NCBI GenBank assembly: GCA_919901855.1
Contig: CAKKQC010000010.1
Location: 43,214-107,213, forward strand
Length of the DNA stretch: 64,000 nucleotides
Source of the DNA: a bacterium
GTDB lineage: Bacteria; Oederibacteriota; CAKKQC01
Direction: 5' to 3'
The notes under the pieces: model-generated
Databases searched by the model: none
What the model was told of the DNA's origin: nothing
The model's input: the letters and a program-made list of their open reading frames with translations, nothing else
In this document: one piece after another, positions 1 to 64,000 of the stretch
Position numbering within the stretch: the first letter of the stretch is position 1
Layout of the letters: the number at the start of each line of letters is the position of its first letter
Translations under genes and position numbers: made by a program

Positions 1-759
1 GTGCTCGGCCACCGGCTCGAGGGGCACCGGCAGAAGGACGACAACGCGGACCAGACGTTCACGAAGAAGCTCGGCAGCCGGATCCTGCCCGAGTTCATCT
101 CGATCGTGAGCGATCCCACCCGCGACACCATGGCGGGCACCACGCTCATGGGCTCGTACCGGTACGACGACGAGGGTGTCGAGGCGCGGCCCGTTTCCCT
201 CGTCGACCGGGGGGTCCTGAAGTCCTGGATGATGTGCCGCTCGCCCGTCCGGGGCTTCCCGGCGTCGAACGGCCACGGCCGCAAGCAGGCGGGGACCGGC
301 GCGGTGGCCCGGCAGGCGAACCTCCTGGTCGAGGCGTCGCGTACGATGCCCGTGGCGCGCCTGCGCGCGGAACTGATCAGGCTCTGCAAGGCGGCGAAGA
401 AGCCCTACGGGCTCTACTTCGAGGACATCGAGGGCGGGTTCACGTTCACGGGCCGCACTACTCCGAACGCGTTCAACGTCATGCCCGTCGTCGTGCGCCG
501 GATCTTCACCAACGGCCGCCCCGATGAGCTCGTGCGGGGCGTGGACCTGATCGGGACGCCGCTAACGACGCTGGCCCGGATCGTGGCGGCCGGGGACGAC
601 ACCGGGGTCTTCAACGGCTACTGCGGCGCGGAGTCCGGTTACGTCCCCGTCTCGGCGACCTGTCCGACCCTCCTGATCGCGGAGATGGAGATCCAGCGCA
701 AGCAGAAGGGGGAGGAGCGGAATCCCCTCCTGCCCCAGCCCGCGTGGTTGCGGCGATGA
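1..759 (+). CDS. TldD/PmbA-family metallopeptidase, C-terminal part (5' end cut by window edge)
   Basis: Translation carries the conserved SNGHG/GxC region typical of TldD/PmbA (peptidase U62); ORF runs from window edge to TGA at 757-759. Confidence 0.7.
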   Translation: MLGHRLEGHRQKDDNADQTFTKKLGSRILPEFISIVSDPTRDTMAGTTLMGSYRYDDEGVEARPVSLVDRGVLKSWMMCRSPVRGFPASNGHGRKQAGTGAVARQANLLVEASRTMPVARLRAELIRLCKAAKKPYGLYFEDIEGGFTFTGRTTPNAFNVMPVVVRRIFTNGRPDELVRGVDLIGTPLTTLARIVAAGDDTGVFNGYCGAESGYVPVSATCPTLLIAEMEIQRKQKGEERNPLLPQPAWLRR

Positions 760-2534
760 GGGCCTTCGCGGGATTCCTGGCGGCCGCCATGCTCCTCGCC
801 GGCGGCGTCCGGGCGGCCGAGGCGCCCGACCCGATCGTGCGCGCGCTGGAGCCCGAGCTGAGCCGGAACCTCGCGAAGCTCCTGCTGCCCGACCAGCCCC
901 GGCCGTACTGGTTCGCGTTCAGCGGGATGGCGATGGAGAATCTCGAGATCGGCGGGCGGCTCGGCGACATCGTCCAGGACGACCTCTCGCGCCTGCACTA
1001 CCTGCAGGCCCGCATCCGGGTGGGGTCGACGATCATGGACAACACGAACTTCATCGGTTACGGCGACGGGGGGAGCGTGCGGATGACCACGGGCGATGAC
1101 ACGCCCGGGCCGGTCGTGCGCGACGCGTGGCTGGCCGCCGACGGCGCCTACAAGAACGCCGTGGGCACGCTGGCGGCGAAGGAGGCCGCGCTGAAGCGGG
1201 AGACCCAGGAGGACCGCGCGCCGGATTTCTCGCCCGCCGAGCCCGCGGAGGTATGGGAGGAGCCCGCGACGCTGTCCGACGCCGACCGCGGCGTCCTGCG
1301 CGACCACGCTAGAGCGCTCTCGGCCGTCTTCCGCGCCTTCCCCGCGATCCAGCGGGGCGACATCCGGATCAACGCCCGCGCCGCCACGTTCCGGTTCGTG
1401 GATACCGAGGGTTTCCGCTTCCGCGCTTCGCAGCGCGCCGTCCGCATCCTGGTCACGGCGAACACGCAGGCGACCGACGGCACGCCCCTCCAGGACGCCG
1501 TCTCGGTGATGGCGCCGACGGCGCCGGCCCTGCCGTCCGCCGCCTCGCTGGCGGGGACAGCGCGCGCGCTCGCGGAGCGGCTGTCGCGCCGGGTGACCGC
1601 CGAGGGGCTCAAGGACCCGTACCTGGGCCCCGTGCTCTTCACGGCGCCCGCGGCGGCGGAGTTCGTTCGGCAGACGCTGGCCGGCGAGCTCGCGGGCACC
1701 CCCGCGCCGGTCGCCGCCGAGGATTACATGAAGGCCTCGGTCAAGGGCGGCCTGCTCGTGAAGTTCCTGGACCTGCGGGTCCTGCCGGAGTGGATGGACG
1801 TCGTGGATGACCCCGGTCGTACGGAGTGGCAGAGTACGCCGCTATGCGGCGGCTACGCCGTGGACCGCGAGGGCGTGCGCGCTCGCCGGGTGGACCTCGT
1901 GCGCGACGGCCGGCTCGTGAGCCTGCTCATGTCGCGCGCGCCGTCGGACAAGTTCAAGGAGAGCAACGGCCACGGCCGGATCGTGGCGGGCAACATGGCG
2001 CGGGCTGCGATCTCGAACCTGATCATGACCGCGCGCAAAGGGCAAAGCGAGAAGGCCTTGGTGGACCGGCTGCTCAAGATGGCCCGCGCGGAGGGGCTGC
2101 CCTACGCGATCATCGTCCGCCACCTGAACGAGCCGGCGACGGGCGAGGGCGGGGGGCCGAGGCGGATCACGATGGGCACGGGCCGCGAGGACCCCTCGGA
2201 GGCGCCGTCGCGGTGGGGCCTCAGCCCGGCGCTCGACATCGTCCGGGTCGACGTCAGGACGGGAGTCGAGACCCCCCTCCGGGGCGCCATCTTCGGCCCC
2301 GTGGGCGTCGCCGAACTGCGGACCATCGTCGCCGCGGGCGAGGAGTCGGCCGTGTACTCGTTCTTCATTCCGTCCGACATGGTCGGCGTGTACCAGTGGC
2401 CGCAGGAGGACACGCCGGCGTCGATCGTGGCGCCGTCCCTGCTCTTCTCCCAGCTCGAGGTCCGGCCGACGGCGAAGAAGCACGTGCCCCTGCCGTTCCT
2501 GCCGAACCCGTTTTTCGCCAGGGGCGCCCCCTGA
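756..2534 (+). CDS. TldD/PmbA-family protein with N-terminal signal peptide
   Basis: ATG at 756 overlaps upstream stop (ATGA); hydrophobic N-terminus MRAFAGFLAAAMLLAGGVRA; second ESNGHGR motif; paralog of upstream gene. Confidence 0.7.
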   Translation: MRAFAGFLAAAMLLAGGVRAAEAPDPIVRALEPELSRNLAKLLLPDQPRPYWFAFSGMAMENLEIGGRLGDIVQDDLSRLHYLQARIRVGSTIMDNTNFIGYGDGGSVRMTTGDDTPGPVVRDAWLAADGAYKNAVGTLAAKEAALKRETQEDRAPDFSPAEPAEVWEEPATLSDADRGVLRDHARALSAVFRAFPAIQRGDIRINARAATFRFVDTEGFRFRASQRAVRILVTANTQATDGTPLQDAVSVMAPTAPALPSAASLAGTARALAERLSRRVTAEGLKDPYLGPVLFTAPAAAEFVRQTLAGELAGTPAPVAAEDYMKASVKGGLLVKFLDLRVLPEWMDVVDDPGRTEWQSTPLCGGYAVDREGVRARRVDLVRDGRLVSLLMSRAPSDKFKESNGHGRIVAGNMARAAISNLIMTARKGQSEKALVDRLLKMARAEGLPYAIIVRHLNEPATGEGGGPRRITMGTGREDPSEAPSRWGLSPALDIVRVDVRTGVETPLRGAIFGPVGVAELRTIVAAGEESAVYSFFIPSDMVGVYQWPQEDTPASIVAPSLLFSQLEVRPTAKKHVPLPFLPNPFFARGAP

Positions 2535-3721
2535 TGCCCGGAGGGCCGGCCGCTCCCAAGGCCGGATTCTTCAACCTGCCGAAGAACGTCGTCCTGCTCG
2601 GCTGGACGAGCCTGCTCACGGACGTCGGCAGCGAGATGATCCTGCCGATCCTCCCGCTCTTCCTCAAGGGGGCGCTGGGCGCCCCCATCGCGGCCATCGC
2701 GTTCATCGAGGGCGTCGCCGAGGCCACGGCCAACGGGTTCAAGCTCGTGAGCGGCGGGCTCTCGGACCGGATCGGCCGGTCGAAACCCTTCGTCTTTTTC
2801 GGCTATGGGCTCTCGACGATCGTGAAGCCCATCCTCGCGATCGCGCCGACCTGGCACTTCGTCCTCGGGGTCAGGTTCGCGGACCGGGTGGGCAAGGGGC
2901 TCCGGACGGCGCCCCGGGACGCGATCGTGGCCGCCTCGACGCCCAAGGAACAATACGGCAAGGCCTACGGCTTTCACCGGTCGATGGACACGACCGGCGC
3001 GCTCCTCGGCGGGGCGATCGCCATGGTCGTCATGTGGTTCGTGACCGACGTCAACTCGACGGCCATCCGGTGGATGTTCGCGTTCTCCGTGGTCCCGTGC
3101 CTCGCGGCCATGTTCTTCATCGTGCCCGTGCAGGAGGAGGCCGCGCCCCAGCCGGGCAAAGGTCTCCGTCTCATGTTCGACTTCCCGGCGCAGGTGTGGC
3201 TGCTCATGGCCGGAATCACGCTCTGGGAGCTGGGGAACCTCTCGTACGCGCTCGTCCTGCTTCGTATCTATGATCCAGTTGTCGGCGTGAGCGCGAAGTG
3301 GGTCCCCGTCGTCTACTTCGGCTACAACCTCGTCTATCTCGTGGTGGCGATGCCCATGGGGATGCTCTCGGACAAGTTCGGGATCAAGGCGGCGCTCCTG
3401 ACCTCCCCGCTCCTGGGCGCCGCCGCGTTCTGGACGCTCGGGGCGCCGGTGCCGTGGGTGGCGGTGACGGGCGGTATCGTCCTGTACGCCCTGCACTCGG
3501 CCGCGATCAACACGATTCCCCGCGCGGCGGTCGCGCACTACGCGACACCCGGCGCCCGCGGCACGCTCTTCGGCCTCGTCGGCGCCTGCGCGTTCCTCGG
3601 CAACACGCTCGCGGGCCAGATCTGGCAGAGGGTGGACTCCTCGACCGCCATGCGCGTGGCCGGCGCGCTCTCCCTTCTTTCTCTGATCCCCTTCGCCCTC
3701 CTCAAGCCTAAGCAGAGCTGA
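2534..3721 (+). CDS. MFS transporter
   Basis: ATG overlaps upstream stop (TGATG); multiple hydrophobic helices; MFS-like N-terminus (LLGWTSLLTDVGSEMILPILPLF). Confidence 0.75.
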   Translation: MPGGPAAPKAGFFNLPKNVVLLGWTSLLTDVGSEMILPILPLFLKGALGAPIAAIAFIEGVAEATANGFKLVSGGLSDRIGRSKPFVFFGYGLSTIVKPILAIAPTWHFVLGVRFADRVGKGLRTAPRDAIVAASTPKEQYGKAYGFHRSMDTTGALLGGAIAMVVMWFVTDVNSTAIRWMFAFSVVPCLAAMFFIVPVQEEAAPQPGKGLRLMFDFPAQVWLLMAGITLWELGNLSYALVLLRIYDPVVGVSAKWVPVVYFGYNLVYLVVAMPMGMLSDKFGIKAALLTSPLLGAAAFWTLGAPVPWVAVTGGIVLYALHSAAINTIPRAAVAHYATPGARGTLFGLVGACAFLGNTLAGQIWQRVDSSTAMRVAGALSLLSLIPFALLKPKQS

Positions 3722-3793
3722 CGGAAGTCCCGGGGGCCTGACCCCGGCGGCACAGGGTTGATCGTGACAATACGGCCGAGTAAGGTGGGACCG

Positions 3794-5221
3794 ATGGCTT
3801 GTGATGTCTCCGGCGGGGACCGTTTGCCCGCCAGGACGGTTCAAGGGATCTCCTGCCTCCTGCTGGCGGTCATCGTGTCCGGTGCCGCCTTCGGGAGCTG
3901 TCTCGAATGGGAGGCACGTTACGACCCGCCCCCGCCGGGCAACTATGCGGAAGCTCGGAGCGTGGCCGTCGATTCGTCGGGAAATACCGTCACAGTCGGG
4001 TTCGAGACCCGGAACGACTTGGGGCAGGGAAACGACTGGATCCTTCGGAAGTACGACAAGGCGGGGTCTTTGCTGTGGAGCCGGTCATATGCCAGTCCGG
4101 TACACGACGACGCCAATGGGGTGGCTATCGCGCCCGATGGAACCGTGGTCGTGGCGGGGACGGCGGGCGGGTGGTGGATGGTCCGGGCCTACGGGGCTGA
4201 CGGGGCGGACCTCTGGTCGAACACGATGACTGGCGTGTGGCACGCCAATGCTGCGGCCGTGGGTCCCGACGGCAACGTGGTTGTGGTTGGGGGATTCCCC
4301 TTCTGGGTCGTCCGGAAGTACTCACCTGCCGGGGCCATTCTGTGGACCCGGACGTTCACGGACGCCGCCAACCCGTATGACGACGCCTATGGGGTCGCGG
4401 TGGGGCCAGCGGGCGACATTGTGGCGGTCGGGCAATCCTCTCAGGGCTGGTGCATCCGGCTCTACGATGCCGGTGGCAACGACACCGGCGGGTTCGGGGA
4501 GTTTCATGACGGAACCCCCCAGGACGTCGCGACGTCGGTGGCGATGGACGCGGCCGGGAATCTCGTGGTGGGCGGGCGCATCGGGATCGGGATGGGTGTC
4601 CTGCCTATCCAGTTGAAGATGTATGACCATGGTGGCGGTGTGCGATGGTTCCGGAAACTGTGGGCGCCATACACCGCGACGGCTGTCGTGGTCGCCGGCG
4701 ATGCGCGTATCTACGTGGGCTCGGGTGACGGGGTCGTCGGGGTCAAGTCGGCGACCGGTGATCAGGTGTGGCGGGACCGCTTCGACGATCAAGGGATCTA
4801 CATGGATGTCTCAGGGCTCGCGATCGGTCCGAATGGGAGGATGATCGCCGTGGGGGGAGGGGGTTGGGGGACCTTTCGGACTCGCAGCTACTACGATCTC
4901 TCAACGTGTCCCGGGGCGATTCTCTCACCATACGGATCCGGCGACGTGGTGGTGGCCTATCCTAATCCCGTGACGGGAGACACCACGCGGCTCGCGGTCG
5001 CACTTCAGGCCGACGGGGACGAGGTCACGGTCGACCTGTTCAATGCGGCCATGCGGTGCGTCTACACGGGCTCCTGGAGGAACGTGCGGCAGGGGGAGGG
5101 CGGGGTGACGATGACGGGGTTGAGCCGGTTGGCGCCCGGGCTCTACTACGTCAAGGTTCGCGAACGAGGCAGTCGTGGATCGCATGGCTATCCCCTGGCG
5201 CGGCTCGTGATCAAGCGATGA
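3794..5221 (+). CDS. Secreted beta-propeller repeat protein with T9SS-type C-terminal sorting domain
   Basis: RBS AAGGTGG before ATG 3794; ~8 repeats of a DGxVVVxG...W motif; C-terminus YPNPV...VDLFN...GLYYVKV...RLVIKR matches Por-secretion-tail/FlgD-Ig-like pattern. Confidence 0.6.
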   Translation: MACDVSGGDRLPARTVQGISCLLLAVIVSGAAFGSCLEWEARYDPPPPGNYAEARSVAVDSSGNTVTVGFETRNDLGQGNDWILRKYDKAGSLLWSRSYASPVHDDANGVAIAPDGTVVVAGTAGGWWMVRAYGADGADLWSNTMTGVWHANAAAVGPDGNVVVVGGFPFWVVRKYSPAGAILWTRTFTDAANPYDDAYGVAVGPAGDIVAVGQSSQGWCIRLYDAGGNDTGGFGEFHDGTPQDVATSVAMDAAGNLVVGGRIGIGMGVLPIQLKMYDHGGGVRWFRKLWAPYTATAVVVAGDARIYVGSGDGVVGVKSATGDQVWRDRFDDQGIYMDVSGLAIGPNGRMIAVGGGGWGTFRTRSYYDLSTCPGAILSPYGSGDVVVAYPNPVTGDTTRLAVALQADGDEVTVDLFNAAMRCVYTGSWRNVRQGEGGVTMTGLSRLAPGLYYVKVRERGSRGSHGYPLARLVIKR

Positions 5222-6135
5222 TCACCGTGGCGCTTCTGATCGGGGGAATGCTGGCCGGGGGAGCTAACGGCCGGGCGGCGACGCCGGGCGAGGTCACGGT
5301 CTTCGAAGCGGCGGCCGTGCGGGGCAACGCCCTGCTCGCGCCGATGGACGCCCGCCGTACCGGCCTCGGCGAGGCGTTCGTGGCGGCCGGCGATGACGGA
5401 TCGGCGGCGGGCAATCCGGCCGGCCTGGGTCAGGTGACGCGGCCCGGTGTCTTCGGGAGCTACCACAGGGCGGGAAGCGCCTACAACGCCACTCACGCCG
5501 GCGTGGCGGTGCCGCTCGGTCCGGGGACCCTCGCGGCGGGTTTCTCGTACTTCGATCTCGGCCGGCCGGACTTGCGGGACGCCGATGGGTGGGGTCTCTC
5601 GCCCCAGTCGTTCTACGACTACGCGCTCTTCCTTGGCTGGGGCATGGCCAATCCGGGCTGGACCGGGATTCCCGGCTGGATGGGCGTCTCCGTGGAGGCC
5701 GTGCAGGAAGGTGTGGGAGGAGCAGCGGAGGCGGTCACTTTCGGGGAAGTGGTGCCGCTGGGCGACAAGCTCAAGGCGGGCGTGATGGTGGAACATCTTG
5801 GCGTCAAGCTGGATGGATACGCGCTGCCTTCCGCCGGAAGGATCGGGGCCGTATACCAAGTGGCTCCCACGCTCGATGGGGCCGTGGACGTGCGCTACGG
5901 GTTCACGGATCGTCAGACCGATTTGGCAGTGGGGTTCGAGGCCTTCCGTGACCGGGCGCTTCAGCTTCGCGCCGGCTACCGTGTGCAGTCGCCCTCCCTC
6001 GGTGCGGGCTCCATGGCGGGACTCTCATTCGGAGTGGGCGCGCGCTGGAAGGGGTTTCATCTCGACTACGCGTTCCAGTCCTACGGTGACATCGGGAGCG
6101 GCCAGTTCGTGACCCTCGGTTGGGGAGGCCGGTAG
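5218..6135 (+). CDS. Putative secreted/outer-membrane protein, possibly T9SS-associated
   Basis: ATG overlaps upstream stop (ATGA); N-terminal signal-like MITVALLIGGMLAGGANG; G/Y/F-rich beta-strand-like composition; function unknown. Confidence 0.4.
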   Translation: MITVALLIGGMLAGGANGRAATPGEVTVFEAAAVRGNALLAPMDARRTGLGEAFVAAGDDGSAAGNPAGLGQVTRPGVFGSYHRAGSAYNATHAGVAVPLGPGTLAAGFSYFDLGRPDLRDADGWGLSPQSFYDYALFLGWGMANPGWTGIPGWMGVSVEAVQEGVGGAAEAVTFGEVVPLGDKLKAGVMVEHLGVKLDGYALPSAGRIGAVYQVAPTLDGAVDVRYGFTDRQTDLAVGFEAFRDRALQLRAGYRVQSPSLGAGSMAGLSFGVGARWKGFHLDYAFQSYGDIGSGQFVTLGWGGR

Positions 6136-6177
6136 CGGCTCCATTCCCTGTGGCATGATGGGCTTGGAGACAGAAAC

Positions 6178-6390
6178 ATGACCGTCGCACAGATCGAACG
6201 CATGATCAGCCGCCTGCCGAAGGCCACCCAGGCCGACCTGGTGCGCCGACTCGAGGCGAAGACCTGGTGCATCCGGTTCACGGCCGTGGTCGGGAAGCTC
6301 CGTCGGCAGGCCGGCCGGGTCCGGGACGCCGAGATCACCCGGGTCGTTGAGGAAGTCAGGCAGGCCCGGTATGCATCGGGCGGACATTGA
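6178..6390 (+). CDS. Hypothetical small protein (70 aa)
   Basis: ORF with GGAGA-type RBS about 7 nt upstream of ATG; no recognisable motif. Confidence 0.3.
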   Translation: MTVAQIERMISRLPKATQADLVRRLEAKTWCIRFTAVVGKLRRQAGRVRDAEITRVVEEVRQARYASGGH

Positions 6391-6421
6391 CGCGGCTTCC
6401 CGCCTCTGGGAGGATATAGCC

Positions 6422-6709
6422 ATGAACACGGCTATGTCATTCATCAATACCGTGACCCTGAAGAACGAGGCCAACAAGGTGATCCGCCGGGTCACCCGGT
6501 CGCGGGCGCCGGTTATCGTGACGCAACGCGGCAAGCCTGCCGTCGCCATCATCCCGGTTGATGATGGCGCGCTCGAGCTCTCGTATGCTCACCGCTACCA
6601 GGCGGCGATCCAGGAGGGACTGGCCGACTACCGGGCCGGTCGTCACGTGCCTCTGGGCGCGTTCGTCAAGAAGCACTTCCCCCGGCACGTCGAGCGCCTG
6701 TCGCGGTAG
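6422..6709 (+). CDS. Type II antitoxin, Phd/YefM family
   Basis: RBS GGGAGG 7 nt upstream; N-terminus MSFINTVTLKNEANKVIRRV...PVIVTQRGKPAVAIIPVDD is Phd/YefM-like; followed 16 nt later by toxin gene. Confidence 0.65.
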   Translation: MNTAMSFINTVTLKNEANKVIRRVTRSRAPVIVTQRGKPAVAIIPVDDGALELSYAHRYQAAIQEGLADYRAGRHVPLGAFVKKHFPRHVERLSR

Positions 6710-6725
6710 CGCTCCAGAGTCGGCG

Positions 6726-7046
6726 ATGCCGGCCGAATCACAGGGTGCCACCGGACCCGTTGGCCTCCCGGCTAATGCCCGGCTCTTGGCGCGTGCCGAA
6801 CGCGATCTGCTCGACCTGCTCCGCCGTAATCCCCGGGAAGCGCTGCGAGTCATCGAGGACATCATCCGGCTGGCGCGCCGTGACCTCCCCTTGGGTCAGG
6901 TGAAGAAACTGCCGGGCATGGGGGTGAACCGGGAGCTTTCCAGCGGCCGCTTTCGCGTCGTGCACTTCTGGAACAATGGGCGGCTCTTCATCGTGACCGT
7001 CTTCCCCAAGAAGGATCAGCGCAAAGTCTTCCGGCATCTGCCATAA
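6726..7046 (+). CDS. Type II toxin, RelE/ParE family
   Basis: C-terminal RVVHFWNNGRLFIVTVFPKKDQ is RelE/ParE-like; size ~106 aa; directly downstream of antitoxin. Confidence 0.65.
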   Translation: MPAESQGATGPVGLPANARLLARAERDLLDLLRRNPREALRVIEDIIRLARRDLPLGQVKKLPGMGVNRELSSGRFRVVHFWNNGRLFIVTVFPKKDQRKVFRHLP

Positions 7047-7124
7047 CCGCCGCCGGGGAGTTGCGGGTCCTCAGTAATTGGGGGACGTGCTGAGCAAGTT
7101 ACGCGCGAGAAGTGGCCACGGTCT

Positions 7125-8402
7125 CTACGCGCCTTCGGCCAGCTTGCGGTAGTGCTCCGGGGGCTGGAAGATGCCGCCGGTCATCTCGTGGTAGATCGCG
7201 TCGAGATCGAACCCGCCGCGGCGGACCTCGGTCCACGAGGCGCCGGCCTTGGGATGGTACGACTGCATCGTCGTCCAGTTCGCGTAGTACTGGGAGCCGT
7301 TGGTCTCGAACGCGGGGGCGTCGAGGCCGGGGAGCGCGGGCAGGCGGGCCGCCACGGCCTTGTTCCAGTCCACGAGGATCGGGGAGACCGTTAGATCGGC
7401 GACGAAGCAGGGGATCCTGGCAGCCGTGGCTGCGGCCAGCATCCGGAGTGTGATCGAGAGCGTCTTGGCCGCGGGCTTGAGCGCGATCGCGCCGTAGCCG
7501 AGCGCGATGCGCCGCCGGACCTCGACGTCCGAGTGCGCGCTCTCGTCGGCGGCGACGCGGACCCCGAGGTCGCCGACGTTGACTTCCAGCTCCTCCGGGT
7601 ACGGCTCCTCGAGCAGCACGATCCGGTCGAAGGCGCCGATGGCTCGGGTATGGTCGAGCAGTCGGTTGAGCCGGTCGGGGGAGTCGTACCGGCCGTTGGC
7701 ATCTAGATAATAGAGGACGTCGCCGCCGGCCGCGTTGTGGATTTCCTCCACCCGCCGCATGTCCCAGCGGACCATCTTCTCGGGGTCGCCGTCGCCCTCC
7801 GGGTCCGACCCGATCTTGATCTTGAGCAGGCGGTGGCCGTCTTCCACGAGCCCCCGGATCCGGTCCGTCGGAATCGCGTACCCGACGAGCGGGATGATCG
7901 TCAGCCGCGTCGCCAGCGGGCTCAGCAGGTCCCGTTCCCCGGCCGTGAGGAGATTGTTCAGCCGCGAGGTCGCGTGCGACCGGGCGTGCAACTGCCACGC
8001 GGCGTTGTCGAGCGCGACGAGGGCGTTGAGCACGAACGTCAGCCGCACGTCGAGGCCGGTGACGGCTTTCGCCTTCGCGATCGCGCCGGGCAGGACCGAG
8101 TCCAGGAGCTGACCCGGCCGGCTGAACGGAATCCCGGCGGCGCGGCGGGCGGCATCCTCGAGCACGGCGAACATGAACTCGTTGCCCCGGTCGCTTCCGT
8201 GGCGCATGAAGACCTCGCGGTCGGACCAGAGGACCCCCTGGGTGCAGAGCCCGACGCCGAGGCGGCCCTCGGTGTCCCGGAGCGCGACCACGGTCTGCCA
8301 CAGGTCGGTCTGGGCCCCGCCCTTGAACCCGAGCGGCGTCGAGAGGGGCTCGCGCTCGCAGGCGCACCGGGCGGAGGCGACAACGACGGGGGGATGGTCC
8401 AT
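7125..8402 (-). CDS. Enolase-superfamily enzyme (mandelate racemase/muconate lactonizing enzyme family)
   Basis: MR/MLE motifs in order: KIKIG (KxK), LDANGRY (DxN), LEEP, ADES; start taken at MDHPP (ATG 8402-8400 on minus strand). Confidence 0.75.
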   Translation of the reverse strand: MDHPPVVVASARCACEREPLSTPLGFKGGAQTDLWQTVVALRDTEGRLGVGLCTQGVLWSDREVFMRHGSDRGNEFMFAVLEDAARRAAGIPFSRPGQLLDSVLPGAIAKAKAVTGLDVRLTFVLNALVALDNAAWQLHARSHATSRLNNLLTAGERDLLSPLATRLTIIPLVGYAIPTDRIRGLVEDGHRLLKIKIGSDPEGDGDPEKMVRWDMRRVEEIHNAAGGDVLYYLDANGRYDSPDRLNRLLDHTRAIGAFDRIVLLEEPYPEELEVNVGDLGVRVAADESAHSDVEVRRRIALGYGAIALKPAAKTLSITLRMLAAATAARIPCFVADLTVSPILVDWNKAVAARLPALPGLDAPAFETNGSQYYANWTTMQSYHPKAGASWTEVRRGGFDLDAIYHEMTGGIFQPPEHYRKLAEGA

Positions 8403-8464
8403 AGTGCCGTTATCGTAGCGCGTTGTCCGGCCGGTCTTTCGCCGGGGGCGGCGGGGGTGCGATA

Positions 8465-9640
8465 ATGCAGACCTCCATGAAACGCACACTGGAGGCCCTC
8501 GGCTCCCTCAAGCTCGCCGTCGTCGGCATGGTCCTGCTCATGCTGCTAGTCGGGGCATGCACGCTGGCGCAGGTCCGGCTCGGCATCTACGGCGCCGTCG
8601 CGGTCTATATCCGCACGTTCCTCGTCTGGGTCCGGGTCCCCGGCACCGCGCTATCGGTGCCCGTATTCCCCGGCGGGGGATTCGTCGGGTTGCTCCTCAT
8701 CGTCAACATGACCGCCTCGCTCGTGACCCGCTGGTCGGCGGGCCGGCTGAAGCCGGGCCTCGCCCTCACCCATATCGGCGTCATCCTCCTGCTCGCGGGC
8801 GAGTTCCAGACGGCCTTCCGCGCCCACGAGTCATCGCTGTCCATCGAGGTCGGGCAGACGCTCGACTACACCGAGGCGACCCGGCGCACGGAACTCGCGA
8901 TCGAGGAGGGGAAGGCCCCGGCGGCCCACGGAACGAAGGCGGAGGCGACGCCAGCGGGGAAGCCGCTCGCGACGATCTCCGAGCGCGACCTGGCCCGCGG
9001 CGGCGAGCTGGCCCTGCCGGGCCTTCCGGTGTCGCTCAAGGTCCTGCGGTTCCTCCGCAACGGGCACCTCGTGATGCAGAAGGAGGCCGCGGCCGGCGCG
9101 ATCGTGGTGACGGCCGGGTCCGGCCGGAAGCTCACGGTCGTCGAGCTGCCCGCCGCGACGTCGGACGACGAGCCGGAAACCCCCGTCGCGTACGTCGAGG
9201 CGGTCGCGGGGGGCAAGAGCCTGGGCGTCTGGCTCGTGTCGCCCGTGCTCGGACCCCAGGTCCTCGAGGCGGGGGGGCGCAAGCTGGCCCTCTCCATGCA
9301 CCCGGAGCGGGTCTGGATGCCGTTCACGCTCACGCTCAAGCACTTCAGCCACGACGTCTATCCGGGCACCGATATTCCGCGCAACTTCTCGAGCCTCGTC
9401 CGGCTCGTGGACGCGGAACGGCACGAGGATCGTGACGTCCTGATCTGGATGAACCACCCCTTAAGGTACCGCGGCCTGACCTTCTACCAGGCGAGCTACG
9501 GGAAGGGCGACACGCTCTCGGTCCTGCAGGTGGTCCGCAACCCCGGCTGGATCCTGCCGTATCTTTCGTGCCTGATCGTGACCGTCGGCATGGCGTGGCA
9601 TTTCCTCCTCAGGCTGGCGGCGGCCCGGAGGGACCCGTGA
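8465..9640 (+). CDS. resB: Cytochrome c biogenesis protein ResB/Ccs1 (system II)
   Basis: N-terminal TM helix, large soluble domain, C-terminal TM helices; stop overlaps the ccsA start (GTGA). Confidence 0.7.
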   Translation: MQTSMKRTLEALGSLKLAVVGMVLLMLLVGACTLAQVRLGIYGAVAVYIRTFLVWVRVPGTALSVPVFPGGGFVGLLLIVNMTASLVTRWSAGRLKPGLALTHIGVILLLAGEFQTAFRAHESSLSIEVGQTLDYTEATRRTELAIEEGKAPAAHGTKAEATPAGKPLATISERDLARGGELALPGLPVSLKVLRFLRNGHLVMQKEAAAGAIVVTAGSGRKLTVVELPAATSDDEPETPVAYVEAVAGGKSLGVWLVSPVLGPQVLEAGGRKLALSMHPERVWMPFTLTLKHFSHDVYPGTDIPRNFSSLVRLVDAERHEDRDVLIWMNHPLRYRGLTFYQASYGKGDTLSVLQVVRNPGWILPYLSCLIVTVGMAWHFLLRLAAARRDP

Positions 9641-11511
9641 GCGCCTTGTTGAAGAAACACCTCGCCTGGCTGGCGCCGGTCCTGATCGCGCTCTGGGTGG
9701 CCGGCTCATTGCGCGCGCCGAAGCGGGCCGACGGCGCGGACATCGCGGGATTCGCCGCGCTCCCGGTCCTGCACGAGGGACGGGTCAAGCCCCTGGACAC
9801 CGTGGCCCGGTCGAGCCTGCTGGCGCTGCGCGGCAAGCAGACGATTCCGGTCCGCGGCCGCACCGTTGGCGCGGCGGAGTGGCTGCTCGACATGAACGCG
9901 CGACCCGGCGTCGCCGACACCTATGAGGTCTTCGGGATCGACAGTCCGGACGTTCTCGGGGCCGCCGGGTTGGGGCCTACCGACCGGCGCCGGTTCTCGA
10001 TGAAGGAACTACAGCCCGGCCTGCCCGAGCTCGGCTCGCAGGCCGAGCAGGCGGACGCCGTGCCCGCGCGGGAGCGGAGCCGGTTCCAGGTCGCGATCCT
10101 GGGGCTCAACTCGCGGTTCATGACGTACCGGGGACTGCAGAACAGCCTGGCGCCCGGGGATACGGCGGACTACCCCGGCGAGATCGCCGCGTACGCCAAG
10201 GTGCTCGGCCCGGGCATCAAGGCGCTCCACGCGCATCGGACGGGCGCCGGGATCGACCGCAAGGCCCTGTCGGCGCTGGGCGGCTACTTCCGGCGCTACC
10301 AGTACATGGCCGAGAGCGCCCCGTTCCGGGCGCTCCCGCCCCGGGACGGGGACCCCGCGGACGCCTGGGAGAACGCGGGCGAGGGGCTGATCGAGGGGAT
10401 GCAGACGGGCGAGATCCACCCCCATGTGGCCGTGTTCGCGGGGCTGCTGGACGCGTGGAAGCGCGGTGACGCCAAGGCGTTCAACGCCGGGCTCGGGGAA
10501 TACCGGCGCTGGCTGGCCGACCACGCGCCGAAGGCGGCCCGCGCCGCGGTGGCCGAGGTCCTCTTCAACCGCGCCCAGCCCTTCTACGCCGGCATGGTCA
10601 TCTACGTCCTCGCGCTCCTGCTCGGGTTCGCGGCGTGGCTGGTATGGCCCGAGACACTCCGGCTCACGGCGTTCCGCCTCATGGCGCTCGCCTGGGGGAT
10701 TCACACGGCCGGGCTCGCGTTCCGGATCATCCTGCAGGGGCGCCCCCCGGTCACGAACCTCTACTCCTCCGCGGTCTTCGTCGGCTGGGCCTCGGTGGGG
10801 CTGGGCCTCGAGCTCGAGCGCCGGTTCCGCAACGGGCTGGGGACCGTCGTCGGGGCCCTGATCGGGTTCGTGACGCTCATCATCGCGCACCATCTCGCGG
10901 CCCAGGGCGACTCGATGGAGATGATGCGGGCGGTGCTCGACTCGAACTTCTGGCTGGCCACGCACGTGGTGACGATCACGATCGGGTACGCGGCGACCTA
11001 CCTCGCGGGCGTTCTGGCCATCGCGTACATCCTCCGGGGCACGCTGACGCGGTCGCTCGACGAGGCGCAGGCGGCGGCACTCTCGGGCATGGTGTACGGC
11101 ATCGTGGCCTTCGCCCTCTTCTTCAGCTTCATCGGGACCGTGCTGGGTGGGATCTGGGCGGACCAGTCGTGGGGCCGGTTCTGGGGCTGGGACCCGAAGG
11201 AGAACGGGGCGCTGCTCATCGTGCTCTGGATGGCCGTGATCCTGCACGCGCGGAACCGGTACGTCTCGGACCGCGTGATCATGGTCATGGCCGTCTTCGG
11301 GAACGTCATCACGAGCCTGTCCTGGTTCGGCGTGAACATGCTCGGGATCGGCCTGCACTCGTACGGGTTCATGGACCGCGCGTTCCTATGGCTCTCGGTC
11401 TTCGTCGCGTCCCAGCTCGCGGTGATGGGGCTGGGGCTCATGCCGCTCCACCGCTGGCGCTCCCGCCTCCCCGGCGAGCCGGGCCCGTCTCCGTTCCTGC
11501 CGGAGCGCTGA
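9637..11511 (+). CDS. ccsA: Cytochrome c biogenesis protein CcsA/ResC (system II)
   Basis: Tryptophan-rich WWD motif ADQSWGRFWGWDPKENGALL; polytopic; translationally coupled to resB. Confidence 0.85.
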   Translation: MSALLKKHLAWLAPVLIALWVAGSLRAPKRADGADIAGFAALPVLHEGRVKPLDTVARSSLLALRGKQTIPVRGRTVGAAEWLLDMNARPGVADTYEVFGIDSPDVLGAAGLGPTDRRRFSMKELQPGLPELGSQAEQADAVPARERSRFQVAILGLNSRFMTYRGLQNSLAPGDTADYPGEIAAYAKVLGPGIKALHAHRTGAGIDRKALSALGGYFRRYQYMAESAPFRALPPRDGDPADAWENAGEGLIEGMQTGEIHPHVAVFAGLLDAWKRGDAKAFNAGLGEYRRWLADHAPKAARAAVAEVLFNRAQPFYAGMVIYVLALLLGFAAWLVWPETLRLTAFRLMALAWGIHTAGLAFRIILQGRPPVTNLYSSAVFVGWASVGLGLELERRFRNGLGTVVGALIGFVTLIIAHHLAAQGDSMEMMRAVLDSNFWLATHVVTITIGYAATYLAGVLAIAYILRGTLTRSLDEAQAAALSGMVYGIVAFALFFSFIGTVLGGIWADQSWGRFWGWDPKENGALLIVLWMAVILHARNRYVSDRVIMVMAVFGNVITSLSWFGVNMLGIGLHSYGFMDRAFLWLSVFVASQLAVMGLGLMPLHRWRSRLPGEPGPSPFLPER

Positions 11512-11515
11512 TCCC

Positions 11516-12151
11516 GTGCCGATGCTGCTCGAGCCCGGCGACGTGGTCGTGTTCCAGGGCGACAGCATAACGGACGCCGGGCGGGACCGCGGAGTCGCGG
11601 ACTCGATGGGGTCCGGATACGCCATGATCGCCGCGGGGTGGTTCTCGGCCGCGTATCCCGACCGGTGCGTCCGGTTCATGAACCTCGGGATCAGCGGCGA
11701 CCGGGTGAAGGATCTCAAGGCGCGGTGGCAGGCCGACTGCGTCGGCCTGCGTCCGACGTGGATCTCGATCCTCGCCGGCATCAACGACGTCTGGCGGCGG
11801 TACGACTCGGACGACCCGACTCCCGTCGAGGCGTTCCGGGCGGGGTATCGCGACCTCCTGACGGCCGCGCGCGCCGCGGGGGACGCGCACGTCATCATTA
11901 TGGAGCCCTTCCTGCTTCACGCGAAGCCGGGGCAGGAGCGCTGGCGCGAGGACCTGGACCCCAAGATCGCGGCGGTCCGGGAGCTGGCGGCCGAGACGGG
12001 CGCGATCCTGATCCCGCTCGACCGGCTCTTCGCGGACGCCTGCCGGCGCCAGGATCCCGCGTTCTGGGCCGCCGACGGGGTGCACCCGACGCCCGCCGGG
12101 CACGCGCTGATCGCCCGGGCGTGGCTGGACGCGGTCGGGGGGGCTTGCTGA
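11516..12151 (+). CDS. SGNH/GDSL hydrolase family protein
   Basis: GDS block VVVFQGDSITDAG near N-terminus; C-terminal DGVHPT (catalytic Asp/His block). Confidence 0.75.
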   Translation: MPMLLEPGDVVVFQGDSITDAGRDRGVADSMGSGYAMIAAGWFSAAYPDRCVRFMNLGISGDRVKDLKARWQADCVGLRPTWISILAGINDVWRRYDSDDPTPVEAFRAGYRDLLTAARAAGDAHVIIMEPFLLHAKPGQERWREDLDPKIAAVRELAAETGAILIPLDRLFADACRRQDPAFWAADGVHPTPAGHALIARAWLDAVGGAC

Positions 12152-12966
12152 TGGCGACGATCCTGCTCCGGGCGGCCTTCGCCGGCTACCTGGGCGGGAC
12201 GCTCGCGTTCCTGGGGTACCTGGCGACGAGGCGGCACGGGCTGGCGAAGATCGGGCTGGGCCTCTCGGTGGCGGCCCTGGCGGTGCACACGGCCTCCTAC
12301 GGCACGGACTGCGCCGTGTACCGGGCGATGGTGATCGTGACCCCGCGCGGCATGTGCTCGCTGCTCGCGTTCGTGACGGCGGCGCTGACTCTCGCGATCG
12401 CCGCGCGCCACCGGCTCCTGATCCTGGGCGCGTTCATCATGCCCATCGTCGCGATCCTCGCCGGCGTCGCGGTCGCGGCTCCCGAGCCCGGGACCCCGGC
12501 GGTCGTCCTCCAGGGCCCGCTCTTTCCACTGCACGTCTGGACCACCTACCTCGGGTTCGCGGGGTTCACGGTCGCGTTCGGCGTGGCCGTGGCGTGGCTC
12601 GTGCAGGAGCGCGAGATCCGGTCGCGCCATCCCAAGCCGCTCGCGTTCGTGCTCCCGCCGTTGGACACGATCGAGCGGCTGAGCCTGTCGCTCGTGAACC
12701 ATGCGCTCCTGCTGACGGGGGCGGGCATCGTGACGGGCGTCCTGTACCTCAAGCAGACCGACGGCGTGTGGTGGGCGTGGGAGCCGAAGGCGACGGCGAC
12801 CGTTGCCTGCTGGGGAATCTACGCGGCGGTACCCGTGCTTCGCCGGACGGCGGGCTGGCGGGGCCGCCGGCTGGCGCTCCTCCTCGTCGCCGGGTTCGTA
12901 TTCGTCGTCTTCATCTTTGGTGGCCTCAGCCACCTGCCCGGGCCGCTCAAGCCGGGTCCGCGCTAG
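12151..12966 (+). CDS. Cytochrome c assembly family membrane protein (HemX-like, CcsA family)
   Basis: Polytopic membrane protein with WAWEPKATAT region; TGATG overlap with upstream gene; position immediately upstream of hemA as in hemAXCDB operons. Confidence 0.6.
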   Translation: MATILLRAAFAGYLGGTLAFLGYLATRRHGLAKIGLGLSVAALAVHTASYGTDCAVYRAMVIVTPRGMCSLLAFVTAALTLAIAARHRLLILGAFIMPIVAILAGVAVAAPEPGTPAVVLQGPLFPLHVWTTYLGFAGFTVAFGVAVAWLVQEREIRSRHPKPLAFVLPPLDTIERLSLSLVNHALLLTGAGIVTGVLYLKQTDGVWWAWEPKATATVACWGIYAAVPVLRRTAGWRGRRLALLLVAGFVFVVFIFGGLSHLPGPLKPGPR

Positions 12967-12976
12967 CCCTCCAGCC

Positions 12977-14269
12977 ATGGGCCTGCTGTGCCTGGGCCTG
13001 TCGCATCGCACGGCGCCGCTCGCCGTGCGGGAACGCCTGGCGTTATCCCGGGACGAGATCGCGGAGGCGGCGGCCATGGTCCGGCGCCTCTCCGGCATCG
13101 ACGAGGCCGTGGTGGTGTCCACCTGCAACCGGATCGAGCTCTACATCGCCGGGGCCGGCCGCGCGGCCGGGCCGGCCGAGCCGCCCGGGGTGGCGTGGCG
13201 CCGCACCGTCGGCGCGGTCGTCCGGCTCCTCGCCAAGGCTCGCCGGGTGCCGGCGGGCGTCCTCGCCCGGTCGTCGTACGTGCACGCGGACCTCGACGCC
13301 GTGCGCCACCTGATCGAGGTCGCGGCCGGCCTCGACTCCCAGGTCGTGGGGGAGGCCCAGATCCTGCCCCAGGTGCGCCGCGCCCACGAGGCCTCGTTGC
13401 GCGCGGGCGCGACGGGCCCGGTCCTGAACGGCGTCTTCAACCGGGCCCTGGCCGCCGCCAAGCGCGTTCGCACCGAGACCGAGATCGGACGGCTGCCGGC
13501 GTCCGTGAGCTCGGTCGCCGTGGACCTCGCGGAACGGATCTTCGGCGAGCTGGCCGGGCGCACGGTGCTCCTGATCGGGACCGGCGAGACGGCGGAGCTC
13601 GTGGCCGAGAACCTGGTCGGGGACAGCGATCTCATGGTCCTGGTGGCGAGCGAGCGGCACCACGAGGCCGCCCGGCGAATCGCGCACCGGTTCGGGGGCG
13701 AGGCCATCGAGCTCGCGGCGGTGCCGGCTGCGCTGGCCCGCGTGGACATCGTGATCGCGGCCACGGCGGTCAAGGAACCGGTTATCCTCCGGGCCCACCT
13801 CGCCGCGGCCATGGCGCACCGCAAGGCGCGCCCCATCTTCCTCGTCGACCTCGGCGTCCCGCGCAACATCGAGGCGGGCGCCGGCGACGTGGCCGGCGTC
13901 TACCTCTACGATCTCGACGACCTCAAGGGGGTGGCGGACGGCAACCTGAAGCGCCGGGAGGAATGGATCGCGCCCGCGCGCCGCATCGCGGAGGCGGAAG
14001 TGGCGGCGACCGGAGCGTGGCTCGCCACCCTCGAGGTCGTCCCCGTCATCCGCGACCTCGAGCGGTTCGGCGAGGCCTGCCGGCAGGCCGTGCTGGCGCG
14101 CGCCGGCCGGCGCGTGCGCGACCTGCCGCCGGAGACGCGGGAGGAGGTCGAGTACCTGACGAAGGCGCTGGTGGCCAAGCTGCTGCACCCGCCGATCCGC
14201 AACCTCAAGGACCTGCCCGGTCCGGGGCGGTACGCCGACCTCGTGCGCCGGCTCTTCGGATTCCAGTGA
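12977..14269 (+). CDS. hemA: Glutamyl-tRNA reductase
   Basis: N-terminus MGLLCLGLSHRTAPLAVRERL...VVVSTCNRIELY is the HemA signature. Confidence 0.9.
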   Translation: MGLLCLGLSHRTAPLAVRERLALSRDEIAEAAAMVRRLSGIDEAVVVSTCNRIELYIAGAGRAAGPAEPPGVAWRRTVGAVVRLLAKARRVPAGVLARSSYVHADLDAVRHLIEVAAGLDSQVVGEAQILPQVRRAHEASLRAGATGPVLNGVFNRALAAAKRVRTETEIGRLPASVSSVAVDLAERIFGELAGRTVLLIGTGETAELVAENLVGDSDLMVLVASERHHEAARRIAHRFGGEAIELAAVPAALARVDIVIAATAVKEPVILRAHLAAAMAHRKARPIFLVDLGVPRNIEAGAGDVAGVYLYDLDDLKGVADGNLKRREEWIAPARRIAEAEVAATGAWLATLEVVPVIRDLERFGEACRQAVLARAGRRVRDLPPETREEVEYLTKALVAKLLHPPIRNLKDLPGPGRYADLVRRLFGFQ

Positions 14270-15198
14270 TCGCCGCGCCGTTGCGGCTCGGCACGCGGGG
14301 GAGCCCGCTCGCGCTCGCGCAGGCGACGCTCGTGGAACGCACCCTCGCGGCCGCGCACCCCGGCCTAGTCGTGGAGCGGATCGTGATCAGGACGACCGGG
14401 GACCGGGCCCCGCAGACGGGGTCATTGGAAACAGGCGGGCCGATGCCGGGCAAGGGCGTCTTCGTGAAGGAGATCCAGGAGGCCCTGCTCGCGCAGGTCG
14501 TGGACGTCGCCGTCCACAGCCTCAAGGACCTGCCCGTCGAGCCCGTGCCCGGCCTCACTCTCGCCGCGGTCCTGCCCCGCGAGGACGTGCGCGACGCGTT
14601 CTGTTCCCGGGACGGCCGGACGCTGGACGAGCTGGAGCCGGGCGCGCGGGTGGCGACCGGGAGCCTGCGGCGCGAGACCCAGCTCCGCCGGGCCTACCCG
14701 CACTTCGCGTTCGTCCCCATTCGCGGCAACGTGGACACGCGGCTGCGCAAGGTTCGCGAGGGCCAGGCTGAAGGCACGATCCTGGCGCGCGCCGGGCTCG
14801 TGCGGCTCGGGCTGGAGGCGGCGGTTACGGAGCTGATCCCGGCTGCCGTGTGCCTGCCCGCGCCGGGCCAAGGCGCGATCGGGTGCGAGGTGCGGAGCGA
14901 CGACCGGGTCACGGGCGATGTCATCCGCTGCCTCGACCATCCGGCGACCATGACCGCGGTCGTCGCCGAGCGCGCGTTCCTGCGGCGGCTCGGCGGCGGC
15001 TGCCGGACGCCGATCGCGGCCTGGGGACAGCCGGAGCCCAAGGGGACGATCACGCTCCACGGGTTCGTCGGGAACCCGCGGGGACCCGAGTTCCTCGCCT
15101 CGTCGGTGACCGGACCCGCGACCGGGGCGGAGGCGCTGGGCACGAGGCTGGCCGAGCGTTTCCTCGCCGAGGGCGCTGCCGCGTTCCTGACGGAATGA
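14266..15198 (+). CDS. hemC: Hydroxymethylbilane synthase (porphobilinogen deaminase)
   Basis: GTG start overlapping hemA stop; LRLGTRGSPLALAQA N-terminus; GGGCRTPIAA cofactor-binding region. Confidence 0.9.
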   Translation: MIAAPLRLGTRGSPLALAQATLVERTLAAAHPGLVVERIVIRTTGDRAPQTGSLETGGPMPGKGVFVKEIQEALLAQVVDVAVHSLKDLPVEPVPGLTLAAVLPREDVRDAFCSRDGRTLDELEPGARVATGSLRRETQLRRAYPHFAFVPIRGNVDTRLRKVREGQAEGTILARAGLVRLGLEAAVTELIPAAVCLPAPGQGAIGCEVRSDDRVTGDVIRCLDHPATMTAVVAERAFLRRLGGGCRTPIAAWGQPEPKGTITLHGFVGNPRGPEFLASSVTGPATGAEALGTRLAERFLAEGAAAFLTE

Positions 15199-15986
15199 CC
15201 CGGCCGCCGCTGGCCGGCGTGCGCGTGGTCACCACGCGGGAAGGGCCCGCGGATCCGGTGCTGGCTCGTCACCTTCGGCTGGTCGGAGCCCGCGTGATCG
15301 GCTGCCCGGCGATCCGGCTGGAACGGATTACCCGCCCGCGAGGCGCGGTCGCCGTCGTGCGGCGGTGGCCGGCGTTCGACTGGATCGTCTTCACGAGCGC
15401 CGCCGCCGTCCGTGACTGGAACCGGTTCCGCCGGGCGAGAAGGCTGGGTCCGCGGGGACCGCGGGCCGCCGCGGTGGGACGCGAGACCGCGCGCGCGATC
15501 CGGAACGTCCTCGGCCTCCGCGTGGCCGCCATGCCGAAGAGGTTCTCGGGGGACGCGCTGGCCGGCGCGCTCGGCCCGGTCCGCGGCCTCAGGATCCTGA
15601 TCCCGCGCGCCCTCGTGGCCCGCGAAGCCCTGCCGCGCGAGTTGAGGCGGCGGGGGGCCACGGTCACGATCCTCCCGCTCTACCGGACCCGTCCCGACGC
15701 GCAAGGGCTTCTGGCCCTCCGCCGCCTCGTCCTGGCCGGCCGCGCCGACTGGGTGGCGTTCGCGAGCCCGTCGGCCGCGGCGTCCGTCTTCGGCGCCCTG
15801 GGCGTGGCGGGGCGCCGGGCTTTCCGGGCGCGCGTCCGGGCCGCCTCGATCGGCCCCACCACGTCGGCGGCGCTTCGCCGCCGGGGGCTGCCCCCGGCGG
15901 CGGAAGCGGCGACATCGACCATGGCCGGCCTCGCGAGGGCGATCCTGCGGTACCATCGGAGGAGACATGTCACCCCGGCTCGCTGA
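15195..15986 (+). CDS. hemD: Uroporphyrinogen-III synthase
   Basis: ATGA overlap with hemC; ~263 aa; position between hemC and hemB; HemD-like fold pattern. Confidence 0.75.
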
Positions 15987-16953
15987 TCTCCGTGTCCGCC
16001 CGCGGCGCCTGCGCCGTTCCGAGGCCCGCCGCCGGCTGGTCCGCGAGACCGTCCTCACTCCGGACGATCTCGTCATGCCGTACTTCGTCATCCCCGGCCG
16101 CCGGCGCCGGGAGCCGGTTCCGTCGATGCCCGGCGTCGAGCGGCTCACGGTGGACGAACTAGTCCGCGAGGCCGCGGCGCTGTTCCGGCTCGGGGTGCCC
16201 GGCGTCATCCTGTTCGGCCTGCCGTCCCGCAAGGATGCGACCGGCAGCGAGGCGTGGTCCGGTTCCGGCGCCGTTCAGCAGGGCGTCCGGGCGCTCAAGC
16301 GGGCCGTGCCGGATCTCGTCGTCATGACCGACGTTTGCCTGTGCGAGTACACCCACCACGGCCACTGCGGCGTGTTCCACGGCGGCGAGGTGGACAACGA
16401 CGCGACCCTGCCCCTGCTGGCAAAAGCCGCTCTGTCGCACGCCCGCGCGGGAGCGGATCTCGTGGCGCCGTCGGACATGATGGACGGGCGCGTGCGCGCG
16501 ATCCGGCGGGCGCTGGACCGGGCCGGATTCGCGCGGACCGGCATCCTCGCCTACGCGGCCAAGTACGCGTCCGGTTTCTACGGGCCCTTCCGCGAGGCCG
16601 CGGGGTCCACGCCGCGCTCCGGGGACCGGCGGGGCTACCAAATGGACCCGCCCAACGCGCGCGAGGCGATGCGCGAGATCGCCCTCGATCTCGAGGAGGG
16701 GGCGGACGCGGTCATGGTGAAACCCGCGCTCGCGTACATGGACGTGATCCGGATGGCGCGGGAACGGTTCGATGCGCCGCTCGCCGCCTACAACGTGAGC
16801 GGTGAGTACGCGATGGTGAAGGCCGCCGCCGCGCGGGGGTGGCTGGACGAGCGCCGGGTGGTCCTCGAGATCCTGACGGGGCTGAAGCGCGCCGGGGCCG
16901 ACTTCATCCTCACTTACCACGCGAAGGACGCGGCACGGTGGCTGCGCGGGTGA
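15967..16953 (+). CDS. hemB: Porphobilinogen synthase (delta-aminolevulinate dehydratase)
   Basis: RPRRLRRS...MPYFV N-terminus and [17 protein letters not shown] metal site. Confidence 0.9.
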
Positions 16954-17618
16954 CGGCGAAGCGGCGTGGATTCGCCGTGCGATACACCGATGCGGTCCAG
17001 CGGCGCCGGGACGAGTTGTGTTTCGGCGTCTGGGGGATCGGATTCCTCGTCGCCTGGGTCCGGATCTGGCGTGACCCCGATCCCGTGGGCGTATGGGATC
17101 GGTTCCCGCGTCTCTTCGCGGGGGAGTGGCGTCCCGAAACCCCGGTGGCCTGGATCTGCCTGCTGGCCGGCGTGGGATTCCGCGTCTGGGCGGCGGGGAA
17201 CCTCGAGAAGAACCGGTTCGACCGGCCCAAAGGTCCGTACCGGATGGTCCGCCACCCCTTGTACCTAGGCACCCTCCTCGTCTCGCTGGCGTTCTTTCTC
17301 TCCATCGGCCTGCCCGTGACCGGGCTCCTGCTCTGGGTCGGCCTACTCGCCGGCGTCTTCCTGCCCGTGCTCCGCAAGGAAGAGCGCGAACTGGCGGGCT
17401 GGTTTCCCGGCCCGTACGGACGGTACCGACAGTTGGTGCCGGCGCTGGTCCCCGACCCGCGCGCGGTGCCCGCGGCCCTGGCGTCCGACGTCTTCACGCT
17501 CGAGCGGGCGCGGCGGAACTTCGGACTGCGGGCGCTCTGGTTCCTTCTTCTGGTCCCCGCGCTCAACGTGGGACTGGAATGCTGGATCTGGTACCGATGG
17601 CACTACCCCGCGGCCTGA
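16950..17618 (+). CDS. Isoprenylcysteine carboxyl methyltransferase-like (ICMT/PEMT family) membrane methyltransferase
   Basis: GTG overlapping hemB stop; [13 protein letters not shown] motif; hydrophobic helices. Confidence 0.6.
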
Positions 17619-18640
17619 CATATGCCGTCCTGCTGACGGCTGTCCTCGCCACCGGGTGCAGTGGGATGCGGACGTATCCGAACGGGATCAACCACTGCTA
17701 CCTGTGCGCGGTCAAGATCGCGCGGCTGAACGGCTACCAGATCCGGGAGCAGGACTTTCACCCCAAGGCGGGCGACCTCGTCGCGGCCCGCAGCGTCCCG
17801 GACCCCAAGGAGACGAAGGTCTCGCGCGGCTTCTTCCGGAGGGCCTGGGAGGTTCTGTGGAACCTCTGGGAGCACGGCAAGTTCGAGCTCTGGGACGAGG
17901 ACCTCGCGGCGGCCCGGGTGAAGACCGAGGAGCGGTTCACGGTGTCGTTCACGTCGCGCGTGAGCGGGCCGCTCGGCTGGCTGGGCGTGAGCCGTCCCCG
18001 CGAGACCCGGATCAAGGTCGAACTGGACGTCTCGGACTACGGCCGCGAGGACTGGGTGATGGCCCGGAAGAAGCTGAAACCCGCCGACCACGAGCGCGTG
18101 TACAAGGAGATCAAGGACTGCCTCGCCTATGCCAGCCCCACGGCCTATCTCACGGCCACCAAGAAGGCTCGGGTCGCAGTCGAGACGGCTGCGTCACAGC
18201 CGACGGCCGTCTCAGCAGCCCTGGCGCAGCCGACGGCGCAGCCAGTCGCCGGGACTCCGCAGGCCTCCGCTATCGGGGCAACCACCACAGTCGAGTCGGC
18301 GGCGTCTCCGTCATCGGCGACCGCGGCAGAGTCGTCGACTCCGAAGCCCCCGACGGCAACCTCGATGTCGGCCGAGGCGATCGCGTCACTGCTGAGCCGG
18401 GGCCGGGGGAGCTACGACGCGGGGAAGTACGAAGAGGCGATCCCCCTTCTGGAGCAGGTGATCGCGGCGGATCCCGAGAGCGCGGAGGCGTTCGGGTATC
18501 TCGGCGCCGCCTACTACCAGCGCAAGCGGCTGGACGACGCGATCCGGGCCTACGAGGTCTACGTCAAACTCGTGCCGTCGGACACCCGCACGCAGGCGTT
18601 CCTCGGGGAGATCCGGAAGGAAAAGTCCCAGCCTAGGTGA
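17597..18640 (+). CDS. Putative lipoprotein with C-terminal TPR-like repeats
   Basis: Signal peptide ending in a lipobox-like LATGC; Ala/Thr/Pro-rich linker; C-terminal TPR-like helices (YEEAIPLLEQVIAADPESAEAFGYLGAAYY). Confidence 0.5.
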   Translation: MALPRGLTYAVLLTAVLATGCSGMRTYPNGINHCYLCAVKIARLNGYQIREQDFHPKAGDLVAARSVPDPKETKVSRGFFRRAWEVLWNLWEHGKFELWDEDLAAARVKTEERFTVSFTSRVSGPLGWLGVSRPRETRIKVELDVSDYGREDWVMARKKLKPADHERVYKEIKDCLAYASPTAYLTATKKARVAVETAASQPTAVSAALAQPTAQPVAGTPQASAIGATTTVESAASPSSATAAESSTPKPPTATSMSAEAIASLLSRGRGSYDAGKYEEAIPLLEQVIAADPESAEAFGYLGAAYYQRKRLDDAIRAYEVYVKLVPSDTRTQAFLGEIRKEKSQPR

Positions 18641-19046
18641 GGGGGGTCGGGCTGGTCTTCTTCGCGTAACCGACGAGGGATTCGATGTCCTCCCCGGTGC
18701 GGTCCCGGAAGGCGACGCCGGCGAGGAACCGGCCCAGGTTCTCCATGGCGTTGTGCCGCATCCACTGGATCTGGCCCTCGAACCGGAGTTCCGCCTGGGT
18801 CTCGGGATGGCGGAAGGCGAGCCGCAGAACGTCCCCGTCGCTGACCTCGCTGTCGAACGCGATCAGGAATCCGCCCCGGCTGATGTTCAGGGTCTCGATC
18901 CGAAACCGGTCCTGGCCCCGCAGGGCGGGGTCTCCGGAGGCCTGCTCGCGCGAGCGCCGGTAGAGGGGTTCCGCGGTTCCGATCACGTGCAGGGAATATC
19001 GGGCGTCATTCCGTCGTTCCGCATAGGAGGAATCGGTGTCGGGCAT
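18633..19046 (-). CDS. PilZ domain protein (putative c-di-GMP receptor)
   Basis: RRNDARY (RxxxR) followed by NISRGGFLI (D/NxSxGG) motifs. Confidence 0.7.
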   Translation of the reverse strand: MPDTDSSYAERRNDARYSLHVIGTAEPLYRRSREQASGDPALRGQDRFRIETLNISRGGFLIAFDSEVSDGDVLRLAFRHPETQAELRFEGQIQWMRHNAMENLGRFLAGVAFRDRTGEDIESLVGYAKKTSPTPLT

Positions 19047-19088
19047 GTGTTACCTGTCACATCTTACCCCAGCCGGACCGCTCTATCC

Positions 19089-19125
19089 TTGACAGGCGGC
19101 CCGGGGGGGACGAAGATAGACCCGG
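19089..19125 (+). promoter_or_regulatory. Candidate promoter region upstream of the 19174 operon (perfect TTGACA -35 hexamer)
   Basis: TTGACA at 19089-19094 in a GC-rich intergenic region shared with divergent PilZ gene; -10 element not clear. Confidence 0.25.
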
Positions 19126-19173
19126 GAACAGGATCGCCGTGCGGAGAGTTGCTTGTACGGGAGGAGAACATAC

Positions 19174-20658
19174 ATGAAAAAGGTACTCGTTCTTGCCATC
19201 ATCGCCCTTGCGGCCGTCACGGTCGCCGGGAGCGTCTTTGCCGAAAGCCGGATCGTGGCGATGTCCGGCATCGTACGCGTCTCGCCGCCGGCCCAGCCCG
19301 GGAGCGAGACGTGGTCGCAGGCCGCGGTGGGGCAGCCCCTCGTCGCCGGAAGCCTCGTGATGACGGGCGAGAACAGCCGCGTTTCGATCGAGGTCAGCCC
19401 GGGCAACACGGTCCGGCTCCGGGGCAACGCCAAGATCGTGATCGGAGGTCCCCAGGGCCGGACGACGCGGTTCAAGCTGCTGTCGGGAGTCCTGCGCGGG
19501 GCGTTCAACCGGCTCACGGGCGGGGAACGGTTCGAGGTCGAATTCTCCTCCATGAGCGCCGTCGCGTCCGTGAAGGGCACGACGTTCGAGGCCGAGGAGG
19601 GCTCCAACGGGGCGAGCATCCGCACGCTCTTCGGCGCGATCGAGATGGCCCTGAGCGGAGGCTCCCAGAGCATCCCGCAGGGTTGCGGCCTCTTCGTGAC
19701 GCCGGGCGGCGTGATCCAGATCCGGCCGCTGACCGAGGGCGAGATCCAGGACGGGCTGGGCAAGGGCCAGGGCAACCGGCTGGATCTGCATGACTTCGTC
19801 CAGAACTCCCGGGACGCGGCCGCCGCGGACCAGGACATCATCGTCCAGATCCGGGAGGACGACTTCGCGGTCGGTCGGAGCCTCCGGGACGTGCACGGGA
19901 ACCTGGCGCGGGTCGACCAGCGGCTGGTCCGCCCCACCCCCTACTCGATCGAGTTCGTTAACATCGTGAAGCGGGATTCCTACCGTTACAACGGCAAGTT
20001 CTCGTACGCCGGCTCCCCGGGTCCCCGGTTCGACTACCTCATGGGCCGGATCGACTTCAACATGGGGCTCCCGGACAAGGTCGTGGCTTGGCCCGGGTTC
20101 TTCATGGACAACAAGGACACGCTCAAGGCGACGCACGCCTTCGTGGAGCTCGCCAACGGCCGCCTCGGGCACGCCACCCTGGTCGTCCGGCGGGACACGA
20201 ACTTCGGGGACAACGAAGGGGACGCTTTCAAGCTCAACGGCCTCCCCTTGATCGTGGACGGCGACGCCCCGACCACGGACGCCGACGGGCACGAGGCCGG
20301 CGACCTCTGGGCAACGACGGTCATGACGGCCTACGGCGACACGAACGCCAACGGGATCCTGGACCTGGGCGAGAAGACCCTGGCGAACCGGGTGGACCTC
20401 CGGATGGAGGCCTATGTGCTCAACGCGACCGGCAAAGTCCTGAATGTGGGCGACTTCACCGGGAACGCGCTCAACGATCCGTTCGGATTCGCGAAGACGG
20501 TGGCCATGGAGAGCATCCTGTCGTTCGCGGATTACCGGCCGGCGGGCACCGCCGTGGCGGCGGGGAACAACATCGACCTGATCGTCATCCCGGACCTCGT
20601 GATCGCGATCGCCGAGAGGTTCGGACCGAGCCTGGCGACGGTCGACACCGGCAACTGA
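19174..20658 (+). CDS. Secreted protein with N-terminal FecR-like domain
   Basis: RBS GGGAGGAG before ATG; signal peptide MKKVLVLAIIALAAVTVAGSVFA; FecR-like beta-rich N-terminal region; long C-terminal region of unknown function. Confidence 0.5.
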   Translation: MKKVLVLAIIALAAVTVAGSVFAESRIVAMSGIVRVSPPAQPGSETWSQAAVGQPLVAGSLVMTGENSRVSIEVSPGNTVRLRGNAKIVIGGPQGRTTRFKLLSGVLRGAFNRLTGGERFEVEFSSMSAVASVKGTTFEAEEGSNGASIRTLFGAIEMALSGGSQSIPQGCGLFVTPGGVIQIRPLTEGEIQDGLGKGQGNRLDLHDFVQNSRDAAAADQDIIVQIREDDFAVGRSLRDVHGNLARVDQRLVRPTPYSIEFVNIVKRDSYRYNGKFSYAGSPGPRFDYLMGRIDFNMGLPDKVVAWPGFFMDNKDTLKATHAFVELANGRLGHATLVVRRDTNFGDNEGDAFKLNGLPLIVDGDAPTTDADGHEAGDLWATTVMTAYGDTNANGILDLGEKTLANRVDLRMEAYVLNATGKVLNVGDFTGNALNDPFGFAKTVAMESILSFADYRPAGTAVAAGNNIDLIVIPDLVIAIAERFGPSLATVDTGN

Positions 20659-20674
20659 TCCCGGAGGCCCTGAG

Positions 20675-21436
20675 ATGAACCACGTGATTCGAGCGCTATC
20701 CCTGTGTTTCGCGGTCGTCTGGGCGTCCGCGGCTCCCGCGTCGATCAAGAACGAGCTGATCCGGATCGGCGAGGCTGTCCTCACGAAGATCGCGCTCGAC
20801 CCGGCGGACTTCCTCTTCGACATCCACCTGAACGCGGAGGATCGCACGCCCCTCCCGATCGACAAGGACGGCCAGGTTGGGATGAATGTCTTCCCGGCCC
20901 TGATCCCGTTTACGGAGGTAAACCTCTCGGGAAAGGCCAAGCTGCACCGGGAACACGCGGGATGGCCGCAGATCGATATCAACTTCGGAGGGTGGAACTC
21001 GATCGCGGGCATGGTGGCGAGTGGCATGGTCGAGGACTTCAAGGGCGGGCTGTACGGATACCACGGCGGAATCTCGGCGGCCGTTTCCGCGGACCCGCGG
21101 CTGCGGCTCTTTGGGGGATACGAGTTCTCCCAGATGCGCGTCGACGTGACCGTCAACTTCAAGGACTCCTCGACGAGTACGGGAACGGGGTTCGACCTCC
21201 AGAACTCGCTCTCGCACCTGAACGTGGGGAAGACCGAGCACTTCCTGTTCGCGGGCGCCGAGGTGCTCAGGTCCGCGCGGAAGCGGCTCGTGGCGGAGGT
21301 CGGATACGGAGTCGTCAGCAACAAGCTGATGGCGCGGCTGACCTGGTCCTCCAAGAACTTCGACAGCGGATTCGTCTTCTTCCCCGAGAGTGCATGGGTC
21401 TTGTGGCCGGTGTGGAACTTCCAGGTGCGGTTCTGA
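20675..21436 (+). CDS. Hypothetical secreted protein, possible outer-membrane beta-barrel
   Basis: N-terminal signal peptide; alternating beta-strand-like pattern; C-terminal residue Phe. Confidence 0.45.
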   Translation: MNHVIRALSLCFAVVWASAAPASIKNELIRIGEAVLTKIALDPADFLFDIHLNAEDRTPLPIDKDGQVGMNVFPALIPFTEVNLSGKAKLHREHAGWPQIDINFGGWNSIAGMVASGMVEDFKGGLYGYHGGISAAVSADPRLRLFGGYEFSQMRVDVTVNFKDSSTSTGTGFDLQNSLSHLNVGKTEHFLFAGAEVLRSARKRLVAEVGYGVVSNKLMARLTWSSKNFDSGFVFFPESAWVLWPVWNFQVRF

Positions 21437-22866
21437 TGCGTTCCGTGGTGCTCACCGCGCTCGTTCTTGTGCATGGTATGGCCATGGCCGCCGACGCTGG
21501 CAAGCAGGGCGGGGCCGCGCCCGCGACACCGGCTGCTGCCGCTCCGGCTGTTGAGAAGCCCGCCGCCGCGCCCGCGGCGGATGTCGCGACGGCGACCGCT
21601 CCGGTGGCCACAACCGCAACCGCGACGGCAACGGCGGCTCCCGTCCAGGCGTCCGCAGCGGACGTCGCCGCGGACATAGCGGCGGACGAGGCGGCGGACG
21701 CCGCCGCCGAGGCCGGGACGAAGCGGGGCCTGGTGCCGTTCTATGCGTTCCATTTCAGCGAGGGATTGAGTCTGCCCAACATCGGCGGATTCTTCTTCGG
21801 GAACAAGATCGGGTCCACGGTCGGGGGGAAGGTCGTCCTCACGCCCGAGCAGAGCCTGTTCGGGGCCTACGAGCTGAGCTATGAGGGACCGGGCATGCGC
21901 GCCCAGGAGGGCCACGAGTTCCGGGAGCGTTCGATCGACCATTCGATCTCGGCCGGTCACGCCTGGAAGGTGTCGCCCGCGTACGTCGTGAGCTCCAGGA
22001 TCCAGTACATGAACGAGTTCCGCCGGACGGGCGCGAACGAGTCGTTCGGCAACGGGCTTTACGACTACTGGTCGCTGGGCCTCGCGGAGCGCGTGGACCT
22101 CGGGATCGTCCCGGGCGTGCCGCTGGGGGCCGGCCTCGCCTACGCCTACGTCCGGTTCCCGAACTACACCGACCTCCTGCAGGAGTTCATGTCCGCATCG
22201 GTCAACTCCGAGCTGTCCGGGGGCCAGCAGGATTACCACCGGATCCGGTTCGATGCGGACGGCAGGTTCGGAGGGGACCGCGGGCGCGGCTGGCTGTCGG
22301 TCTCGATGCTGGATTTCATCAAGGCGAGGGTCGTCACGGGCTTCGGCACCGCGGCCGGGCCGAGGCAGGTCGATTACGTGACGGAGCTCGGCGGATCGTG
22401 GAAGGCCGCGGTCGCCCAGACGGATTCCATGGCGATGACGGCGGAACCCGTGCTCCGGGTGACGATGCGGAACTCGAACCAGAACTTCCTGCGGTTCCGG
22501 CACTTCGGCGACACGCTGCCGTCCTTCATCAAGGGCAACTACAACTACGTCTCGCCGTCGCTCGGGGTTCCCGTGCGGTGGGAATGGAAGAACGGGCGAT
22601 CGCTCTTCTTCGCGCCGACCTACGCCCTGCTCGCCTACGGATCGCGGCCCCCGCGCGACACGGCCAACGAGTACCGGGTGGGCAAGAAGCAGTTGAACCA
22701 GACGCTGATCCTCGCGATGGGTTACACGTCGAAGTTCTACGCCTACTCGTCGTGGACGTTCGGGTACGCGGTGCAGGTACAGAAGTCGAACAACCGGTTC
22801 GAGAAGTTCCTGCCGTACAACTACACCGGGCATCTCTTCTACACGTCGCTAGATATCACATACTAG
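21436..22866 (+). CDS. Hypothetical secreted protein, possible outer-membrane beta-barrel, with Ala/Thr/Pro-rich N-terminal linker
   Basis: TGATG overlap with upstream gene; signal peptide; low-complexity A/T/P linker; aromatic-rich body ending in Tyr. Confidence 0.45.
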   Translation: MRSVVLTALVLVHGMAMAADAGKQGGAAPATPAAAAPAVEKPAAAPAADVATATAPVATTATATATAAPVQASAADVAADIAADEAADAAAEAGTKRGLVPFYAFHFSEGLSLPNIGGFFFGNKIGSTVGGKVVLTPEQSLFGAYELSYEGPGMRAQEGHEFRERSIDHSISAGHAWKVSPAYVVSSRIQYMNEFRRTGANESFGNGLYDYWSLGLAERVDLGIVPGVPLGAGLAYAYVRFPNYTDLLQEFMSASVNSELSGGQQDYHRIRFDADGRFGGDRGRGWLSVSMLDFIKARVVTGFGTAAGPRQVDYVTELGGSWKAAVAQTDSMAMTAEPVLRVTMRNSNQNFLRFRHFGDTLPSFIKGNYNYVSPSLGVPVRWEWKNGRSLFFAPTYALLAYGSRPPRDTANEYRVGKKQLNQTLILAMGYTSKFYAYSSWTFGYAVQVQKSNNRFEKFLPYNYTGHLFYTSLDITY

Positions 22867-22887
22867 CCTGATATAATCTCCCCGTTG

Positions 22888-22960
22888 GGGGCAGTAGCTC
22901 AGTTGGGAGAGCGCGTCGTTCGCAACGACGAGGTCACCGGTTCAATCCCGGTCTGCTCCA
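22888..22960 (+). tRNA. tRNA-Ala (anticodon CGC)
   Basis: 73-nt cloverleaf: acceptor GGGGCAG/CTGCTCC with G3:U70, D-arm GCTC-AGTTGGGA-GAGC, anticodon loop TTCGCAA, T-arm ACCGG-TTCAATC-CCGGT; CCA not encoded. Confidence 0.9.
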
Positions 22961-22973
22961 CGTCATTGTGGCC

Positions 22974-23561
22974 ATGCTGAATGATGCGGTGTTGCTCCTG
23001 AACTCGACGTACGAGCCGCTGAACGTGATCAACGTGAAGCGGGCCCTTCGGCTCGTCCTGACTCGCAAGGCCGACCCCGTCGAGGCCGACGGCGCGATCG
23101 TACACACGATCACGAGGTCGTTTCCGCTGCCGGTCGTGGTGCGGCTGGCCTACTACGTGCGGCGGCCCAACCAGCGGGTGAAGTTCACGAAGCGGACCGT
23201 GCTCGCGCGGGACCAGCACACGTGCCAGTACTGCGGCGCGCAGACGCGCGACCTCACGCTCGACCACGTCCTGCCGAAGACGCTGGGCGGTGAGACAATC
23301 TGGACCAACGTCGTGGCGGCCTGCAAGAAGTGCAACGGCGCGAAGGGCGGCCGCACGCTGAAGGAGGCGGGGCTCAAGCTCCGGCGCGCGCCCCGCGAGC
23401 CGCGGTTCCTGCCGTACCTGCGGCTGGTCAAGAACTCCTACCAGCGGGCCTGGGACAAGTACCTGTTCACGGACCCCGAGAGCCCGTTCCTGCTGCGCGG
23501 TCCCCTGCCCGTGGCCGTCCCGGGCCGCGTGCATCGCCGCACCGCTCCCGCGTTGGCCTGA
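22974..23561 (+). CDS. HNH endonuclease
   Basis: Conserved N-terminus LLLNSTYEPLNVI; HNH core CQYCG...LTLDHVLPK...GGET...W.N.V.AC..CN..K. Confidence 0.8.
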   Translation: MLNDAVLLLNSTYEPLNVINVKRALRLVLTRKADPVEADGAIVHTITRSFPLPVVVRLAYYVRRPNQRVKFTKRTVLARDQHTCQYCGAQTRDLTLDHVLPKTLGGETIWTNVVAACKKCNGAKGGRTLKEAGLKLRRAPREPRFLPYLRLVKNSYQRAWDKYLFTDPESPFLLRGPLPVAVPGRVHRRTAPALA

Positions 23562-23566
23562 CGACC

Positions 23567-24871
23567 GTGCCGTTTCAGGCGTGGGCGATCCCGTGGCTGG
23601 GTAACGAGCTCCCGAGGGCCGTCGTGGGCTATCTCTTTGCCGTGGCCTGCTACTTCACCGTGGGGGCGAGCCTGCTCATGGTCGTGCTCGAGCACCGGGC
23701 GCAGCGCGAAGGGAACCAGTTCCTGCTTTCGTTCCTCCAGGATTGGAGCCGGTTCATCCTGCTCATGACGACGGTCCTCGGGCTCGTGCTCGCGGCGGGG
23801 GCGTGGCTGGTCGCCGCCGTCACCGAGCCGGCGGCGGTATTCGTCCTGACGCGGGTGTTGTTCTGGGTCTGGGGCATTCTCTGGGTGCTTGCCGGGCTGG
23901 CGCTGTGCTCCGGCCTCCTGCACTACAGCGGGTGGGGGGCCGTGGCGCCCGGGCACCACCTCGTGGTCGGTTGGGTGATGGCGGGCTGCGCCTGGGGCTC
24001 GCTGTTCGTGGTCAACGGCATCCTCGCCTTCCTCCTGGATCCCGGAGCCTGGCTGGAGACCGGCCGTCTGCTGGACGGCTTCTTTAACGCGACGTTCAAC
24101 CCGTCGCTCCTCGTGCATGCCGGTCTCGCGCTCGGCATCGGCGGCCTCTTCACCCTCGTGGCCGGGGCCGAGACCGACCCGCCCCGCCTGCGGTCCGTGC
24201 TCGTCCGAACGGCCTCGTGGTTCGCGCTGGCCGGGTTCACGCTCGCGCCGGTCGGGGAGGCGTGGCAGGTCGCCGTCATGCCGCCGGCGGCGCGCGAGGC
24301 GTTGTTCGGGCCGTCGGGGCACGGTCCCGGCGTGTTCGCGATCGGTCCCGCGCTCGCGATCCTGATCGTCGCCTTCCTGGCCACCGGGCCGCTCGTGCGG
24401 ACGGCCGTCACGCCCCGGCCGCTGGCGTTCCTGCTCCTCCTGCTCGGATTGGCCGCCGCGGGCGTGAGCGGCTGGTCGCGCGAGGCCGCGCGCGCCCCCT
24501 GGGTGATCTCCGGGTATCTCCAGGTCAACGGACTGGGGCCCCGGGAAGCTAATGCCGCGCGCGTCGAGGGCTTCCTGCGCCGGGCCCGGTACGCCCGCTC
24601 GCGGACGACCGCGAACGCGGCTGCCGGGGAACCCGCGTCCGCGGGTCAGGAACTCTTCCGGTTCCAGTGCGGGTGCTGCCACACGACCACCGGGGTGCGC
24701 GGCCTGCGCCGCATCGTGCAGGGGTGGGATGTCGAGACGATCGACCACCAGCTTGGACGCCTCGAGAAGCTGCGGGGGGTGATGCCGGCATTCGCCGGGA
24801 CGGACGCCGAGCGCCGGGCGTTGGCGCGCTGGCTCGCGTCCCTGGCGGTCCCGAAGGGGGGGAAGCCGTGA
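23567..24871 (+). CDS. Polytopic membrane protein with C-terminal c-type cytochrome domain
   Basis: Multiple TM helices followed by FQCGCCHTTTG (CxxCH heme-binding motif) and a downstream Met (GVMPAF); start codon uncertain (GTG 23567). Confidence 0.55.
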   Translation: MPFQAWAIPWLGNELPRAVVGYLFAVACYFTVGASLLMVVLEHRAQREGNQFLLSFLQDWSRFILLMTTVLGLVLAAGAWLVAAVTEPAAVFVLTRVLFWVWGILWVLAGLALCSGLLHYSGWGAVAPGHHLVVGWVMAGCAWGSLFVVNGILAFLLDPGAWLETGRLLDGFFNATFNPSLLVHAGLALGIGGLFTLVAGAETDPPRLRSVLVRTASWFALAGFTLAPVGEAWQVAVMPPAAREALFGPSGHGPGVFAIGPALAILIVAFLATGPLVRTAVTPRPLAFLLLLLGLAAAGVSGWSREAARAPWVISGYLQVNGLGPREANAARVEGFLRRARYARSRTTANAAAGEPASAGQELFRFQCGCCHTTTGVRGLRRIVQGWDVETIDHQLGRLEKLRGVMPAFAGTDAERRALARWLASLAVPKGGKP

Positions 24872-26040
24872 GCGGCGTGCCCGGTCCCGGCCTGTTCCCG
24901 CTTCCCGCATCGCCGGGAGTCCTGCGGGGACTCGAGCTCGCGATGGCCGTCGTGGCGGCGGTTCCCGCGTCGCTCGCCCTGGGGTGGCCCGTGCTCACGC
25001 TCGTCGCGGAAGCCGTCGGGCGGGGCGGCGCGGAGATCTCGCTGCGGCGCCTCGCCGCCTGGCTCGCGCGCCGGACGCCCGGCGCGGTCGTGCTCGCGAT
25101 CGGGCTCGCGTTCCCGCCCTTCCTGCTCGGCCTCGCGCTCTACGGGGAGGCCGTCCTGAGCGCGGCCGCGCAGATGGCGTGGTTGTGGCTGGCCGTGATC
25201 CCGCTCCTGTTCCTCGGCGTGGGATCGTCCTTCTGGGTGGCCCTGCGGCGCCGCGGCGCGGAACCGTCCACCCTGCGGCCCTTCCTGCCCGACGTCGTCG
25301 AGAGCTACATTCTCGCGTTCCGGCGGCGCGGGATCGAGCGGGCGGGCGCCGCGGTGACGGTCCTCTGCCTCGTGTCCCTGTTGGGCGTGGGGTTCGTCCT
25401 GGTGGCCCACGGCGTTCTCGTGGCCCGGCCCGACCTGTGGGGGCCGGTCGCGGGGATCCCCGACGGGTGGGGCCTGCCGCTGCGCGATCCCCAGCTCCTG
25501 CCCCGCCTGCTGTTCGCCCTGCTCGGGGCGCTGGCGCTCTCGGGGTTCGCGGTGGCCTGGCACGGCGCGGACCGGGAGGCGGCCGGCGAGGCGGCCTACG
25601 GGCGGGCCGCGCTCCGGTTCGGGGTCGTGTGGTTCGGCGCCGCGACGGCGCTGGAGCTGCTCGCGGCCGTCTGGCTCGTCCTGTCCCTGCCCGGCCCGGT
25701 GGGGAAGGCCGCGCTGGCGGGCGGGGCGGGGTCCCTGCTGTGGACGGCATTGGGGGCGGCGGTCGCGGCCGTGACGCTGGCCGTCGTGGCCGCCGCCGCC
25801 GAGGAGCCGCGCCAGTACGTGCTGGGGGCGGCCGTCGCGGTGGCGGTGTCGCTGATCGCCGAGACGGCGGTTCGACAGCGGATCAGGGACGCGGCGCTCG
25901 CCGGCATCCCGGACATCGCGCTGCGCGCCGGCATGCTCCAGCCGGGGTCCATGATGCTGTTCATCGTGGTCTCGGTCCTGGGCGCCGGGCTGGTCGCGTA
26001 TCTCCTCTGGGCCACCTCGGGATCCCGCCGCGCCTTCTGA
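24868..26040 (+). CDS. Polytopic membrane protein, unknown function
   Basis: GTGA overlap with upstream gene; ~10 predicted hydrophobic helices; no recognisable motif. Confidence 0.45.
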   Translation: MSGVPGPGLFPLPASPGVLRGLELAMAVVAAVPASLALGWPVLTLVAEAVGRGGAEISLRRLAAWLARRTPGAVVLAIGLAFPPFLLGLALYGEAVLSAAAQMAWLWLAVIPLLFLGVGSSFWVALRRRGAEPSTLRPFLPDVVESYILAFRRRGIERAGAAVTVLCLVSLLGVGFVLVAHGVLVARPDLWGPVAGIPDGWGLPLRDPQLLPRLLFALLGALALSGFAVAWHGADREAAGEAAYGRAALRFGVVWFGAATALELLAAVWLVLSLPGPVGKAALAGGAGSLLWTALGAAVAAVTLAVVAAAAEEPRQYVLGAAVAVAVSLIAETAVRQRIRDAALAGIPDIALRAGMLQPGSMMLFIVVSVLGAGLVAYLLWATSGSRRAF

Positions 26041-26056
26041 GGCCGTTCCGCCTCCC

Positions 26057-26599
26057 GTGATCCTGTGCCTCGGCCTCTCCCTGCGGCAGGCGTCGTTCAA
26101 TGTCCGGTTGGCCCGCGCGGCCGCCACTCTGGTCCGCGAGGCCGGAGCCGGGGCGGAGCCGGTCGCGCTGCGCGACCTCGGGATTCCGCCATACGACGCC
26201 GATGTCGAGGCGACGCTGGGGATCCCCGCGCCGGTGCACGACCTGGCGGAGCGGGTTCGCTCCGCCCGCGGGGTGATCATCGCCTTCCCCGAGTACAACC
26301 GGGCGATGGCCGGCGTGGCCAAGAACGCGATCGACTGGCTCTCGCGCGTGCGACCGTACGTCTTTGAAGGCAAGCCCGCGCTCCTGCTCTCGGCCTCGTC
26401 GGGGCGGGGCGCCGGCGCCGCCGCCCTGGCGACGTCCCGCCCCATCCTGGAACACGTGGACGCCGTCGTGTACGCGGAGACGTTCGGGCTGGCGCGCGCG
26501 AAGGAGGCTTTCGACGAGGCGGGCGTGATCGCGGATCCGGAGACGGCCGTCCGCCTCCGCGCGGTCATCGCGGGCTGGCTCGCCTCGCTTCCTTCCTGA
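26057..26599 (+). CDS. NAD(P)H-dependent FMN reductase family protein
   Basis: N-terminus ILCLGLSLRQASFN matches the flavodoxin-like GSxRxxSxN pattern; ~180 aa. Confidence 0.65.
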   Translation: MILCLGLSLRQASFNVRLARAAATLVREAGAGAEPVALRDLGIPPYDADVEATLGIPAPVHDLAERVRSARGVIIAFPEYNRAMAGVAKNAIDWLSRVRPYVFEGKPALLLSASSGRGAGAAALATSRPILEHVDAVVYAETFGLARAKEAFDEAGVIADPETAVRLRAVIAGWLASLPS

Positions 26600-27866
26600 C
26601 CCCCAACGACAAGGCGCTGCCCGCGAGGAGCGTCACCGCGAGCGTCCACAACCCGGCCTGGTAGCTCCCCGTCCTGTCGCAGATCTTCCCGACGATCACG
26701 GGTCCAACGAACCCGCCGGCGTTGCCGACCGAGTTGATGAGGGCGATGCCGCCCGCGGCGGCAGTGCCGGTGAGGAAGGTGCCGGGCAGGCTCCAGAACG
26801 GCCCGAGGGTCCCCCAGATGCCGCCGGCCGCCACGCACAGGGCGGCGAGGGCGAGCCACGGGTGGGCCTGCTGGAAGACCCCGGCGGCGAGGAGGCCGCA
26901 GGCCCCCGCGGCCGCAGGTACGGCCACGTGCCAGCGCCGCTCGCCCACGGCGTCCGAGTGGTGGCCGATGGCGACGATCGAGACCGTGGCGGCGAGGTAG
27001 GGCAGGGCGGTCAGCACCGAGGCCTGCGCGTTCGTGAGCCCCCCGAAGCTCTTGAGGATCTGCGGCAGCCAGAAGACGACGCCGTAGTAGCTGATTATGA
27101 GGGCGAAGTAGGTCAGGCACAGGTGCCACACCCGCCCCGAGGTCAGCGCCGCGAGCAGGCCGGCCGCATGCTCCCCGCGGACGGTAGCGTGCTCGCGCGC
27201 GATGCGCGCGCGCAGCCAGGTCCGGTCGGCCCCGGGCAGCCAGGCCGCGTCCTCCACGCGGTCGTCGAGCCGCCGCAGGACGACGAGGCCGAGTAGGGCC
27301 GCCGGCAGCCCCTCGAGCAGGAATAGCCACTGCCAGCCCGCCAGACCGAGCGTCCCCTTCAGCCCCATGATCCATCCTGCCAGCGGCCCGCCGATCACGC
27401 CGGAGAGCGACGTCGAGGTCAGGAACCACGCCGAGGCCCGCGCCCGGTCGCGCGCCGGGATCCAGAACGTCAGGTAGTAGATGATGCCGGGGAAGAACCC
27501 CGCCTCGGCGAATCCCAGCAGGCACCGGAGGACGTAGAACCCGGTCGCGGTATGCACGAACACCATGCACGCCGTCAGGAGGCCCCAGGACACCATGATC
27601 CGCGCGATCCACCAGCGGGCGCCGACGGCCTCCAGGATCAGGTTGCTCGGGACCTCGAAGAAGACGTATCCGACGAAGAACATGCCCGCCCCCAGCCCGA
27701 AGACGGTCGCGCTGAACCCGAGGTCGACCCGCATCTCGAGGGCCGCGTAGCCGACGTTGACCCGGTCGATGTAGTTCATCATGTAGCAGAGGAAGAGGAA
27801 GGGGATCAGCCGCCACATCACCGTCGAGACGACGCGCTTCTCGCGAGCGATCGGGGACTCAGCCAC
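26565..27866 (-). CDS. MFS transporter (anion:cation symporter-like)
   Basis: 12 TM-like helices; MFS signature region LIPFLFLCYMMNYIDRVNVGYA; G-rich loops. Confidence 0.8.
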   Translation of the reverse strand: MAESPIAREKRVVSTVMWRLIPFLFLCYMMNYIDRVNVGYAALEMRVDLGFSATVFGLGAGMFFVGYVFFEVPSNLILEAVGARWWIARIMVSWGLLTACMVFVHTATGFYVLRCLLGFAEAGFFPGIIYYLTFWIPARDRARASAWFLTSTSLSGVIGGPLAGWIMGLKGTLGLAGWQWLFLLEGLPAALLGLVVLRRLDDRVEDAAWLPGADRTWLRARIAREHATVRGEHAAGLLAALTSGRVWHLCLTYFALIISYYGVVFWLPQILKSFGGLTNAQASVLTALPYLAATVSIVAIGHHSDAVGERRWHVAVPAAAGACGLLAAGVFQQAHPWLALAALCVAAGGIWGTLGPFWSLPGTFLTGTAAAGGIALINSVGNAGGFVGPVIVGKICDRTGSYQAGLWTLAVTLLAGSALSLGVRKEARRASPR

Positions 27867-28920
27867 CGGCGTCCTTGCGCAGGTGGACGACCCGCTGGGG
27901 GAACGGGATGTCGATGCCCCCCGCCTCGAGCCGGGTCTTGAGCGCGATGTTGACCTCGCTGCGCACGTCCAGCACGCGTTCGTACCGCGCGATCGTGTAC
28001 TCGATGACGAGCTGGAGGGCGGAATCGCCGAACTCGGTGAAATAGACCGCCGGCGGCGGGGTCTTGGCCACCTCCGGATGGCTCCCGACCGCGTCCAGGA
28101 TGAGCCGGCGCGCGCGCTCGACGTCCGTCGAGTAGCCGACCCCGATCGTCTGCCGGACCACGAGCGTGCCGTCGGGGCGGGCGTAGTTCGTGATGCTCTG
28201 CTTCACGAGGTCCGCGTTGGGGACCACGAGCAGGGTGCCGCCCAGGGTCTCGATGCGCGTGCTGCGCAGCCCGATCGTCCGGACGAATCCTCCCCGGCTG
28301 TCGGGCAGCTCGATCCGGTCCCCCACGCGGAAGGGGCGGTCCACCATGATCGCCAGTCCGCCGATCACGTTTGCGATCATCTCCTGCGCCGCCAGCGCGA
28401 TCGCGAGGGATATGACGCCGGCCGCGCCCAGGAGCGCCGTGACCTTGATGTTGTACGCCCCGAGGACGGCCGTCAGGGCGAAGAAGAAATACGCGAGCCG
28501 GGAGACCCAGCGCACGGCCGGCATCAACTGCTGGTCCAGCCGGGTCTCGGAGCCGCGGCTCAGCCGCTCGAGGTACCAGGCGGCGCCCTCTTCGGTGAGC
28601 CGGGTGCACAGCCATGCGGCCGCGAAGGCGGTCGAGAGCAGCAGCAGTCCGTGCAGGTACGGCGTCACGTGCGCGCCCGCGATCCGGGGGTTGGCGGTCA
28701 TGTCGTTGACGATCATGAGGAGGCCGCCCGCGAACACGAGCGCCTGGAGCGCCCTCTTGGCGGCGTGGGCGAGCCGGTCGTCGAGCTCCCCCTTGTGCCG
28801 CAGGGCGAGCGGGATCAGCACCCGCTCGACCAGGATGCCGAGAACCGATGCGACCGCGGCCAGGGCGGCCGCGATGCACCCCAGGATCACCCAGGGGTCG
28901 TTGAAGAGCTCACTCACCAT
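27859..28920 (-). CDS. Mechanosensitive ion channel, MscS family
   Basis: TM helices followed by conserved IANVIGGLAIMVDRPFRVGDRIE and beta-domain typical of MscS. Confidence 0.85.
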   Translation of the reverse strand: MVSELFNDPWVILGCIAAALAAVASVLGILVERVLIPLALRHKGELDDRLAHAAKRALQALVFAGGLLMIVNDMTANPRIAGAHVTPYLHGLLLLSTAFAAAWLCTRLTEEGAAWYLERLSRGSETRLDQQLMPAVRWVSRLAYFFFALTAVLGAYNIKVTALLGAAGVISLAIALAAQEMIANVIGGLAIMVDRPFRVGDRIELPDSRGGFVRTIGLRSTRIETLGGTLLVVPNADLVKQSITNYARPDGTLVVRQTIGVGYSTDVERARRLILDAVGSHPEVAKTPPPAVYFTEFGDSALQLVIEYTIARYERVLDVRSEVNIALKTRLEAGGIDIPFPQRVVHLRKDAGG

Positions 28921-28952
28921 GCGGGGTATGATACTCCAATCGGACCAGGGCG

Positions 28953-30584
28953 GTGAACACGACGATGCGACCCGAAGACGGACTGTACCTGCTGGACGCC
29001 GACCTCTCGGCCGTTCCCGCGCTCGCCACCGACACCCTCGTGATCGGGAGCGGGGTCGCGGGGCTCTCGGCGGCCCTGGCCGCGTCCCGGCACGGCGGCG
29101 TCATCGTGGCCTCGAAGGCCGAGGCGTCCGAGAGCAACACCCTCTACGCCCAGGGCGGGGTGGCGGTGGCCCTGGGTGCCGGGGACTCGCCCGCGGCGCA
29201 CGCGGTCGACACGCTCGAGGTCGCGTGCGGACTGGCGGACCCCGCGGCGGTGGCCAAGCTCGTGGGCGAGGGGCCCGAGCGGGTCCGGGACCTGATCGGG
29301 CTGGGCGCCTCGTTCGACCGGGAGGGCGGCGAGCTGGCCTTCGGGCGGGAGGGCGGCCACGGCCTCGCCCGCGTCATCCACGCGGCGGGCGACGCGACCG
29401 GGCGCGAGATCGAGCTGGCGCTCCTGCGGGCGGTCAGGGCGGACGAGCGCATCACGATCCTGGAGCGCATGTGCGCGACGGACCTGCTGCACGCGGAGGG
29501 AGCCGTCTTCGGCGCCCTGTTCACGTCCCGGGAACCCGCGGGACTCCTGCAGGTCAGGGCCCGGGCCGTCATCCTGGCCACCGGTGGTGCCGGCCAGCTC
29601 TACCGCGAGACGACCAACCCGGACGTCGCGACCGGGGACGGCGTGGCGCTGGGCTGGCGGGCGGGCGCCGAGGTGGCCGATGTCGAGTTCGTCCAGTTCC
29701 ATCCCACGACGCTCTACCTCGCCGGGGCGCGCCGGTTCCTGATCTCGGAGGCCATGCGCGGCGAGGGCGGGGTCCTCCTGAACGGCGCCGGCGAGCGGTT
29801 CATGCCCCGGTACGATTCCCGGGGCGAGCTCGCCCCCCGGGACGTCGTGTCGCGGGCGATCGTGAGCGAGCTGGCCCGCACGGGCGCGCCCAGCGTGTGG
29901 CTGGACATGAGCGGGATCCCGGCCGCGCGGCTCGAGCGCCGGTTCCCCCAGATCCTGTCCGTCTGCGCCGAGTACGGGCTCGACGTGCGGCGCCAGCGCA
30001 TTCCCGTCCGGCCGAGCGCCCACTACTTCATGGGCGGCGTCCGGACGGATCTGGGCGCCCGGACGTCCGTCCAGGGCCTGTTCGCGTGCGGCGAGGCGGC
30101 GGCGTCGGGTGTGCACGGGGCGAACCGGCTCGCCTCCAACTCGCTCCTCGAGGGCCTCGTCTTCGGCCACGCCGCGGGGCACGGCGCGGGCGCCCTCGTG
30201 GAGGCGCGCCGCGGCCGGATGCCCCCCATGCGGCGGCTCGTTCACGCGCCGTCGCGCAAGACGATTCCCCTCGATGTCGAGGACGTGATCCGCAGCCTCA
30301 AGAGTCTCATGTGGCGGGCGGCGGGGGTCGTGCGCCGCAGGGAGGACCTCGAGGCGGCCCTCGAACAGCTCCTGTTCTGGGAGCAATACGTCTACCAGGG
30401 CGAGTTCCGCACCGCCCGGGGCCTCGAGCTTCAGAACATGCTCCTGGTGGCCGAGCTCATCATCCGCGCCGCGCTAGCCCGCCGCGAGAGCCGCGGCGCC
30501 CATTTCCGGACGGACTTTCCCGCCCGGGACGACGCCGCGTTCGGCCGCCGGCTGGTCTTTTCCCGTACCACGCCGCTCCCCTGA
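28953..30584 (+). CDS. nadB: L-aspartate oxidase
   Basis: FAD-binding N-terminus DTLVIGSGVAGLSAAL; RxHY/HFRTD active-site blocks; ~540 aa. Confidence 0.9.
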   Translation: MNTTMRPEDGLYLLDADLSAVPALATDTLVIGSGVAGLSAALAASRHGGVIVASKAEASESNTLYAQGGVAVALGAGDSPAAHAVDTLEVACGLADPAAVAKLVGEGPERVRDLIGLGASFDREGGELAFGREGGHGLARVIHAAGDATGREIELALLRAVRADERITILERMCATDLLHAEGAVFGALFTSREPAGLLQVRARAVILATGGAGQLYRETTNPDVATGDGVALGWRAGAEVADVEFVQFHPTTLYLAGARRFLISEAMRGEGGVLLNGAGERFMPRYDSRGELAPRDVVSRAIVSELARTGAPSVWLDMSGIPAARLERRFPQILSVCAEYGLDVRRQRIPVRPSAHYFMGGVRTDLGARTSVQGLFACGEAAASGVHGANRLASNSLLEGLVFGHAAGHGAGALVEARRGRMPPMRRLVHAPSRKTIPLDVEDVIRSLKSLMWRAAGVVRRREDLEAALEQLLFWEQYVYQGEFRTARGLELQNMLLVAELIIRAALARRESRGAHFRTDFPARDDAAFGRRLVFSRTTPLP

Positions 30585-30613
30585 GAGGGTAGAATAGAGG
30601 GCGGGGAGACTGC

Positions 30614-31702
30614 ATGGCCATATTGCGCGAAGCAACCAAGGAAGTTATCTGCAAGATCGTCTACCACGGCGCCGGCCGGAGCGGGAAGACGACCAGCCTG
30701 CTGCATATGAACCACCGGCTCGCGCCGGGCCAGCGGGGCCAGTTCATCACCCTGGAGACTCCGACCGAGCGCACGCTCTTCTTCGACCTCCTTCCGGTCA
30801 AGGTGCTGGCGGGCGGGTACTCGTTCCGCTACCTCGTCTTCGCGACGCCGGGGCAGGAGTACTACCACGCGAGCCGGCGGTTGGTCCTCAAGGGCGCGGA
30901 TGCCATCGTGTTCGTCGTGGATTCCCAGCGCGAGCGTGCGCAGGACAACTGGGAATCGTGGGAGCTCCTGGAAAAGAACCTCAAGGAGCTCGGCCAGCGC
31001 GCCGACGCCCTTCCGCTCGTCATCCAGTACAACAAGCGGGACCTGCCGAACGCGATGCCGCTGGAGGAGGCCGAGCGCCGCTACAACGTCCGCCGGTCGT
31101 TCTCGTTCCCCGCGATCGCGCGGACCGGCCAGGGCGTGTACGAGACCTTCCTCACGGCGGCCAAGCTCGCGCTCACGCGCCTCTCCCTGCCCGGGGCCGA
31201 AAACGCGATGGGGGAGCTGTTCCACTCGCTCGTGATCACGGAGGACGACGGCGACCGGCTGACGAAACAGCTCGCGAAGCTGAACATCGAGAGTGGGGCG
31301 ACCACCTCGTTCCTCGTGGAGGAGAGCAGCGGCATCATCGCCTCCGCGGGCACCTTGCCCGCCGGGGACCAGGAGGCGCTGGGGGCCATCCTGGCCTGCA
31401 ACTTCATGGCCGCGCAGGAGCTGGCCGGGAACCTCGCGGGCGCGAGCTTCGCGGGCACCGTCCAGCGGGGCCGCCAGTGGATCCTCCGTTCCATGCGCGT
31501 GGACCAGCGCAGGTTCGTGGTGACGGCCTGCGGGCGCGGCGCCGCGTCGCGGAAGGTACGGGACGCCATGCTCTACGCGCGCGGAGCGCTGGGGGCGCAA
31601 CTCAAGATGGTGGACCAGATGTCGCCGAACCGCCTCAGGCAGGCGCACGAGGTCTTCAGCTCGGTGACCGCGATCGCGGTCCACGAACTGGGAAAGGCGT
31701 AA
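30614..31702 (+). CDS. mglA: MglA-like Ras-superfamily GTPase fused to a C-terminal roadblock/LC7-like domain
   Basis: G1 GAGRSGKTT, switch II ATPGQE, G4 NKRD, and near-colinear similarity to MglA from memory over residues 1-195; residues ~200-362 show the same pattern as the downstream roadblock protein. Confidence 0.75.
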   Translation: MAILREATKEVICKIVYHGAGRSGKTTSLLHMNHRLAPGQRGQFITLETPTERTLFFDLLPVKVLAGGYSFRYLVFATPGQEYYHASRRLVLKGADAIVFVVDSQRERAQDNWESWELLEKNLKELGQRADALPLVIQYNKRDLPNAMPLEEAERRYNVRRSFSFPAIARTGQGVYETFLTAAKLALTRLSLPGAENAMGELFHSLVITEDDGDRLTKQLAKLNIESGATTSFLVEESSGIIASAGTLPAGDQEALGAILACNFMAAQELAGNLAGASFAGTVQRGRQWILRSMRVDQRRFVVTACGRGAASRKVRDAMLYARGALGAQLKMVDQMSPNRLRQAHEVFSSVTAIAVHELGKA

Positions 31703-31703
31703 C

Positions 31704-32381
31704 GTGGCCATCGGCGACGCCAACGTCGGGTTCACGCTGACGCCGCAGGGGCGGATGCGGCTCATCCGCCTCCTGGACACCTTCGCCGAGCAGCTCCCGC
31801 AGGCTTCGGCGTTCCTGACCGACCTCGCCGGACGGATCGTCGAGATCGCGCGGAAGCCGGTCGGCGTCAAGCTCGAGGAGATCTCGGCCCTGGCGGCCGG
31901 CTGCTACGCCTCGACGCACCAGCTCGCCGGCGCGTTTCAGGAGAAGAACTTCGCGCTGGCGTTCCAGCACGAGGACGACCGTCAGGTCCTCGTGTGGCCG
32001 GTGGGGGAGCGGGCCCTGCTCGTCGTCCTCCTGCGGGGGGTGTCCGCGCTCGAGGACCTCGAGGAGAAGATGGAGGGTCCGCTCGGGGCCGACCTCGCCG
32101 CCGTGGTGCAGGAGGCGCGGGAGCCGCTCCAGTCGGTCCCGCCGCCCCGGATCGAGCCCGCCGAGGTGCCTCCCGAGGTGCGCGCGCTGGAGCGCGCGCT
32201 CACGGAGCTGATCATGGACCTCCAGGCGAAGCATCCCACCGGGTTCACGCCGGAGGTTTCTTCCAGGCTCCTGCACGCCCGCGAGGACCTCGCCCGCGCC
32301 ATTGCCGGGGGCGACTGGCCGCGGGCCGGCGAGCTCTGCGCCTCCACGCGCGCATGGCTCGGCCAGGTGTTCCCGGGCTGA
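31704..32381 (+). CDS. mglB: MglB-like roadblock/LC7 domain protein
   Basis: GTG 1 nt after upstream stop; roadblock pattern (AFLTDLAGRIVEIA...ISALAAGCYASTHQLAGAF...QVLVWPVGERALLVVLL) with C-terminal extension. Confidence 0.65.
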   Translation: MAIGDANVGFTLTPQGRMRLIRLLDTFAEQLPQASAFLTDLAGRIVEIARKPVGVKLEEISALAAGCYASTHQLAGAFQEKNFALAFQHEDDRQVLVWPVGERALLVVLLRGVSALEDLEEKMEGPLGADLAAVVQEAREPLQSVPPPRIEPAEVPPEVRALERALTELIMDLQAKHPTGFTPEVSSRLLHAREDLARAIAGGDWPRAGELCASTRAWLGQVFPG

Positions 32382-32403
32382 GGCCCCCGGTGGGCAGGGC
32401 AAA

Positions 32404-33024
32404 GTGAACTACCGGTCCCTCGTCTACCGCGGCATCGCCATCGCGCTCGTGATCTTCTTCGTCGGCGTGATGTTGGGCCTCGCCCGGATGACGTGGAACG
32501 GGGAGCCCCCCAGGGCGATCCTCCGGTTTCTCGCCGGGTTTGCCCCCCTCTCGGTCATCAGCGGCATCCTGATCTCCTGGGCGTGGGAGAGCGCCACGGC
32601 TTCGTCCCACGGCTTCTACGCCGGCGGCGCCGGGGTGCCGGGGCCGATTCTCGACCTGTCCCGCATCCGGTCGCACCTCAAGCGCGAGGAATGGGACCTG
32701 GCGCGCTCCGCGCTCGACCGGCAGTGGGCGCAGTACCCGGGCAACGGCGACCTCCTGCGGGAGTACGAGCGCTACTTCGTCGACGCGCTGGGCGCCCCGA
32801 GCGGCGCAGTCAAGTTCTTAGAGGAGCAGGTGCCGGTCCTCAAGGGGGACGACCGCGCCTACGCCTTCATGCGGCTGGCCGAGCTCCACGCCGACGTCCT
32901 GCACGAGCCGGAACCGGCCAGGCACTGGTGCCATCGCCTCCTGACCGAGTTCCCGTCCTCCCCGCTCGCGGAACAGACGCGGGCCCTCCTGGACAGCCTG
33001 CCGCCCGAGCGACGCCCCGCGTGA
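32404..33024 (+). CDS. Membrane protein with C-terminal TPR-like region, unknown function
   Basis: Two N-terminal TM helices; helical C-terminus; start uncertain (GTG 32404). Confidence 0.4.
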   Translation: MNYRSLVYRGIAIALVIFFVGVMLGLARMTWNGEPPRAILRFLAGFAPLSVISGILISWAWESATASSHGFYAGGAGVPGPILDLSRIRSHLKREEWDLARSALDRQWAQYPGNGDLLREYERYFVDALGAPSGAVKFLEEQVPVLKGDDRAYAFMRLAELHADVLHEPEPARHWCHRLLTEFPSSPLAEQTRALLDSLPPERRPA

Positions 33025-33746
33025 CGGCCGCGCGGCCCCGGTTCTCGGTCCTGATCCCGGCCCGCAACGAGGAGGCCCTTCTGCCCGCCTGCCTCGAGTC
33101 CGTTCGGGCGGCCTCCCGGGGATTCGAGGGGGCGGTCGAGGTCGTCGTCGCCGTCAACCGGTCGACCGACCGGACCAAGGAGATCGCGCGCGCCTTCGGG
33201 GCCGTCATCGTGCGCGACGAGAGCAGGTGCATGGCGAAGATCAGGAACGCGGCCGCCCGGGCGTCCACGGGCGAGATCCTCATGACGATTGACGCCGACA
33301 GCCGGATGAGTCCGGGGATGATCGCGGCCGTGGACGCGCGAATCCGGTCGGGCCGGTACGTCGGGGGAGGGGTCCTGATCCGGCCGGAGCGGATGTCCCT
33401 GGGGATCGCGGCCAGCGGGCTAGTCCTCTTCATGTACACGTTCTGGAGGCGCATCTACGCCGGGCTGTTCTGGTGTCGGCGCGAGGACTTCGAGGCGGTG
33501 GGCGGGTTCGACGAGTCCCTGACGAGCGCCGAGGACATCGACTTCGCGAAGCGGCTGGGGAGGTTCGGCCGGCGCACTGGCAGGAGATTCGGCATGATCT
33601 GGCGGGCGCACATCACGACGTCGTGCCGCAAGTTCGACCGGTTCGGCGACTGGCACCTGTTCACGCAACTGCCCGCCGCGATCCGTCTCCTCGGGGGCCG
33701 TTCCGCCCGCGACGCCGACCCGTACTATTACGACGTGCCGCGATAA
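33021..33746 (+). CDS. Glycosyltransferase family 2
   Basis: GTGA overlap; RFSVLIPARNEE...IDADSR...EDIDF motif order (DxD-like and ED acceptor motifs). Confidence 0.7.
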   Translation: MTAARPRFSVLIPARNEEALLPACLESVRAASRGFEGAVEVVVAVNRSTDRTKEIARAFGAVIVRDESRCMAKIRNAAARASTGEILMTIDADSRMSPGMIAAVDARIRSGRYVGGGVLIRPERMSLGIAASGLVLFMYTFWRRIYAGLFWCRREDFEAVGGFDESLTSAEDIDFAKRLGRFGRRTGRRFGMIWRAHITTSCRKFDRFGDWHLFTQLPAAIRLLGGRSARDADPYYYDVPR

Positions 33747-33790
33747 CACGACGGCGGGGCTCCGGGGTGGGAGTCTGGTCTAATAGGAGC

Positions 33791-34951
33791 ATGGCCAGAC
33801 GACGAATCCGGAAGCGGTCACCGCGGGCGCGCGGCCCCGCGCGCTCGTGGGTCGTGGCCGTGCTCGTGGTGGGGGCATTGGCGGTCGCGCTTTATGTCCT
33901 GACCCGTGGGCCGGGCGTTCAACCCGTCGCCAGCCCGGAAGTCCGGCTCGAGCGGACCGCGGACCATCCGGCGCGGGCCGCAGCGGCCCGGCCGCGATCG
34001 AAGACCTCCCTCGCCCCGTCGCTGGTGGCGGCCCCGGGGGAGGGCGGCCCGCTCGCCCTCTCCCCGGCGCCCACGTTCGGCGCCTCGGGCCCCGCGTTCC
34101 GGGTCGTGTGGCGCCGGGTCGCGGACCTGCCCGAGTCGCGGGCCAGGTTCGGCGCCGCCGTGGCCGGCGGGCGCATCTGGGTCGTCGGGGGCGAGTCGCG
34201 GAACGGCGTCCTCGCGTCCGCCGTCACGTACGACCCGGCCGCCGACCGCTGGACCCCGGCGGGGACCATGCGCGCGGCGAGAAGCAACCACGGTCTCGTG
34301 GCGGTGGACGGCCGCATCTGGGCGATCGGCGGGTTCAACGGCGAGGCGCTGCTCGGCGGCGTCGAGGTCCTTGACCCTTCGACGGGATCGTGGACGACCG
34401 TCGAGGGGGCCGGCGGGTCTATGCCCACGCCGCGCAGCGGGTTCGCGTGCGCGGCGGTGGGCGGCCGGATCTGGACGTTCGGCGGCGACCACCCCGTCAT
34501 CGAGGTCTTCGACACCGCGACGCGCCGGTGGGAGTCCAGGGGGAATATGCCCTCGCCGTTGTCCGCCGCGTCGGCGGTTGTCTCGCGGGACCTGGTCTAC
34601 CTCATCGGGGGCTTCGGGGGCGCGGCGGCCAGCCCCGCGATCCGCGTTTACGACACGCGCGCCGGCCGGTGGCTGTCCGACGCGGCGCCCATGCAGCAGG
34701 CCCGGGCCGGTCTCGCCGTCGTCGACGACGCGGGCGGGGCCGTCTTCTCGATCGGGGGCACGTTCCGGTCCCCGCTGTCCCTCGTCGAAGTCTGCCGGGC
34801 GCCGGGGGAGCCGTGGTGGGGCATGGACGACCTCCCCGCGCCGAGAGCGAACCTGCGGGCGGTCATCGCCCGCGGCAAGCTCTACGCCATCGGGGGCATG
34901 GACCGCGCGGCCGAGGTCTCCGTCTTCGAGGGAACGGTGACGCCGCCCTAG
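33791..34951 (+). CDS. Kelch-repeat beta-propeller protein with N-terminal membrane anchor
   Basis: RBS AGGAG before ATG; TM helix WVVAVLVVGALAVALYVL; repeated GGRIW..GG...P.ARS Kelch-like blades. Confidence 0.65.
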   Translation: MARRRIRKRSPRARGPARSWVVAVLVVGALAVALYVLTRGPGVQPVASPEVRLERTADHPARAAAARPRSKTSLAPSLVAAPGEGGPLALSPAPTFGASGPAFRVVWRRVADLPESRARFGAAVAGGRIWVVGGESRNGVLASAVTYDPAADRWTPAGTMRAARSNHGLVAVDGRIWAIGGFNGEALLGGVEVLDPSTGSWTTVEGAGGSMPTPRSGFACAAVGGRIWTFGGDHPVIEVFDTATRRWESRGNMPSPLSAASAVVSRDLVYLIGGFGGAAASPAIRVYDTRAGRWLSDAAPMQQARAGLAVVDDAGGAVFSIGGTFRSPLSLVEVCRAPGEPWWGMDDLPAPRANLRAVIARGKLYAIGGMDRAAEVSVFEGTVTPP

Positions 34952-35018
34952 CCCCTGAGGAGGGACCCGCTCGTGGTGCCCGTCGCGAGGCCGAGGACGC
35001 ACCAGAACTGGTGTAGGA

Positions 35019-37262
35019 TTGGGTGTGGCCACAGTCCGTGCCTTCGGTCGCGGCACCGCCCGTCGGGCCGCGTTCGTTTTCTTCCTCTGTTCCGGCTTCT
35101 GCTCCCTCGTCTACGAGGTCGTCTGGCTGAGACTGGCGTACGCGGCTTTCGGTGTCAACACGGAGGTCATGTCCGTGGTGATCTCCGTCTTCATGGGCGG
35201 GCTCGCGCTCGGGTCCTGGTGGGGGGGGCGGTGGATTGGATCGCTGGCCCGGGGCAGGTCGGCGCTGTGGTTCTACGCCGCCGCCGAGGTCGTGATCGGC
35301 GCGGGGGCCTTCGTCGTGCCTCTGGCGTTCGACGCCTCCCGGCGCCTCCTGCTGGCCCACGGCCCGGCTGACGCGCCCGCCTACCTTGCCAGCTCGGCCT
35401 TCCTGCTGGCCCTGAGCCTCCTGCCGTGGTGCCTGGCGATGGGCGCCACGTTCCCGTTCGCGATGGCGTTTCTGCGGCAGGCGGGGGCGGGCGATGAGGG
35501 GAGCTTCAGCTACCTCTATCTGGCCAACGTGATCGGCGCGATGACCGGCACGCTGGCGGCTGCGCTCTTCCTCGTCGAACTGGCTGGATTCCGCGGGACG
35601 CTTCATATGGCGGCGGGGCTCAACGTCGCCGTCGCCGCATCGGCCGCCTGGCTTGCGACCCGGAGCGTCCGGGGCCGGGCCCCGGAGACTGCCCGCCACG
35701 CCAGCTCGCCGGCTTTGGCCGGGACGCGCATCTACCCGGTCGTGCTCTTCGTGACCGGATTCACGTCGATGGGGATGGAGGTTGCCTGGATCCGGAGCTT
35801 CACCATCATTCTCGGGAACCAGATCTACTCGTTCGCCTGGCTCCTGGCCGTCTACCTGTTCGCCACCTGGCTCGGGTCCGCGGCGTACCGCCGCGACCGC
35901 GCAGGGGGGCGCCGTCCGCAGTCGCCCGGTCGTCTGGCGGGGTGGGCCGCCGTCTTCGCGCTCTGGCCCGTCCTCCTCGGCGATCCCCGCCTCGGTCCGG
36001 AACGCCTCCAGGTGCTGATCAGCCTCATGCCCTTCTGCTTCGTCCTCGGGTACCTGACGCCGCGCCTAGTGGATATGCGGTCCGCAGGCCGTCCGGCGGA
36101 GGCGGGCCGCGCCTACGCATGGAACATTCTGGGATGCATCCTCGGCCCGGTGGCCGCCTCCTACGGGCTCCTGCCGCGCTGGGGCGCCCAGGCGACGCTG
36201 GCCATCCTCGCCGTGCCGTACCTCGTGCTGGCCCCCGTGCTGACGGGCTGGAAGGCATGGCGGCTCCTCGACGGCGCCCTCGCCGGCGCGGCGGCCGCAT
36301 GCTTCGTCGGCGCGACCGGCTTCTCCCTCAGCTTCGACGGCGCCGTGGGCTCGGACCATCCGCCCGTGCGCCTCCTCCGGGACGCCACGGCCACGGTGGT
36401 GGCCTGCGGGCAGGGCACGGACAAGGACCTCTACACCAACGGCCTCGGGTTGACGCGGATGACGCCCGTCACCAAGATCATGGCGCACCTGCCCATGGTC
36501 TGCCTGACCCGCCCGCCGGAGGCGGTCGCGGTCATCTGCCTGGGCATGGGCACGACCTTCCGGTCCATGGCGAGGTGGGGCGTGGACACGACCGCCGTGG
36601 AGCTCGTGCCGAGCGTTAAGGAGGTCTTCGGCTTCTTCCACCCGGACGGCCCGGCGCTCGAACGCGACCCGCGGTTCCGGGTGATCATCGACGACGGCCG
36701 GCGGTTCCTGATGCGCACGGGCCGGCGGTTCGACGTGATCACCGTGGACCCGCCGCCGCCGGTCGAAGCGGCGGTGTCGAGTCTGCTCTATTCGACCGAG
36801 TTCTACGTGCTGGCCAGGTCCCGGCTCAAGCCCGGCGGAATCCTCCAGCAGTGGTATCCCGAGGGCGAGATCGCGGGCGGTCAGGCGACCCTGCGGGCCC
36901 TCCGTGGCGTTTTCCCCCATGTGCGCGCCTTCCGCTCCTGGCTCGGGAAGGGTGTGCATTTCCTGGCGTCCGAGCATGAAATCGTCCTGCCCGGCGAGGC
37001 CGTGATCCGCGACCGCATGCCGCCCGCGGCCCGGGCGGACCTCGTCGAGTGGGGGCGTCCGGCCAGCCTGCGCGAGTTCGCCCGGGGCATGCCGGGGCTG
37101 GAAGTCGAGGTCGCGGGCCTGCTGGACCCCGACTCCGCGTTCGAGCTGACCGACGACCGCCCGCGCAACGAGTACTACCTGGTCCGGAGATTGCGGCGGT
37201 GGATCTCGCGCACGCCCCCGGGCCCGGTCGAGCTCCGCTGGCCGTGGTCGCCGGCTCCCTGA
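35019..37262 (+). CDS. Spermidine synthase-like protein with fused N-terminal polytopic membrane domain
   Basis: N-terminus FFLCSGFCSLVYEVVWLRL typical of membrane-fused spermidine-synthase-like proteins; C-terminal DVITVDPPPP...GGIL methyltransferase-fold block; TTG/GTG start. Confidence 0.65.
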   Translation: MGVATVRAFGRGTARRAAFVFFLCSGFCSLVYEVVWLRLAYAAFGVNTEVMSVVISVFMGGLALGSWWGGRWIGSLARGRSALWFYAAAEVVIGAGAFVVPLAFDASRRLLLAHGPADAPAYLASSAFLLALSLLPWCLAMGATFPFAMAFLRQAGAGDEGSFSYLYLANVIGAMTGTLAAALFLVELAGFRGTLHMAAGLNVAVAASAAWLATRSVRGRAPETARHASSPALAGTRIYPVVLFVTGFTSMGMEVAWIRSFTIILGNQIYSFAWLLAVYLFATWLGSAAYRRDRAGGRRPQSPGRLAGWAAVFALWPVLLGDPRLGPERLQVLISLMPFCFVLGYLTPRLVDMRSAGRPAEAGRAYAWNILGCILGPVAASYGLLPRWGAQATLAILAVPYLVLAPVLTGWKAWRLLDGALAGAAAACFVGATGFSLSFDGAVGSDHPPVRLLRDATATVVACGQGTDKDLYTNGLGLTRMTPVTKIMAHLPMVCLTRPPEAVAVICLGMGTTFRSMARWGVDTTAVELVPSVKEVFGFFHPDGPALERDPRFRVIIDDGRRFLMRTGRRFDVITVDPPPPVEAAVSSLLYSTEFYVLARSRLKPGGILQQWYPEGEIAGGQATLRALRGVFPHVRAFRSWLGKGVHFLASEHEIVLPGEAVIRDRMPPAARADLVEWGRPASLREFARGMPGLEVEVAGLLDPDSAFELTDDRPRNEYYLVRRLRRWISRTPPGPVELRWPWSPAP

Positions 37263-37272
37263 TCGACCGGCC

Positions 37273-39255
37273 TCAGGGGGGCAGGACGTAGAGGCCCGGG
37301 CGGCCCGTGATCAGCGAGACCACGGTCCAGACCGAGGCGATCAGGGATTCCCCCAGGATCAGCCCCAGGAAGAACGGCAGGGCGCGCCGATAGGCGGTCG
37401 CGCCGCCGAACGTCATCGCGCACCACTTCGCCAGCCAGCCCAGGAAGATCGAGAACCAGATGGCCGCGATGGCCCAGGTGCCGCACATGATGAACCCGAA
37501 CGGCGTGAGCGGCCACCACAGGAACCGGGCGCGCAGGAACAGCATTCCGGCCGCCAGCGCCGCCCCGATTCCGGCGTGCGCGACGGACACGGGGAGGATC
37601 CGGACGCGACCGGCGGCCAGCCAGTCGTACGTACGGGGAGACTTCTGGTGGCCGACGAGGTTTCCGAAGTAGCCCTGCTGCATCTGGAGGTTAGCGAAGT
37701 CGTCGCCGTTCACGCCGCCGTACTTGTAGCAGGTCGTGATGCGACCGGCCGCCGAGGCCAGGATGGCGACGACGACCGTCACGCCGAACACGGCGAGGAC
37801 GCGGCCCGCGTGCAGCCGCGCGAGGGTCGCGGCGCGGACGCCGTTCATGAGGTAGGGCATCAGGATCTCGCGCAGCGTGTGCATGAGCACGCCCTTCTGC
37901 ATCGTGAGCCCGACCAGCGTTCGCGGGCCCATCCAACCGGAGGGCACCAGTCCCGTAGCCACGTCGTAGGCGGCCACATCGCTCACGACGAAGAGGAGCC
38001 CGGCCTCCGCCACCAGCCGCGTGAGCACGAGCAGGACGCAGAGGAAGAGGATGATCGCGGCGACGGCTGCCCACCACACCACGCCCGCGGCCATCAGCCA
38101 CGCAACCATCCCGGCGACGCCGCCGGCGGCCAGGACGAGCGTGAGCCGGGCCGGGAGCAGGTCGTCGCCCGCCCGGCCTCCCCACGCGTCCCGGAGCCAT
38201 CGCGCCAGGGACGCGCGCGCCGACCACGTGAGGAAGCCCGCGATCGTGACGATGGCCCCCGCGGCCTCGTGCACGGACACCTGCCGCCACCAGTCGCTGT
38301 AGAACCCGCCCTCGCCCCCGGCTCCAGCCCACGCGATCCAGACGTAGCTCAGCTTGTAGAGGACGAAGAATACCCAGAACGACAGCGAGACTTCGGTCGA
38401 GAGGAGAAACGTGAGCCCGATTATCGAGAAGTACACGTTCGCGTCCGCGAGGTCGAACTCGCTCCACGGCCGGTCGGGGAACAGCCCGTACGTGGACCAG
38501 CCGAGCTGGATCGCGGGGAGGGCGGGGTAGTACGACCGCAGCCCGTTCACGCCGAGCACGAGGATGGGCACGGCGGCGCCGAGCCAGACCGTGGGGGTAG
38601 TCAGGAACGCGTTCAGCCGCCTCCCCTCGGCGGGTTCCCGGGTCATCTCGAGCGGCAGGTAGACGATCGGGAAGATGAGCCGCTCGCGGTCCGCCCACTG
38701 CCGGAAGAAGAGCGACGTGAGCGCGAACATGGCGCCGTACAGGAGGAGCGCGAACGCGGACCAGACCGCGAGCGGCCGCAGCCACAGCCCCCAGGGAATC
38801 GACCGGTCCTTCGGGAGCCCCTCGAAGAACCAGCGCGCCGCGGAGCTGTTCGGGTCCCGCGTGACGACCATCCAGGCCGGCAGGTGCGGGAGCAGGTACG
38901 TGTCGTACCCGTTCGCGTTCGTGGCGTAGTACGCGGGGCCGACCAGCCAGCCGGGCAGGTACCGCATGAGCCCGGACGCCCCGATTCCCCCCGCGACCCC
39001 GATCATGCCCCACACGAGCAGGAGTTCGCCCTGCCCGAACCGCATCCGGGCGGGCACGAACGCGTTGAACCCCAGGATCATGGCGAGCAGGACGCCGACG
39101 CCGGCGGTGGGCAGGTGGTTGCCCATGAGCAGCGTGTTGCGCAGGTAGTAGTCGTTGTAGTTCATGACGAGGTTCATCGCCACCGCGCACAGCAGTCCGA
39201 GGCACACGGCCCGCGCCGTCACGGGTGATCCGGCGCTTCTTCTATCGTCATTCAC
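37273..39255 (-). CDS. Large polytopic membrane protein, unknown function
   Basis: 660-aa ORF with >12 hydrophobic helices; aromatic-rich loops; no catalytic motif recognised. Confidence 0.5.
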   Translation of the reverse strand: MNDDRRSAGSPVTARAVCLGLLCAVAMNLVMNYNDYYLRNTLLMGNHLPTAGVGVLLAMILGFNAFVPARMRFGQGELLLVWGMIGVAGGIGASGLMRYLPGWLVGPAYYATNANGYDTYLLPHLPAWMVVTRDPNSSAARWFFEGLPKDRSIPWGLWLRPLAVWSAFALLLYGAMFALTSLFFRQWADRERLIFPIVYLPLEMTREPAEGRRLNAFLTTPTVWLGAAVPILVLGVNGLRSYYPALPAIQLGWSTYGLFPDRPWSEFDLADANVYFSIIGLTFLLSTEVSLSFWVFFVLYKLSYVWIAWAGAGGEGGFYSDWWRQVSVHEAAGAIVTIAGFLTWSARASLARWLRDAWGGRAGDDLLPARLTLVLAAGGVAGMVAWLMAAGVVWWAAVAAIILFLCVLLVLTRLVAEAGLLFVVSDVAAYDVATGLVPSGWMGPRTLVGLTMQKGVLMHTLREILMPYLMNGVRAATLARLHAGRVLAVFGVTVVVAILASAAGRITTCYKYGGVNGDDFANLQMQQGYFGNLVGHQKSPRTYDWLAAGRVRILPVSVAHAGIGAALAAGMLFLRARFLWWPLTPFGFIMCGTWAIAAIWFSIFLGWLAKWCAMTFGGATAYRRALPFFLGLILGESLIASVWTVVSLITGRPGLYVLPP

Positions 39256-39326
39256 GGCGTCATTATAAGGGCGTCGGCGTCGGCCTTCGCCGGACCTTGC
39301 CGCCGAAGCGGCGGTACGATGGGGGC

Positions 39327-40703
39327 GTGATCAGGGAACCCGTCCACAAGGCCCGGCCGCCGGAACTCCGGGTCCCGCTCCTCCTGAACCCCGGCAAGGG
39401 ATGCGCCACCTTCCAGCGGTTCAACGGCGATCCCCTCAACCCCGGGGAGGCGTGGTCCGAGGAGGGCCCGCTTACATTCCCCCACGCCGACACGTGGGTT
39501 GCCGAGGGCTACCTACCCTCGACCGTCGCCTACTGCCGGTGGTTCTGGCACGTCCTCGAACCGGAGCCGGGGCGGATCGATTTCGATATGGTCGAAGGCG
39601 CGCTCGTCGCCGCGAAGGCCCGCGGCCAGTCCCTGCAAGTCCGGCTCATGCCGTTCGGCTCCCTTCACCAGCCCCAGCTCCCGGCGTGGTACCAGGCCAA
39701 GCATCCGCCGACGATGGCGAAGACGGACCCGCCGGGCGGCCGCAGCCACCTCGAGCCCGACCACGACAGCCCGGAGTATTTCGACGCGTGGGGCCGCGTG
39801 ATCGCCGAGTTCGGCCGCCGGTTCGACGGCCATCCGGATCTCGAGAGCGTGGACCTCGCCTTCCTCGGGCCCTGGGGCGAGGGCGCGGGCGACGCGAAGC
39901 GCGAGACCGTGGACCGGTTCGTGGACCTCTACGTCCAGTCACATCCGAAGACGCTCCTGCTCGCGAACACGGACGGATACCAGTTCGAGTGCGGGGCCGC
40001 GCGCGGGTGCGGGTGGCGGTGCGACTGCTTCGGCGACCTGCGGGGGCGCAAGGAGGCGGCGGGGAAGCCCTACCTCGCCTGGAACCATACTTACGAGTTC
40101 TACCCGCAGGCCGTGGCCGCGGCGTTGGCCGCGGACGTGTGGCGAACCCGGCCGATCACGTTCGAGACCTGTGCCACGCCGCTCGGGTGGCGGAACAAGT
40201 GGTACGCGGGGATCGAGGACCTCGAGTTCATGCTCGCGCAGGGGCTCAAGTTCCACGCCTCGGTCTTCATGCCCAAGTCCTCGCCGATCCCGGCCGAGTA
40301 CCTGGACCCGCTGGCCGTGTTCTGCGACGCGATGGGGTACCGGTTCGTGCTCCGCCAGGCGCGGTGGCAGGGCGCCGTCGAGCGCGGCGGCACCATGGAC
40401 CTCGAGCTCTGGATCGAGAACACGGGCACCGCGCCGGTCTACCGCGACTACCGCCTCGCCTTCCGGATCGAGAGCGCGGGCGCGGAGGCGGTCGTGCCCG
40501 TCGAGGGCGAAGCTAGGGGTTGGCTTCCGGGCGACGCGATCATCGAGCGCACGGTCTCCGTGCCCCGCGGCCTGCCCGCGGGCGCCGCGCGGCTCTCGGC
40601 GGGGCTCGTCCGGCCGGGCGAGGCCGTTCCAGCCGTCCGGTTCGCGAACGCGGGGACGGACGCCGACGGCTGGTTGCCGCTGGGCGAGGTCCGCGTCGCA
40701 TGA
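39327..40703 (+). CDS. Putative TIM-barrel glycoside hydrolase-like protein (GH42-like), start uncertain
   Basis: W.W..LEPEPG.IDFDMV...A...G..L.VRLMPFG pattern resembles GH42-type barrels; ORF open from 39225; no in-frame ATG near the 5' end. Confidence 0.4.
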   Translation: MIREPVHKARPPELRVPLLLNPGKGCATFQRFNGDPLNPGEAWSEEGPLTFPHADTWVAEGYLPSTVAYCRWFWHVLEPEPGRIDFDMVEGALVAAKARGQSLQVRLMPFGSLHQPQLPAWYQAKHPPTMAKTDPPGGRSHLEPDHDSPEYFDAWGRVIAEFGRRFDGHPDLESVDLAFLGPWGEGAGDAKRETVDRFVDLYVQSHPKTLLLANTDGYQFECGAARGCGWRCDCFGDLRGRKEAAGKPYLAWNHTYEFYPQAVAAALAADVWRTRPITFETCATPLGWRNKWYAGIEDLEFMLAQGLKFHASVFMPKSSPIPAEYLDPLAVFCDAMGYRFVLRQARWQGAVERGGTMDLELWIENTGTAPVYRDYRLAFRIESAGAEAVVPVEGEARGWLPGDAIIERTVSVPRGLPAGAARLSAGLVRPGEAVPAVRFANAGTDADGWLPLGEVRVA

Positions 40704-42136
40704 AGCGGATCCGGTACGAGCTCGCGGGCGGGCCGGACGCGCGGGACCTGGAGGCGGTGCGTGGGCAGGTCCTCGAGGTCCTCGAGAAGGTGGGCGTGGA
40801 CTGTCCCCACGAACGGACGCTCAACCGGCTGGCGGGCGACACCGGGATCCGCGTGGACGGGAGCCGCGTGTACTTCGCCCCGTCCCTCGTGGACGCGACC
40901 ATCGAGGCGTTCCGCCGCGCCGGGCCGCAGCGGGCGGTGCCCGACGAGGTGACCATCGGGGGGCCGTGGAACTGCTTCAACATCGAGGACATGGAGACCG
41001 GCCGGGTCCGGGCTTCCACCTCCCGCGATGTCCGCGAGATGTTCAAGCTCCTGTATGCCGCCGGGGGCGGGCCCGTCATGCTCGGGGCGGTCCGGGGCGG
41101 CCCCGTCAGTCCGGTCTTTCCGGCCGATATCCCGGGGCCCCTCCAGGTCCTTTACGTCGAGAAGGCGGGGATCGAGCTCACGCGGACGACCGGGTCCCTG
41201 CTCGAGTTCGGCGACGAGCGGATGGAGGAGATCGCGATCGAGATGCATAAGGCCGCCGGCCGACGCTACCGGATGATGGTCGAGTTCCCGATCAGCCCGC
41301 TCCGGTTCAACCCCCGGGGACTGGACAAGATCTGGACCTACCGGGACCGGACGGATATCGATCTTTACGCCGCGGCGGCCCCGATCCCGCAGGCCGGCGC
41401 CACCGCCCCGCGCGTCCTGCCGGGCGGGATCGTGCAGTCCGTGGCCGAGACCTACGCGGGCGCCATCACCGTGGACCGGATCACGGAGGGGCGCATCCCC
41501 GTCCGGCCCGAGTTCCGGCTCGAGATCTCGGACCTCCGGACGATGACCACCGCCTTCGGGGGCGCGCCCGAGTACCTGGTCACGCAGATGGCGATGCGGG
41601 ACGTCTACCGGTACTTCACCGGGAACCCGCGGATCGAGTGCTGTTTCCAGACCAACGCCAAGCGGTGCGACCTCCAGGCCATGATGGAGAAGACCTCGTG
41701 GGTGGTCGTCCACGCGCTCGGAGGCTTCCGCGACTTCTGGTTCGGCGCCGGCCAGCTCTCGATGGACGAGGTCTTCAGCCCGGCCCAGTTCGTGATCGAC
41801 CTCGAGCTCGGCCGCTATGCCGCCCGCCTCGTCCGGGGCGTGGCCTGGGACGACGAGCCGGGGGCGGCCTTTCGCGTGATCGCGGAGGCGGCGCCGGGCG
41901 GCGACTACCTCACCCACGACAGCACGATGGGGGCGCTGGGAGACCTCCACGAGTCCGACCTCTTCCCGCGGACGAGCGTGGCGCAGTGGCGCGAGGCGGG
42001 GGAGCCGGATCTCAGGGATCGCGCGATCGCGAAGGCGAAGGCCCTGATCGCGGGGCACGACCACCGGCTGGACGAGCGGGTCCAGCGCGAACTCGACCGC
42101 CTATGGGCGAAGGCGCAGGCGTTGGCGGGCGGTTGA
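40700..42136 (+). CDS. MttB-family (trimethylamine methyltransferase-like) protein, non-pyrrolysine type
   Basis: ATGA overlap; ~478 aa; N-terminal RIRYEL...VLEVLEKVGV and overall pattern of MttB superfamily; no in-frame amber codon. Confidence 0.6.
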   Translation: MKRIRYELAGGPDARDLEAVRGQVLEVLEKVGVDCPHERTLNRLAGDTGIRVDGSRVYFAPSLVDATIEAFRRAGPQRAVPDEVTIGGPWNCFNIEDMETGRVRASTSRDVREMFKLLYAAGGGPVMLGAVRGGPVSPVFPADIPGPLQVLYVEKAGIELTRTTGSLLEFGDERMEEIAIEMHKAAGRRYRMMVEFPISPLRFNPRGLDKIWTYRDRTDIDLYAAAAPIPQAGATAPRVLPGGIVQSVAETYAGAITVDRITEGRIPVRPEFRLEISDLRTMTTAFGGAPEYLVTQMAMRDVYRYFTGNPRIECCFQTNAKRCDLQAMMEKTSWVVVHALGGFRDFWFGAGQLSMDEVFSPAQFVIDLELGRYAARLVRGVAWDDEPGAAFRVIAEAAPGGDYLTHDSTMGALGDLHESDLFPRTSVAQWREAGEPDLRDRAIAKAKALIAGHDHRLDERVQRELDRLWAKAQALAGG

Positions 42137-42174
42137 GCGTCCCCGCCGTCCCGCCTGCTACCATTGACCGAGCC

Positions 42175-43674
42175 ATGGGCCGGTTACTGCTCCGACTCTT
42201 CCTCGCCGTCTTCGTCGTATTCGCTTTCCTCCCGTCCCGGGCCGGGTGGGCGATGGGAACCCGGATGCGCCAGCCCAATATCGTCTTTATCCTCGCGGAC
42301 GACCTCGGGTGGGCCGATCTCGGCTGTTACGGCAACCGCATCTTCGAGACTCCGAACATCGACGGGCTCGCGCGGTCGGGCGTCCGGTTCACGGAGGCCC
42401 ACGTCTGCACCGTCTGCATGCCCTCCCGGGTCGGGATCCTGACCGGCAAGAACCCGACCCGGCTCGCCAGCCTGTACGGCGCCACCGAGCCCTGCCGCGC
42501 CACGCCCTGGGATTCCCTCCCGCCGGGGGAGGTCACGTACGCGGAGGCGCTCGCCGCCGCCGGGTACGCAACCGGACACGTGGGCAAGTGGGGCGTCCGG
42601 CACTGGCAGGACCGGGGGGAGCGCGACCGGGGCTTCGCGTGGTGCGCGTTCACCGAGGACTGGTACTTCCTGCCGAACTACCGGTACCCGTTCTTCACCG
42701 GCGAGAACCACTTCCTCGACCTGGCGCCGGCCGAGGACCCCGGGTACCTCGTCGACGCCATGACGGCGAAGGCGGAGGCGTTCCTTACCGAGCACCGGGA
42801 CCGGCCGTTCCTGCTCACGCTCTCGCATTTCGCGGTCCACACGCCGATCGCGAACCAGGGCAAGCCGGAGCTGGCCGCCCGGATCCGGGAGCGGGCGAAG
42901 GCCGCGGGGGTCACGGTCACGCCCGACTACGGCGCGATCGTCGAGAGCCTGGACGCGAGCACGGGCCGGATCCTGGCCACGCTCCGGAAGCTGGGCCTCG
43001 AGGAGCGCACCGTCGTGGTCTTCCTCTCCGACAACGGGGGCGAGTGGAACCCCGAGACTCCCGGCGGCTTGGCCGTCACGTCGAACGCGCCCCTGCGCGG
43101 GGGGAAGGCGACCGTGTACGAGGGCGGGATCCGGGTCCCCCTGATCGTGCGGTGGCCGGGGACGGTGAAGCCGGGGACCGTCACCGCGGCGCTGACCGCG
43201 GTCGAGGACGTCTACCCGACCCTCCTGGGGATCGCGGGCGTCCCGGTACCGGCGAAGCAGAAGATCGACGGCGTCAGCCTCGTCCCCGTGCTCGACGGGT
43301 CGCGGGCGAGCGTCCGGGAGACGATGTTCACCCAGTGGGAGGGCGCGGTCGCGCGCCGGGGGCCGTGGAAGCTGATCGAGTACCCGCCGTACGTCCCCAC
43401 GGCCGCCGAGATCGAATCCGGCCGCGCGAAGGCGGCGAAGAAGGGCAAGCCGTACACGCCGCCGGAACCCAGGCGGTTCGCGCTCGAGCTCTACAACCTC
43501 GCCGACGACCTCGGGGAGACGCACGACCTCTCGGCCGGGCAGCCCGGGATCGTCCGCGACCTGCGCCGCGAGCTCCACGCGTGGATGAAGGCCATGGTCG
43601 GCGAGGCGCAATACTCCCTGGACCGTCCGCGCGCGGACGCGAAGGCGCAGGGCCAGACCTACCCCGATCCCTGA
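42175..43674 (+). CDS. Sulfatase (formylglycine-dependent, Cys-type), secreted
   Basis: Signal peptide; PNIVFILADDLGWADLGCYG; CMPSR FGly motif; GKWG and SDNGG blocks. Confidence 0.85.
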   Translation: MGRLLLRLFLAVFVVFAFLPSRAGWAMGTRMRQPNIVFILADDLGWADLGCYGNRIFETPNIDGLARSGVRFTEAHVCTVCMPSRVGILTGKNPTRLASLYGATEPCRATPWDSLPPGEVTYAEALAAAGYATGHVGKWGVRHWQDRGERDRGFAWCAFTEDWYFLPNYRYPFFTGENHFLDLAPAEDPGYLVDAMTAKAEAFLTEHRDRPFLLTLSHFAVHTPIANQGKPELAARIRERAKAAGVTVTPDYGAIVESLDASTGRILATLRKLGLEERTVVVFLSDNGGEWNPETPGGLAVTSNAPLRGGKATVYEGGIRVPLIVRWPGTVKPGTVTAALTAVEDVYPTLLGIAGVPVPAKQKIDGVSLVPVLDGSRASVRETMFTQWEGAVARRGPWKLIEYPPYVPTAAEIESGRAKAAKKGKPYTPPEPRRFALELYNLADDLGETHDLSAGQPGIVRDLRRELHAWMKAMVGEAQYSLDRPRADAKAQGQTYPDP

Positions 43675-43724
43675 CGGGCCCCGCGGACTCCGGCGGCCGG
43701 GCAACGGGGTATAATCCCTTTCGC

Positions 43725-44708
43725 ATGCGACTGGTCCAGCTTTTCCTCGAGGGCGGCGCGCGCCGCGTGGCGGTCTCCGACGGCGGGCCGCTCCGGATCA
43801 TCCGCGGCGTGGCCACGACGATCGAGCTGGGGCGCCGGGCGATCGCGGACGGGACCGGGCTGGCCCTTACGGTCGAGGCGCTCGGGTTCGACGGAACCGC
43901 GGACTGGGACCGGGAGCTCGGGGCGGGCCGGGTACTGCCCCCCGCGGATCATCCCGAGCCGGCCCGGTGTCACGTCACCGGCACCGGGCTGACCCATCTC
44001 GGGAGCGCCGACGCGCGCGCGAAGATGCACGCGACGCTGGCGGCCGGGGATCTCACCGACTCGATGCGGATGTTCAAGCTGGGGCTCGAGGGCGGCAAGC
44101 CGGCGGACGGCGGCGCGGGCGTACAGCCCGAGTGGTTCTACAAGGGCAACGGCCTCTCCGTGGTCCCACCCGGTGGGGCTCTCGTCCGGCCGTCGTTCGC
44201 CCTCGACGGCGGGGACGAGGCCGAGATCTGCGGCGTCTACCTCGTCGGCGACGACGGGACGCCCTGGCGCCTCGGGTTCGCGCTCGGCAATGAGTTCTCG
44301 GACCACGCCATGGAGCGGATCAACTACCTCTACCTCGCCCACTCCAAGCTGCGCGCCTGCGCCTTCGGCCCCGAACTGCTGGTCGGCGGCCTGCCGGGCA
44401 GCGTCCGGGGCCGGGTCGCCGTGGTCCGGAACGGCGCCCCGGTGTGGGAGAGGGAGTTCCTGAGCGGCGAGGAGAACATGACGCACACGATCGCGAATCT
44501 CGAGGCGCACCACTTCAAGTACCCGTTCTTCCGTCGTCCCGGCGACCTCCACGTGCACTTCTTCGGGACGGGGACGTTCTCGTTCCGGGACGGGATCGCG
44601 GTCGGGGACGGCGACGTGCTCCGGATCGAGTCCGAGGTCTTCGGCCGCCCGCTCGAGAATCCCGTGCGGTTCGACCCCGCGGAGTTCGTCGCCGTGAGGG
44701 CCCTGTGA
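43725..44708 (+). CDS. Fumarylacetoacetate hydrolase (FAH) family protein, GguC/2-keto-3-deoxy-pentonate dehydratase-like
   Basis: ~327 aa; WFYKGNG and EICGVYLVGDDG regions resemble FAH-fold GguC/KdxD-like proteins; family call from memory only. Confidence 0.5.
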   Translation: MRLVQLFLEGGARRVAVSDGGPLRIIRGVATTIELGRRAIADGTGLALTVEALGFDGTADWDRELGAGRVLPPADHPEPARCHVTGTGLTHLGSADARAKMHATLAAGDLTDSMRMFKLGLEGGKPADGGAGVQPEWFYKGNGLSVVPPGGALVRPSFALDGGDEAEICGVYLVGDDGTPWRLGFALGNEFSDHAMERINYLYLAHSKLRACAFGPELLVGGLPGSVRGRVAVVRNGAPVWEREFLSGEENMTHTIANLEAHHFKYPFFRRPGDLHVHFFGTGTFSFRDGIAVGDGDVLRIESEVFGRPLENPVRFDPAEFVAVRAL

Positions 44709-46171
44709 GCGGGATGGCGGTCGACGAGGCCGTCAGCGCCGCGGTCGCGGCGTTCCCGGAGTACCGGGCCCGCTCCCGGGAGGAGATCGCGCGATTCCTG
44801 GACGCGATCGGGGAAGGCATCCTGGGGCTCGGCGACGTCCTGCTGGAGACCTGCGCCGCCGAGACCGGCCTGCCGCGGGCCCGGCTCGAGGGCGAGCGGG
44901 CGCGGACCGTGGGCCAGCTCGGGCTCTTCGCCCGCGTCGTCGGCGAGGGCTCCTGGGTCCGGGCGCGCATTGACCGGGCCCTGCCGGACCGCAAGCCGGC
45001 GCCCCGGCCCGACATCCGGTCCATGCTCGTCCCGCTGGGCCCGGTCGCCGTCTTCGGGTCGTCGAACTTCCCGTTCGCGTTCTCGACGGCGGGCGGCGAC
45101 ACCGCCTCGGCGCTCGCGGCCGGCTGTCCCGTGATCGTGAAGGCGCATTCCGGGCACCCGGGGACCTCGGATCTCGTGGCTGGGGTGGTGTCCGCGGCCG
45201 TGAAGTCGGCCGGACTGCCGGCGGGGGTGTTCAGCCACGTGCACTGCGACCATGCCGGGGGCCTGGCGCTCGTCCGCGCGGCCGGGGTGAAGGCGGCGGG
45301 GTTCACGGGGTCGCTCGCGGCCGGCCGCGCGCTGTTCGACGCCGCCGCATCCCGGCCCGACCCGATTCCCCTGTTCGCGGAGATGGGATCGGTGAACCCC
45401 GTGGTCGTCCTGCCGTCCGCGCTCGCGGGCGGCGCCGCCGGGCTGGCGGAATCCCTGTGCGGCTCCGTGACCCTGGGCGTCGGCCAGTTCTGCACGAATC
45501 CCGGGCTCGTGTTCGTCCTGGAGGGACCTGGTACGGACGCCTTCCTCGCCGCCCTCGCGGGGCGCATTGCGGCGACCCCGCCGGCGGCGATGCTGACGGG
45601 GGCCATCCTCGCCGCCTACGTCGCGGGAGTCGAGCGGATGGCCGCCGTGCCCGGCGTGACCGTGGCCGGCCGGGCGGCGACGGCGCCGGACCGGCCGAGG
45701 CGCGAGGGCGCCGCCGTGGTCATGGCGGTGTCGGGCGCCGTCTTCCTGGCGACGCCGGTGTTGCGCGAAGAGATCTTCGGCCCGTCGACGCTGGTCGTTC
45801 GTTGTGCCGACAACGACGAACTGGAGGCCGGGATTGCCGCCCTGCCCGGCCAGCTCACGGCCACGGTGCACGGGACCGAACCGGATGTCGCCTCCCGCCC
45901 CGGGCTCGTCTCCCTCCTGCGCGACCGGTCGGGCCGGCTTCTCTTCGGCGGCGTCCCCACCGGCGTCGAGGTCGGGGACTCGATGCAGCACGGGGGACCC
46001 TGGCCCGCGACCACCGACGCGCGGTTCACCTCGGTGGGCAGTGCCGCGATCCTCCGGTTCGTGCGGCCCGCGGCCTGGCAGGGCTTCCCCGACGCCCTGC
46101 TCCCGCCCGCGTTGCGGGACGCCAACCCCTTGAGGATTCACCGGCTCGTGGACGGTGTCTGGACCGCGTGA
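44705..46171 (+). CDS. Aldehyde dehydrogenase family (alpha-ketoglutarate semialdehyde dehydrogenase-like)
   Basis: GTGA overlap with upstream gene; FGSSNFPF, catalytic Cys region GQFCTNPG, and EEIFGP blocks. Confidence 0.8.
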   Translation: MSGMAVDEAVSAAVAAFPEYRARSREEIARFLDAIGEGILGLGDVLLETCAAETGLPRARLEGERARTVGQLGLFARVVGEGSWVRARIDRALPDRKPAPRPDIRSMLVPLGPVAVFGSSNFPFAFSTAGGDTASALAAGCPVIVKAHSGHPGTSDLVAGVVSAAVKSAGLPAGVFSHVHCDHAGGLALVRAAGVKAAGFTGSLAAGRALFDAAASRPDPIPLFAEMGSVNPVVVLPSALAGGAAGLAESLCGSVTLGVGQFCTNPGLVFVLEGPGTDAFLAALAGRIAATPPAAMLTGAILAAYVAGVERMAAVPGVTVAGRAATAPDRPRREGAAVVMAVSGAVFLATPVLREEIFGPSTLVVRCADNDELEAGIAALPGQLTATVHGTEPDVASRPGLVSLLRDRSGRLLFGGVPTGVEVGDSMQHGGPWPATTDARFTSVGSAAILRFVRPAAWQGFPDALLPPALRDANPLRIHRLVDGVWTA

Positions 46172-46228
46172 CCTCCGTGCGGGGCTATGATACTGGGGTG
46201 CTCCAATACATGAAGGGTTTCGCCAACC

Positions 46229-48046
46229 GTGGTTGACATCGTAATCGCGGCCCTGCTGGCCATCGGCACTTCGACAGCCGCGCCCGCGCCGGCCTCTCCG
46301 GTAACCGTCAAGCTGCTCTGCGACTCCGGCTCCATCAGGCTGGGTCAGCCGGTCTGGGTCGGGGTGGAGTTCCGGATGAAGCCCGGCTGGCACATCTACT
46401 GGCGCAATCCGGGCGATTCGGGAATGCCGACGTCCATCGCCTGGACGCTGCCGTCCGGATTCACGGTCGGCGAAATCCAGTGGCCGCGGCCCGAACGGAT
46501 GCTCGAGGGGACCCTGGTCACCTACGGGTACTCGGGCTCCGTCCTGTTGATGGCGCGCCTGACCACGCCAAGGGAGATGAAGTCCTTCACCGGGCTCCAC
46601 CTCGCCGCGTCCGCCTCGTGGCTCGCATGCAAGGACATGTGCATCCCGGGGAAGGCGGATGTCGTCCTCGATCTGCCCGCCGGAGACGGTCAACCGGGTC
46701 CGAATGCCGGGATCTTCGTCCGGACCCGCCGGCTCCTCCCCGCGCCCGGGGTCGCGCCGCCCGGCGCGTCGGCGGTCCCGCCGGGTTCCCCGGAGCCGCC
46801 GGGCGCCTCACCGGCCGGGGACGAGGACCTGGGGCTCGGGTTCTGGGGTGCCCTCCTGTTCGCGTTCCTGGGCGGCATGATCCTGAACCTGATGCCCTGC
46901 GTCTTCCCCGTGCTCTCGATCAAGGTCATCGGCTTCGTCCGCGAGTCTTCCCATCAGCCGCGTGAGGTGAAGGTGCACGGCCTGCTCTACGGCCTCGGCG
47001 TGGTCGTGTCGTTCTGGCTGCTCGCGTCGGGGCTCATCCTGCTCAGGGCCGGCGGGGAACGGCTCGGGTGGGGTTTCCAGCTCCAGTCGCCCACCGTGAT
47101 CCTGGGGCTGGCCGTCATCATGTTCCTGCTGTCGTTGAACCTGCTCGGCGTGTTCGAGGCGGGCACCTCCATCGCCCACACGACGGGGAAGTTCACGTGG
47201 ACCGAGGGCCGGGCCGGCGCCTTCTTCACCGGCGTCCTCGCCACGTTTCTCGCCACTCCCTGCACGGCGCCGTTCATGGGGACCGCGCTCGGGTACGCGA
47301 TGACCCGGCCGGTCCACGAGGGGCTGGCCGTCTTCACCGCGCTCGGAGTCGGCATGGCCGCCCCGTATATGGGCCTGTCGTTCGCGCCCCATCTCAGCCG
47401 GTACCTGCCCCGGCCCGGGCGGTGGATGGAGACCTTCAAGCAGGTCATGGCGTTCCCCCTGCTGGTCACGGTCATCTGGCTGCTCTGGGTTCTCGGCCTC
47501 CAGGCGGGGCTGGCCGCCGTCATCACTGCGCTGGGCTGTCTCCTTGTGTCCGGCGTGGCCGGCTGGCTCTACGGGCGTTGGCACACCAGGTTCATGCGGG
47601 TGGTGGTCGTCCTCCTGATCGCTGGCGGCGTGCTGGCTACCGTGGCGAGCATGCGGAACGCGGCCCCCATGGGAGCCCCGGCGGCCGCCGGCGAATGGGA
47701 ACCCTACACCCAGGGCCGGCTCGATGCGGCGTTGGCCAAGGGCGACCCCGTGTTCGTGGACTTCACGGCGGCGTGGTGCCTGACCTGCAAGGTCAACGAG
47801 ATGACGGCCCTCAATGTCCGCGACGTCATGGAAGCGTTCCGCCGGCACCGGGTCGTGCTCCTGAAGGCGGACTGGACCAATCCCAACCCGGACATCGAGC
47901 GCGCCCTGGCCGCGTCCGGCCGTACCGGGGTTCCCCTATACCTGCTCTACACGGGCGGACGTGGCTCCGCGCCGAAGGTGCTTCCGCAGATCCTGACGGC
48001 CCGGAAGGTCCTGGCCGAACTGGACGCCCTGCCCGCCCGCAACTGA
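46229..48046 (+). CDS. dsbD: Thiol:disulfide interchange protein DsbD
   Basis: N-terminal periplasmic domain, central CcdA-like TM domain with MPCVFPVLS Cys, C-terminal thioredoxin domain with WCLTC (CxxC). Confidence 0.8.
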   Translation: MVDIVIAALLAIGTSTAAPAPASPVTVKLLCDSGSIRLGQPVWVGVEFRMKPGWHIYWRNPGDSGMPTSIAWTLPSGFTVGEIQWPRPERMLEGTLVTYGYSGSVLLMARLTTPREMKSFTGLHLAASASWLACKDMCIPGKADVVLDLPAGDGQPGPNAGIFVRTRRLLPAPGVAPPGASAVPPGSPEPPGASPAGDEDLGLGFWGALLFAFLGGMILNLMPCVFPVLSIKVIGFVRESSHQPREVKVHGLLYGLGVVVSFWLLASGLILLRAGGERLGWGFQLQSPTVILGLAVIMFLLSLNLLGVFEAGTSIAHTTGKFTWTEGRAGAFFTGVLATFLATPCTAPFMGTALGYAMTRPVHEGLAVFTALGVGMAAPYMGLSFAPHLSRYLPRPGRWMETFKQVMAFPLLVTVIWLLWVLGLQAGLAAVITALGCLLVSGVAGWLYGRWHTRFMRVVVVLLIAGGVLATVASMRNAAPMGAPAAAGEWEPYTQGRLDAALAKGDPVFVDFTAAWCLTCKVNEMTALNVRDVMEAFRRHRVVLLKADWTNPNPDIERALAASGRTGVPLYLLYTGGRGSAPKVLPQILTARKVLAELDALPARN

Positions 48047-48109
48047 CGGGGAAGTCCGGCTGGCCTTATCCATGCCTCCGATCATGCTGTTCGATGTCTC
48101 CCGGTACGA

Positions 48110-49681
48110 ATGCGCAAGGCCAAGGGCGGGCCGGTGAACCGGCGGGCCCTGCTGGCGATCGCCGGGGTTGTGCTGGCGGTACACGCGTGGCTCGTGATCG
48201 ACAACCTCACGATGGATGGGGATACGTTGAGGCTCGCGGGCAGCACCGCCCGCCTGGCGTCGTTCCGGGAATCGCTCTCTTGGCTGGGCTCGAAAGTGGT
48301 GCTCTATGCCGTTCAGCCGCCCATTCTCTGGGCGACCGCCCGGGCGGGCGCGGTGGTGTATCCGGCGTGGAGCCCGCTTTCGGCGGCGCGGTTGATGACG
48401 ATTCTGGCCATCCTCGCGATCGCCGTGCTCCTGGCCATGCTGGCACGCGACGCGGGGGCCGGGCCGGTGGGCCAATGTGCGGCTTCACTCTTCCCGTTCT
48501 GCTGGCACGGATTATCGTTCCTGTCGGTCTCGTGCGACGACAACGTCGTTGCCGACGCGTTACGGCTTGCCGTCGTCCTGGCCGCGGTCCGGTGGCTCTC
48601 CCGACCGGCGGGACGCCGGCGCCACCTCGCGGTCGGAATCGCCCTCGGCACCGCGATGAGTTGGCATTTCCAGTCTGTTCTGCTCCTCCCCGCGATGGCG
48701 ATCGCGGGAGCGTGGAACTGGCGGCGAGAGGGAGCGACGCGACTGCGGGAGACGGTCGAGGCGCTGGCGATCGGAGTCGTCGCCTGGGCGGCATGGGTCG
48801 GCTTCTGTGCTGCCGCTGGTCGCGGACCCGCACCGTCGGTGGCGGCATTGGTGGGGGCGACCGCCGAGAGCCATCACGATACGAAACTGTGGTTCCTGAC
48901 CTCATCCCGGTCGGTCGTGGAGCAGGCGGCTGTCATCTGGGAAGGCTGGAGCCGTATGGTCCTCGGGTTCGAGTGGCTGAGGCCTGCGGGAGGATGGATC
49001 CCCGTCGTTGCGGCGATGGCGCTGGCCGTTACGGCGTTCGCGAGTTCGGCCGTCGCGCTTTCCGGAACCGTCTTCGGACGGGTACTGGCGCCGGTACTGG
49101 CGATCCAGATTGCACACTCTCTCCTGTATGAATCCGATAGTGTCGAGCGGTGGGATGTCCCGGCGATGCTATCGGGGCTTGTGGCGGTTGCCGCGGTCGC
49201 GAGGCTGAGGCGGTCCGGAGCGTTGGCCGAGGCACGCAGGCTGGGAATCGGCTGGGCCGGGTTGGCCCTACTCCTGGCCGCGTGTAACGTCACGGGATAT
49301 GTCAGGTTCAGCCGCAACGCGGAAGCGGTGTTCCTGGACGTCATCGACGGGCGGCGGAAGATCGAGGCGATGGGCGTGGATTGCGTCGGAGCGCACTGGA
49401 GGTTGTGTCGCGCCGCCCGGGCCTTCGCCCCTGAGATCGGGCCCTGGGACTCCTTCGGCCGGGTCATCCAGGGCAGGGCTCCCGATGAGTTTCACCAGTA
49501 TTGGGTCACCAACTGGTTCGTGAACTACCTCCTGATGTACGCGCCGGGATTCTTTGACCGGAAGGGCATGAGGTTGCTGTCGGTAAGCCTGGTTAGGCCA
49601 CCCCCGAGGGGATTGTGGAGGCTCGTGCGGCAGGAAGGCTTCATCTATCTGGTCGAGCCGGTCCGACCATCGCGTCCCTAG
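48110..49681 (+). CDS. Polytopic membrane protein, unknown function
   Basis: 523-aa ORF with ~10 hydrophobic helices; no recognised motif. Confidence 0.45.
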   Translation: MRKAKGGPVNRRALLAIAGVVLAVHAWLVIDNLTMDGDTLRLAGSTARLASFRESLSWLGSKVVLYAVQPPILWATARAGAVVYPAWSPLSAARLMTILAILAIAVLLAMLARDAGAGPVGQCAASLFPFCWHGLSFLSVSCDDNVVADALRLAVVLAAVRWLSRPAGRRRHLAVGIALGTAMSWHFQSVLLLPAMAIAGAWNWRREGATRLRETVEALAIGVVAWAAWVGFCAAAGRGPAPSVAALVGATAESHHDTKLWFLTSSRSVVEQAAVIWEGWSRMVLGFEWLRPAGGWIPVVAAMALAVTAFASSAVALSGTVFGRVLAPVLAIQIAHSLLYESDSVERWDVPAMLSGLVAVAAVARLRRSGALAEARRLGIGWAGLALLLAACNVTGYVRFSRNAEAVFLDVIDGRRKIEAMGVDCVGAHWRLCRAARAFAPEIGPWDSFGRVIQGRAPDEFHQYWVTNWFVNYLLMYAPGFFDRKGMRLLSVSLVRPPPRGLWRLVRQEGFIYLVEPVRPSRP

Positions 49682-49741
49682 CAGGGGCTCTGCAACCGGA
49701 GCCGGTTGCGCGGGGGAGTTCAGCAGGAGGAGGATGATGTC

Positions 49742-50644
49742 ATGAGGAAGACGCTCGGGGCAGTTGTGCGGTGGATCATGGTACTGGCCGGCGGGCTGGT
49801 GCCGGCGCTGGCCGGCGCCAAGGCGTCGTCGAAGCCCGCGTCCCTGGCCGTCCGGCCCGCCTGCGGGGTGACCGGGTACGTGGTCGCCCTCGAGTACGTG
49901 TTCGGGACGCGCGGCAACGTCAGGAATATCGACGACCTCAACCGGCTATTCATGCACGACGCTCCCTGGGGGAGGATCAACCTCGAGCTCCAGTCGTATC
50001 CGCCCTTCAACCCCCGGAATCACGTGTTCGAGAAGGACTGCCTGGCGCTCACGGGAGTGCACGACGGCAGCACGAACTACACCGAGTTCGGCCACATCAC
50101 GAGCGGCGCCATCCTCTCGAAGGCCACGTGCATGGCGCCCTGCATCGTCGAGTTCGTCGCGAAGCTGCCGGCCGGCCGCGGCGTCTGGCCGGCCCTCTGG
50201 CTGTACGACAACCACTCCGGCCGGCACGACTCCTCCGAGATCGACGTCATGGAGAGCCAGAACAACCCGCCGAAGATCGACCGGTCCATGATCTTCCAGT
50301 TCGACCACGGGCCGGGCGCGGGCGAGGTCCTGTCCGACCCGGGCGGGTTCGGGAAGGACGGCTTCTGGCGGCCGTACGGCGCCATGCCGGGCGGCGACAT
50401 GTCCACGCGGTTCGCGGCCTACTCCGTCCACTGGCTGCCCGACCGGACGGTCCGGTACGTGGACGACCGGGAGGGGATCACGCGCGCGTTCCGGTGGACC
50501 GGCCCGGAGGCGCCCAACCTCATTGTCTACAACTCCATCAGTTCGGAGAAGAACGACTGGACGGGCCCGGTGCTCCCCGAAAGTTTCGCCCGCGACAACT
50601 CCGTCTTTCGCATCAAGTCGATCCGGGTCTTCGTCCCGCGCTAG
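49742..50644 (+). CDS. Glycoside hydrolase family 16 (laminarinase/beta-glucanase-like), secreted
   Basis: Signal peptide; GH16 catalytic motif EIDVME; ~300 aa beta-jelly-roll size. Confidence 0.8.
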   Translation: MRKTLGAVVRWIMVLAGGLVPALAGAKASSKPASLAVRPACGVTGYVVALEYVFGTRGNVRNIDDLNRLFMHDAPWGRINLELQSYPPFNPRNHVFEKDCLALTGVHDGSTNYTEFGHITSGAILSKATCMAPCIVEFVAKLPAGRGVWPALWLYDNHSGRHDSSEIDVMESQNNPPKIDRSMIFQFDHGPGAGEVLSDPGGFGKDGFWRPYGAMPGGDMSTRFAAYSVHWLPDRTVRYVDDREGITRAFRWTGPEAPNLIVYNSISSEKNDWTGPVLPESFARDNSVFRIKSIRVFVPR

Positions 50645-50668
50645 GCGGCGGACTCGAAGTCTTATCCG
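50643..50668 (+). other. tRNA-Ser anticodon-arm fragment (possible attachment-site remnant)
   Basis: AGGCGGCGGACTCGAA (50643-50658) identical to 53613-53628 of the intact tRNA-Ser; followed after a 5-nt insertion by ATCCG, also as in the tRNA. Confidence 0.4.
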
Positions 50669-50850
50669 ACCCTTTTCGACGATGGCGGCCAGATCAGGTA
50701 ATCCTTAGGGTGAATGAGGAGCGGGCCTTTCGCGAGCGATGCGAGGAGTGCGAAGGGAAATGAGTTGAACCCCAGCCGATGCTGGGACGGCGTCATGCGT
50801 CCTGTGATCCCGCCCGCCCGCTGATCCGAGTCTCGGTACGGACGGCCGCT

Positions 50851-50885
50851 CCGAGAGATCTGAAGTTTGACTTTAAATCTCTCGG
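50851..50885. repeat. AT-rich hairpin: 9-bp inverted repeat CCGAGAGAT/ATCTCTCGG with 17-nt loop
   Basis: Perfect 9-bp arms at 50851-50859 and 50877-50885; loop TCTGAAGTTTGACTTTAA is AT-rich in a ~70% GC genome; 17 nt upstream of the ATPase start. Confidence 0.5.
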
Positions 50886-50901
50886 GCGCTACTATTGACC
50901 A

Positions 50902-52134
50902 GTGCGATACTTGCGCCGGGCTGCCGAAGGGGTATTACGCAAGACTGCCCGGAGCTTCCCTGCCATCATGCTCACGGGCCCCCGGCAGTCCGGGAAGACC
51001 ACTCTCCTCAGGCACGCGTTCGCCCGGTCGCACCGGTTCGTGTCGCTAGAGGACCTGGACGTGCGCTCGCTCGCGCTGGCCGATCCACGCGAGTTTCTCC
51101 GGCACCACGCCCCCCCGCTCGTGCTCGACGAGGTCCAGTACGCGCCCGGCCTGCTCAGCTACATCAAGACGGCGATTGATGAACACCGGAAGCCGGGGCA
51201 GTGGTTGATGACCGGCTCACAGGCGTTTCCCCTGATGCAGAACGTCGGGCAGTCGCTGGCAGGCCGGGTGGCGGTCATGGCGCTGATGCCCCTGTCATAC
51301 CAGGAGTACGCCCGGGTGGCGGGACGCGCGGGCACCGTGGGAGCCGTGGTTTCCCGGCTTTTCCGGGCAAAGGGCGCGACAGCCGCTATCGCAGGGGCGC
51401 CCCGGTGTTCGCTCGGAAGCTGGCTCTTGCGCGGGGGATATCCGGAGCCGAGGTTGAAAGCGGGAATGGACATCTCGAAGTGGTGTGCGGGGTACGTGCA
51501 GACCTACCTCGAACGCGACGTACGAACGCTGGTGCAGGTGGGGGACCTGAACGCATTCGGAAGGTTCTTGGCATTGTGCGCCGCGCGGACCGCGCAGATT
51601 CTCAACCTTTCGGAGCTCGCGCGTGACGCCGGCATCAGCGTTCCTACGGCGAAGAAGTGGCTTTCGGTTCTCGAGGCGAGCTACACGGTATTCCTGGTCC
51701 AGCCCTATTACCGGAGCATCGGGAAGCGACTCATCAAGGCGCCGAAGATGTACTTCGCGGACACCGCACTGGTCTCGTACCTGTGCGGATTCCGGAGCGA
51801 AGAGACGGTCTTGAAGGGGCCGATGCGCGGGGCGATCATGGAGACCGCCGTGGTCTCGGCGTGCTACAAGGCCTACGCGAACATGGGAGAGAAGCCCGGT
51901 CTGTTCTACTGGCGGACGTGGGACGGGGAGGAGGTAGATCTCTTGTTGGAATGGGATGGAGGCCTCTTCCCGATCGAGGTCAAGGCGACAGCCACGGTGA
52001 CGGCGGAGGACGGGAAGACCGTGGCGGCATGGGTGGAACGCGCCGGAGGAGGCAGCGGGATCGTCGTGGCTGATATCCCGAGTGCCATTCCGCTCAGGCC
52101 GAATGTCACAGCTGTTCCATGGCACTGGTTGTAG
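50902..52134 (+). CDS. AAA-family ATP-binding protein (AAA_14/DUF4143-type)
   Basis: Walker A GPRQSGKTT, Walker B LVLDEVQ; C-terminal region of DUF4143-type ATPases; GTG start. Confidence 0.75.
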   Translation: MRYLRRAAEGVLRKTARSFPAIMLTGPRQSGKTTLLRHAFARSHRFVSLEDLDVRSLALADPREFLRHHAPPLVLDEVQYAPGLLSYIKTAIDEHRKPGQWLMTGSQAFPLMQNVGQSLAGRVAVMALMPLSYQEYARVAGRAGTVGAVVSRLFRAKGATAAIAGAPRCSLGSWLLRGGYPEPRLKAGMDISKWCAGYVQTYLERDVRTLVQVGDLNAFGRFLALCAARTAQILNLSELARDAGISVPTAKKWLSVLEASYTVFLVQPYYRSIGKRLIKAPKMYFADTALVSYLCGFRSEETVLKGPMRGAIMETAVVSACYKAYANMGEKPGLFYWRTWDGEEVDLLLEWDGGLFPIEVKATATVTAEDGKTVAAWVERAGGGSGIVVADIPSAIPLRPNVTAVPWHWL

Positions 52135-52178
52135 CCTGACCGCGCTAGCTCCCTGCGAGGTGGCGCCGCGGCGACCGG

Positions 52179-53429
52179 CTATTCCAACACTGTCAGGGCG
52201 GTCCGCGCCGGCGCAATGTAGGCGCGGGGCCCGTTCGCGTTCGGCGTTCCCTCCCGGTCGGACCAGCGCGCCGCGACCTCGATCGTGTAGCGGCCCGGGG
52301 GCGCCGGGTGCGAGGTGCCAAGGCGCGGCCGGATGTGGCCGTCCCAGCCCGCAGAGAGCTTCGCGTCGTGCCCGGGCCCGATCCGGGTCCCGAGGAGGCC
52401 CCCGCTCGGGCAGCCCATCGCGTCCCGGTCGTCCACGCGCACGCGCGTGCCGCGCGGGTCGCGCACGATCAGGTCCCACGACCCCGTGCAGATCAGCGAG
52501 GGATTGGTCCAGACGGGCCCGGAACTCCGGTTGGCCAGCCGGAGGGTGAAGACCGCCCGGTCGCCGGGGCGCAGCCGCGGGCGGTCCGCCTCGAGCACGA
52601 GCTCCACGCCGACTGGGCCGGCGGGCGGCGTGTCGTCGCGGCCGGACGCGAGCACGCGGCGCGTCCATTCCGCCTGGTCGAAGGCGCCCGGGGGGAACTC
52701 CTCCTGCTCCACGACCCGCCCCCCGGCGTCCACGACGTAGCGCGCGCCCAGGATCGCGGCGAACGACACGCCCCGCTCCGGGGGCGTCGGCGCGTACTTC
52801 ACGTTTCCGCGGGGCTCGCGCGCGGCGGACTTGATCCAGAATCCCGCCTGCCGCTTGTACGCGAAGAAGACCTCCAGCCGCCTCGCGTTCGGGAGCCACG
52901 CCGGCCGGTAGATCACGAGGTCGTAGGCCGGCAGGTCGCGCAGGATCCTGCCGCCCGGCCGGGCGCGCAGACGCTCGCGGGCCCGCCGAAACTCCCCGTC
53001 GACCGCCGCGCGCTGCGCGATCCGGAGGGCGTCGAACCGGTCGCGCAGCTCCCGCAGCTTGCCGGCCAGCGTCCAGGGAATCTCCGGGAGGCCGTCGAGG
53101 ATCCGCAGCGAGCGCACGGCGAGGTGCGGGCCGCGCACCGGCTCTCCGCCGAGCTCGACGAGATGGACCGGTTCCGTCACCCCGAACGTGCGCGCCGCGG
53201 CGGGCTCAGCCTGGGACGACCCGGCCGGGGCGAAGGCCGGAACGTACACCCTGCCTCCCGCCAGCAGGCGGTACTTCTCCTGCCGCTCGGACCTCGCCCA
53301 CTCCCAGGAGAACCCGGGTTCGAAGTACACGCCCCACGGATGCTCGTCCGGCAGCACGAGCACGCCCGTGAGCGACTCCGGCGCCGCCGCGGCGGACGCC
53401 GCGACCAGGAGGGCGGCGAGCAGGTGCAT
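52179..53429 (-). CDS. Hypothetical secreted protein
   Basis: Signal peptide MHLLAALLVAASAAAAP; 416 aa; no recognised motif. Confidence 0.45.
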   Translation of the reverse strand: MHLLAALLVAASAAAAPESLTGVLVLPDEHPWGVYFEPGFSWEWARSERQEKYRLLAGGRVYVPAFAPAGSSQAEPAAARTFGVTEPVHLVELGGEPVRGPHLAVRSLRILDGLPEIPWTLAGKLRELRDRFDALRIAQRAAVDGEFRRARERLRARPGGRILRDLPAYDLVIYRPAWLPNARRLEVFFAYKRQAGFWIKSAAREPRGNVKYAPTPPERGVSFAAILGARYVVDAGGRVVEQEEFPPGAFDQAEWTRRVLASGRDDTPPAGPVGVELVLEADRPRLRPGDRAVFTLRLANRSSGPVWTNPSLICTGSWDLIVRDPRGTRVRVDDRDAMGCPSGGLLGTRIGPGHDAKLSAGWDGHIRPRLGTSHPAPPGRYTIEVAARWSDREGTPNANGPRAYIAPARTALTVLE

Positions 53430-53574
53430 ACGGATGCTTATACCACCATCGGCTTGCTCGGAATGATCTCGGAATGGAAGCGATGATTCAGCTCAACGTC
53501 GCCTCAGGGAAAGCGGTGAGACTCTCTGGACACCCCACAGGGGTCTTCTTGAGGCAGACGGCGGCCAGAAAGCG

Positions 53575-53583
53575 GTGTAAAAT
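53575..53583 (+). promoter_or_regulatory. Candidate -10 element (TG-TAAAAT) for tRNA-Ser
   Basis: TAAAAT at 53578-53583 preceded by TG, 7 nt upstream of the tRNA 5' end. Confidence 0.3.
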
Positions 53584-53590
53584 CCATAGC

Positions 53591-53677
53591 GGAGAGGTGG
53601 CCGAGCGGCCGAAGGCGGCGGACTCGAAATCCGCTAGGGGGGAAACTTCCTCGGGGGTTCAAATCCCCCCCTCTCCG
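53591..53677 (+). tRNA. tRNA-Ser (anticodon CGA)
   Basis: 87-nt class II tRNA: acceptor GGAGAGG/CCTCTCC, anticodon stem GCGGA/TCCGC with loop CTCGAAA, long variable arm, T-arm GGGGG-TTCAAAT-CCCCC. Confidence 0.9.
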
Positions 53678-53699
53678 GATTCATGACCGGGAGGGGCTC

Positions 53700-55439
53700 A
53701 TGCGCGCATTCACCATGGTCATCGCCGTGGGGCTCATCGTGAGCGCTCGGGCGGCGGACTCGGCGGAACTGGTCAAGGGCTGGAAGTTCGCCCTCGGGGA
53801 CGGGCCGGAGCGGGCGGCCACGGGGTTCGACGACTCGGGCTGGAAGCCCATAGAGGCGGGCAAGCCCTGGGAGCAGGCTGGGTATCCCGATTACGACGGC
53901 TACGCCTGGTACCGGATCAGGGTCCGCGTGCCGGCGGCGTGGAGGAACTCCGAAGCATACCGGGTGAAAAGGGCCCTCCTGCTGTCGCTGGGGCCGATCG
54001 ACGACTGCGATCAGACCTTCTTCAACGGAGAGCTCGTGGGCGGGACCGGCAGGATGCCGCCCGAATACGCCTCGGCCTACAATGTCCCGCGCCGGTACGA
54101 GATCGCGGAAAGCCAAGTGAACTGGGACGGCGACAACGTGATCGCGGTCCGGGTCTACGACGGCGGGGGAGCCGGTGGGTTGGTGGGGGGACCACTGGCC
54201 CTGCGCGCGCCCGCGGCGTCCGATTACATCGAGCTGGCCTTCGGGCTGGGGTCGGGCGACGGTTCGTTCCCGGCGGGGAAGCCGATGGAGATCTCGGTCG
54301 AGCTCAGGAACTCTTACGTGAAGGCGGTCGGAGGGAGACTCGCGGTCCGCGTGACGACCGACGACGGGAAGCCGGTCAGGGACTTCGCGGGAGAGCTGAA
54401 GGTTTTGAGAGGCGGGAAGGGGAAGAAGGCGTTCAGCTTCGATCCGCCCGCGCCCGGCATCTACCGCGTGTCCGCGTCGCTCGCCCTCGGCGGGGGGCTC
54501 GAGCCCGTGGAGAAATCGATGAACCTGGGCTACGCGATCACGGCCATCGACGATCCGCTGACGCGCCAGCCGGACTTCCTCGACTTCTGGGAGCGGACGC
54601 TGAAAGAGTTGGCCGCGGTGCCGCCCCAATACAAGGTCACGAAGAGCGGCAAGGATTCGACAGCCGAGGTGGACGTCTTCCTGGTCGAGATGCGCAGCCT
54701 GGGGAACGCCCGGGTGCGCGGGTGGCTCTCGGTGCCCAGGAAGGGCGGGCCGTTCCCGGCAGTGCTCATGGTGCCCGGGCACAGCGCGAACCAGACGCCG
54801 TTCGTGTGGTTCACGGACATGATCGTCTTCTCGTTCAACATCCGGGGGCACGGGAACTCGCAGGACGACGTGAATCCGGGGTTCCCCGGGTACCTGACTT
54901 ACGGACTCGAGAGCCCGGACACCTTCATCTACCGCGGCGCGTACGCCGACTGCGTGCGGGCGGTGGACTACCTCGCGTCGCGGCCGGACGTGGACCCCCG
55001 GCGCATCGGGGTCGAGGGCGGCAGCCAGGGCGGGGCGCTAACGTTCGCGACCGCGGCCCTGGACCGCCGGGTAGCCCTGGCGGCACCGGACGTGCCGTTC
55101 CTGTCCGACTTCGAGAAGTACGTGGACCTCAGCGAATGGCTCGGCAACGAGTGGCGGGGGTTCGCGCGCGACAAGCGGATGACGTTCCCCGACGTCCTCC
55201 GGGTCCTTAGCTACTTCGACATCAAGAACTTCGCGCCCTTGATCACGTGCCCGCTGTTCATGGGCGCCGGGCTCCAGGACCCCACGTGCCCGCCGCGAAT
55301 CAACTTCGCGGCCTACAACCAGGTGACCTCGAAGAAGGATTACCGCCTCTACCCCTTCGGCGACCATGGCGGCGGCGGGGACGTCCACTGGAAGCTCAAG
55401 CACGAGTGGATGCGGCGGCAGTTCGGCCTCGCGCAGTAG
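53700..55439 (+). CDS. Acetylxylan esterase/cephalosporin-C deacetylase family (CE7) with N-terminal beta-sandwich domain, secreted
   Basis: RBS GGGAGGGG; signal peptide; GGSQGG nucleophile motif; C-terminal His region; N-terminal galactose-binding-like domain. Confidence 0.8.
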   Translation: MRAFTMVIAVGLIVSARAADSAELVKGWKFALGDGPERAATGFDDSGWKPIEAGKPWEQAGYPDYDGYAWYRIRVRVPAAWRNSEAYRVKRALLLSLGPIDDCDQTFFNGELVGGTGRMPPEYASAYNVPRRYEIAESQVNWDGDNVIAVRVYDGGGAGGLVGGPLALRAPAASDYIELAFGLGSGDGSFPAGKPMEISVELRNSYVKAVGGRLAVRVTTDDGKPVRDFAGELKVLRGGKGKKAFSFDPPAPGIYRVSASLALGGGLEPVEKSMNLGYAITAIDDPLTRQPDFLDFWERTLKELAAVPPQYKVTKSGKDSTAEVDVFLVEMRSLGNARVRGWLSVPRKGGPFPAVLMVPGHSANQTPFVWFTDMIVFSFNIRGHGNSQDDVNPGFPGYLTYGLESPDTFIYRGAYADCVRAVDYLASRPDVDPRRIGVEGGSQGGALTFATAALDRRVALAAPDVPFLSDFEKYVDLSEWLGNEWRGFARDKRMTFPDVLRVLSYFDIKNFAPLITCPLFMGAGLQDPTCPPRINFAAYNQVTSKKDYRLYPFGDHGGGGDVHWKLKHEWMRRQFGLAQ

Positions 55440-56947
55440 CGTTCCTGCTGGCGGCCGCGGCCCTCGCGGCCGGGGGATGGTTCCTGTTCCGTCCGCGCGA
55501 CGACATCGCCTCTTCGCCGCGTCCGTGGGTGAATCACGACGTGGCCCAGCTCCTCGTCCTGGGGCGCCAGTTCGCCGCCGGCGACCGGCCGTACCTGGAC
55601 TGGATCGATCCGAACCTGCCCGCGGTCCACGTCGCGTCGCACATGGTGATCCGCCTGGAGCGGGAGACCGGCATCCGGGCCGTGTACCTCTACCACGCGG
55701 GTGTCTTGCTGCTGGCTCTCCTGGGGTGCTGGGTCCTGGCTGCATTGACCTCGCCGTTGGGGACATGGCGTGCCGTGGCCGTCATCACGGCTTACTTGGG
55801 CATCGTGTTCTGCCCCACGATTCCGGCGACTTCGGACTTCGGCCAACGGGAGCACATTCTGACGCTCGTCCTCCTGCCGTGGCTGGTCTGGCGGACAAGA
55901 CTTGGAGCCGAGCCTTCTCCCGTCCTGCGCGGTCTGCTCGCGTTCCTCCTGGGGTGGTGGGGTGGCGCGAAGCTGGTCTATCTCGCGGTGCCGCTGGCCG
56001 TCGAAGCCCTCCGGTGGCGGACGGGACCGCGGCTGCGGGCCTTGGAAGCGGTCTGCTTCACGGCCGGGCTGGCGGCGTCGGTCGTGCTCTGCCGGTTCCT
56101 GTGGCCGGGGGCCCTGACCGCGTTCGTGACCACGGTCCTCCCGCTCCTGTCACCGACCCGTCCCGGCGCTGCATTCACGATTCCCCTCCGGGGCTTCCTG
56201 GGCCAGCCGCAGTTGCTTACCGGCGCCGCGGGGACCGCCGTGCTCGCGCTCCTGCTCTGGCGGGCCCGGCGGCGCGGGCTGGCGGGGGCCGCGGAATGCC
56301 GGGCTTGGGGCGCGGCAACGGTCGCGGCCGCGATCGCCATGGTCATCCAGCGCAAGGGATTCGCCTACCACGCCATCCCGCTCACGGGCATCGTCGTGAT
56401 GGGGGCTATCCTCGCGCTCTGCCGCGTCACTGGCGGCCGGGTGGCGGCGACGGCGGCGGCGGCGTTCGCCGTGCTCTGCTTCGCGTCCTTCCGGGACCCG
56501 GGCCGCTTTGGCCTCGAGGACGTCACCCCGCTCACGGCGCTCGCCCGGCCCGGTGAGGCGGTCATGGTGTGCTCGACCGACGTCCTCTACTCGCGGGACG
56601 CGGACCACCTCGGGCTCCGGTTGGCCGGTCCGTGGGGTATCCACTTCGCGCTCGCGGGCGTCCTGGCGGAGCCGGACCCCGGGCGGCGGGCGGCCGCGCT
56701 GGCCGCCTACCGGGCCCGGATGACGGATTCGATCTCGCGGCTGCACTGCGGACTCGTCCTCGTGCGCGAGGTGCCCGTGCCCGGGTGCGGCACGCTCGAG
56801 GACGCGCTCCGGCCGGCGGGAGGGTTCCTGCCGCCGGGTCCCTGGCGCCGCCTGGCGCCGGCCGACGTCCAGCGCCGGTTCGGCGGGGATGGGGCGTGGG
56901 TGGTCTACCGTAGAGGACCGGGTATTGGGTTACGTGGTGGCATCTAG
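55406..56947 (+). CDS. Polytopic membrane protein, unknown function
   Basis: Long ORF with ~12 hydrophobic helices; start uncertain (GTG 55406 overlapping upstream gene, or further upstream). Confidence 0.4.
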   Translation: MDAAAVRPRAVAFLLAAAALAAGGWFLFRPRDDIASSPRPWVNHDVAQLLVLGRQFAAGDRPYLDWIDPNLPAVHVASHMVIRLERETGIRAVYLYHAGVLLLALLGCWVLAALTSPLGTWRAVAVITAYLGIVFCPTIPATSDFGQREHILTLVLLPWLVWRTRLGAEPSPVLRGLLAFLLGWWGGAKLVYLAVPLAVEALRWRTGPRLRALEAVCFTAGLAASVVLCRFLWPGALTAFVTTVLPLLSPTRPGAAFTIPLRGFLGQPQLLTGAAGTAVLALLLWRARRRGLAGAAECRAWGAATVAAAIAMVIQRKGFAYHAIPLTGIVVMGAILALCRVTGGRVAATAAAAFAVLCFASFRDPGRFGLEDVTPLTALARPGEAVMVCSTDVLYSRDADHLGLRLAGPWGIHFALAGVLAEPDPGRRAAALAAYRARMTDSISRLHCGLVLVREVPVPGCGTLEDALRPAGGFLPPGPWRRLAPADVQRRFGGDGAWVVYRRGPGIGLRGGI

Positions 56948-56960
56948 TAGAATTCAGGCG

Positions 56961-57188
56961 ATGGCAACGGTCCAGGATCCCAAGTCACGCCCCAATCGGC
57001 GGCGGTATCTTGAGGCGCTCGCGCGGATGAGTCCCGAGGACAAGCTGCGCAAGGCCTTCGAGCTCACGTCGTTCTGCCGGGCGCTCCTGGCGGCAGGCCT
57101 GGCGTCCACCTTTCCCGGCCTCTCGGAGGAGGAGCGCCGTCGGCTGTACCTGGTCCGGCTGGACCGATGTCACAACAAGACCTTCTGA
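56961..57188 (+). CDS. Hypothetical small helical protein
   Basis: 75-aa ORF from ATG 56961 overlapping the downstream nucleotidyltransferase-like gene by 22 nt. Confidence 0.3.
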   Translation: MATVQDPKSRPNRRRYLEALARMSPEDKLRKAFELTSFCRALLAAGLASTFPGLSEEERRRLYLVRLDRCHNKTF

Positions 57189-57733
57189 TCGCCGTCGTCC
57201 GATTCCTGGAAGCGGATCGCCAGCGCTACCTGATCACGGGCTCGATCGCGTCGAGCTTGCTGGGTGAACCGCGGGCGACGCACGACATCGACCTCGTCGT
57301 GGCCATGACGCCGGAGGCCGTGCTCCGGCTCGCGACCGCCTTCCCGCCGCCCCGGTACTACCTGGATCCGGAGGCGGCCCGCGACGCGACGCTCCGCCGC
57401 GGGATGTTCAACCTGCTCGATTCGGAGGAGGGGGACAAGGTGGATTTCTGGATGCTTCGCGACGAGGCGTTCGACCAATCGTGCATGAGTCGCCGCGTGG
57501 TCGTGGAGGCCTTCGGCGTCCGGCTCTGGGTGGCCAGCGCGGAGGACCTGGTGCTGGCCAAACTGCGGTGGTCGGTCCAGTCGGGGGGGAGCGAACGTCA
57601 ATGGCAGGATGCCTTGGGGGTGTTCGATCTCCAGCGCTCCCGTCTCGATCTCTCCTACATGCGGACCTGGGCGGACACGCTGGGAGTCCGCGCCCTTCTC
57701 GACCGGCTCGAATCCGGCTCCGCGCCGGACTGA
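57167..57733 (+). CDS. Minimal nucleotidyltransferase-fold protein
   Basis: ITGSIASSLLGEPRATHDIDLVV matches the hG[GS]x(9-13)Dh[DE]h nucleotidyltransferase motif. Confidence 0.45.
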   Translation: MSQQDLLIAVVRFLEADRQRYLITGSIASSLLGEPRATHDIDLVVAMTPEAVLRLATAFPPPRYYLDPEAARDATLRRGMFNLLDSEEGDKVDFWMLRDEAFDQSCMSRRVVVEAFGVRLWVASAEDLVLAKLRWSVQSGGSERQWQDALGVFDLQRSRLDLSYMRTWADTLGVRALLDRLESGSAPD

Positions 57734-57747
57734 CCTCGCGGGACGTG

Positions 57748-60264
57748 ATGTCGATAGGATCCGGGGCCGTCCGTCCGCTTGCGTCGGCGGTGTTCGTGGC
57801 GGCGGCGCTGAACGGCGTCGCTCTCGGCATGGCGCCAGCGTGGCGGGATCCCGCGCAGCCCATCGACCGGCGCGTCGCCGACCTCGTCGCGCGGATGACG
57901 GTCGAGGAGAAGATCGCGCAGATGGGCACGGACGCCCCCGCCATCCCGCGGCTGGGCGTGCCCGCGTACAACTGGGCGGGGGAATGCGTGCACGGGATCG
58001 TGGCCGAGGGCGCGTCGATCTTCCCGCAGGCGATCGCGCTGGGGGCGAGCTGGGACCCGGACCTCGTTCATGCGGCCGCGGAGGCGATGGGCGACGAGGC
58101 GCGGGTCCTGCACCGCCGGGGCCGAACCGGTCTCACGTTCTTCAGCCCCGTGCTGAATCTCGCGCGGGACCCGCGCTGGGGGCGCGTGCAGGAATCGTAC
58201 GGCGAGGATCCCCTCCTCGCCGGCCGGCTCGGGGCCGCCTTCGTCCGGGGGCTGCAGGGCGGCGACCGGGCGCGTCCGAAGGCCCTCGCGATCGTCAAGC
58301 ACCTGGCCGTCTACAGCGACGAGATCCACCGGCATACGGGCTCGGCGACCGTGAGCGAGGACACCCTCCGCCGCTACTACCTCCCCCAGTTCGCGGCCGC
58401 GATCCGCGACGCCGGAGCGGGCGGGGTCATGTGCGCGTACAACGCGGTCAACGGGACGCCGTGCTGCGCCTCGGAGAAGCTCCTCACGGGCGTGCTGCGG
58501 GACGAATGGAAGTTCGACGGGTTCGTGGTCTCGGACTGCGGAGCCATAGACGATCTCGTGGGTGGCCACGGCTGGCGGTCGAACCTGCCCGAGGCGGCGG
58601 GGACCGCGGTTAAGGCCGGGTGCGACCTCGACTGCGGGACGACGTTCGCGAAGGCCCTGCCCGTGGCGCTGCGGCGGGAATACATCTCGCCGGCGGATTT
58701 TGACCGGGCGGTGGGAAGGCTGATGCGGGCCCGGTTCCGGCTCGGGCTCTTCGACCCGCCGGAACGGAGCCCGTTCCGCTCGATCCCCGACGGCGCCGTC
58801 GACAGTCCCGCCCATCGCGCCCTCGCTCTGCGGGCGGCCCGCGAGGGACAAGTGCTTCTGGCCAACCCCGGCGGCATGCTCCCGTTCCCGGCCACGCTCA
58901 CCTCGGTGGCCGTAATCGGGCCGAGCGCGGCGGTGAAGCGGTTGGGCGACTACAGCGGCTGGTTCACGCGGGTCGTGACCCCGCTGGCGGGGCTCCGGGC
59001 CGTTCTCCCTCCGTCCGTCACGATCCGCCATGCCAGGGGGTGCGAGATATCGCGCCGGACGCCGGTGTCGGCGGAGTCCTTCACGACGGATCCGTCGCGG
59101 CCCGGCCGCCGGGGTGTGTTCGCGGAGTGGTTCGCGAACGGCGATCTGGCGGGCGCACCGGTGTCCCGGCGCGAGGCGGTGGTCGGGTTCTCGCGGTCCC
59201 GGGACGGCCTCCCCGTGACCCCGGGGCGGGACGGCATCTCCGCGCGCTGGAAGTGCTGGATCGTGCCGCCGGCCACCCGTACGTATCGCCTTTCCGTGAC
59301 CGCGCCCGGCCGGGTGCGGATGTGGTTCGACGGGAAGCGCGTCGTGGACCAGTGGATGGAGCGGCCGCCGACCACGGATACGGCCACGGTGGCCATGCAG
59401 GCCGGCATTCCACGCCGCCTCGACCTCGAGTGGGCGAGCGCAGACCCGGATGCCGGGCTCGAGTTCGGGTGGGATGTCGAGCCGGACCGGGCACTGTTGG
59501 AGGAAGCGGTGGCCGCGGCGCGGGCCTCCGACGCCGTAGTTCTCGTCGTGGGGACGGACCGGTACACGGAGAACGAGGGGGGCGACCGCGAAACGCTTGA
59601 CCTGCCGGGCGACCAGGCGATGCTCATCCGCGCCGTCGTGGAGGCCAACCCGAGGACCGTGGTCGTGCTCGAGTGCGGGGGGCCCGTGAACCTCGACTGG
59701 GCGGCGTCCGGCGCGCCGCCCGCCGTCCTGCAGGCGTGGTTCCCGGGGGAGGAGGGCGGCACCGCGATCGCGGAGGTCCTGACGGGCAAGGTCAATCCGT
59801 CGGGGCGCCTGCCCCTCACGTGGTACGAATCGGCGGATGACCTCCCGCCCATGGAGGATTACGAGCCCGCGCACGGCCGCACGTACATGCACGCCAAGGC
59901 GCCGGTGAGGTTCCCGTTCGGGTTTGGGCTGAGCTACACGGAGTTCACGTACGCGAACCTCCGGGTCTCGCCGGTCCCCCTCCCCGCCGGATCGCCGCTC
60001 ACGGCCGAGGCTGACATCACGAACTCAGGGGTGCGGGACGGCGACGAGGTCGTCCAGGCCTACGTGTCGGCTCCGGGCCCCGGGCGTCCCGTCCGGGCTC
60101 TCGCGGACTTCGCCCGGGTCTCGCTCAAGCCCGGGGAGACGAAGACCGTCACGCTGACGGTTCCGGCGGCGGCGCTCGACGTGCCCGGCACGTGGCATCT
60201 CATGGTGGGGCCGGACTCCTCGACCGGTCTCGTCGAGTCCTTCGAGGTTTCCCCGGCCCGCTAG
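57748..60264 (+). CDS. Glycoside hydrolase family 3 (beta-glucosidase/xylosidase) with inserted PA14 domain, secreted
   Basis: Signal peptide; GH3 blocks KHLAVYS and GFVVSDCGAID (nucleophile Asp); PA14-like insert; C-terminal fibronectin-like domain. Confidence 0.85.
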   Translation: MSIGSGAVRPLASAVFVAAALNGVALGMAPAWRDPAQPIDRRVADLVARMTVEEKIAQMGTDAPAIPRLGVPAYNWAGECVHGIVAEGASIFPQAIALGASWDPDLVHAAAEAMGDEARVLHRRGRTGLTFFSPVLNLARDPRWGRVQESYGEDPLLAGRLGAAFVRGLQGGDRARPKALAIVKHLAVYSDEIHRHTGSATVSEDTLRRYYLPQFAAAIRDAGAGGVMCAYNAVNGTPCCASEKLLTGVLRDEWKFDGFVVSDCGAIDDLVGGHGWRSNLPEAAGTAVKAGCDLDCGTTFAKALPVALRREYISPADFDRAVGRLMRARFRLGLFDPPERSPFRSIPDGAVDSPAHRALALRAAREGQVLLANPGGMLPFPATLTSVAVIGPSAAVKRLGDYSGWFTRVVTPLAGLRAVLPPSVTIRHARGCEISRRTPVSAESFTTDPSRPGRRGVFAEWFANGDLAGAPVSRREAVVGFSRSRDGLPVTPGRDGISARWKCWIVPPATRTYRLSVTAPGRVRMWFDGKRVVDQWMERPPTTDTATVAMQAGIPRRLDLEWASADPDAGLEFGWDVEPDRALLEEAVAAARASDAVVLVVGTDRYTENEGGDRETLDLPGDQAMLIRAVVEANPRTVVVLECGGPVNLDWAASGAPPAVLQAWFPGEEGGTAIAEVLTGKVNPSGRLPLTWYESADDLPPMEDYEPAHGRTYMHAKAPVRFPFGFGLSYTEFTYANLRVSPVPLPAGSPLTAEADITNSGVRDGDEVVQAYVSAPGPGRPVRALADFARVSLKPGETKTVTLTVPAAALDVPGTWHLMVGPDSSTGLVESFEVSPAR

Positions 60265-60276
60265 CCACCCCCGCCG

Positions 60277-61203
60277 CTACATGCTGTTCTTCTTGATGAA
60301 GGAGACGAGGTCGCGGAGCCTGGCGTGCGCGAGCCCGACGACGGTGTCGGCGGCGCCGTAGTACATGGCCAGCTCGCCCGTCTTCTCGTCTAGGATCGCG
60401 GCGTTCGGAAAGACGACGTTGGGCACGTCGCCCGCGATCTCGTAGAGCTCGGTGGGCGCGAGCAGGTACGGGGCGGTCCGGTACTTGACCTTCCACGGCC
60501 GCTCCCGGTCCAGGATCGCGCCGAAGGCGCAGTAGACCATGCCGGAGCAGGTCTGGCGGACGCCGTGGTAGATGAGCAGCCAGCCGTCCGCGATCTCGAT
60601 GGGCGCCGGCCCGGCCCCGATCTTGGTGCCCTGCCAGTACCCGGTCGCCTGCATGACGGCGCGGTGATTCCCCCAATGGATCAGGTCCGGGCTCTCGGCG
60701 TAGTAGATGTCGCCGAAGGGCGTATGGCCCTTGTCGCTCGGCCGGTGGAGCGTCGCGAACTTGCCGCGGATCTTGCGCGGGAAGAGGACGGCGTTGCGAT
60801 TGTAGGGCAGCATGACGGGGCAGATCTGGCGGAACCGCTTGAAATCGCGGGTGACGCCGAGCCCGATGCACGGGCCCGCGGCGGGGTAGTAGCACCACGT
60901 CACGTAGTAGTCCCGCCCCATCTGCGTCACGCGGGGGTCGTACCCGAACCCGGACGTCCCGCTGTCGGGCAGCCAGCCGGTCATGGTCACGCGCCCGGGG
61001 TTGATGTCCCACGAGATTCCGTCGCGGCTGAACCCGGCGTGGATTTCGGAGTTGCCCGCCTGGGTGTCGACGCGGAAGACGCCGGCGAAGCGGTCGCGGA
61101 AGGGCACGACCGCGCTGTTGAAGATCGAGTTGGAGCCGGGGACGGCCCGGGACGTGATGATGGGGTTGCCGGCGTATCGGGTGAATACGGTCTCGTTGGC
61201 CAT
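60277..61203 (-). CDS. Glycoside hydrolase family 130-like (glycoside phosphorylase/glycosidase)
   Basis: RBS GGGAGG 7 nt upstream of ATG (minus strand); 5-bladed propeller pattern with conserved Asp/Tyr-rich blocks (YNPIIT...FNSAVV...GFSRDGISW). Confidence 0.7.
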   Translation of the reverse strand: MANETVFTRYAGNPIITSRAVPGSNSIFNSAVVPFRDRFAGVFRVDTQAGNSEIHAGFSRDGISWDINPGRVTMTGWLPDSGTSGFGYDPRVTQMGRDYYVTWCYYPAAGPCIGLGVTRDFKRFRQICPVMLPYNRNAVLFPRKIRGKFATLHRPSDKGHTPFGDIYYAESPDLIHWGNHRAVMQATGYWQGTKIGAGPAPIEIADGWLLIYHGVRQTCSGMVYCAFGAILDRERPWKVKYRTAPYLLAPTELYEIAGDVPNVVFPNAAILDEKTGELAMYYGAADTVVGLAHARLRDLVSFIKKNSM

Positions 61204-61215
61204 TTGGACCTCCCT

Positions 61216-61300
61216 GGGGACGTACGTGAAATTGTGAAATTCTCCGTCGAGCTTACGATACCAGCCCTTCGGAGAATTTCACAATTTCACGTACGTCCCC
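61216..61300. repeat. Perfect 31-bp inverted repeat with 23-nt spacer
   Basis: GGGGACGTACGTGAAATTGTGAAATTCTCCG at 61216-61246; exact reverse complement at 61270-61300; each arm contains GAAATTgtGAAATT; right arm overlaps the last codons and stop of the MFS gene. Confidence 0.9.
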
Positions 61301-62600
61301 TGGCGTGCTCGCGGAGGTCCATGGCGACCTGGAGGGCGAGGGCGGTGGAGAAGAAGGCGAGCATCATGACGAACGGGGCCCGGGGGTTGTGGACGTACAG
61401 GGCACCCGCGATAGCGGGCGCGGGCGCCGTCATGACCATGAAAAGGACGTTGGCGAGGGCCGTGATCCGGGGCCGCTCGTCGTCCCGCATCTGGTTCGCC
61501 CAGTAGGTGTTGGCCGTGGACCACAGGATGCCGAAGCCGAGGCCCTCGGCCACCATGGCGCCCATGACGATCCAGAGCGCGCCGGCGGGGGCCAGGACGA
61601 TCGCGAGCAGGTAGGTCATCCGTAAGCCCAGCCCGAGGTAGAAGAACCGGTGGATGCGCGCGAGCCGGATCATGGGATTGATGAAGACTAGGGCCGCGAC
61701 CACCATCGCGCTGTTGATGAGCGGCAGGACCGAGATCCGGGCCTTGTCGAGCGCGAGCCCCCGGGGGTCGGTGAGGTAGAGATAGCCGTAGGTGAACCCG
61801 ACGACGATGGCCATCCGCATCAGGAGCTGGTAGAAGAACATGAGCCGCAGGACCGGGCGGGCCAGGATCGTGCGGAACGCGTGGCCGTGGCCGTGCAGGA
61901 GGCCGCGGAGTCCCGCCCGGCGCACCCGCCGCGCGGCGTGGCCTGGTGTCCGGTCCTTGACGGTCCGCCACCGGATCGCGATCCCGGTGATCATGAGGGC
62001 CGCGCCGAAGACGAAGATGCCCCGGACCGTGTTCGAGACGCCCCAGGCGCGGACCAGGGGGGCGCCAAGCGGGACCAGCAGGCCGCCGCCCATGAAGTTC
62101 AGGCCGCCGAGGGCGAACAGGAACGGCCGGCGCGCGCGCGGCGTGCCCGAGAGGAGGAGCGAGATCCAGGCCGGGACCACGACCCACTGGAAGCCCTCGA
62201 CGCAGGCGCCCGCGAGGAAGCCCGTGTAGCTGGTGGCGGTCGCGTAACAGATCATGGCCGTCGGCCAGAGGCACAGGTCGAGGAAGACGAGCGCGCGCTT
62301 CCAGCCGATCCGGTCCGCGATCCAGCCGCCGCAGAACGAGCCCGCGATCTGGAACAGGACCTGGGTGGAGCTGATCGTCCCGATCTCGATCTCGGAGAGC
62401 CCCTGCTCCCGCATGAAGATGCGCAGGTACACGACGGAGAACGCGGTCGGCAGGGTCCAGAAGAAGGACGTGAGCGCCAGGATCTGGGCGTTGCGCGAGA
62501 GCCCGCGGAACTGGGTGCCGATGCCCCGGAGGCGGTCGGCGACGTGCCCGGGGACCCGGACGGTGGCCCAGGAGACCAGATCGAGCAGGGGGGAGAACAA
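61287..62600 (-). CDS. MFS transporter (sugar transporter-like)
   Basis: 12 hydrophobic helices; MFS-like loops; last codons (...RGRT-stop) lie inside the inverted repeat. Confidence 0.75.
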   Translation of the reverse strand: MFSPLLDLVSWATVRVPGHVADRLRGIGTQFRGLSRNAQILALTSFFWTLPTAFSVVYLRIFMREQGLSEIEIGTISSTQVLFQIAGSFCGGWIADRIGWKRALVFLDLCLWPTAMICYATATSYTGFLAGACVEGFQWVVVPAWISLLLSGTPRARRPFLFALGGLNFMGGGLLVPLGAPLVRAWGVSNTVRGIFVFGAALMITGIAIRWRTVKDRTPGHAARRVRRAGLRGLLHGHGHAFRTILARPVLRLMFFYQLLMRMAIVVGFTYGYLYLTDPRGLALDKARISVLPLINSAMVVAALVFINPMIRLARIHRFFYLGLGLRMTYLLAIVLAPAGALWIVMGAMVAEGLGFGILWSTANTYWANQMRDDERPRITALANVLFMVMTAPAPAIAGALYVHNPRAPFVMMLAFFSTALALQVAMDLREHARGRT

Positions 62601-62612
62601 GGGCGGGGGGCC

Positions 62613-63959
62613 CTAGTCCCGGACCGGGGGCGGGGGGAAGGGGTCGCCCGTCTTCACGAGCCAGTCGCGCAGCAGTCCCCGGTGCCGGTCCAGTTCGGGT
62701 CGGGTACCGGGTTCCCCGGCAAGGTTACGGGTCTCGCCCGGATCGGCGGCTAGGTCGAAGAGGGTCTCGCGGACCGCGCCGCGCGAGAAAGCCGAGTAGG
62801 CCCAGCGGGTGGTCCGAACGGCGCGGCCCGCGATGTCGGAGTCACCGGATACCGGGTAGAGGGCGCAGAAGGCGGATTCGGGGCCGGAGGCCGAGGGATC
62901 AGCGATCACGGGAGCCAGGTCCGTCCCGTGGAGGCCGGGCGGGGGCATAACTCCGGCCAGCCCGCAGAGCGTCGGGAAGAGGTCCAGCCCCGAGGCGGGT
63001 CTCTGGCGTTCGACCCGGCCCCCGGTGACTCCGGGCCGGGTCACGATGAAGGGCACCGAGATCGCGTCCTCATAGAGCGAGAGCTTGCCGATCCACCGGT
63101 GGGCGGGGGTGCCCTCGCCGTGGTCGCTCGTGTAGACGACGGGGGTTACCGCTTCGAGGCCGGCAGCGCGCAGGCCGTCCAGCACGACCCCCACGGCGGC
63201 GTCGGCCTGCCCGACGAACCGGTGGTAGAGCGCGGCGCTAGCCTGCCAAGCCAGGTCGTCCCACCCCTTGGCGAGCGTGGCCGACCACTCGTGCGTGAAC
63301 CGGGTCTCACGGTGAAGATCGGCCTCCCCGTCCGGCGGCTCCACGTTCGGCGGCAGGGGGGCGAGCTCGGCGTCGGCCACCGGGCCGGCCCGGTCGTACG
63401 CGGTCGGAAAGCAGATATCGTGCGGATTCATGAGCGATACCACGAGCAGGAACGGCCGGTCGTGCGGCCGGCGGAGGAAGGCGGCGGCGGCTTCGGCCAC
63501 GGGGACGTCGGCGTATCCGCCGAGGTTGTGCTCCCATGCGCCGGGCCGCCCCGCGACCCGCACGGGATACCCGTTCCGGTCGGTCTCGCGCCCCCGCAGG
63601 GGTAGGTTGTCGAACCCGGGGATCGCGTCCCGCTCCAGCGGGTACTCCTCGGGCACGTGCCACTTGCCCGCCCAGACCGTCTCGTACCCGGCGGCGCGGA
63701 AGACTCCGCCGAGGGTCGGGAGGCCGGGGTCGAGCTTCTGGTGGTTCGTGGTCACCCCCGAGGCGAGCGGAGTCCGCCCCGTCACCCAGGCCGCGCGCGA
63801 GGGGGAGCAGAGGGGGGAGGCGCAGTACGACCGGGCGAACCTGACGCCCCGGGCGGCGAGCGCGTCGAGGTGCGGGGTGCGGACGAACGCATCGCCGTCG
63901 GCCCCCAGGGCGCCGTTGCGGTGCTGGTCGGTCAGGATGACCAGGAGATTCGGCGGCAT
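62613..63959 (-). CDS. Sulfatase (formylglycine-dependent, Cys-type), no obvious signal peptide
   Basis: PNLLVILTDQHR; CSPSR FGly motif; GKWH block; C-terminal sulfatase domain. Confidence 0.85.
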   Translation of the reverse strand: MPPNLLVILTDQHRNGALGADGDAFVRTPHLDALAARGVRFARSYCASPLCSPSRAAWVTGRTPLASGVTTNHQKLDPGLPTLGGVFRAAGYETVWAGKWHVPEEYPLERDAIPGFDNLPLRGRETDRNGYPVRVAGRPGAWEHNLGGYADVPVAEAAAAFLRRPHDRPFLLVVSLMNPHDICFPTAYDRAGPVADAELAPLPPNVEPPDGEADLHRETRFTHEWSATLAKGWDDLAWQASAALYHRFVGQADAAVGVVLDGLRAAGLEAVTPVVYTSDHGEGTPAHRWIGKLSLYEDAISVPFIVTRPGVTGGRVERQRPASGLDLFPTLCGLAGVMPPPGLHGTDLAPVIADPSASGPESAFCALYPVSGDSDIAGRAVRTTRWAYSAFSRGAVRETLFDLAADPGETRNLAGEPGTRPELDRHRGLLRDWLVKTGDPFPPPPVRD

Positions 63960-64000
63960 GCGGATATTATATGCGGCCGTGAAACGCGACGACCCAGAGG

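Follow-up and report, generated by a model that had tools for sequence, protein, structure and literature searches.

Introduction

In secretion by the type-IX system (T9SS), the C-terminal sorting domain (CTD) of cargo binds the loops of the barrel PorV inside SprA (PMC10994853), and one PorV serves all type-A CTDs in Bacteroidota (PMC12618676). In the pairs PorZ-PorQ and PorU-PorV, the CTD stays bound to the barrel, and the existence of 'cognate PorV-like barrels' has already been hypothesised (PMC10202324). Genes for type-B cargo are linked to those of PorP/SprF carriers; within Bacteroidota, gene-linked cognate carriers are described for type-B cargo only, and these carriers belong to another barrel family (PMC12618676). 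The T9SS has been reported as confined to Bacteroidota (PMC4793230) and, elsewhere, as confined to the FCB superphylum.

We analysed a window of 64,000 nucleotides (the whole stretch of DNA studied, in whose coordinates positions are given) from an uncultured Candidatus Coatesbacteria (Coatesiibacteriota) MAG, and found two overlapping genes, A and B, that pair a type-A-like tag with a PorV-family barrel. The one-to-one pairing of such tags with such barrels, seen in Coatesbacteria and in other candidate phyla, is what sets this case apart. We consider, with a probability of about two in three, that A and B make up a two-gene cassette of the type-IX secretion kind, in which cargo and carrier are coupled in translation.

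How does this pair compare with the described systems? The best sequence-profile and structural match of B is PorV (LptO; F. johnsoniae 6H3I chain F; P. gingivalis PG0027). Both have a 14-strand FadL-fold barrel, an N-terminal plug and the motif GxG..A..DD.SA..NPAGL, and PorV is encoded beside a CTD protein (PorU) in its own organisms, just as B is encoded beside A. PorV binds type-A CTDs; B is proposed to bind a type-A-like one. They differ in that B is only 17-19% identical to PorV, is about 100 aa shorter and lacks an insertion of about 65 residues, probably in extracellular loop 5, and may therefore dock differently on SprA. Moreover, PorV serves all type-A cargo and works with a translocon, whereas B appears to be dedicated to one translationally coupled cargo and comes from a phylum in which no translocon has been shown.

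In the attachment complex of P. gingivalis (PorQ-PorZ/PorV-PorU), an uncleaved CTD is held on a PorV-family barrel, and the same is proposed for A and B. PorZ, like A, consists of a beta-propeller and a CTD, and the CTDs of PorU and PorZ are the best matches of the A CTD profile; in contrast, A contains one SBBP propeller (330 aa) and does not resemble PorZ or PorU outside the CTD, and the LPS delivery or sortase role of the complex is not implied for A/B. In P. gingivalis, porQ is not known to lie next to porZ. Type-B CTD cargo with PorP/SprF carriers (SprB-SprF; PMC9143113, PMC12618676) is alike in logic and gene order, but combines a type-B CTD with a PorP/SprF barrel, where A/B combines a type-A-like CTD with a PorV/PorQ-family barrel.

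The overlapping genes A and B

The features of the locus, all on the + strand, are as follows.

3782-3788, +: Shine-Dalgarno-like AAGGTGG, 5 nt 5' of the ATG of gene A (read from the sequence)
3794-5221, +: gene A, putative secreted cargo protein, 475 aa (ORF, ATG 3794 to TGA 5221)
3794-3898, +: predicted N-terminal export signal of A, aa 1-35 (by inspection)
3902-4891, +: predicted seven-bladed beta-propeller passenger of A, aa 37-366 (AF2, repeat columns)
4949-5218, +: CTD of A, aa 386-475, predicted beta-sandwich of the T9SS type-A kind (HMMs, AF2)
5218-5221, +: ATGA start/stop overlap of A and B (sequence)
5218-6135, +: gene B, predicted outer-membrane PorV/PorQ-family barrel (FadL fold), 305 aa (NF033709, AF2)
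5218-5280, +: predicted signal peptide of B, aa 1-21, MITVALLIGGMLAGGANGRA followed by A (by inspection)
5305-5442, +: predicted N-terminal plug (hatch) of B (conserved motif, AF2 helices)
5446-6126, +: predicted 14-stranded transmembrane beta-barrel of B, aa 77-303 (AF2)

We preferred ATG 3794 over TTG 3758 as the start of A because of the AAGGTGG at 3782-3788. Independent metagenome gene calls give identical products of 475 aa and 305 aa, in agreement with the length that a sequence-only reading of this DNA had assigned to A. The ATGA overlap noted in the same reading is real, because the B start codon at 5218 lies inside ...AAGCGATGATC...; it would lead to roughly 1:1 synthesis of the two proteins. 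Neighbouring genes encode an MFS protein, a toxin with its antitoxin, and functions in heme/cytochrome c biogenesis, and a promoter/terminator scan of positions 3500-7200 yielded nothing informative.

The propeller protein A

Protein A is predicted to consist of a signal peptide, a seven-bladed beta-propeller of the SBBP/delta-60 type, a linker and a C-terminal beta-sandwich of 90 aa. By inspection, its export signal has a basic n-region and a hydrophobic stretch, ISCLLLAVIVSGAAF, followed by G-S-C; AF2 places a helix of low pLDDT at residues 17-28, and the 'GSCL(E/D)WEA' junction is kept in homolog P0057. A signal-peptidase I site (AxG followed by S) is likelier here than a lipobox, and a lipoprotein formed via the conserved Cys36 is unlikely, because the -3 position is occupied by F in A and by C in P0057. 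A would be a Sec substrate that folds in the periplasm into a seven-bladed propeller with a C-terminal beta-sandwich tag.

The AF2 model has a mean pLDDT of 84, with the propeller mostly above 85, and its residues 37-366 form 28 strands in seven groups of four, along which W/G columns recur. The sequence-only reading had recognised the propeller correctly but had counted about eight repeats, which the model replaces with seven four-stranded blades. Against Pfam and NCBIfam, A gave weak SBBP/delta-60/PQQ_2 matches, and PF06739/PF17164 are carried by its homologs. In the PDB, full-length A is closest in fold to the CylK propeller, and generic WD40/NHL propellers come next; because these matches are propellers only, the fold search says nothing on the CTD. 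PorZ (NF052228) and PorU (NF033707) are absent among the NCBIfam matches of A at E<=1. The passenger is putatively a binding or adhesion domain rather than a recognisable enzyme.

The C-terminal sorting domain of A

A disordered linker (aa 375-385, pLDDT <50 in AF2) precedes the CTD, which ends directly at the stop codon. AF2 predicts strands at 386-389, 398-402, 408-416, 422-429, 438-440, 449-459, 462-465 and 469-473, with a pLDDT of 73-90. The four tail motifs quoted in the earlier reading (YPNP, VDLFN, GLYYVKV and LVIKR) are all present, and in 18/18 aligned CTDs the YPNP, the G-x-Y and a basic residue ahead of the last strand are kept. The basic residue R470 of A (in 'ARLVIKR') falls in a column that is K or R in all 18 of these CTDs, and a conserved CTD lysine is reported to contact PorV (PMC10994853).

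Is this tail a member of the curated families? With TIGR04183 it reached 20.4 bits (cut-off 23; E 3.8e-4) and with PF18962 18.5 bits (cut-off 27; E 2.5e-3), each alignment spanning aa 389-459. In the TIGR04183/Por_Secre_tail comparison that had been proposed, the E-values were significant and the scores fell short: by these profiles, the tail is a near miss, significant as homology and not as curated membership. The type-B model TIGR04131 did not match A. A further comparison used a leave-out HMM, trained on 45 CTDs that come from other phyla and include neither A nor its relatives, which scored A at 35.5 bits (i-E 7e-10) as its sole match in the window; of ten partner proteins sampled from the CTD loci, eight pass TIGR04183. 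Against the PDB, the CTD profile matched PorU (5e-11) and PorZ (3e-7; 5m11), as well as gingipain, RemZ-type substrate CTDs, the substrate CTDs in the 8glk/8glj translocon complexes and FlgD structures. These results support the proposal of a T9SS-type sorting domain, in the sense that the last 90 or so residues form a divergent type-A-like one. It shares with the type-A CTD (TIGR04183/PF18962) its C-terminal position, a length of about 90 aa, the predicted beta-sandwich, the YPNP and G-x-Y motifs and a basic motif at the terminus, and its profile is linked to CTDs that pass TIGR04183, yet it forms a distinct subtype below the curated cut-offs.

The subtype has the pattern ...G(L/V)SRWAPG(L/V)Y...(R/K)(L/V)V(I/V)KR and comprises at least 132 protein clusters at 50% identity in a search of 1.84 billion representatives, which are sequences without names or gene context. 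It sits at the extreme C-terminus in all the matches listed, on passengers that reach 3,200 aa and have adhesin-like (CARDB, DUF11), propeller or protease domains, and PF18962 matched at E<=1e-3 in 10 of 49 full-length members. When the CTD profile was run in a word-indexed search aimed at the CTD cargo of Coatesbacteria genomes, only four short fragments were recovered.

These data bear on the possibility that the pair has no secretion meaning, the tail of A being an Ig/FlgD-like domain on a periplasmic or lipid-anchored propeller and B a FadL-type channel for hydrophobic substrates. The FlgD Ig-like domain (FlgD_ig, PF13860) scores 16.5 bits on A, near the 18.5 bits of Por_Secre_tail; FlgD structures are among the matches of the CTD profile; and A and B both lie below curated family cut-offs, which also counts against the cassette reading as such. 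Against this, in more than 130 clusters the tail invariably occupies the extreme C-terminus of unrelated passengers, as a sorting tag does. Together with the evidence on B and on gene adjacency given below, this leads us to regard an explanation without secretion as very improbable.

The barrel protein B

The N-terminus of B is hydrophobic and ends in ...NGRA followed by A, a pattern kept in homologs P0002 and P0003; AF2 shows a helix at residues 2-13 and then a low-confidence stretch. The plug, modelled as short helices at 37-70, carries the family motif ...ARR.GLGEAFVA.GDDGSAAGNPAGLG, in which, across 51 homologs, A53, N66, P67 and L70 never vary and D60, A68 and G69 hardly do. The NPA motif is a hallmark of the FadL superfamily (cf. 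the FadL 'delta NPA' structure entry). The whole was modelled as a 14-strand barrel with an N-terminal plug (pLDDT 86, pTM 0.81), in keeping with the signal peptide and beta-barrel-like composition that the sequence-only reading had noted for the downstream gene.

To which family does this barrel belong? NF033709 scored 69.6 bits on B against a cut-off of 90, with an E of 3.4e-19 and coverage of profile positions 6-319 of 326, and an Elusimicrobia relative (in locus L017) passes the same model at 155 bits. The equivalog models scored far below their cut-offs (PorQ 34.3 vs 220, PorV 15.4 vs 250 and PorV2 21.3 vs 325 bits), and the Pfam PorV model PF19572 did not match B. When a profile of B and 50 homologs was run against all PDB sequences, F. 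johnsoniae PorV (6h3i_F) was found with an E of 8.7e-38 (133 bits), and the second-ranked sequence, the FadL-type CymD, with an E of 0.017. On these profiles and the predicted fold, B is a PorV/PorQ-family protein of the FadL fold. The sequence-only reading had likened B to a PorP/SprF-type partner; the linked outer-membrane barrel stands, but its identity is that of the PorV/PorQ family, as neither PF11751 nor any PorP-family model matched B at E<=1 in Pfam and NCBIfam. The L2 segment 'YFDLG' of B aligns with PorV 'YFGFG' around F115, the residue that contacts the conserved CTD lysine (PMC10994853), and may correspond to this contact site.

The FadL-type channel that an explanation without secretion would require can be examined here. 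PorV/UPF0164-like barrels do occur in phyla without a T9SS, and PF03687 is the commonest Pfam label among B homologs. The family profile nevertheless separates PorV (8.7e-38) from CymD (0.017), and PF03349 gave no match to B, so that a FadL/Toluene_X transporter is disfavoured. The context also differs: genes for lipid or aromatic catabolism would be expected beside a FadL/TodX channel, whereas the partner of B is a CTD protein.

Recurrence of the pairing

The A/B pair is syntenic in a related genome (identity 55%/68%), and the orthologous genes in relative L001, at 2628-4058 and 4055-4972, also overlap by 4 nt, as do those of L007. More widely, a CTD gene lies immediately upstream of 68 of 117 PorV-like genes (from 106 other genome and metagenome loci), a count for which the CTD HMM was iterated on the same loci and in which two locus sets partly overlap. 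All seven genes of the B subfamily (>=35% identity) are preceded by a gene with the CTD subtype of A, and the passengers of these upstream proteins are unrelated (476, 735, 1695 and 1896 aa). The MAGs with cassettes bear the labels Elusimicrobia, Desantisbacteria, Firestonebacteria, Fraserbacteria and WOR-3, among others; the GTDB set of related loci, obtained with an alignment of five sequences, numbers 33, with no Coatesbacteria genome among them. Because the overlap is kept in the relative and the arrangement recurs in distant lineages, the pairing of A and B is more than chance. The recurrence across phyla of this adjacency, with overlapping stop and start codons, likewise argues against a pair without secretion meaning.

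An adjacency of this kind might nevertheless be incidental if B were the general PorV (or PorQ) of its organism, acting on all CTD cargo. One PorV does so for type-A CTDs in Bacteroidota (PMC12618676), porU and porV are adjacent in the canonical loci found here, and PorZ, the partner of PorQ, is also a propeller with a CTD (5m11). A, however, has no PorZ or PorU match outside its CTD. Furthermore, high-GC contigs of the same sediment metagenome series encode more barrels of the B subfamily (35-39% identity), each after a different cargo, and two or three cassettes may lie on a single contig (L009/L010, L024, L041 and L103). A general carrier is therefore, in our judgement, quite unlikely.

Within the window and the 10 kb 3' of it, single-sequence, iterated and leave-out HMMs found no further CTD or PorV-like gene, and in the 4.8 kb upstream the leave-out CTD HMM (via L011) gave no further match. 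Several predicted secreted hydrolases are encoded elsewhere in the window, and no other CTD protein was found among them, which counts against the cassette reading.

The proposed route across the outer membrane

If A and B form a cargo/carrier cassette, A would cross the outer membrane through an SprA/Sov-type translocon whose genes would lie elsewhere in the genome. The extracellular loops of B, a compact 14-strand barrel, would bind the tag of A, making B the dedicated carrier of A out of the translocon. B would then probably serve as the permanent surface anchor of A, the tag remaining uncleaved, as PorQ does for PorZ and PorV for PorU.

The sequence-only reading had reported no T9SS core genes in the window, and this was confirmed: SprA/Sov, PorK/L/M/N, PorU, PorT and PorW were found neither in the window nor in 4.8 kb upstream and 10 kb downstream of it. 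The search covered about 79 kb of the 222.6-kb contig, with Pfam scans of likely-gene ORFs at 16.8-64 kb, while precomputed Pfam results served for 0-16 kb and for the flank on either side. No core genes adjoin the related cassettes examined either. This lack of a core gene in about 79 kb, and the placement of Coatesbacteria outside the FCB group in the NCBI taxonomy, count against the cassette reading; as the genes of a T9SS usually lie dispersed, a failure to meet them in 79 kb of a multi-megabase genome carries little weight. Our literature search found no paper tying Coatesbacteria or Elusimicrobia to the T9SS, and on PorV-like or PorQ-like barrels it found only a Bacteroidota review and BAM papers.

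Could the surface be reached without a T9SS? In a minimal system, the PorV-like barrel alone, perhaps with BAM, might expose or anchor its single cargo, capturing the CTD via a lateral opening without SprA/PorKLMN, somewhat in the manner of two-partner or type-V systems. Such self-contained cassettes might represent the ancestral minimal form that gave rise to the T9SS carrier cycle, or a separate display route at the outer membrane. Apart from the missing core genes, this would agree with three observations. First, the cassettes are isolated two-gene modules amid unrelated metabolic genes (in L048 the neighbours are all unrelated), and the large neighbouring ORFs tested are not SprA. Second, most cassette-bearing MAG labels lie outside Bacteroidota/FCB, the lineages with a reported T9SS. 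Third, the canonical PorVs encoded beside PorU carry a long loop insertion that is missing from B. On the other hand, a plugged 14-strand FadL-type barrel is too narrow for a folded propeller of 330 aa or for passengers as long as 3,200 aa, and every characterised CTD/PorV-type pair acts downstream of SprA. In addition, canonical porU-porV-M6i loci occur in several of the same candidate phyla (e.g., KSB1 and relatives), and T9SS parts are therefore not confined to Bacteroidota. We consider a T9SS-independent route, in either form, unlikely.

Implications

If the cassette reading is true, it would extend T9SS-type sorting beyond the FCB group, and it would back the published hypothesis of cognate PorV-like barrels that hold uncleaved CTDs. 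If, instead, the genomes concerned prove to lack SprA, the cassettes would hint at a new way of displaying proteins at the outer membrane. About 100 natural CTD/carrier pairs would also become available, from which a recognition code might be derived by co-variation; the pairwise identities of CTD and barrel co-vary with a Spearman coefficient of 0.40, a value that favours the linkage of the two but is confounded by phylogeny. As regards annotation, the GenBank label of B is 'hypothetical' and neither A nor B has precomputed Pfam hits; suitable names would be T9SS type-A-like sorting-domain protein for A and PorV/PorQ-family protein for B.

An overlapping pair of genes

What might two overlapping genes encode, when one product ends in a sorting tail and the other is a barrel? 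We considered that protein A might be a type-A-like T9SS cargo and protein B its own PorV-family carrier or anchor, a reading to which we assign a probability of about two in three. The pair lies on a 222.6-kb contig, of which the window begins near position 43,000, and has the following features:

3782-3788, + strand: AAGGTGG, preceding the ATG of gene A
3794-5221, + strand: gene A, 475 aa (reading frame opens at 3758, ATG at 3794, TGA at 5219-5221)
5218-6135, + strand: gene B, 305 aa (ATG at 5218)

The ATG of gene B falls within ...AAGCGATGATC..., so that its start codon shares bases with the stop codon of gene A, as ATGA. Independent metagenome gene callers also give products of 475 and 305 aa. 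The pair, the overlap and the tail observed in the sequence-only reading are real; both genes have the codon-position G+C pattern typical of real genes. The window has a G+C content of ~70%, and GC3 is 0.79-0.82 in genes A and B against 0.90-0.94 in the flanking genes. Many long antisense reading frames, such as 639-1841 (-), 7707-8465 (+) and 28914-30473 (-), have a very high first-position G+C and were rejected as artefacts of this base composition rather than genes. Protein B shows 100% identity to GenBank MEK7474957.1, 'MAG: hypothetical protein AAB152_04900 [Candidatus Coatesbacteria bacterium]', which settles the lineage left open in the sequence-only reading. Both proteins are parts of known kinds, yet so divergent as to be unannotated.

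Protein A and its C-terminal sorting domain

In the AlphaFold2 model of protein A (42 homologs in the alignment; mean pLDDT 84), an N-terminal helix, the signal peptide, is followed by 28 strands forming seven four-stranded blades (residues 37-366) rather than the ~8 propeller-like repeats first counted, a disordered linker (375-385) and an all-beta C-terminal domain (386-475). Its homologs are propeller proteins of the SBBP (PF06739) or delta-60 (PF17164) kind, among which the sorting tails vary (PF18962, PF13860, PEP-CTERM). Because a fold search of solved structures ranks the CylK propeller first and generic WD40/NHL propellers next, we regard the protein as a passenger without a recognisable catalytic assignment. 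A 'G-S-C-L-(E/D)-W-E-A' junction after the hydrophobic signal segment is kept in A (3794-3910) and in its ortholog P0057; its cysteine could be a lipidation mark or form a disulfide.

By curated thresholds the tail is a non-member, since it scores 18.5 bits against PF18962 (cut-off, 27) and 20.4 bits against TIGR04183 (cut-off, 23); these matches and that to FlgD_ig (16.5 bits) all cover residues ~389-459. An independent HMM of the C-terminal sorting domain (CTD), built from 45 C-terminal domains only, of proteins encoded beside PorV-like genes at 33 genome loci of other phyla, was run on every reading frame of the window and on the earlier metagenome loci L001-L013. The tail of A was its sole match within the window (35.5 bits, i-E 7e-10). 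The T9SS tag type proposed in the sequence-only reading was right, with scores under the TIGR04183 and PF18962 cut-offs. Eight of ten sampled proteins from the 33 source loci passed TIGR04183 (23-40 bits). When a profile of 18 CTDs, A's among them, was searched against the PDB, it matched the CTDs of PorU (6za2, 5e-11) and PorZ (5m11, 2.7e-7), FlgD Ig domains (~2e-7), the CTDs of substrates caught within the SprA-PorV translocon (8glk_D, 8glj_D) and, at a weak level, gingipain CTDs. YPNP, APG-x-Y and a basic residue ahead of the last strand (18/18 aligned) are conserved; in type-A CTDs, one conserved lysine makes a hydrogen bond to the PorV loops (PMC10994853). Judged from its sequence, the tail represents a T9SS type-A CTD of a divergent subtype.

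When 1.84 billion representative proteins were searched exhaustively with an HMM of this CTD, 504 matches reached E<=1e-3 and 132 reached E<=1e-10; the domain forms the very C-terminus of these proteins, which are 95-3,236 aa long. Passengers in 49 full-length members included CARDB (21), DUF7507 (20), DUF11 (15), SBBP propellers (12), Kelch propellers (4) and subtilases (2), and PF18962 matched, even weakly, in only 10 of them. Such a position on varied passengers is how a tag that sorts or anchors surface proteins behaves.

Protein B, a barrel of the PorV/PorQ family

Protein B had no match in Pfam. Among NCBIfam models it matched NF033709, 'PorV/PorQ family', over the whole profile (69.6 bits, E 3.4e-19; cut-off of 90 not reached) and the PorQ model (34 bits), with no PorP/SprF match. 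A profile of its family matched PorV in the PDB at 8.7e-38, every other sequence there being no better than 0.017. The idea of a cargo with its partner stands, and PorP/SprF as the partner family gives way to PorV/PorQ.

Some homologs of B in Elusimicrobia and Desantisbacteria bear the NCBI name 'PorV/PorQ family protein', and Pfam labels on homologs are PF03687 (UPF0164), PF19572 (PorV) and PF03349 (FadL). We consider it very improbable that B is a FadL-type channel adjacent to gene A by coincidence. The AlphaFold2 model of B (pLDDT 86, pTM 0.81) has 14 strands and an N-terminal plug holding an invariant ...A..DD.SA..NPAGL motif, and its best Foldseek match in the PDB is PorV of the F. johnsoniae translocon (6H3I chain F; E 3e-10, TM 0.70), with FadL and TodX ranking after it.

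B is ~100 residues shorter than PorV, in which ~65 inserted residues separate the positions equivalent to B 228 and 233; the order of the strands leads us to infer that this insertion is extracellular loop 5. PorVs beside PorU in other candidate phyla have an insertion at the same position, unlike B. Some barrels of the B family have a C-terminal extension (P0004 / L006 6491-7876; L048 10001-11422; P0042; P0055; L017 9854-11545), a CsgG/LpoB/TolB_N-like domain in the subfamily closest to B and TPR repeats in others, which suggests a periplasmic tether or partner absent from B itself.

Recurrent linkage of CTD and barrel genes

First, a related genome has both genes (identity of 55% for A and 68% for B) with an identical 4-nt overlap, and both pairs have an MR/MLE enzyme, ResB/CcsA and heme synthesis genes as neighbours. 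Second, homologs of B at 30-38% identity each lie directly 3' of an unrelated large secreted protein (735, 696 and 1,896 aa) ending with the same kind of CTD, and two such cassettes occur on one contig. Third, all seven members of the B subfamily (at least 35% identity) directly follow a CTD gene. Several of their contigs match those of Coatesbacteria in G+C (~70%) and originate from the same series of sediment metagenomes, which hints at several paralogous cassettes per genome. Wider counts made with local HMMs are tabulated below; the CTD HMM was iterated on the very loci counted, the loci were chosen by similarity to B, and the two sets share some loci.

PorV-like genes and adjacent CTD genes (rows exceed totals because some genes are flanked on both sides)
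Locus set; PorV-like genes; CTD gene immediately upstream; ~700-1,150-aa CTD protein immediately downstream; no adjacent CTD gene
Window, early metagenome loci (L001-L009) and GTDB genome loci; 44; 28; 9; 11
JGI metagenome loci; 73 evaluable; 40; 18; 21

The pairwise identities of CTD and barrel co-vary (Spearman 0.40, 351 pairs), a correlation confounded by phylogeny. Besides Coatesbacteria, the cassette is present in MAGs classified as Elusimicrobia, Desantisbacteria, Firestonebacteria, Fraserbacteria, WOR-3 and Zixibacteria, among others. B might instead be a general PorV that merely adjoins one cargo gene; we consider this improbable.

Two PorV-like genes stand in tandem behind a single CTD gene at L029 (7354-9261), L091 and L100, and three barrels are interleaved with CTD genes at L103 (2489-7334), arrangements whose gene order points to local duplication of cassettes.

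A possible route to the surface

Inside the SprA pore of the T9SS, PorV loops hold the substrate CTD, and the complex with its carrier is then pulled out laterally (PMC10994853). PorU and PorZ retain their CTDs and remain attached to PorV and PorQ, and cognate PorV-like barrels have been hypothesised to shield a CTD from cleavage (PMC10202324). The genes of type-B cargo are linked to those of their cognate PorP/SprF carriers, and all type-A CTDs are said to use PorV (PMC12618676); we found no description, in the literature searched, of one cargo with one PorV-like carrier for type-A-like CTDs. For the present pair, the analysis shows domain architecture, homology, the PorV-like fold of B and recurrent adjacency. 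The pair fits this framework: with A as a cargo and B as its carrier, translational coupling would yield the two in roughly equal amounts, and A would probably be exported via an SprA-type translocon, bound by B and anchored at the surface with its CTD uncleaved.

A T9SS-independent display route must also be weighed. Surveys have reported the T9SS only from Bacteroidota (PMC4793230) or only from the FCB superphylum (PMC11205867), and NCBI taxonomy places Candidatus Coatesiibacteriota under 'Bacteria candidate phyla', outside the FCB group. As the sequence-only reading had held for the window, no T9SS core gene (SprA/Sov, PorK/L/M/N, PorT, PorU, PorW/SprE) was found by Pfam scans of candidate genes at 16.8-64 kb or among precomputed Pfam calls for 0-16 kb and 4.8 kb upstream, and the 10 kb past the 3' end held neither a core gene nor a further CTD or PorV-like gene. 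Related cassettes are surrounded by unrelated metabolic genes, and none of the large neighbouring reading frames tested was SprA. We consider a separate route unlikely.

Canonical-looking attachment loci occur in KSB1 and unclassified MAGs (L034, L035, L037, L040, L042, L043, L045), and T9SS attachment parts thus exist in candidate phyla beyond Bacteroidota. In these loci, a PorV with a loop insertion is followed by a protein of ~970-1,110 aa. This protein matches NF052323, 'T9SS-dependent M6-like inactivated metalloprotease', in the four attachment loci tested (L035, L040, L043, L045), with only that of L040 above the curated cut-off; among the downstream CTD proteins counted in the table, the five tested (~1,050-1,110 aa) match this model, one of them at its curated cut-off. 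Because a bona fide PorU (628 bits) lies directly upstream of PorV in L045, this is a canonical attachment-complex locus.

Surroundings of the pair

Directly 3' of the pair (6178-7046, +) are genes of 70 aa, 95 aa (PhdYeFM antitoxin) and 106 aa that look like a type II toxin-antitoxin module, and the related genome instead has another module (70 aa and a PIN toxin; L001 2035-2635) directly 5' of the pair; these differing modules and the lower GC3 of genes A and B hint that the region is variable or was acquired. A dense set of glycan-degradation genes (41251-64000, continuing in L120 1-10000) encodes three sulfatases, GH3 with PA14, GH130, GH16, an AXE1 esterase, MFS transporters and an AraC regulator; none has a CTD, the likely exported hydrolases included, nor does a 1,269-aa DUF11-type protein just past the window end. 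A family-2 glycosyltransferase gene, followed by one for a Kelch-repeat propeller without a CTD, lies at 32382-34951 (+); the Kelch propellers bearing the A-type CTD were found elsewhere. Immediately before them (30593-32381, +), genes for a Ras/Arf-like small GTPase (369-aa reading frame) and, after it, a Roadblock/LC7-domain protein resemble an MglA/MglB-like polarity switch. A large protein with DUF6785 (407 bits) and DUF6784, of a strongly conserved family, is encoded at 37273-39330 (-). Contiguous System II cytochrome c biogenesis genes (ResB, CcsA, a second CcsA-like) and heme synthesis genes (GlutR, HemC, HemD, ALAD) occupy 8423-16953 (+), interrupted by a GDSL lipase, and this cluster is syntenic in the related genome.

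What the first reader, a model, noticed from the sequence alone, without database searches (positions are those of the whole stretch)
19174..22866. Three-gene operon of secreted proteins (FecR-like domain protein plus two outer-membrane-like proteins) divergent from a PilZ gene
Three consecutive genes each start with a signal peptide and are tightly spaced (16 nt gap, then a TGATG overlap). The first has a FecR-like N-terminal domain and a long unknown C-terminal region. The second and third are beta-rich and end in Phe and Tyr, consistent with outer-membrane beta-barrels; the third has a long Ala/Thr/Pro-rich linker. A PilZ (c-di-GMP receptor-like) gene is divergently transcribed from the same intergenic region, which holds a perfect TTGACA. 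None of the three could be assigned a function; they may form a c-di-GMP-linked cell-surface system.
Basis: partly seen in the sequence, partly recalled or inferred. Interest (0 to 1): 0.5.

Follow-up and report, generated by a model that had tools for sequence, protein, structure and literature searches.

The report
Conserved three-gene outer-membrane protein module
These three genes form a real operon that stays together in about 80 Elusimicrobia and Coatesbacteria genomes. It encodes an exported FecR-fold protein and two outer-membrane proteins of unknown function, and the neighbouring PilZ gene is only a local neighbour.

Summary
Three tightly packed genes encode exported proteins, and a canonical PilZ gene lies divergent from them.

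- **g1 (19174..20658):** a FecR/CJM-type beta domain, a helical linker, and a well-predicted C-terminal domain with no Pfam family and no solved structural relative.
- **g3 (21436..22866):** a 16-stranded outer-membrane barrel. Its long loops, not its strands or periplasmic turns, carry the most conserved motifs.
- **g2 (20675..21436):** a signal peptide, amphipathic beta segments and an OMP-type aromatic C-terminus. Its fold was not predicted.

g2 and g3 belong to small families with no Pfam, NCBIfam or PDB relative.

The g1-g2-g3 order is kept in every one of 83 loci that reach far enough upstream. These come mostly from Elusimicrobia, with some Coatesbacteria and two Nitrospinae-labelled MAGs. 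The flanking genes differ widely between lineages.

PilZ is next to the trio only here and in three close relatives. The c-di-GMP idea is therefore not supported as a conserved property. There is also no ECF sigma factor, TonB-dependent receptor, POTRA domain or polysaccharide synthase nearby.

My best reading is a self-contained outer-membrane complex with g1 as the soluble partner of the barrels. Its function and topology are unresolved. Interest is moderate: an undescribed, phylum-wide envelope module built from known fold types.

The parts
19089..19117 (+). Promoter-like site for the trio: -35 TTGACA (19089-19094), a 17-nt spacer, and a weak -10-like GAAGAT (19112-19117)
   Evidence: Sequence. 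The hexamer is 1 of 3 in the window, with 7 expected. The consensus scan did not call it, because the -10 matches only 3/6. TTGACA + 17-18 nt + GAAGAT/GACAAT recurs in the L001 and L007 intergenic regions. Function is inferred, not shown.
19174..20658 (+). g1: exported 494-aa protein made of a signal peptide, a FecR/CJM-like beta domain, a helical linker and a new C-terminal alpha/beta domain
19174..19242 (+). g1 Sec signal peptide (residues 1-23; predicted cleavage VFA|ES)
   Evidence: Read from the sequence. AF2 models residues 2-21 as a lone helix. No lipobox occurs in 37 family members. The cleavage site is inferred.
19246..19728 (+). g1 FecR/CJM-type all-beta domain (residues 25-185)
19735..19842 (+). 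g1 helical linker (residues 188-223), modelled with low confidence
   Evidence: AF2 helices 188-195 and 202-223, with pLDDT about 48-62. The linker is about 20-25 residues longer in Elusimicrobia homologues.
19864..20640 (+). g1 C-terminal domain (residues 231-489). Its most conserved segment is 231-310, with the motif DDFAxGRxLxDxHGNxxRVxQ
20675..21436 (+). g2: exported 253-aa beta-rich protein, a probable small outer-membrane protein
   Evidence: No Pfam, NCBIfam or PDB relative. Only 61 cluster representatives among 1.84 billion proteins; the longest is 296 aa, so no fusions. Amphipathic beta segments. C-terminal aromatic residue in 43/51. The fold was not predicted.
21436..22866 (+). g3: 476-aa outer-membrane protein
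21493..21720 (+). g3 N-terminal Ala/Thr/Pro-rich low-complexity stretch (residues about 20-95)
   Evidence: pLDDT below 50. Variable in length among Coatesbacteria-type homologues and absent in Elusimicrobia. Mean conservation 0.11.
21721..22863 (+). g3 16-stranded beta-barrel (residues 96-476). Conserved motifs sit in the long loops: RRTGANE 196-202, FPNYTDLL 241-248, SNQN 347-350, RPPRD 404-408, SNNxFExxLPxNY 451-463
18633..19046 (-). Divergent PilZ-domain gene. A lineage-specific neighbour, not part of the conserved module
   Evidence: Pfam PilZ, E=5.8e-8. RxxxR and NxSxxG motifs present. Besides the window, homologues were found only in L001, L007 and L008 among 89 loci.

Best explanation
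The three genes are one operon encoding a self-contained outer-membrane module. This module is inherited as a unit across Elusimicrobiota, Coatesbacteria and a few other uncultured lineages.

**Shown.**
- All three products carry Sec signal peptides.
- g3 is a 16-stranded outer-membrane barrel with an OMP-type C-terminal signal.
- g2 has the same kind of C-terminal signal and amphipathic beta segments.
- g1 is a soluble exported protein: a FecR/CJM-type beta domain, a helical linker and a new, well-folded C-terminal domain. It has no anti-sigma domain, membrane helix or STN subdomain.
- The g1-g2-g3 order is invariant while the flanking genes change completely.

**Inferred.**
- g2 and g3 are inserted into the outer membrane by BAM.
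- g1 is held at that platform by protein-protein contact, as FecR-type periplasmic domains are held on outer-membrane transducers.
- The working site of g3 is the cap formed by its long, unusually conserved loops, not its short and poorly conserved periplasmic turns. The partner surface on g1 is probably its most conserved segment (residues 231-310), which directly follows the linker helix.
- The module performs a constitutive envelope function: a specific conduit or anchoring platform at the outer membrane. It is not a sigma-factor or c-di-GMP signalling relay.

**Unresolved.** Whether g1 stays wholly in the periplasm (I put this at about 0.5) or is threaded to the surface (about 0.25-0.3). 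The substrate or role is unknown.
For: **Operon anatomy.** A 16-nt gap with an RBS, then a 1-nt TGATG overlap; identical independent gene calls.

**Unit conservation.** HMMs of the three families find g1, g2 and g3 in the same order and on the same strand in all 83 loci that have upstream DNA; the exceptions are contig ends. Called genes are separated by 8-30 nt gaps or 1-4 nt overlaps, apart from one 135-nt g1-g2 gap in L009, perhaps a miscalled start.

**Varied contexts.**
- Here: hem genes, a TPR lipoprotein and PilZ on one side; tRNA-Ala, HNH and cytochrome c on the other.
- 50-56 Elusimicrobia loci: response regulator, NamZ and MltA upstream; SMC downstream.
- Two Nitrospinae-labelled MAGs: a convergent CHASE2 cyclase downstream (L020, L060), with PilC and a PilS-like kinase upstream in L020.
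- An E. minutum-type MAG: the S10 ribosomal operon.
- Elsewhere: PRK, PhoU_div, a POT transporter, M20 peptidase, NrfHA, trypsin-like protease.

**g1.** FecR fold. Two-domain model with pTM 0.53 but pLDDT 82.6, meaning confident domains in an uncertain relative orientation. Conservation peaks at residues 231-310.

**Beta-signal statistics.**

**Rarity.** 20, 19 and 41 hits in 5.8 billion proteins; 61 representatives for g2 in 1.84 billion.
Against: - No physical interaction was tested or modelled.
- Conserved loops could equally mean that g3 is a specific channel or an outer-membrane enzyme that works without g1.
- The short, variable periplasmic turns of g3 offer little conserved surface for a purely periplasmic g1 to dock on.
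- No inner-membrane or energy-coupling component is encoded in the unit, so a transport role has no obvious driving force.
- Operon conservation shows a shared function, not a complex.
- The 83 loci are dominated by one phylum, so conservation values are inflated by relatedness.
Confidence: 0.5

Rival explanations
1. Threaded surface display. g1 is anchored across the outer membrane through the lumen of g3 (or g2). The FecR/RIN-like N-domain would act as a periplasmic stopper, the linker helix would lie in the barrel lumen like helix H1 of FhaC/CdiB, and the conserved C-domain would sit on the conserved loop cap of g3 at the cell surface. This would be a split analogue of inverse autotransporters, RcsF-OmpA complexes or the LapA/MpIBP retention module.
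For: - The putative extracellular loops of g3 are its most conserved part, while its periplasmic turns are the least conserved.
- The most conserved part of g1 directly follows the linker helix.
- The linker helix and loop L4 are both low-confidence in the monomer models.
- Leptospira FecR-domain proteins are annotated as surface adhesins (NCBIfam names).
Against: - No route is evident for moving a 260-residue domain across the outer membrane.
- There are no POTRA domains and no TPS domain.
- FecR-type domains of known function are periplasmic (PMC7186176).
- Which part of g1 aligns with 5ix9 was not reported.
- The model is an analogy with no direct test.
Confidence: 0.2
2. One reading: a cell-surface system controlled by c-di-GMP, with the divergent PilZ protein as the receptor that regulates or partners the trio.
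For: - PilZ has the canonical RxxxR and NxSxxG motifs and shares a 127-nt intergenic region with g1.
- The adjacency is kept in L001, L007 and L008. In L008 the genes beyond PilZ differ (MFS transporter rather than the hem cluster).
- Other lineages also have nucleotide-signalling genes nearby: a CHASE2 cyclase in L020/L060, and a receiver-domain protein 2.7 kb upstream in 45 Elusimicrobia loci.
Against: - PilZ is absent from L009/L010 (Coatesbacteria) and from every Elusimicrobia locus.
- PilZ is cytoplasmic while all three trio proteins are exported, so any effect would have to act on expression or go through an unidentified inner-membrane partner.
- No glycosyltransferase, synthase, GGDEF or EAL gene lies within 10 kb.
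- Signalling genes are common, so their scattered presence may be chance.
Confidence: 0.1
3. Peptidoglycan-linked scaffold. g2/g3 with g1 would organise a lytic transglycosylase at the outer membrane, as MipA does for MltA in E. coli.
For: - MltA is divergently adjacent to g1 in 55 loci (median about 100 nt from the g1 reading frame), followed by NamZ in 50 loci.
- g2 is about the size of MipA (my own recollection; not tested).
Against: - No MipA/OmpV or any other Pfam hit in 51 g2 family members.
- MltA is not near the trio in Coatesbacteria, the Nitrospinae-labelled MAGs or several Elusimicrobia lineages. The adjacency looks like inherited synteny within one clade.
Confidence: 0.07
4. FecIRA-type cell-surface signalling. 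g1 would sense a signal at an outer-membrane receptor and relay it to an ECF sigma factor.
For: FecR Pfam domain and a PupR-like fold, encoded next to outer-membrane protein genes.
Against: - g1 has a cleavable signal peptide instead of the cytoplasmic anti-sigma domain and membrane helix.
- It has no STN subdomain.
- g3 is a 16-stranded barrel with no sign of a TonB-dependent plug or signalling domain.
- No ECF sigma factor or TonB-dependent receptor lies within 10 kb.
- Both CJM and STN are needed to bind the transducer in PupR (PMC7186176).
Confidence: 0.03

Closest known systems
FecR/PupR-type sigma regulators of cell-surface signalling (periplasmic CCSSD = CJM + STN; PDB 6OVK/6OVM; PMC7186176)
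   Different: There is no cytoplasmic anti-sigma domain, no transmembrane helix, no STN subdomain, no ECF sigma factor and no TonB-dependent transducer. g1 is released into the periplasm by a signal peptide and carries an unrelated 260-residue C-terminal domain.
Exported FecR-domain proteins without an anti-sigma part: Leptospira LipL45/Lsa33 lipoproteins, and the LysM-FecR proteins (COG4254) encoded with CHASE2 kinases in Burkholderiales (PMC5192318)
   Same: A signal peptide followed directly by a FecR domain. There are weak NCBIfam matches to LipL45 (E=2.7e-5) and Lsa33 (E=2.4e-4) over the FecR region. A CHASE2 cyclase lies next to the trio in two loci (L020, L060).
   Different: Scores are far below the family cut-offs (23 bits against 350; 20 against 420). 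g1 has no lipobox and no LysM domain, and its C-terminal domain is different. The CHASE2 gene is absent from all other loci fetched.
TpsB transporters of two-partner secretion (CdiB, FhaC; Omp85 superfamily)
Retention module of LapA/MpIBP-type RTX adhesins (RIN domain, PDB 5IX9; PMC5550230)
   Different: Those adhesins use type 1 secretion through TolC-like trimers and are giant repeat proteins. g1 is Sec-exported, is 494 aa long, and no T1SS genes are nearby.
PilZ-controlled exopolysaccharide export machines (Bcs, Alg, Pel, Pga)

Membership tests
FecR-type anti-sigma / sigma regulator (cell-surface signalling) | Periplasmic FecR (CJM) domain | tested here: met
FecR-type anti-sigma / sigma regulator (cell-surface signalling) | N-terminal cytoplasmic anti-sigma domain followed by one transmembrane helix | tested here: not met
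   The beta domain starts at residue 25, right after a 23-residue signal peptide. No other Pfam domain is present. For the PupR layout see PMC7186176.
FecR-type anti-sigma / sigma regulator (cell-surface signalling) | C-terminal STN subdomain that binds the transducer | tested here: not met
   No STN hit at E<=1 in any of 37 members. No PupR, 4m0h or other STN-containing structure aligned beyond the N-domain, and no significant fold match was found for the C-domain.
FecR-type anti-sigma / sigma regulator (cell-surface signalling) | Adjacent ECF sigma factor and TonB-dependent transducer | tested here: not met
   None among the called genes within 10 kb on either side, nor in the relatives' loci.
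Outer-membrane beta-barrel protein (BAM substrate): g3 | Sec signal peptide, a closed antiparallel barrel with an even strand number, and a C-terminal beta-signal ending in an aromatic residue | tested here: met
Outer-membrane beta-barrel protein (BAM substrate): g2 | Closed beta-barrel fold | tested here: inconclusive
Several amphipathic alternating segments in a 61-sequence alignment, the window protein plus 60 relatives. No Pfam or PDB relative. No profile similarity to g3 (hhalign probability 3%).
Outer-membrane beta-barrel protein (BAM substrate): g2 | Signal peptide and C-terminal aromatic beta-signal | tested here: met
   Terminal F/W/Y in 43/51. Hydrophobic residues at -3 and -5 in 94%, and at -7 in 86%.
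TpsB / Omp85 two-partner secretion transporter | POTRA domains ahead of the 16-stranded barrel, and a TpsA partner with a TPS domain | tested here: not met
   No POTRA, ShlB or Haemagg_act hits at E<=1 in the g3 or g1 families. The g3 N-terminus is a low-complexity stretch that is absent in Elusimicrobia. Only the barrel size matches.
PilZ c-di-GMP receptor (the neighbouring gene) | PilZ domain with RxxxR and (D/N)xSxxG motifs | tested here: met
   Pfam PF07238, E=5.8e-8. R12..R16 and N54-I-S-R-G-G59; the NxSxxG residues are invariant in the 4 sequences.
PilZ c-di-GMP receptor (the neighbouring gene) | Binds c-di-GMP and acts on the trio | not testable with these tools
   Needs a binding assay and genetics. 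Conservation argues against a general link.
LipL45 / Lsa33 family (Leptospira FecR-domain lipoproteins) | Full-length match above the NCBIfam cut-off, and a lipobox | tested here: not met
   23.4 bits against a cut-off of 350, and 20.4 against 420; only the FecR region aligns. No lipobox in 37 members.
MipA/OmpV (MltA-interacting outer-membrane protein): considered for g2 | Pfam MipA domain | tested here: not met
   No hit at E<=0.1 in 51 members.

The most novel reading that the evidence does not exclude
The trio is a previously unrecognised kind of outer-membrane assembly typical of Elusimicrobiota and Coatesbacteria. In it a Sec-exported protein (g1) is threaded through, or locked onto, a dedicated 16-stranded barrel. 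Its FecR/RIN-like domain acts as a periplasmic stopper, and a new-fold C-terminal domain is held on the barrel's conserved loop cap at the cell surface. In short, it would be a split, POTRA-less surface-display or translocon module serving a housekeeping envelope function in these phyla.
Probability: 0.18. Interest if true: 0.7.

Novelty: new variant of a known kind. Interest (0 to 1): 0.42.

Why it matters
Elusimicrobiota and Coatesbacteria are almost entirely uncultured, and their cell envelopes are known only from gene lists.

This is a three-gene unit kept intact across about 80 species-level genomes while everything around it changes. It is built from two protein families and one domain that have no entry in Pfam, NCBIfam or the PDB. 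That makes it a strong candidate for a lineage-typical outer-membrane machine.

It also extends the use of the FecR fold beyond sigma-factor signalling, to a soluble exported protein paired with ordinary-sized barrels. If the complex is confirmed, especially in the threaded topology, it would add a new way of attaching a protein to the outer membrane.

If it is simply a specific channel with an accessory protein, it is a routine addition to the catalogue of unknown conserved operons.

Tried and rejected
- **Family and sequence searches.** Pfam and NCBIfam scans of the three proteins, and of every member of their alignments, returned only FecR for g1. A related DUF7354 hit overlaps the same N-terminal region.
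- **PDB profile searches.** Nothing for g2 or g3, and only weak FecR-region hits for g1.
- **g2 against g3 profile comparison.** No relationship (probability 3%).
- **Exhaustive HMM search with the g2 profile.** The rerun found only 61 stand-alone relatives and no link to a known family.
- **AlphaFold-database fold search.** The library is not installed.
- **Six-frame ORF clustering of flanks.** Swamped by overlapping high-GC ORFs. Replaced by targeted phmmer searches with named neighbours.
- **Interpretations considered and rejected.**
  - FecIRA signalling: architecture not met.
  - Two-partner secretion membership: no POTRA or TPS domains.
  - PilZ-controlled polysaccharide export: no synthase, and PilZ is not conserved.
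  - MipA-like role for g2: no sequence support.
  - The DVHGN motif of g1 as a metallophosphoesterase signature: it sits in a beta-hairpin turn, His241 is not invariant, and the context is wrong.
- **Antisense ORF.** The 1258-aa ORF 19057..22833 (-) was dismissed as a high-GC artefact.
- **Literature.** A search for Elusimicrobium + FecR found nothing.

Full report
**1. What is in the sequence**

- g1 runs 19174..20658 (494 aa) and is preceded by GGGAGGAG.
- g2 runs 20675..21436 (253 aa), after a 16-nt gap containing GGAGG.
- g3 runs 21436..22866 (476 aa) and starts in the TGATG stop/start overlap.
- A 137-aa PilZ gene (18633..19046, minus strand) is divergent from g1 across a 127-nt spacer. 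That spacer contains TTGACA at 19089-19094.

Gene calls made by others on the native 222-kb contig are identical. A source names the organism 'Candidatus Coatesbacteria bacterium'.

A 1258-aa ORF on the opposite strand spans the whole trio. It is Arg/Pro/Gly-rich, and I regard it as a high-GC artefact.

**2. The three proteins**

*g1.*
- It has the Pfam FecR domain (E=1.2e-8, residues 62-157) and nothing else.
- AlphaFold2 with a 37-sequence alignment gives mean pLDDT 82.6 and pTM 0.53. The model has a signal-peptide helix, an all-beta domain (25-185), a low-confidence helical linker (188-223), and a confident alpha/beta domain (231-489) ending in an amphipathic helix.

*g3.*
- It has no family hit.
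- With 19 sequences, AlphaFold2 predicts a 16-stranded barrel for residues 96-476, with most blocks at pLDDT 85-96. Residues about 20-95, the Ala/Thr/Pro stretch, are disordered.

*g2.*
- It has no family, no PDB relative and no profile similarity to g3.
- An exhaustive HMM search of 1.84 billion representatives found only 61 relatives; none is longer than 296 aa, so there are no fusions.
- Its alignment shows several amphipathic alternating segments.
- Its fold was not predicted because only two structure jobs were allowed.

*Termini.*
- Both g2 and g3 families end in an aromatic residue (43/51 and 19/19), with hydrophobic residues at -3 and -5. This is the usual signal for BAM-dependent insertion. 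g1 has no such ending.
- No lipobox occurs in any of the three families.

**3. The trio is a unit**

A pattern scan of one genome per species found 91 relatives of g3, and 80 loci were kept. Most are from Elusimicrobia/Elusimicrobiota MAGs. One is Coatesbacteria, two are labelled Nitrospinae/Nitrospinota, and several are labelled only 'bacterium'.

I searched HMMs of the three families against six-frame ORFs of all 89 loci fetched up to that point. g1, g2 and g3 appear in that order on one strand in every locus that has upstream DNA (83 loci). The few exceptions are contigs that end inside the unit.

In called genes the junctions are gaps of 8-30 nt or overlaps of 1-4 nt, apart from one 135-nt g1-g2 gap in L009 that may be a miscalled start.

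The surroundings are not conserved:
- **This window and close relatives:** heme biosynthesis genes, a TPR lipoprotein and PilZ on one side; tRNA-Ala, an HNH gene and cytochrome c genes on the other.
- **50-56 Elusimicrobia loci:** a receiver protein, NamZ and a divergent MltA upstream, and SMC downstream. In 16 loci, additional HEAT-repeat-led genes lie downstream of g3.
- **The two Nitrospinae-labelled MAGs:** a convergent CHASE2 cyclase downstream (L020, L060), with PilC and a PilS-like kinase upstream in L020.
- **A MAG assigned to Elusimicrobium minutum:** the S10 ribosomal operon.
- **Elsewhere:** a uridine-kinase-like gene, PhoU_div, a P-type ATPase, a POT transporter, an M20 peptidase, NrfHA and a trypsin-like protease.

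**4. The PilZ link**

The PilZ protein looks competent. RRNDAR (residues 11-16) holds the RxxxR motif at R12..R16, and it has NISRGG at 54-59; the latter motif is invariant in its homologues.

PilZ homologues were found in only 3 of the 89 loci (L001, L007, L008), all close relatives of this organism. A further Coatesbacteria MAG (L009/L010) has the TPR gene directly followed by g1, with no PilZ.

The adjacency is therefore lineage-specific. It does survive one change of the gene beyond PilZ (L008), so a local regulatory link remains possible.

TTGACA is rare in this window: 3 copies against 7 expected. It recurs with a 17-18-nt spacer and GAAGAT/GACAAT in L001 and L007. It is a plausible -35 for the trio, although the consensus scan did not call it.

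**5. Where the constraint lies**

I mapped conservation from 83 g3 sequences onto the predicted strands.
- The eight long connections would be extracellular in the standard topology. 30% of their positions are at least 90% conserved, with mean conservation 0.71.
- The strands have 11% such positions, with mean 0.66.
- The seven short turns have none, with mean 0.44.
- Loops against strands give p=0.03.

The invariant motifs all lie in long loops: RRTGANE, FPNYTDLL, SNQN, RPPRD and SNNxFExxLPxNY. This is the opposite of ordinary porins (stated from my own knowledge).

Loop L4 carries the strongest motif, yet its pLDDT is only 45-65.

In g1, conservation peaks at residues 231-310, directly after the linker helix. 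There 39% of positions are at least 90% conserved, against 9% in the FecR domain.

**6. Most likely mechanism**

*Shown:* an operon of three exported proteins; one verified barrel; one FecR-fold soluble protein without any signalling parts; strict co-inheritance.

*Inferred:*
- g2 and g3 sit in the outer membrane.
- g1 is their soluble partner.
- The functional site is the conserved loop cap and lumen of g3.
- The unit has a constitutive envelope role.

I estimate a physical complex at about 0.7. I put g1 wholly periplasmic at about 0.5 and threaded or surface-exposed at about 0.25-0.3.

The threaded model is attractive for three reasons:
- The best fold match of g3 is a TpsB barrel, which holds a helix in its lumen.
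- The g1 model resembles the RIN domain proposed as a plug that retains adhesins in an outer-membrane pore (PMC5550230).
- The periplasmic turns of g3 are too short and variable to look like a docking site.

It remains an analogy without a test. Conserved loops could also mean that g3 is a specific channel or an outer-membrane enzyme working on its own.

**7. Comparison with known systems**

- **FecR/PupR regulators.** They need a cytoplasmic anti-sigma domain, a membrane helix, and CJM plus STN subdomains to bind a TonB-dependent transducer (PMC7186176). g1 has only the CJM-like fold, and no sigma factor or transducer gene is nearby. It uses the fold but is not a member of that system.
- **Leptospira LipL45/Lsa33.** The matches are far below the family cut-offs.
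- **LysM-FecR proteins with CHASE2 kinases.** These exported proteins, described in Burkholderiales (PMC5192318), show that FecR domains also work outside sigma signalling. CHASE2 is next to the trio in only two loci.
- **TpsB membership.** Fails for lack of POTRA and TPS domains.
- **PilZ-controlled polysaccharide export.** Fails for lack of any synthase.

**8. Verdict**

The c-di-GMP part is not supported as a conserved property.

The module is undescribed and consists of two orphan families plus an orphan domain. It is assembled from known fold classes, and its function remains unknown. I rate it a new variant of a known kind, of moderate interest.

**Main limitations**

- There is no structure for g2.
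- There is no complex prediction.
- The locus set is dominated by a single phylum.

Noticed in passing
window 22850..22961: tRNA-Ala(CGC) at 22888..22961 (+) is preceded by the best sigma-70-like site in the region: TAGATA, 16 nt, TATAAT with an upstream TG (22850..22877). This site overlaps the last codons and the stop of g3. No terminator-like hairpin was found between g3 and the tRNA.
   Followed up: partly
window 19057..22833 (-): A 1258-aa open reading frame runs antisense across all three genes. Its translation is Arg/Pro/Gly-rich. It is a by-product of about 67% G+C rather than a gene, but an automatic caller could mistake it for one.
   Followed up: partly
window 17579..18640 (+) and 18633..19046 (-): A probable lipoprotein (LATGC lipobox-like site, an Ala/Thr/Pro/Ser-rich linker and C-terminal TPR repeats) converges on the PilZ gene, and the two overlap by 8 nt at their 3' ends. 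The TPR gene keeps its place next to the trio even in L009, where PilZ is missing.
   Followed up: partly
window 22968..23561 (+); L001, L007, L008, L009: An HNH endonuclease gene lies just downstream of g3 (here directly after the tRNA). It is kept downstream of the trio, followed by a cytochrome c gene and a conserved gene of about 390 aa with no family, in all Coatesbacteria-type loci.
   Followed up: no
L020 1423..4383 and 8197..10215; L060 1012..2559: In the two MAGs labelled Nitrospinae/Nitrospinota, a convergent CHASE2 adenylate/guanylate cyclase follows the trio (L020, L060), and in L020 PilC (T2SSF) and a PilS-like histidine kinase lie upstream. Exported FecR-domain proteins paired with CHASE2 sensors are described in Burkholderiales (PMC5192318), so this pairing may not be accidental in that lineage.
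   Followed up: partly
L087 791..8582: In a MAG assigned to Elusimicrobium minutum, the trio lies directly upstream of the S10 ribosomal protein operon (L3, L4, L2, S3). This suggests the module also occurs in the one cultured genus of the phylum.
   Followed up: partly
L005 4291..7145 and 15 other Elusimicrobia loci: In L005, three extra genes lie between g3 and SMC: a HEAT_2 repeat protein, a FlgD_ig-like protein and a 312-aa protein with no family. Homologues of the HEAT_2 protein lie downstream of g3 in 15 further loci. This may be an optional extension of the operon.
   Followed up: no
window 18001..24000: G+C is about 0.66-0.67 across the trio, against 0.70-0.76 in the flanking 2-kb windows. 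The dip is mild and was not examined for signs of transfer.
   Followed up: no
window 19864..19920 (g1 residues 231-249): The most conserved motif of g1, DDFAxGRxLxDxHGNxxRVxQ, is dense in invariant Asp, Arg and Asn residues and sits in the first beta-hairpin of the new C-terminal domain. I could not tell whether it is an interface or a catalytic or ligand site.
   Followed up: partly

Follow-up and report, generated by a model that had tools for sequence, protein, structure and literature searches.

Within the cytochrome bd superfamily, Murali et al. 2021 described an OR-C1a/OR-C1b pair made up of a CydA-like subunit I, which has eight transmembrane helices, lacks a Q-loop and ends in a periplasmic haem c domain with a CxxCH motif, and a CydA-derived partner, which is encoded next to it and annotated as 'hypothetical protein'. 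The function of the canonical complexes, O2 reduction with cytochrome c as the donor, is a published inference for every OR-C enzyme. Two further systems serve as references, namely the quinol oxidase CydAB (E. coli bd-I and Geobacillus thermodenitrificans bd; 6rko and 5doq), a pseudo-symmetric heterodimer, and the archaeal CydAA' of Caldivirga maquilingensis, where the duplicated CydA-type subunit CydA' (qOR4b) no longer has the b558 ligands or the glutamates of the proton channel, E99 being replaced by I98 and E107 by A107 (Murali Supplementary Table 6). HNH endonuclease genes placed inside tRNA arrays are likewise a published pattern, known from phages, plasmids and mycobacteria (PMC5966550, PMC6409571), and SegB from the tRNA region of T4 may be added by analogy (PMC2330249).

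Here, a locus combining both themes was analysed in a 64,000-nucleotide stretch of contig CAKKQC010000010.1, hereafter the window. All genes lie on the + strand, in the following order:

22850..22877, +: putative promoter-like site (sigma-70-like consensus match and alignment of relatives)
22888..22961, +: tRNA-Ala, anticodon CGC (ARAGORN)
22974..23561, +: HNH endonuclease, 195 aa, with a conserved N-terminal domain (Pfam HNH_5 and HNH; phrog_16726)
23567..24871, +: gene 2, OR-C1a-type CydA-like subunit, 434 aa, 8 transmembrane helices, class I cytochrome c domain at the C-terminus (profiles, AF2, Foldseek)
24668..24682, +: CGCCH haem c attachment motif (C368, C371, H372) in gene 2 (translation; alignment)
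24868..26040, +: gene 3, OR-C1b-type partner subunit, 390 aa, 9 transmembrane helices (hhalign, AF2, Foldseek)
25243..25347, +: clade-specific 35-residue basic cytoplasmic loop in gene 3, LRRRGAEPSTLRPFLPDVVESYILAFRRRGIERAG (translation; clade alignment)
26057..26599, +: NAD(P)H-dependent FMN reductase family protein, 180 aa (Pfam FMN_red 1.8e-32)

The initial annotation had identified these genes correctly, and the 5-nt, overlapping and 16-nt spacings that it gave for the last three junctions stand (5, -4 and 16 nt). The gap between tRNA-Ala and the HNH gene is 12 nt rather than 14, because the conserved HNH start is the ATG at 22974 (MLNDAV...), in agreement with the 195-aa NCBI protein P0200 and its relatives. 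An in-frame GTG is also present at 22968, 6 nt after the tRNA. Upstream, the putative promoter (TAGATA, a 16-nt spacer and a TG-extended TATAAT) ends 10 nt 5' of tRNA-Ala and is the sole sigma-70-like match across 22400-27000, where 0.1 would be expected. TGnTATAAT precedes the tRNA in six of seven aligned loci, the window counted, in DNA of ~70% GC, and the site may thus act as a conserved extended -10 promoter. No terminator-like site was found between the cassette genes, and, judging from spacing and consensus match, this promoter appears to drive the cassette along with tRNA-Ala(CGC) and the HNH gene.

While the initial annotation could not assign the combination of a membrane domain with a CxxCH motif to a known respiratory complex, homology and structure searches do: genes 2 and 3 are an OR-C1a/OR-C1b pair according to sequence profiles, predicted folds and gene pairing, with relatives in at least 540 species-representative genomes. 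The gene 2 product is 100% identical to NCBI protein P0001, 'cytochrome c [Candidatus Coatesbacteria bacterium]', and its periplasmic, mono-haem Cytochrome_CBB3 domain (residues 357-423) contains the CGCCH site noted earlier, which the translation confirms; C368, C371, H372 and the distal Met406 are invariant in the family alignment (A1). Distant homologues (31-37% identity) carry PF01654, the family profile matches G. thermodenitrificans CydA (5doq_A) over residues 9-320 with an E of 2.6e-7, and the best 18 Foldseek PDB matches of the eight-helix AF2 model (pLDDT 83.8) are all cytochrome bd subunits. Gene 3 is translationally coupled to gene 2: its GTG start (24868) and the gene 2 stop share 4 nt (GTGA). 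Comparison with hhalign gave probabilities of 99.5-99.8% against partners of canonical OR-C genes and 64% (E 6e-5, colinear) against the gene 2 family, HMM cross-matches between gene 2 and gene 3 range from 1e-6 to 1e-14, and the best 14 Foldseek matches of the gene 3 model (pLDDT 83.9, with low confidence in the 35-residue loop) are again all bd subunits. As the OR-C1b subunit, gene 3 is a nine-helix, haem-c-less paralogue.

The eight-helix layout, the CxxCH motif and the adjacent partner agree with the published description of OR-C1, the published OR-C1a reference is numbered colinearly (H24, E105, E112, H131), and His131 (E. coli H126) and Ser145 (S140) are kept. With CydAB, the pair shares the fold of both subunits (Foldseek TM 0.5-0.66) and the pseudo-symmetric heterodimeric arrangement, yet sequence identity is 12-16%, the Q-loop, the quinol site and M393, E445, H19, E99 and E107 are lacking, and a cytochrome c is fused. 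The locus thus encodes a known but uncharacterised bd relative of the OR-C1 type, in a version restricted to Candidatus Coatesbacteria from which the expected ligands of the oxygen-reducing haems are missing.

In gene 2, F24, L105 and A112 stand in place of His24, Glu105 and Glu112 (H19, E99 and E107 of E. coli CydA), which are conserved in OR-C (Murali et al. 2021). H24, E105, E112, H131 and R184 are present in 81/81 complete canonical gene 2 homologues, whereas all nine distinct copies from the Coates clade lack H24, E105, E112 and R184; His131 is invariant in both groups. His43, His130 and His184 are common in the Coates clade but not universal. The partner subunits tell a similar story, as the helix-1 and helix-5 histidines, which align with H21 and H186 of G. 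thermodenitrificans, occur in 35/35 sampled canonical partners but in 0/27 and 13/27 Coates-clade partners, respectively. Gene 3 of the window lacks the helix-1 histidine, differing in this and in its 35-residue insertion from OR-C1 partners, and has Phe216 at the helix-5 position. By alignment, in every canonical relative the residues lost from the clade would be those that ligate and service the high-spin haem site; their replacements are hydrophobic, and no conserved transmembrane haem chain is evident in the residue tables of genes 2 and 3. Haem could still bind via other residues. By contrast, qOR4b retains H19 and pairs with the fully catalytic qOR4a, while the H19 equivalent is missing from both subunits of the present pair, which has no catalytic partner beside it; the search covered the window, and another part of the genome could encode a catalytic CydA-like subunit that complements the pair.

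The derived clade is small and occurs in Candidatus Coatesbacteria MAGs and related metagenome contigs. Going by its name, we take the GTDB phylum RBG-13-66-14 to be the Coatesbacteria. This phylum was scored without any bd family in the survey of Murali et al. 2021. The branch that carries the clade is long, the median identity to canonical relatives being 31% compared with 50% among the canonical relatives themselves. Both genes are under purifying selection (dN/dS of 0.167 in gene 2, 0.199 in gene 3), with the haem c site intact. A new conserved surface has been gained: the 35-residue loop of gene 3 is nearly invariant across 27 clade members, while the equivalent segment measures 8-16 residues in all canonical partners examined, and the clade-specific invariant residues lie in cytoplasmic halves or loops at 11/12 positions in gene 2 and 45/48 in gene 3. 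One member (L010) has no cytochrome c domain, and haem c may therefore be dispensable for the function of the clade, or the L010 contig is erroneous.

The loss of catalytic residues and the gain of a cytoplasmic loop, with selection and haem c maintained, make it probable that O2 is no longer reduced at the classical site and that a new function has arisen on the cytoplasmic face. With somewhat better than even confidence, we favour an OR-C1-type bd-like complex whose membrane module has been repurposed and faces the cytoplasm, with a vertically inherited HNH gene and an incidental FMN reductase as neighbours. Such a complex would still mature and display haem c in the periplasm; the window encodes the System II maturation proteins ResB and CcsA as well as DsbD, and haem synthesis genes are also present. 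The bd fold may then act as scaffold or transducer, with a functional surface that is cytoplasmic and includes the 35-residue loop and the clade-invariant His232 of gene 3, and it could be speculated that this surface docks or signals to a cytoplasmic partner.

Alternatively, the pair may be an ordinary, functional OR-C1 cytochrome c:O2 reductase that tolerates the substitutions or has shifted its haem ligation elsewhere, for instance to His131, His43/His130, His184, Tyr29 or His232 of gene 3, a reading that we consider unlikely but that deserves serious weight. It would account for the retained fold, haem c domain and two-subunit organisation, for purifying selection on both genes and for the new histidines of the clade, and an exchange of haem positions and ligands is already known from comparing the bd enzymes of E. 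coli and Geobacillus (Murali supplement). However, the H19, E99 and E107 equivalents persist in all 81 canonical relatives across many phyla and are jointly lost in the Coates clade only, and the replacement candidates H43, H130 and H184 are missing in part of that clade (L007, L008, L010 and P0012). In E. coli CydA, substitutions of H19 and E99 abolish binding of haems b595 and d. Moreover, the clade-specific constraint is cytoplasmic, whereas bd haems lie near the periplasmic side.

The initial annotation had also raised the possibility that the HNH gene marks a tRNA-associated insertion, and a homing endonuclease or tRNA-targeted island with the cytochrome genes as cargo would suit the family to which the nuclease belongs (Pfam HNH_5 3e-14, HNH 6e-11; 6150 homologues at E<=0.001). 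Residues 4-166 match phrog_16726 at 9e-36, the family occurs in at least 582 IMG/VR contigs, and in 30 of the best 80 viral loci tRNA genes or arrays lie within 1.5 kb, with many of these HNH genes placed inside an array and the HNH start often 13-35 nt past the end of the tRNA; a 65%-identical homologue sits within an array of 24 tRNAs (L092). Like the published array-borne genes, the HNH gene of the window stands directly beside a tRNA gene. Nevertheless, we regard an insertion as improbable, as the tRNA is here a single chromosomal one in conserved synteny: tRNA-Ala(cgc) precedes the HNH gene in 8/8 HNH-carrying lineage loci, the window counted, lying 9-26 nt upstream in the seven others (L001, L002, L007, L008, L009, L010 and L091), so the HNH gene is no recent insertion. 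The upstream genes (FecR-like, a ~250-aa protein and an unannotated 420-500-aa protein) are likewise common to the other HNH-carrying Coates-lineage loci, although their membrane proteins are 45-83% identical. The HNH gene is itself under strong purifying selection (dN/dS 0.155 against L091) and, at 75-89% identity across the lineage, more conserved than its neighbours. No second copy of the tRNA-Ala 3' end occurs in the rest of the window, no GC anomaly was seen, and no integrase-family match was found among the neighbouring genes scanned. In L012 the cassette is present without the nuclease, and no canonical OR-C cassette in other phyla has an HNH neighbour. The HNH gene is vertically inherited in the lineage, within a family generally tied to tRNA genes. 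The earlier reading essentially gives way to two findings, the match of the membrane pair to a known oxidase family and the constant position of the HNH gene after tRNA-Ala.

The initial annotation further treated the four genes as a coupled unit, and electrons could in principle leave a cytoplasmic, NAD(P)H-dependent FMN reductase and cross the membrane pair to reach periplasmic haem c, or take the opposite path, with the HNH protein in a regulatory role. The tight, terminator-free spacing on one strand, a possible docking site in the clade-specific cytoplasmic surface, and redox- or quinone-related downstream genes in three loci (FMN_red in the window, Pirin in L001 and YceI in L009) are in line with such a module, which we nonetheless hold to be quite improbable. 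The FMN reductase matches Pfam FMN_red (PF03358, the family of SsuE, ArsH and ChrR/YieF-type proteins) over its full length but scores below every NCBIfam equivalog cutoff (e.g., SsuE 32.7 bits against 164, ArsH 29.5 against 292), and tblastn found no homologue in loci L001-L091, including L091, whose gene 3 product is 82% identical. The downstream position changes in almost every relative, being taken by Pirin, YceI, GH4, a PQQ_2-domain or an unannotated gene, a methyltransferase parts the HNH gene from the membrane pair in L007 and L008, and the transmembrane haem chain that such transfer would use is not evident. A conserved four-gene functional unit was accordingly rejected; the FMN reductase is an incidental neighbour specific to the window genome, and it and the HNH nuclease are neighbours of the membrane pair, not partners. 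Finally, the loss of catalytic residues, the long branch and the one member without a cytochrome c domain might suggest pseudogenised oxidase genes without function, but this is barely credible given reading frames that are intact in every locus, the low dN/dS of both genes (0.17-0.20), and dozens of clade-specific invariant residues alongside the nearly invariant gained loop.

The locus keeps the gene order of the initial annotation, with tRNA-Ala followed by an HNH endonuclease gene, two membrane protein genes and an FMN reductase gene:

22888-22961, tRNA-Ala(cgc), called by ARAGORN
23567-24871, gene 2, a 434-aa membrane protein with a cytochrome c domain; first base 5 nt past the HNH stop
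24668-24682, CGCCH motif, gene 2 residues 368-372, inside the Cytochrome_CBB3 domain
24868-26040, gene 3, the downstream membrane partner; GTG start, 4-nt overlap with the gene 2 stop
26057-26599, gene 4, FMN reductase by an FMN_red family match; 16 nt past gene 3

The HNH gene starts at the ATG at 22974 (MLNDAV...), which is common to the 195-aa NCBI protein and its relatives, and lies 12 nt past the tRNA instead of the 14 nt first proposed, while the 5-nt, overlapping and 16-nt spacings of the later genes stand. Gene 2 is identical to an NCBI protein labelled "cytochrome c [Candidatus Coatesbacteria bacterium]". The GC content is ~70% across the whole window, and the tRNA position shows no compositional break.

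In direct Pfam and NCBIfam scans, gene 2 matched only through its cytochrome c domain and gene 3 had no match at all, and the combination of a polytopic membrane domain with a CxxCH site had been described as unassignable to a known respiratory complex. Profiles, folds and gene pairing refute this and identify the architecture as the OR-C1a/OR-C1b arrangement of the cytochrome bd superfamily. Homologues of gene 2 with 31-37% identity carry PF01654 (CydA) plus one or two cytochrome c domains, and the gene 2 family profile matches CydA of G. thermodenitrificans in the PDB (5doq_A, E 2.6e-7, residues 9-320). A narrow profile of gene 3 and its closest relatives gave no PDB match, and the sole PDB match of a broadened partner-family profile was the same chain, 5doq_A (E 1.2e-3). 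AlphaFold2 models of both proteins (pLDDT 83.8 for gene 2 and 83.9 for gene 3) show gene 2 with eight transmembrane helices ahead of its cytochrome c domain and gene 3 with nine helices. When these models were searched against the PDB using Foldseek, CydA or CydB chains made up all top 18 matches of gene 2 and all top 14 of gene 3 (E 5e-6 to 2e-2, TM 0.4-0.66). Gene 3 also aligns with the gene directly downstream of PF01654-positive relatives at an hhalign probability of 99.5-99.8%, and genes of the two families sit side by side in nearly all of 80 loci from species-representative genomes. The paralogy of genes 2 and 3 rests mainly on the fold searches and on cross-hits between the HMMs of the two families (1e-6 to 1e-14), as hhalign gave a probability of only 64% between the gene 3 group and the gene 2 family.

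The OR-C1 type was defined as a CydA without Q-loop, with eight helices and a C-terminal haem c domain, and the OR-C1b list consists mostly of haem-c-less "hypothetical proteins" adjoining OR-C1a genes (Murali, Gennis and Hemp 2021). In the AlphaFold2 model of gene 2, the eight helices are joined by short loops only, without Q-loop or quinol site, and equivalents of M393 and E445 are absent because the chain stops after helix 8 and the cytochrome c domain. Gene 2 thus lacks features of quinol-oxidising bd enzymes (qOR), namely the Q-loop and the M393 equivalent, and its H184 lies at or next to the H186 column, where close relatives vary between H, Q, M, L and N. Taken together, genes 2 and 3 very probably belong to the cytochrome bd superfamily as OR-C1 relatives. 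The absence of E99 and E107 equivalents and the "cytochrome c" label could suggest that gene 2 is itself of the OR-C1b type, which is ruled out by its a-type nearest relatives, by numbering colinear with the OR-C1a reference and by a downstream neighbor that is the OR-C1b homologue.

OR-C relatives were found in at least 540 species-representative genomes of Acidobacteriota, Armatimonadota, Eisenbacteria, Methylomirabilota, Bacteroidota, Zixibacteria, Desulfobacterota and other phyla, and the partner family comprises 799 representative clusters. In the literature searched, neither functional or biochemical work on an OR-C enzyme nor an analysis of respiration in Coatesbacteria was found. Several cassette variants were observed among the relatives. 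An uncultured-bacterium MAG encodes two tandem OR-C1a-like genes followed by one partner, forming a three-gene cassette (L039, 6001-9729), and six Desulfobacterota or Bacteroidales loci (L058, L059, L063, L069, L081 and L084) have the partner upstream of a ~880-aa CydA-like gene. In addition, the loci include seven gene 2-family proteins with eight CxxCH motifs.

The window pair belongs to a small group found in Candidatus Coatesbacteria MAGs and related contigs, hereafter the clade, with membership for gene 2 set at more than 50% identity to the window protein; the other OR-C1 relatives are referred to as canonical. Murali et al. (2021) describe H19, E99 and E107 of the E. coli numbering as conserved across OR-C; the OR-C1a reference has them as H24, E105 and E112. 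The window gene 2, colinear with that numbering, reads F24, L105 and A112. Among the fetched loci, H24, E42, E105, E112, H131 and R184 are present in 81/81 complete canonical gene 2 homologues, and H24, E105, E112 and R184 are absent from all nine distinct clade copies. Across these helices, the gene 2 alignment is free of gaps, and Trp, Gly and Pro positions that never vary hold it in register. A corresponding loss is seen in the partner: helices 1 and 5 each contain a histidine in all 35 canonical partners sampled, and the broadened partner profile aligns the two with H21 and H186 of G. thermodenitrificans CydA; the helix-1 histidine occurs in 0/27 clade partners and the helix-5 histidine in only 13 of the 27, the window gene 3 having Phe216. 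As the pair misses the single defining residue feature of OR-C1 that was tested, it is filed as a derived variant and not as a plain member.

The clade forms a long branch, with a median transmembrane-domain identity to canonical relatives of 31%, compared to 50% among canonical relatives from many phyla. It occurs in only two of the best 80 species-representative genomes, one a Coatesbacteria MAG and the other an unclassified MAG. About five 50%-identity partner clusters match the clade profile as one full-length stretch, as expected for carriers of an additional loop in gene 3. This basic loop of 35 residues (25243-25347, residues 126-160 of gene 3) is nearly invariant in the 27 clade sequences and stands where canonical partners have 8-16 residues. 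His232 of gene 3, within an AWHGADR motif, is likewise invariant in the clade. Residues that are clade-invariant and canonically rare fall almost entirely in cytoplasmic helix halves or loops, both in gene 2 (11/12) and in gene 3 (45/48). The combination of the gene 2 triad loss, the loss of the H19 equivalent in gene 3 and the invariant cytoplasmic module was not described in the literature searched.

Genes 2 and 3 are not decaying. Measured against L091, a relative with 82-83% identity to the window in both membrane proteins, dN/dS amounts to 0.167 in gene 2 and 0.199 in gene 3, and the CxxCH motif and the distal Met406 of gene 2 are invariant (alignment A1). In one clade member (L010, 5003-6004), the gene 2 homologue is only 333 aa long, without cytochrome c domain or CxxCH, and is followed by an intact gene 3 homologue, reflecting either genuine domain loss or an assembly error.

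Mutants of E. coli CydA at H19 and E99 lose haems b595 and d. Since gene 2 has lost the equivalents of H19, E99 and E107 and gene 3 that of H19, the high-spin haem site could hardly form as it does in the relatives, which would make classical O2 reduction unlikely. Judging from these residues, the pair has probably lost oxidase function. On balance, the data favor an OR-C1-derived pair that lacks the classical O2 site and whose functional surface is now cytoplasmic, as the shift of constraint to the cytoplasmic face suggests that this face has acquired a surface for docking, sensing or catalysis. The main rival explanation is that genes 2 and 3 still form an active oxidase with relocated ligands. 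His43 and His130 of gene 2 are frequent in the clade; yet the histidines that might replace the lost ligands are missing from some of its members, and an active oxidase seems rather unlikely.

For the OR-C1-derived pair without the classical O2 site, the two products would associate as a CydA/CydB-like heterodimer. The even number of helices and the positively charged cytoplasmic loops presumably place the cytochrome c domain of gene 2 in the periplasm. Its haem may be attached by machinery encoded in the same window, beside genes of haem biosynthesis:

8423-9640, ResB-like protein, cytochrome c maturation System II
9568-11511 and 11638-12966, two Cytochrom_C_asm proteins, CcsA- or HemX-like
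12803-14269, HemA
12988-15198, ORF with HemC in its C-terminal part
14850-15986, HemD
15967-16953, HemB
46229-48046, DsbD, full-length, with DsbD_N, DsbD_TM and thioredoxin-like domains

The System II and haem biosynthesis cluster (8423-16953) lies ~6 kb upstream of the cassette, and HemC, HemD and HemB are syntenic in L091 and in L001, another lineage locus. The ResB and CcsA-like proteins would carry out haem attachment together with DsbD, which would supply reductant for cytochrome c maturation. The periplasmic haem c could then serve as the redox-active input of the complex, and the cytoplasmic surface may be made up of the helix 1-2 hairpin of gene 2 and, in gene 3, of His232, the 35-residue loop and clusters of acidic residues and arginines. 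It could be speculated that the bd scaffold has been turned into a two-subunit device with haem c as input and the new cytoplasmic surface as output or active site. Such a device, derived from a defunct oxidase, might, equally tentatively, sense redox state across the membrane or relay electrons or signals.

Another bd-like paralogue alone would be no surprise to a specialist, while the coordinated loss together with a new module gives an experimental handle. The clade represents a natural mutant series in which the fold, the haem c domain and purifying selection are kept and three otherwise invariant residues are dropped, and it reveals what in the scaffold is required for a role other than oxygen reduction, directing attention to the cytoplasmic face. 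Automated pipelines label gene 2 "cytochrome c", and the retrieved gene 3 relatives are nameless. The GTDB phylum RBG-13-66-14 is presumably Coatesbacteria, the two being equated by name only. A published survey scored RBG-13-66-14 without any bd family (Murali et al. 2021). Given these labels and the negative score in this residue-filtered survey, the pair should be neither overlooked nor taken for a terminal oxidase when the metabolism of Coatesbacteria is reconstructed.

The HNH gene had been considered either a stand-alone housekeeping gene or the mark of a tRNA-associated insertion, and a recent insertion was not borne out. The protein matches the Pfam families HNH_5 and HNH (PF14279 and PF01844), and its motif reads CQYCG...DHV...N...CKKCN. 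In alignment A5, the residues D97, H98, N112, C84, C87, C117, C120 and N121 do not vary. The tRNA-Ala(cgc) ends 9-26 nt before the gene in each of the other Coates-lineage loci that have HNH (L001, L002, L007, L008, L009, L010 and L091), so that, with the window included, the tRNA-Ala junction is the same in 8/8 loci. Upstream synteny in the lineage extends over a FecR-like gene, a ~250-aa gene and an unannotated gene of 420-500 aa, and in the window these correspond to:

19153-20658, FecR-domain protein
20675-21436, 253-aa protein without family
~21.4-22.87 kb, gene whose relatives have no family match

The trio (19153-22866) is syntenic with the tRNA, HNH and bd-like genes in most lineage loci. 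An antisense ORF of 1258 aa on the minus strand (19057-22833) is probably a high-GC artefact. HNH identity in the lineage is 75-89%, above that of its neighbors, and a search for an att-like repeat of the tRNA 3'-end found none. The conserved site, synteny, sequence conservation and lack of such a repeat make the gene a long-standing resident and not a recent insertion; a mobile homing endonuclease or tRNA-targeted island is further contradicted by a GC content of 0.70-0.77, similar to the rest of the window, and a dN/dS of 0.155. The interpretation in the initial annotation is thus only partly supported, as the membrane proteins match a known oxidase superfamily and the HNH gene essentially keeps its position across the lineage.

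The HNH gene is linked to the membrane genes by synteny only: a methyltransferase gene lies between them in L007 and L008, a gene 2/gene 3 pair occurs without HNH in L012, and HNH is never present in canonical cassettes elsewhere. A promoter-like site (22850-22877) ends 10 nt before the tRNA and is the only one in 4.6 kb, and its AT-rich extended -10 (TGnTATAAT) is kept before tRNA-Ala in genomes of ~70% GC (alignment A4). As there is neither room nor signal for a second promoter before gene 2, the tRNA, HNH, gene 2 and gene 3 are likely to share one transcript, as read from the sequence. After tRNA processing, the HNH mRNA leader would be ~12 nt long, without a Shine-Dalgarno sequence.

The HNH family has at least 6150 members and is also present on at least 582 IMG/VR contigs, and the protein has a full-length PHROG match. 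Among the best 80 IMG/VR loci, 30 have tRNA genes within 1.5 kb of HNH, many of them inside phage tRNA arrays, and in several viral loci a tRNA ends 13-35 nt before the HNH start. One of the side loci with the same HNH family (L092 1-8543, L095 and L109-L188) has 24 tRNA genes in 8.5 kb around an HNH gene 65% identical to that of the window (L092, from ENA ERZ27248239 k141_1314216, a 164-kb contig of 47% GC). HNH genes are the commonest coding sequence in tRNA arrays (PMC5966550, PMC6409571). The link of this HNH family to tRNA genes is real, and the tRNA-Ala-HNH junction represents a stably inherited chromosomal case of this known association. An RNA-guided IscB was rejected, as the NCBIfam match reached 52 bits against a cutoff of 175 and covered only the HNH segment (residues 71-134), and a Cas9d NCBIfam match was likewise confined to the HNH domain. 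A role in defence was also rejected, as PADLOC gave generic HNH-domain matches to PtuB and PDC-M01B and no defence-system partner was nearby.

The FMN reductase gene lies outside any conserved unit. Its PF03358 match is at family level (112 bits against a cutoff of 24), below all NCBIfam equivalog cutoffs, and no homologue was found in loci L001-L091; L091 has a 207-aa gene beside an MFS transporter gene, and this gene does not encode an FMN reductase. The slot after gene 3 holds a Pirin, YceI, GH4, PQQ_2-domain or unannotated gene in the relatives, and three redox- or quinone-related genes at this slot are at most a weak hint.

Three further features of the window are:

30614-31702, 362-aa protein with a weak Ras-family GTPase match
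37273-39255, minus strand, DUF6785/DUF6784 membrane protein (E 1.5e-121)
53590-53678, tRNA-Ser(cga)

The first two are unrelated to the cassette. The tRNA-Ser(cga) lies ~9 kb downstream of tRNA-Ala in L001 and L002, compared to ~30 kb in the window, which indicates that the intervening region has been expanded or rearranged in the window genome.
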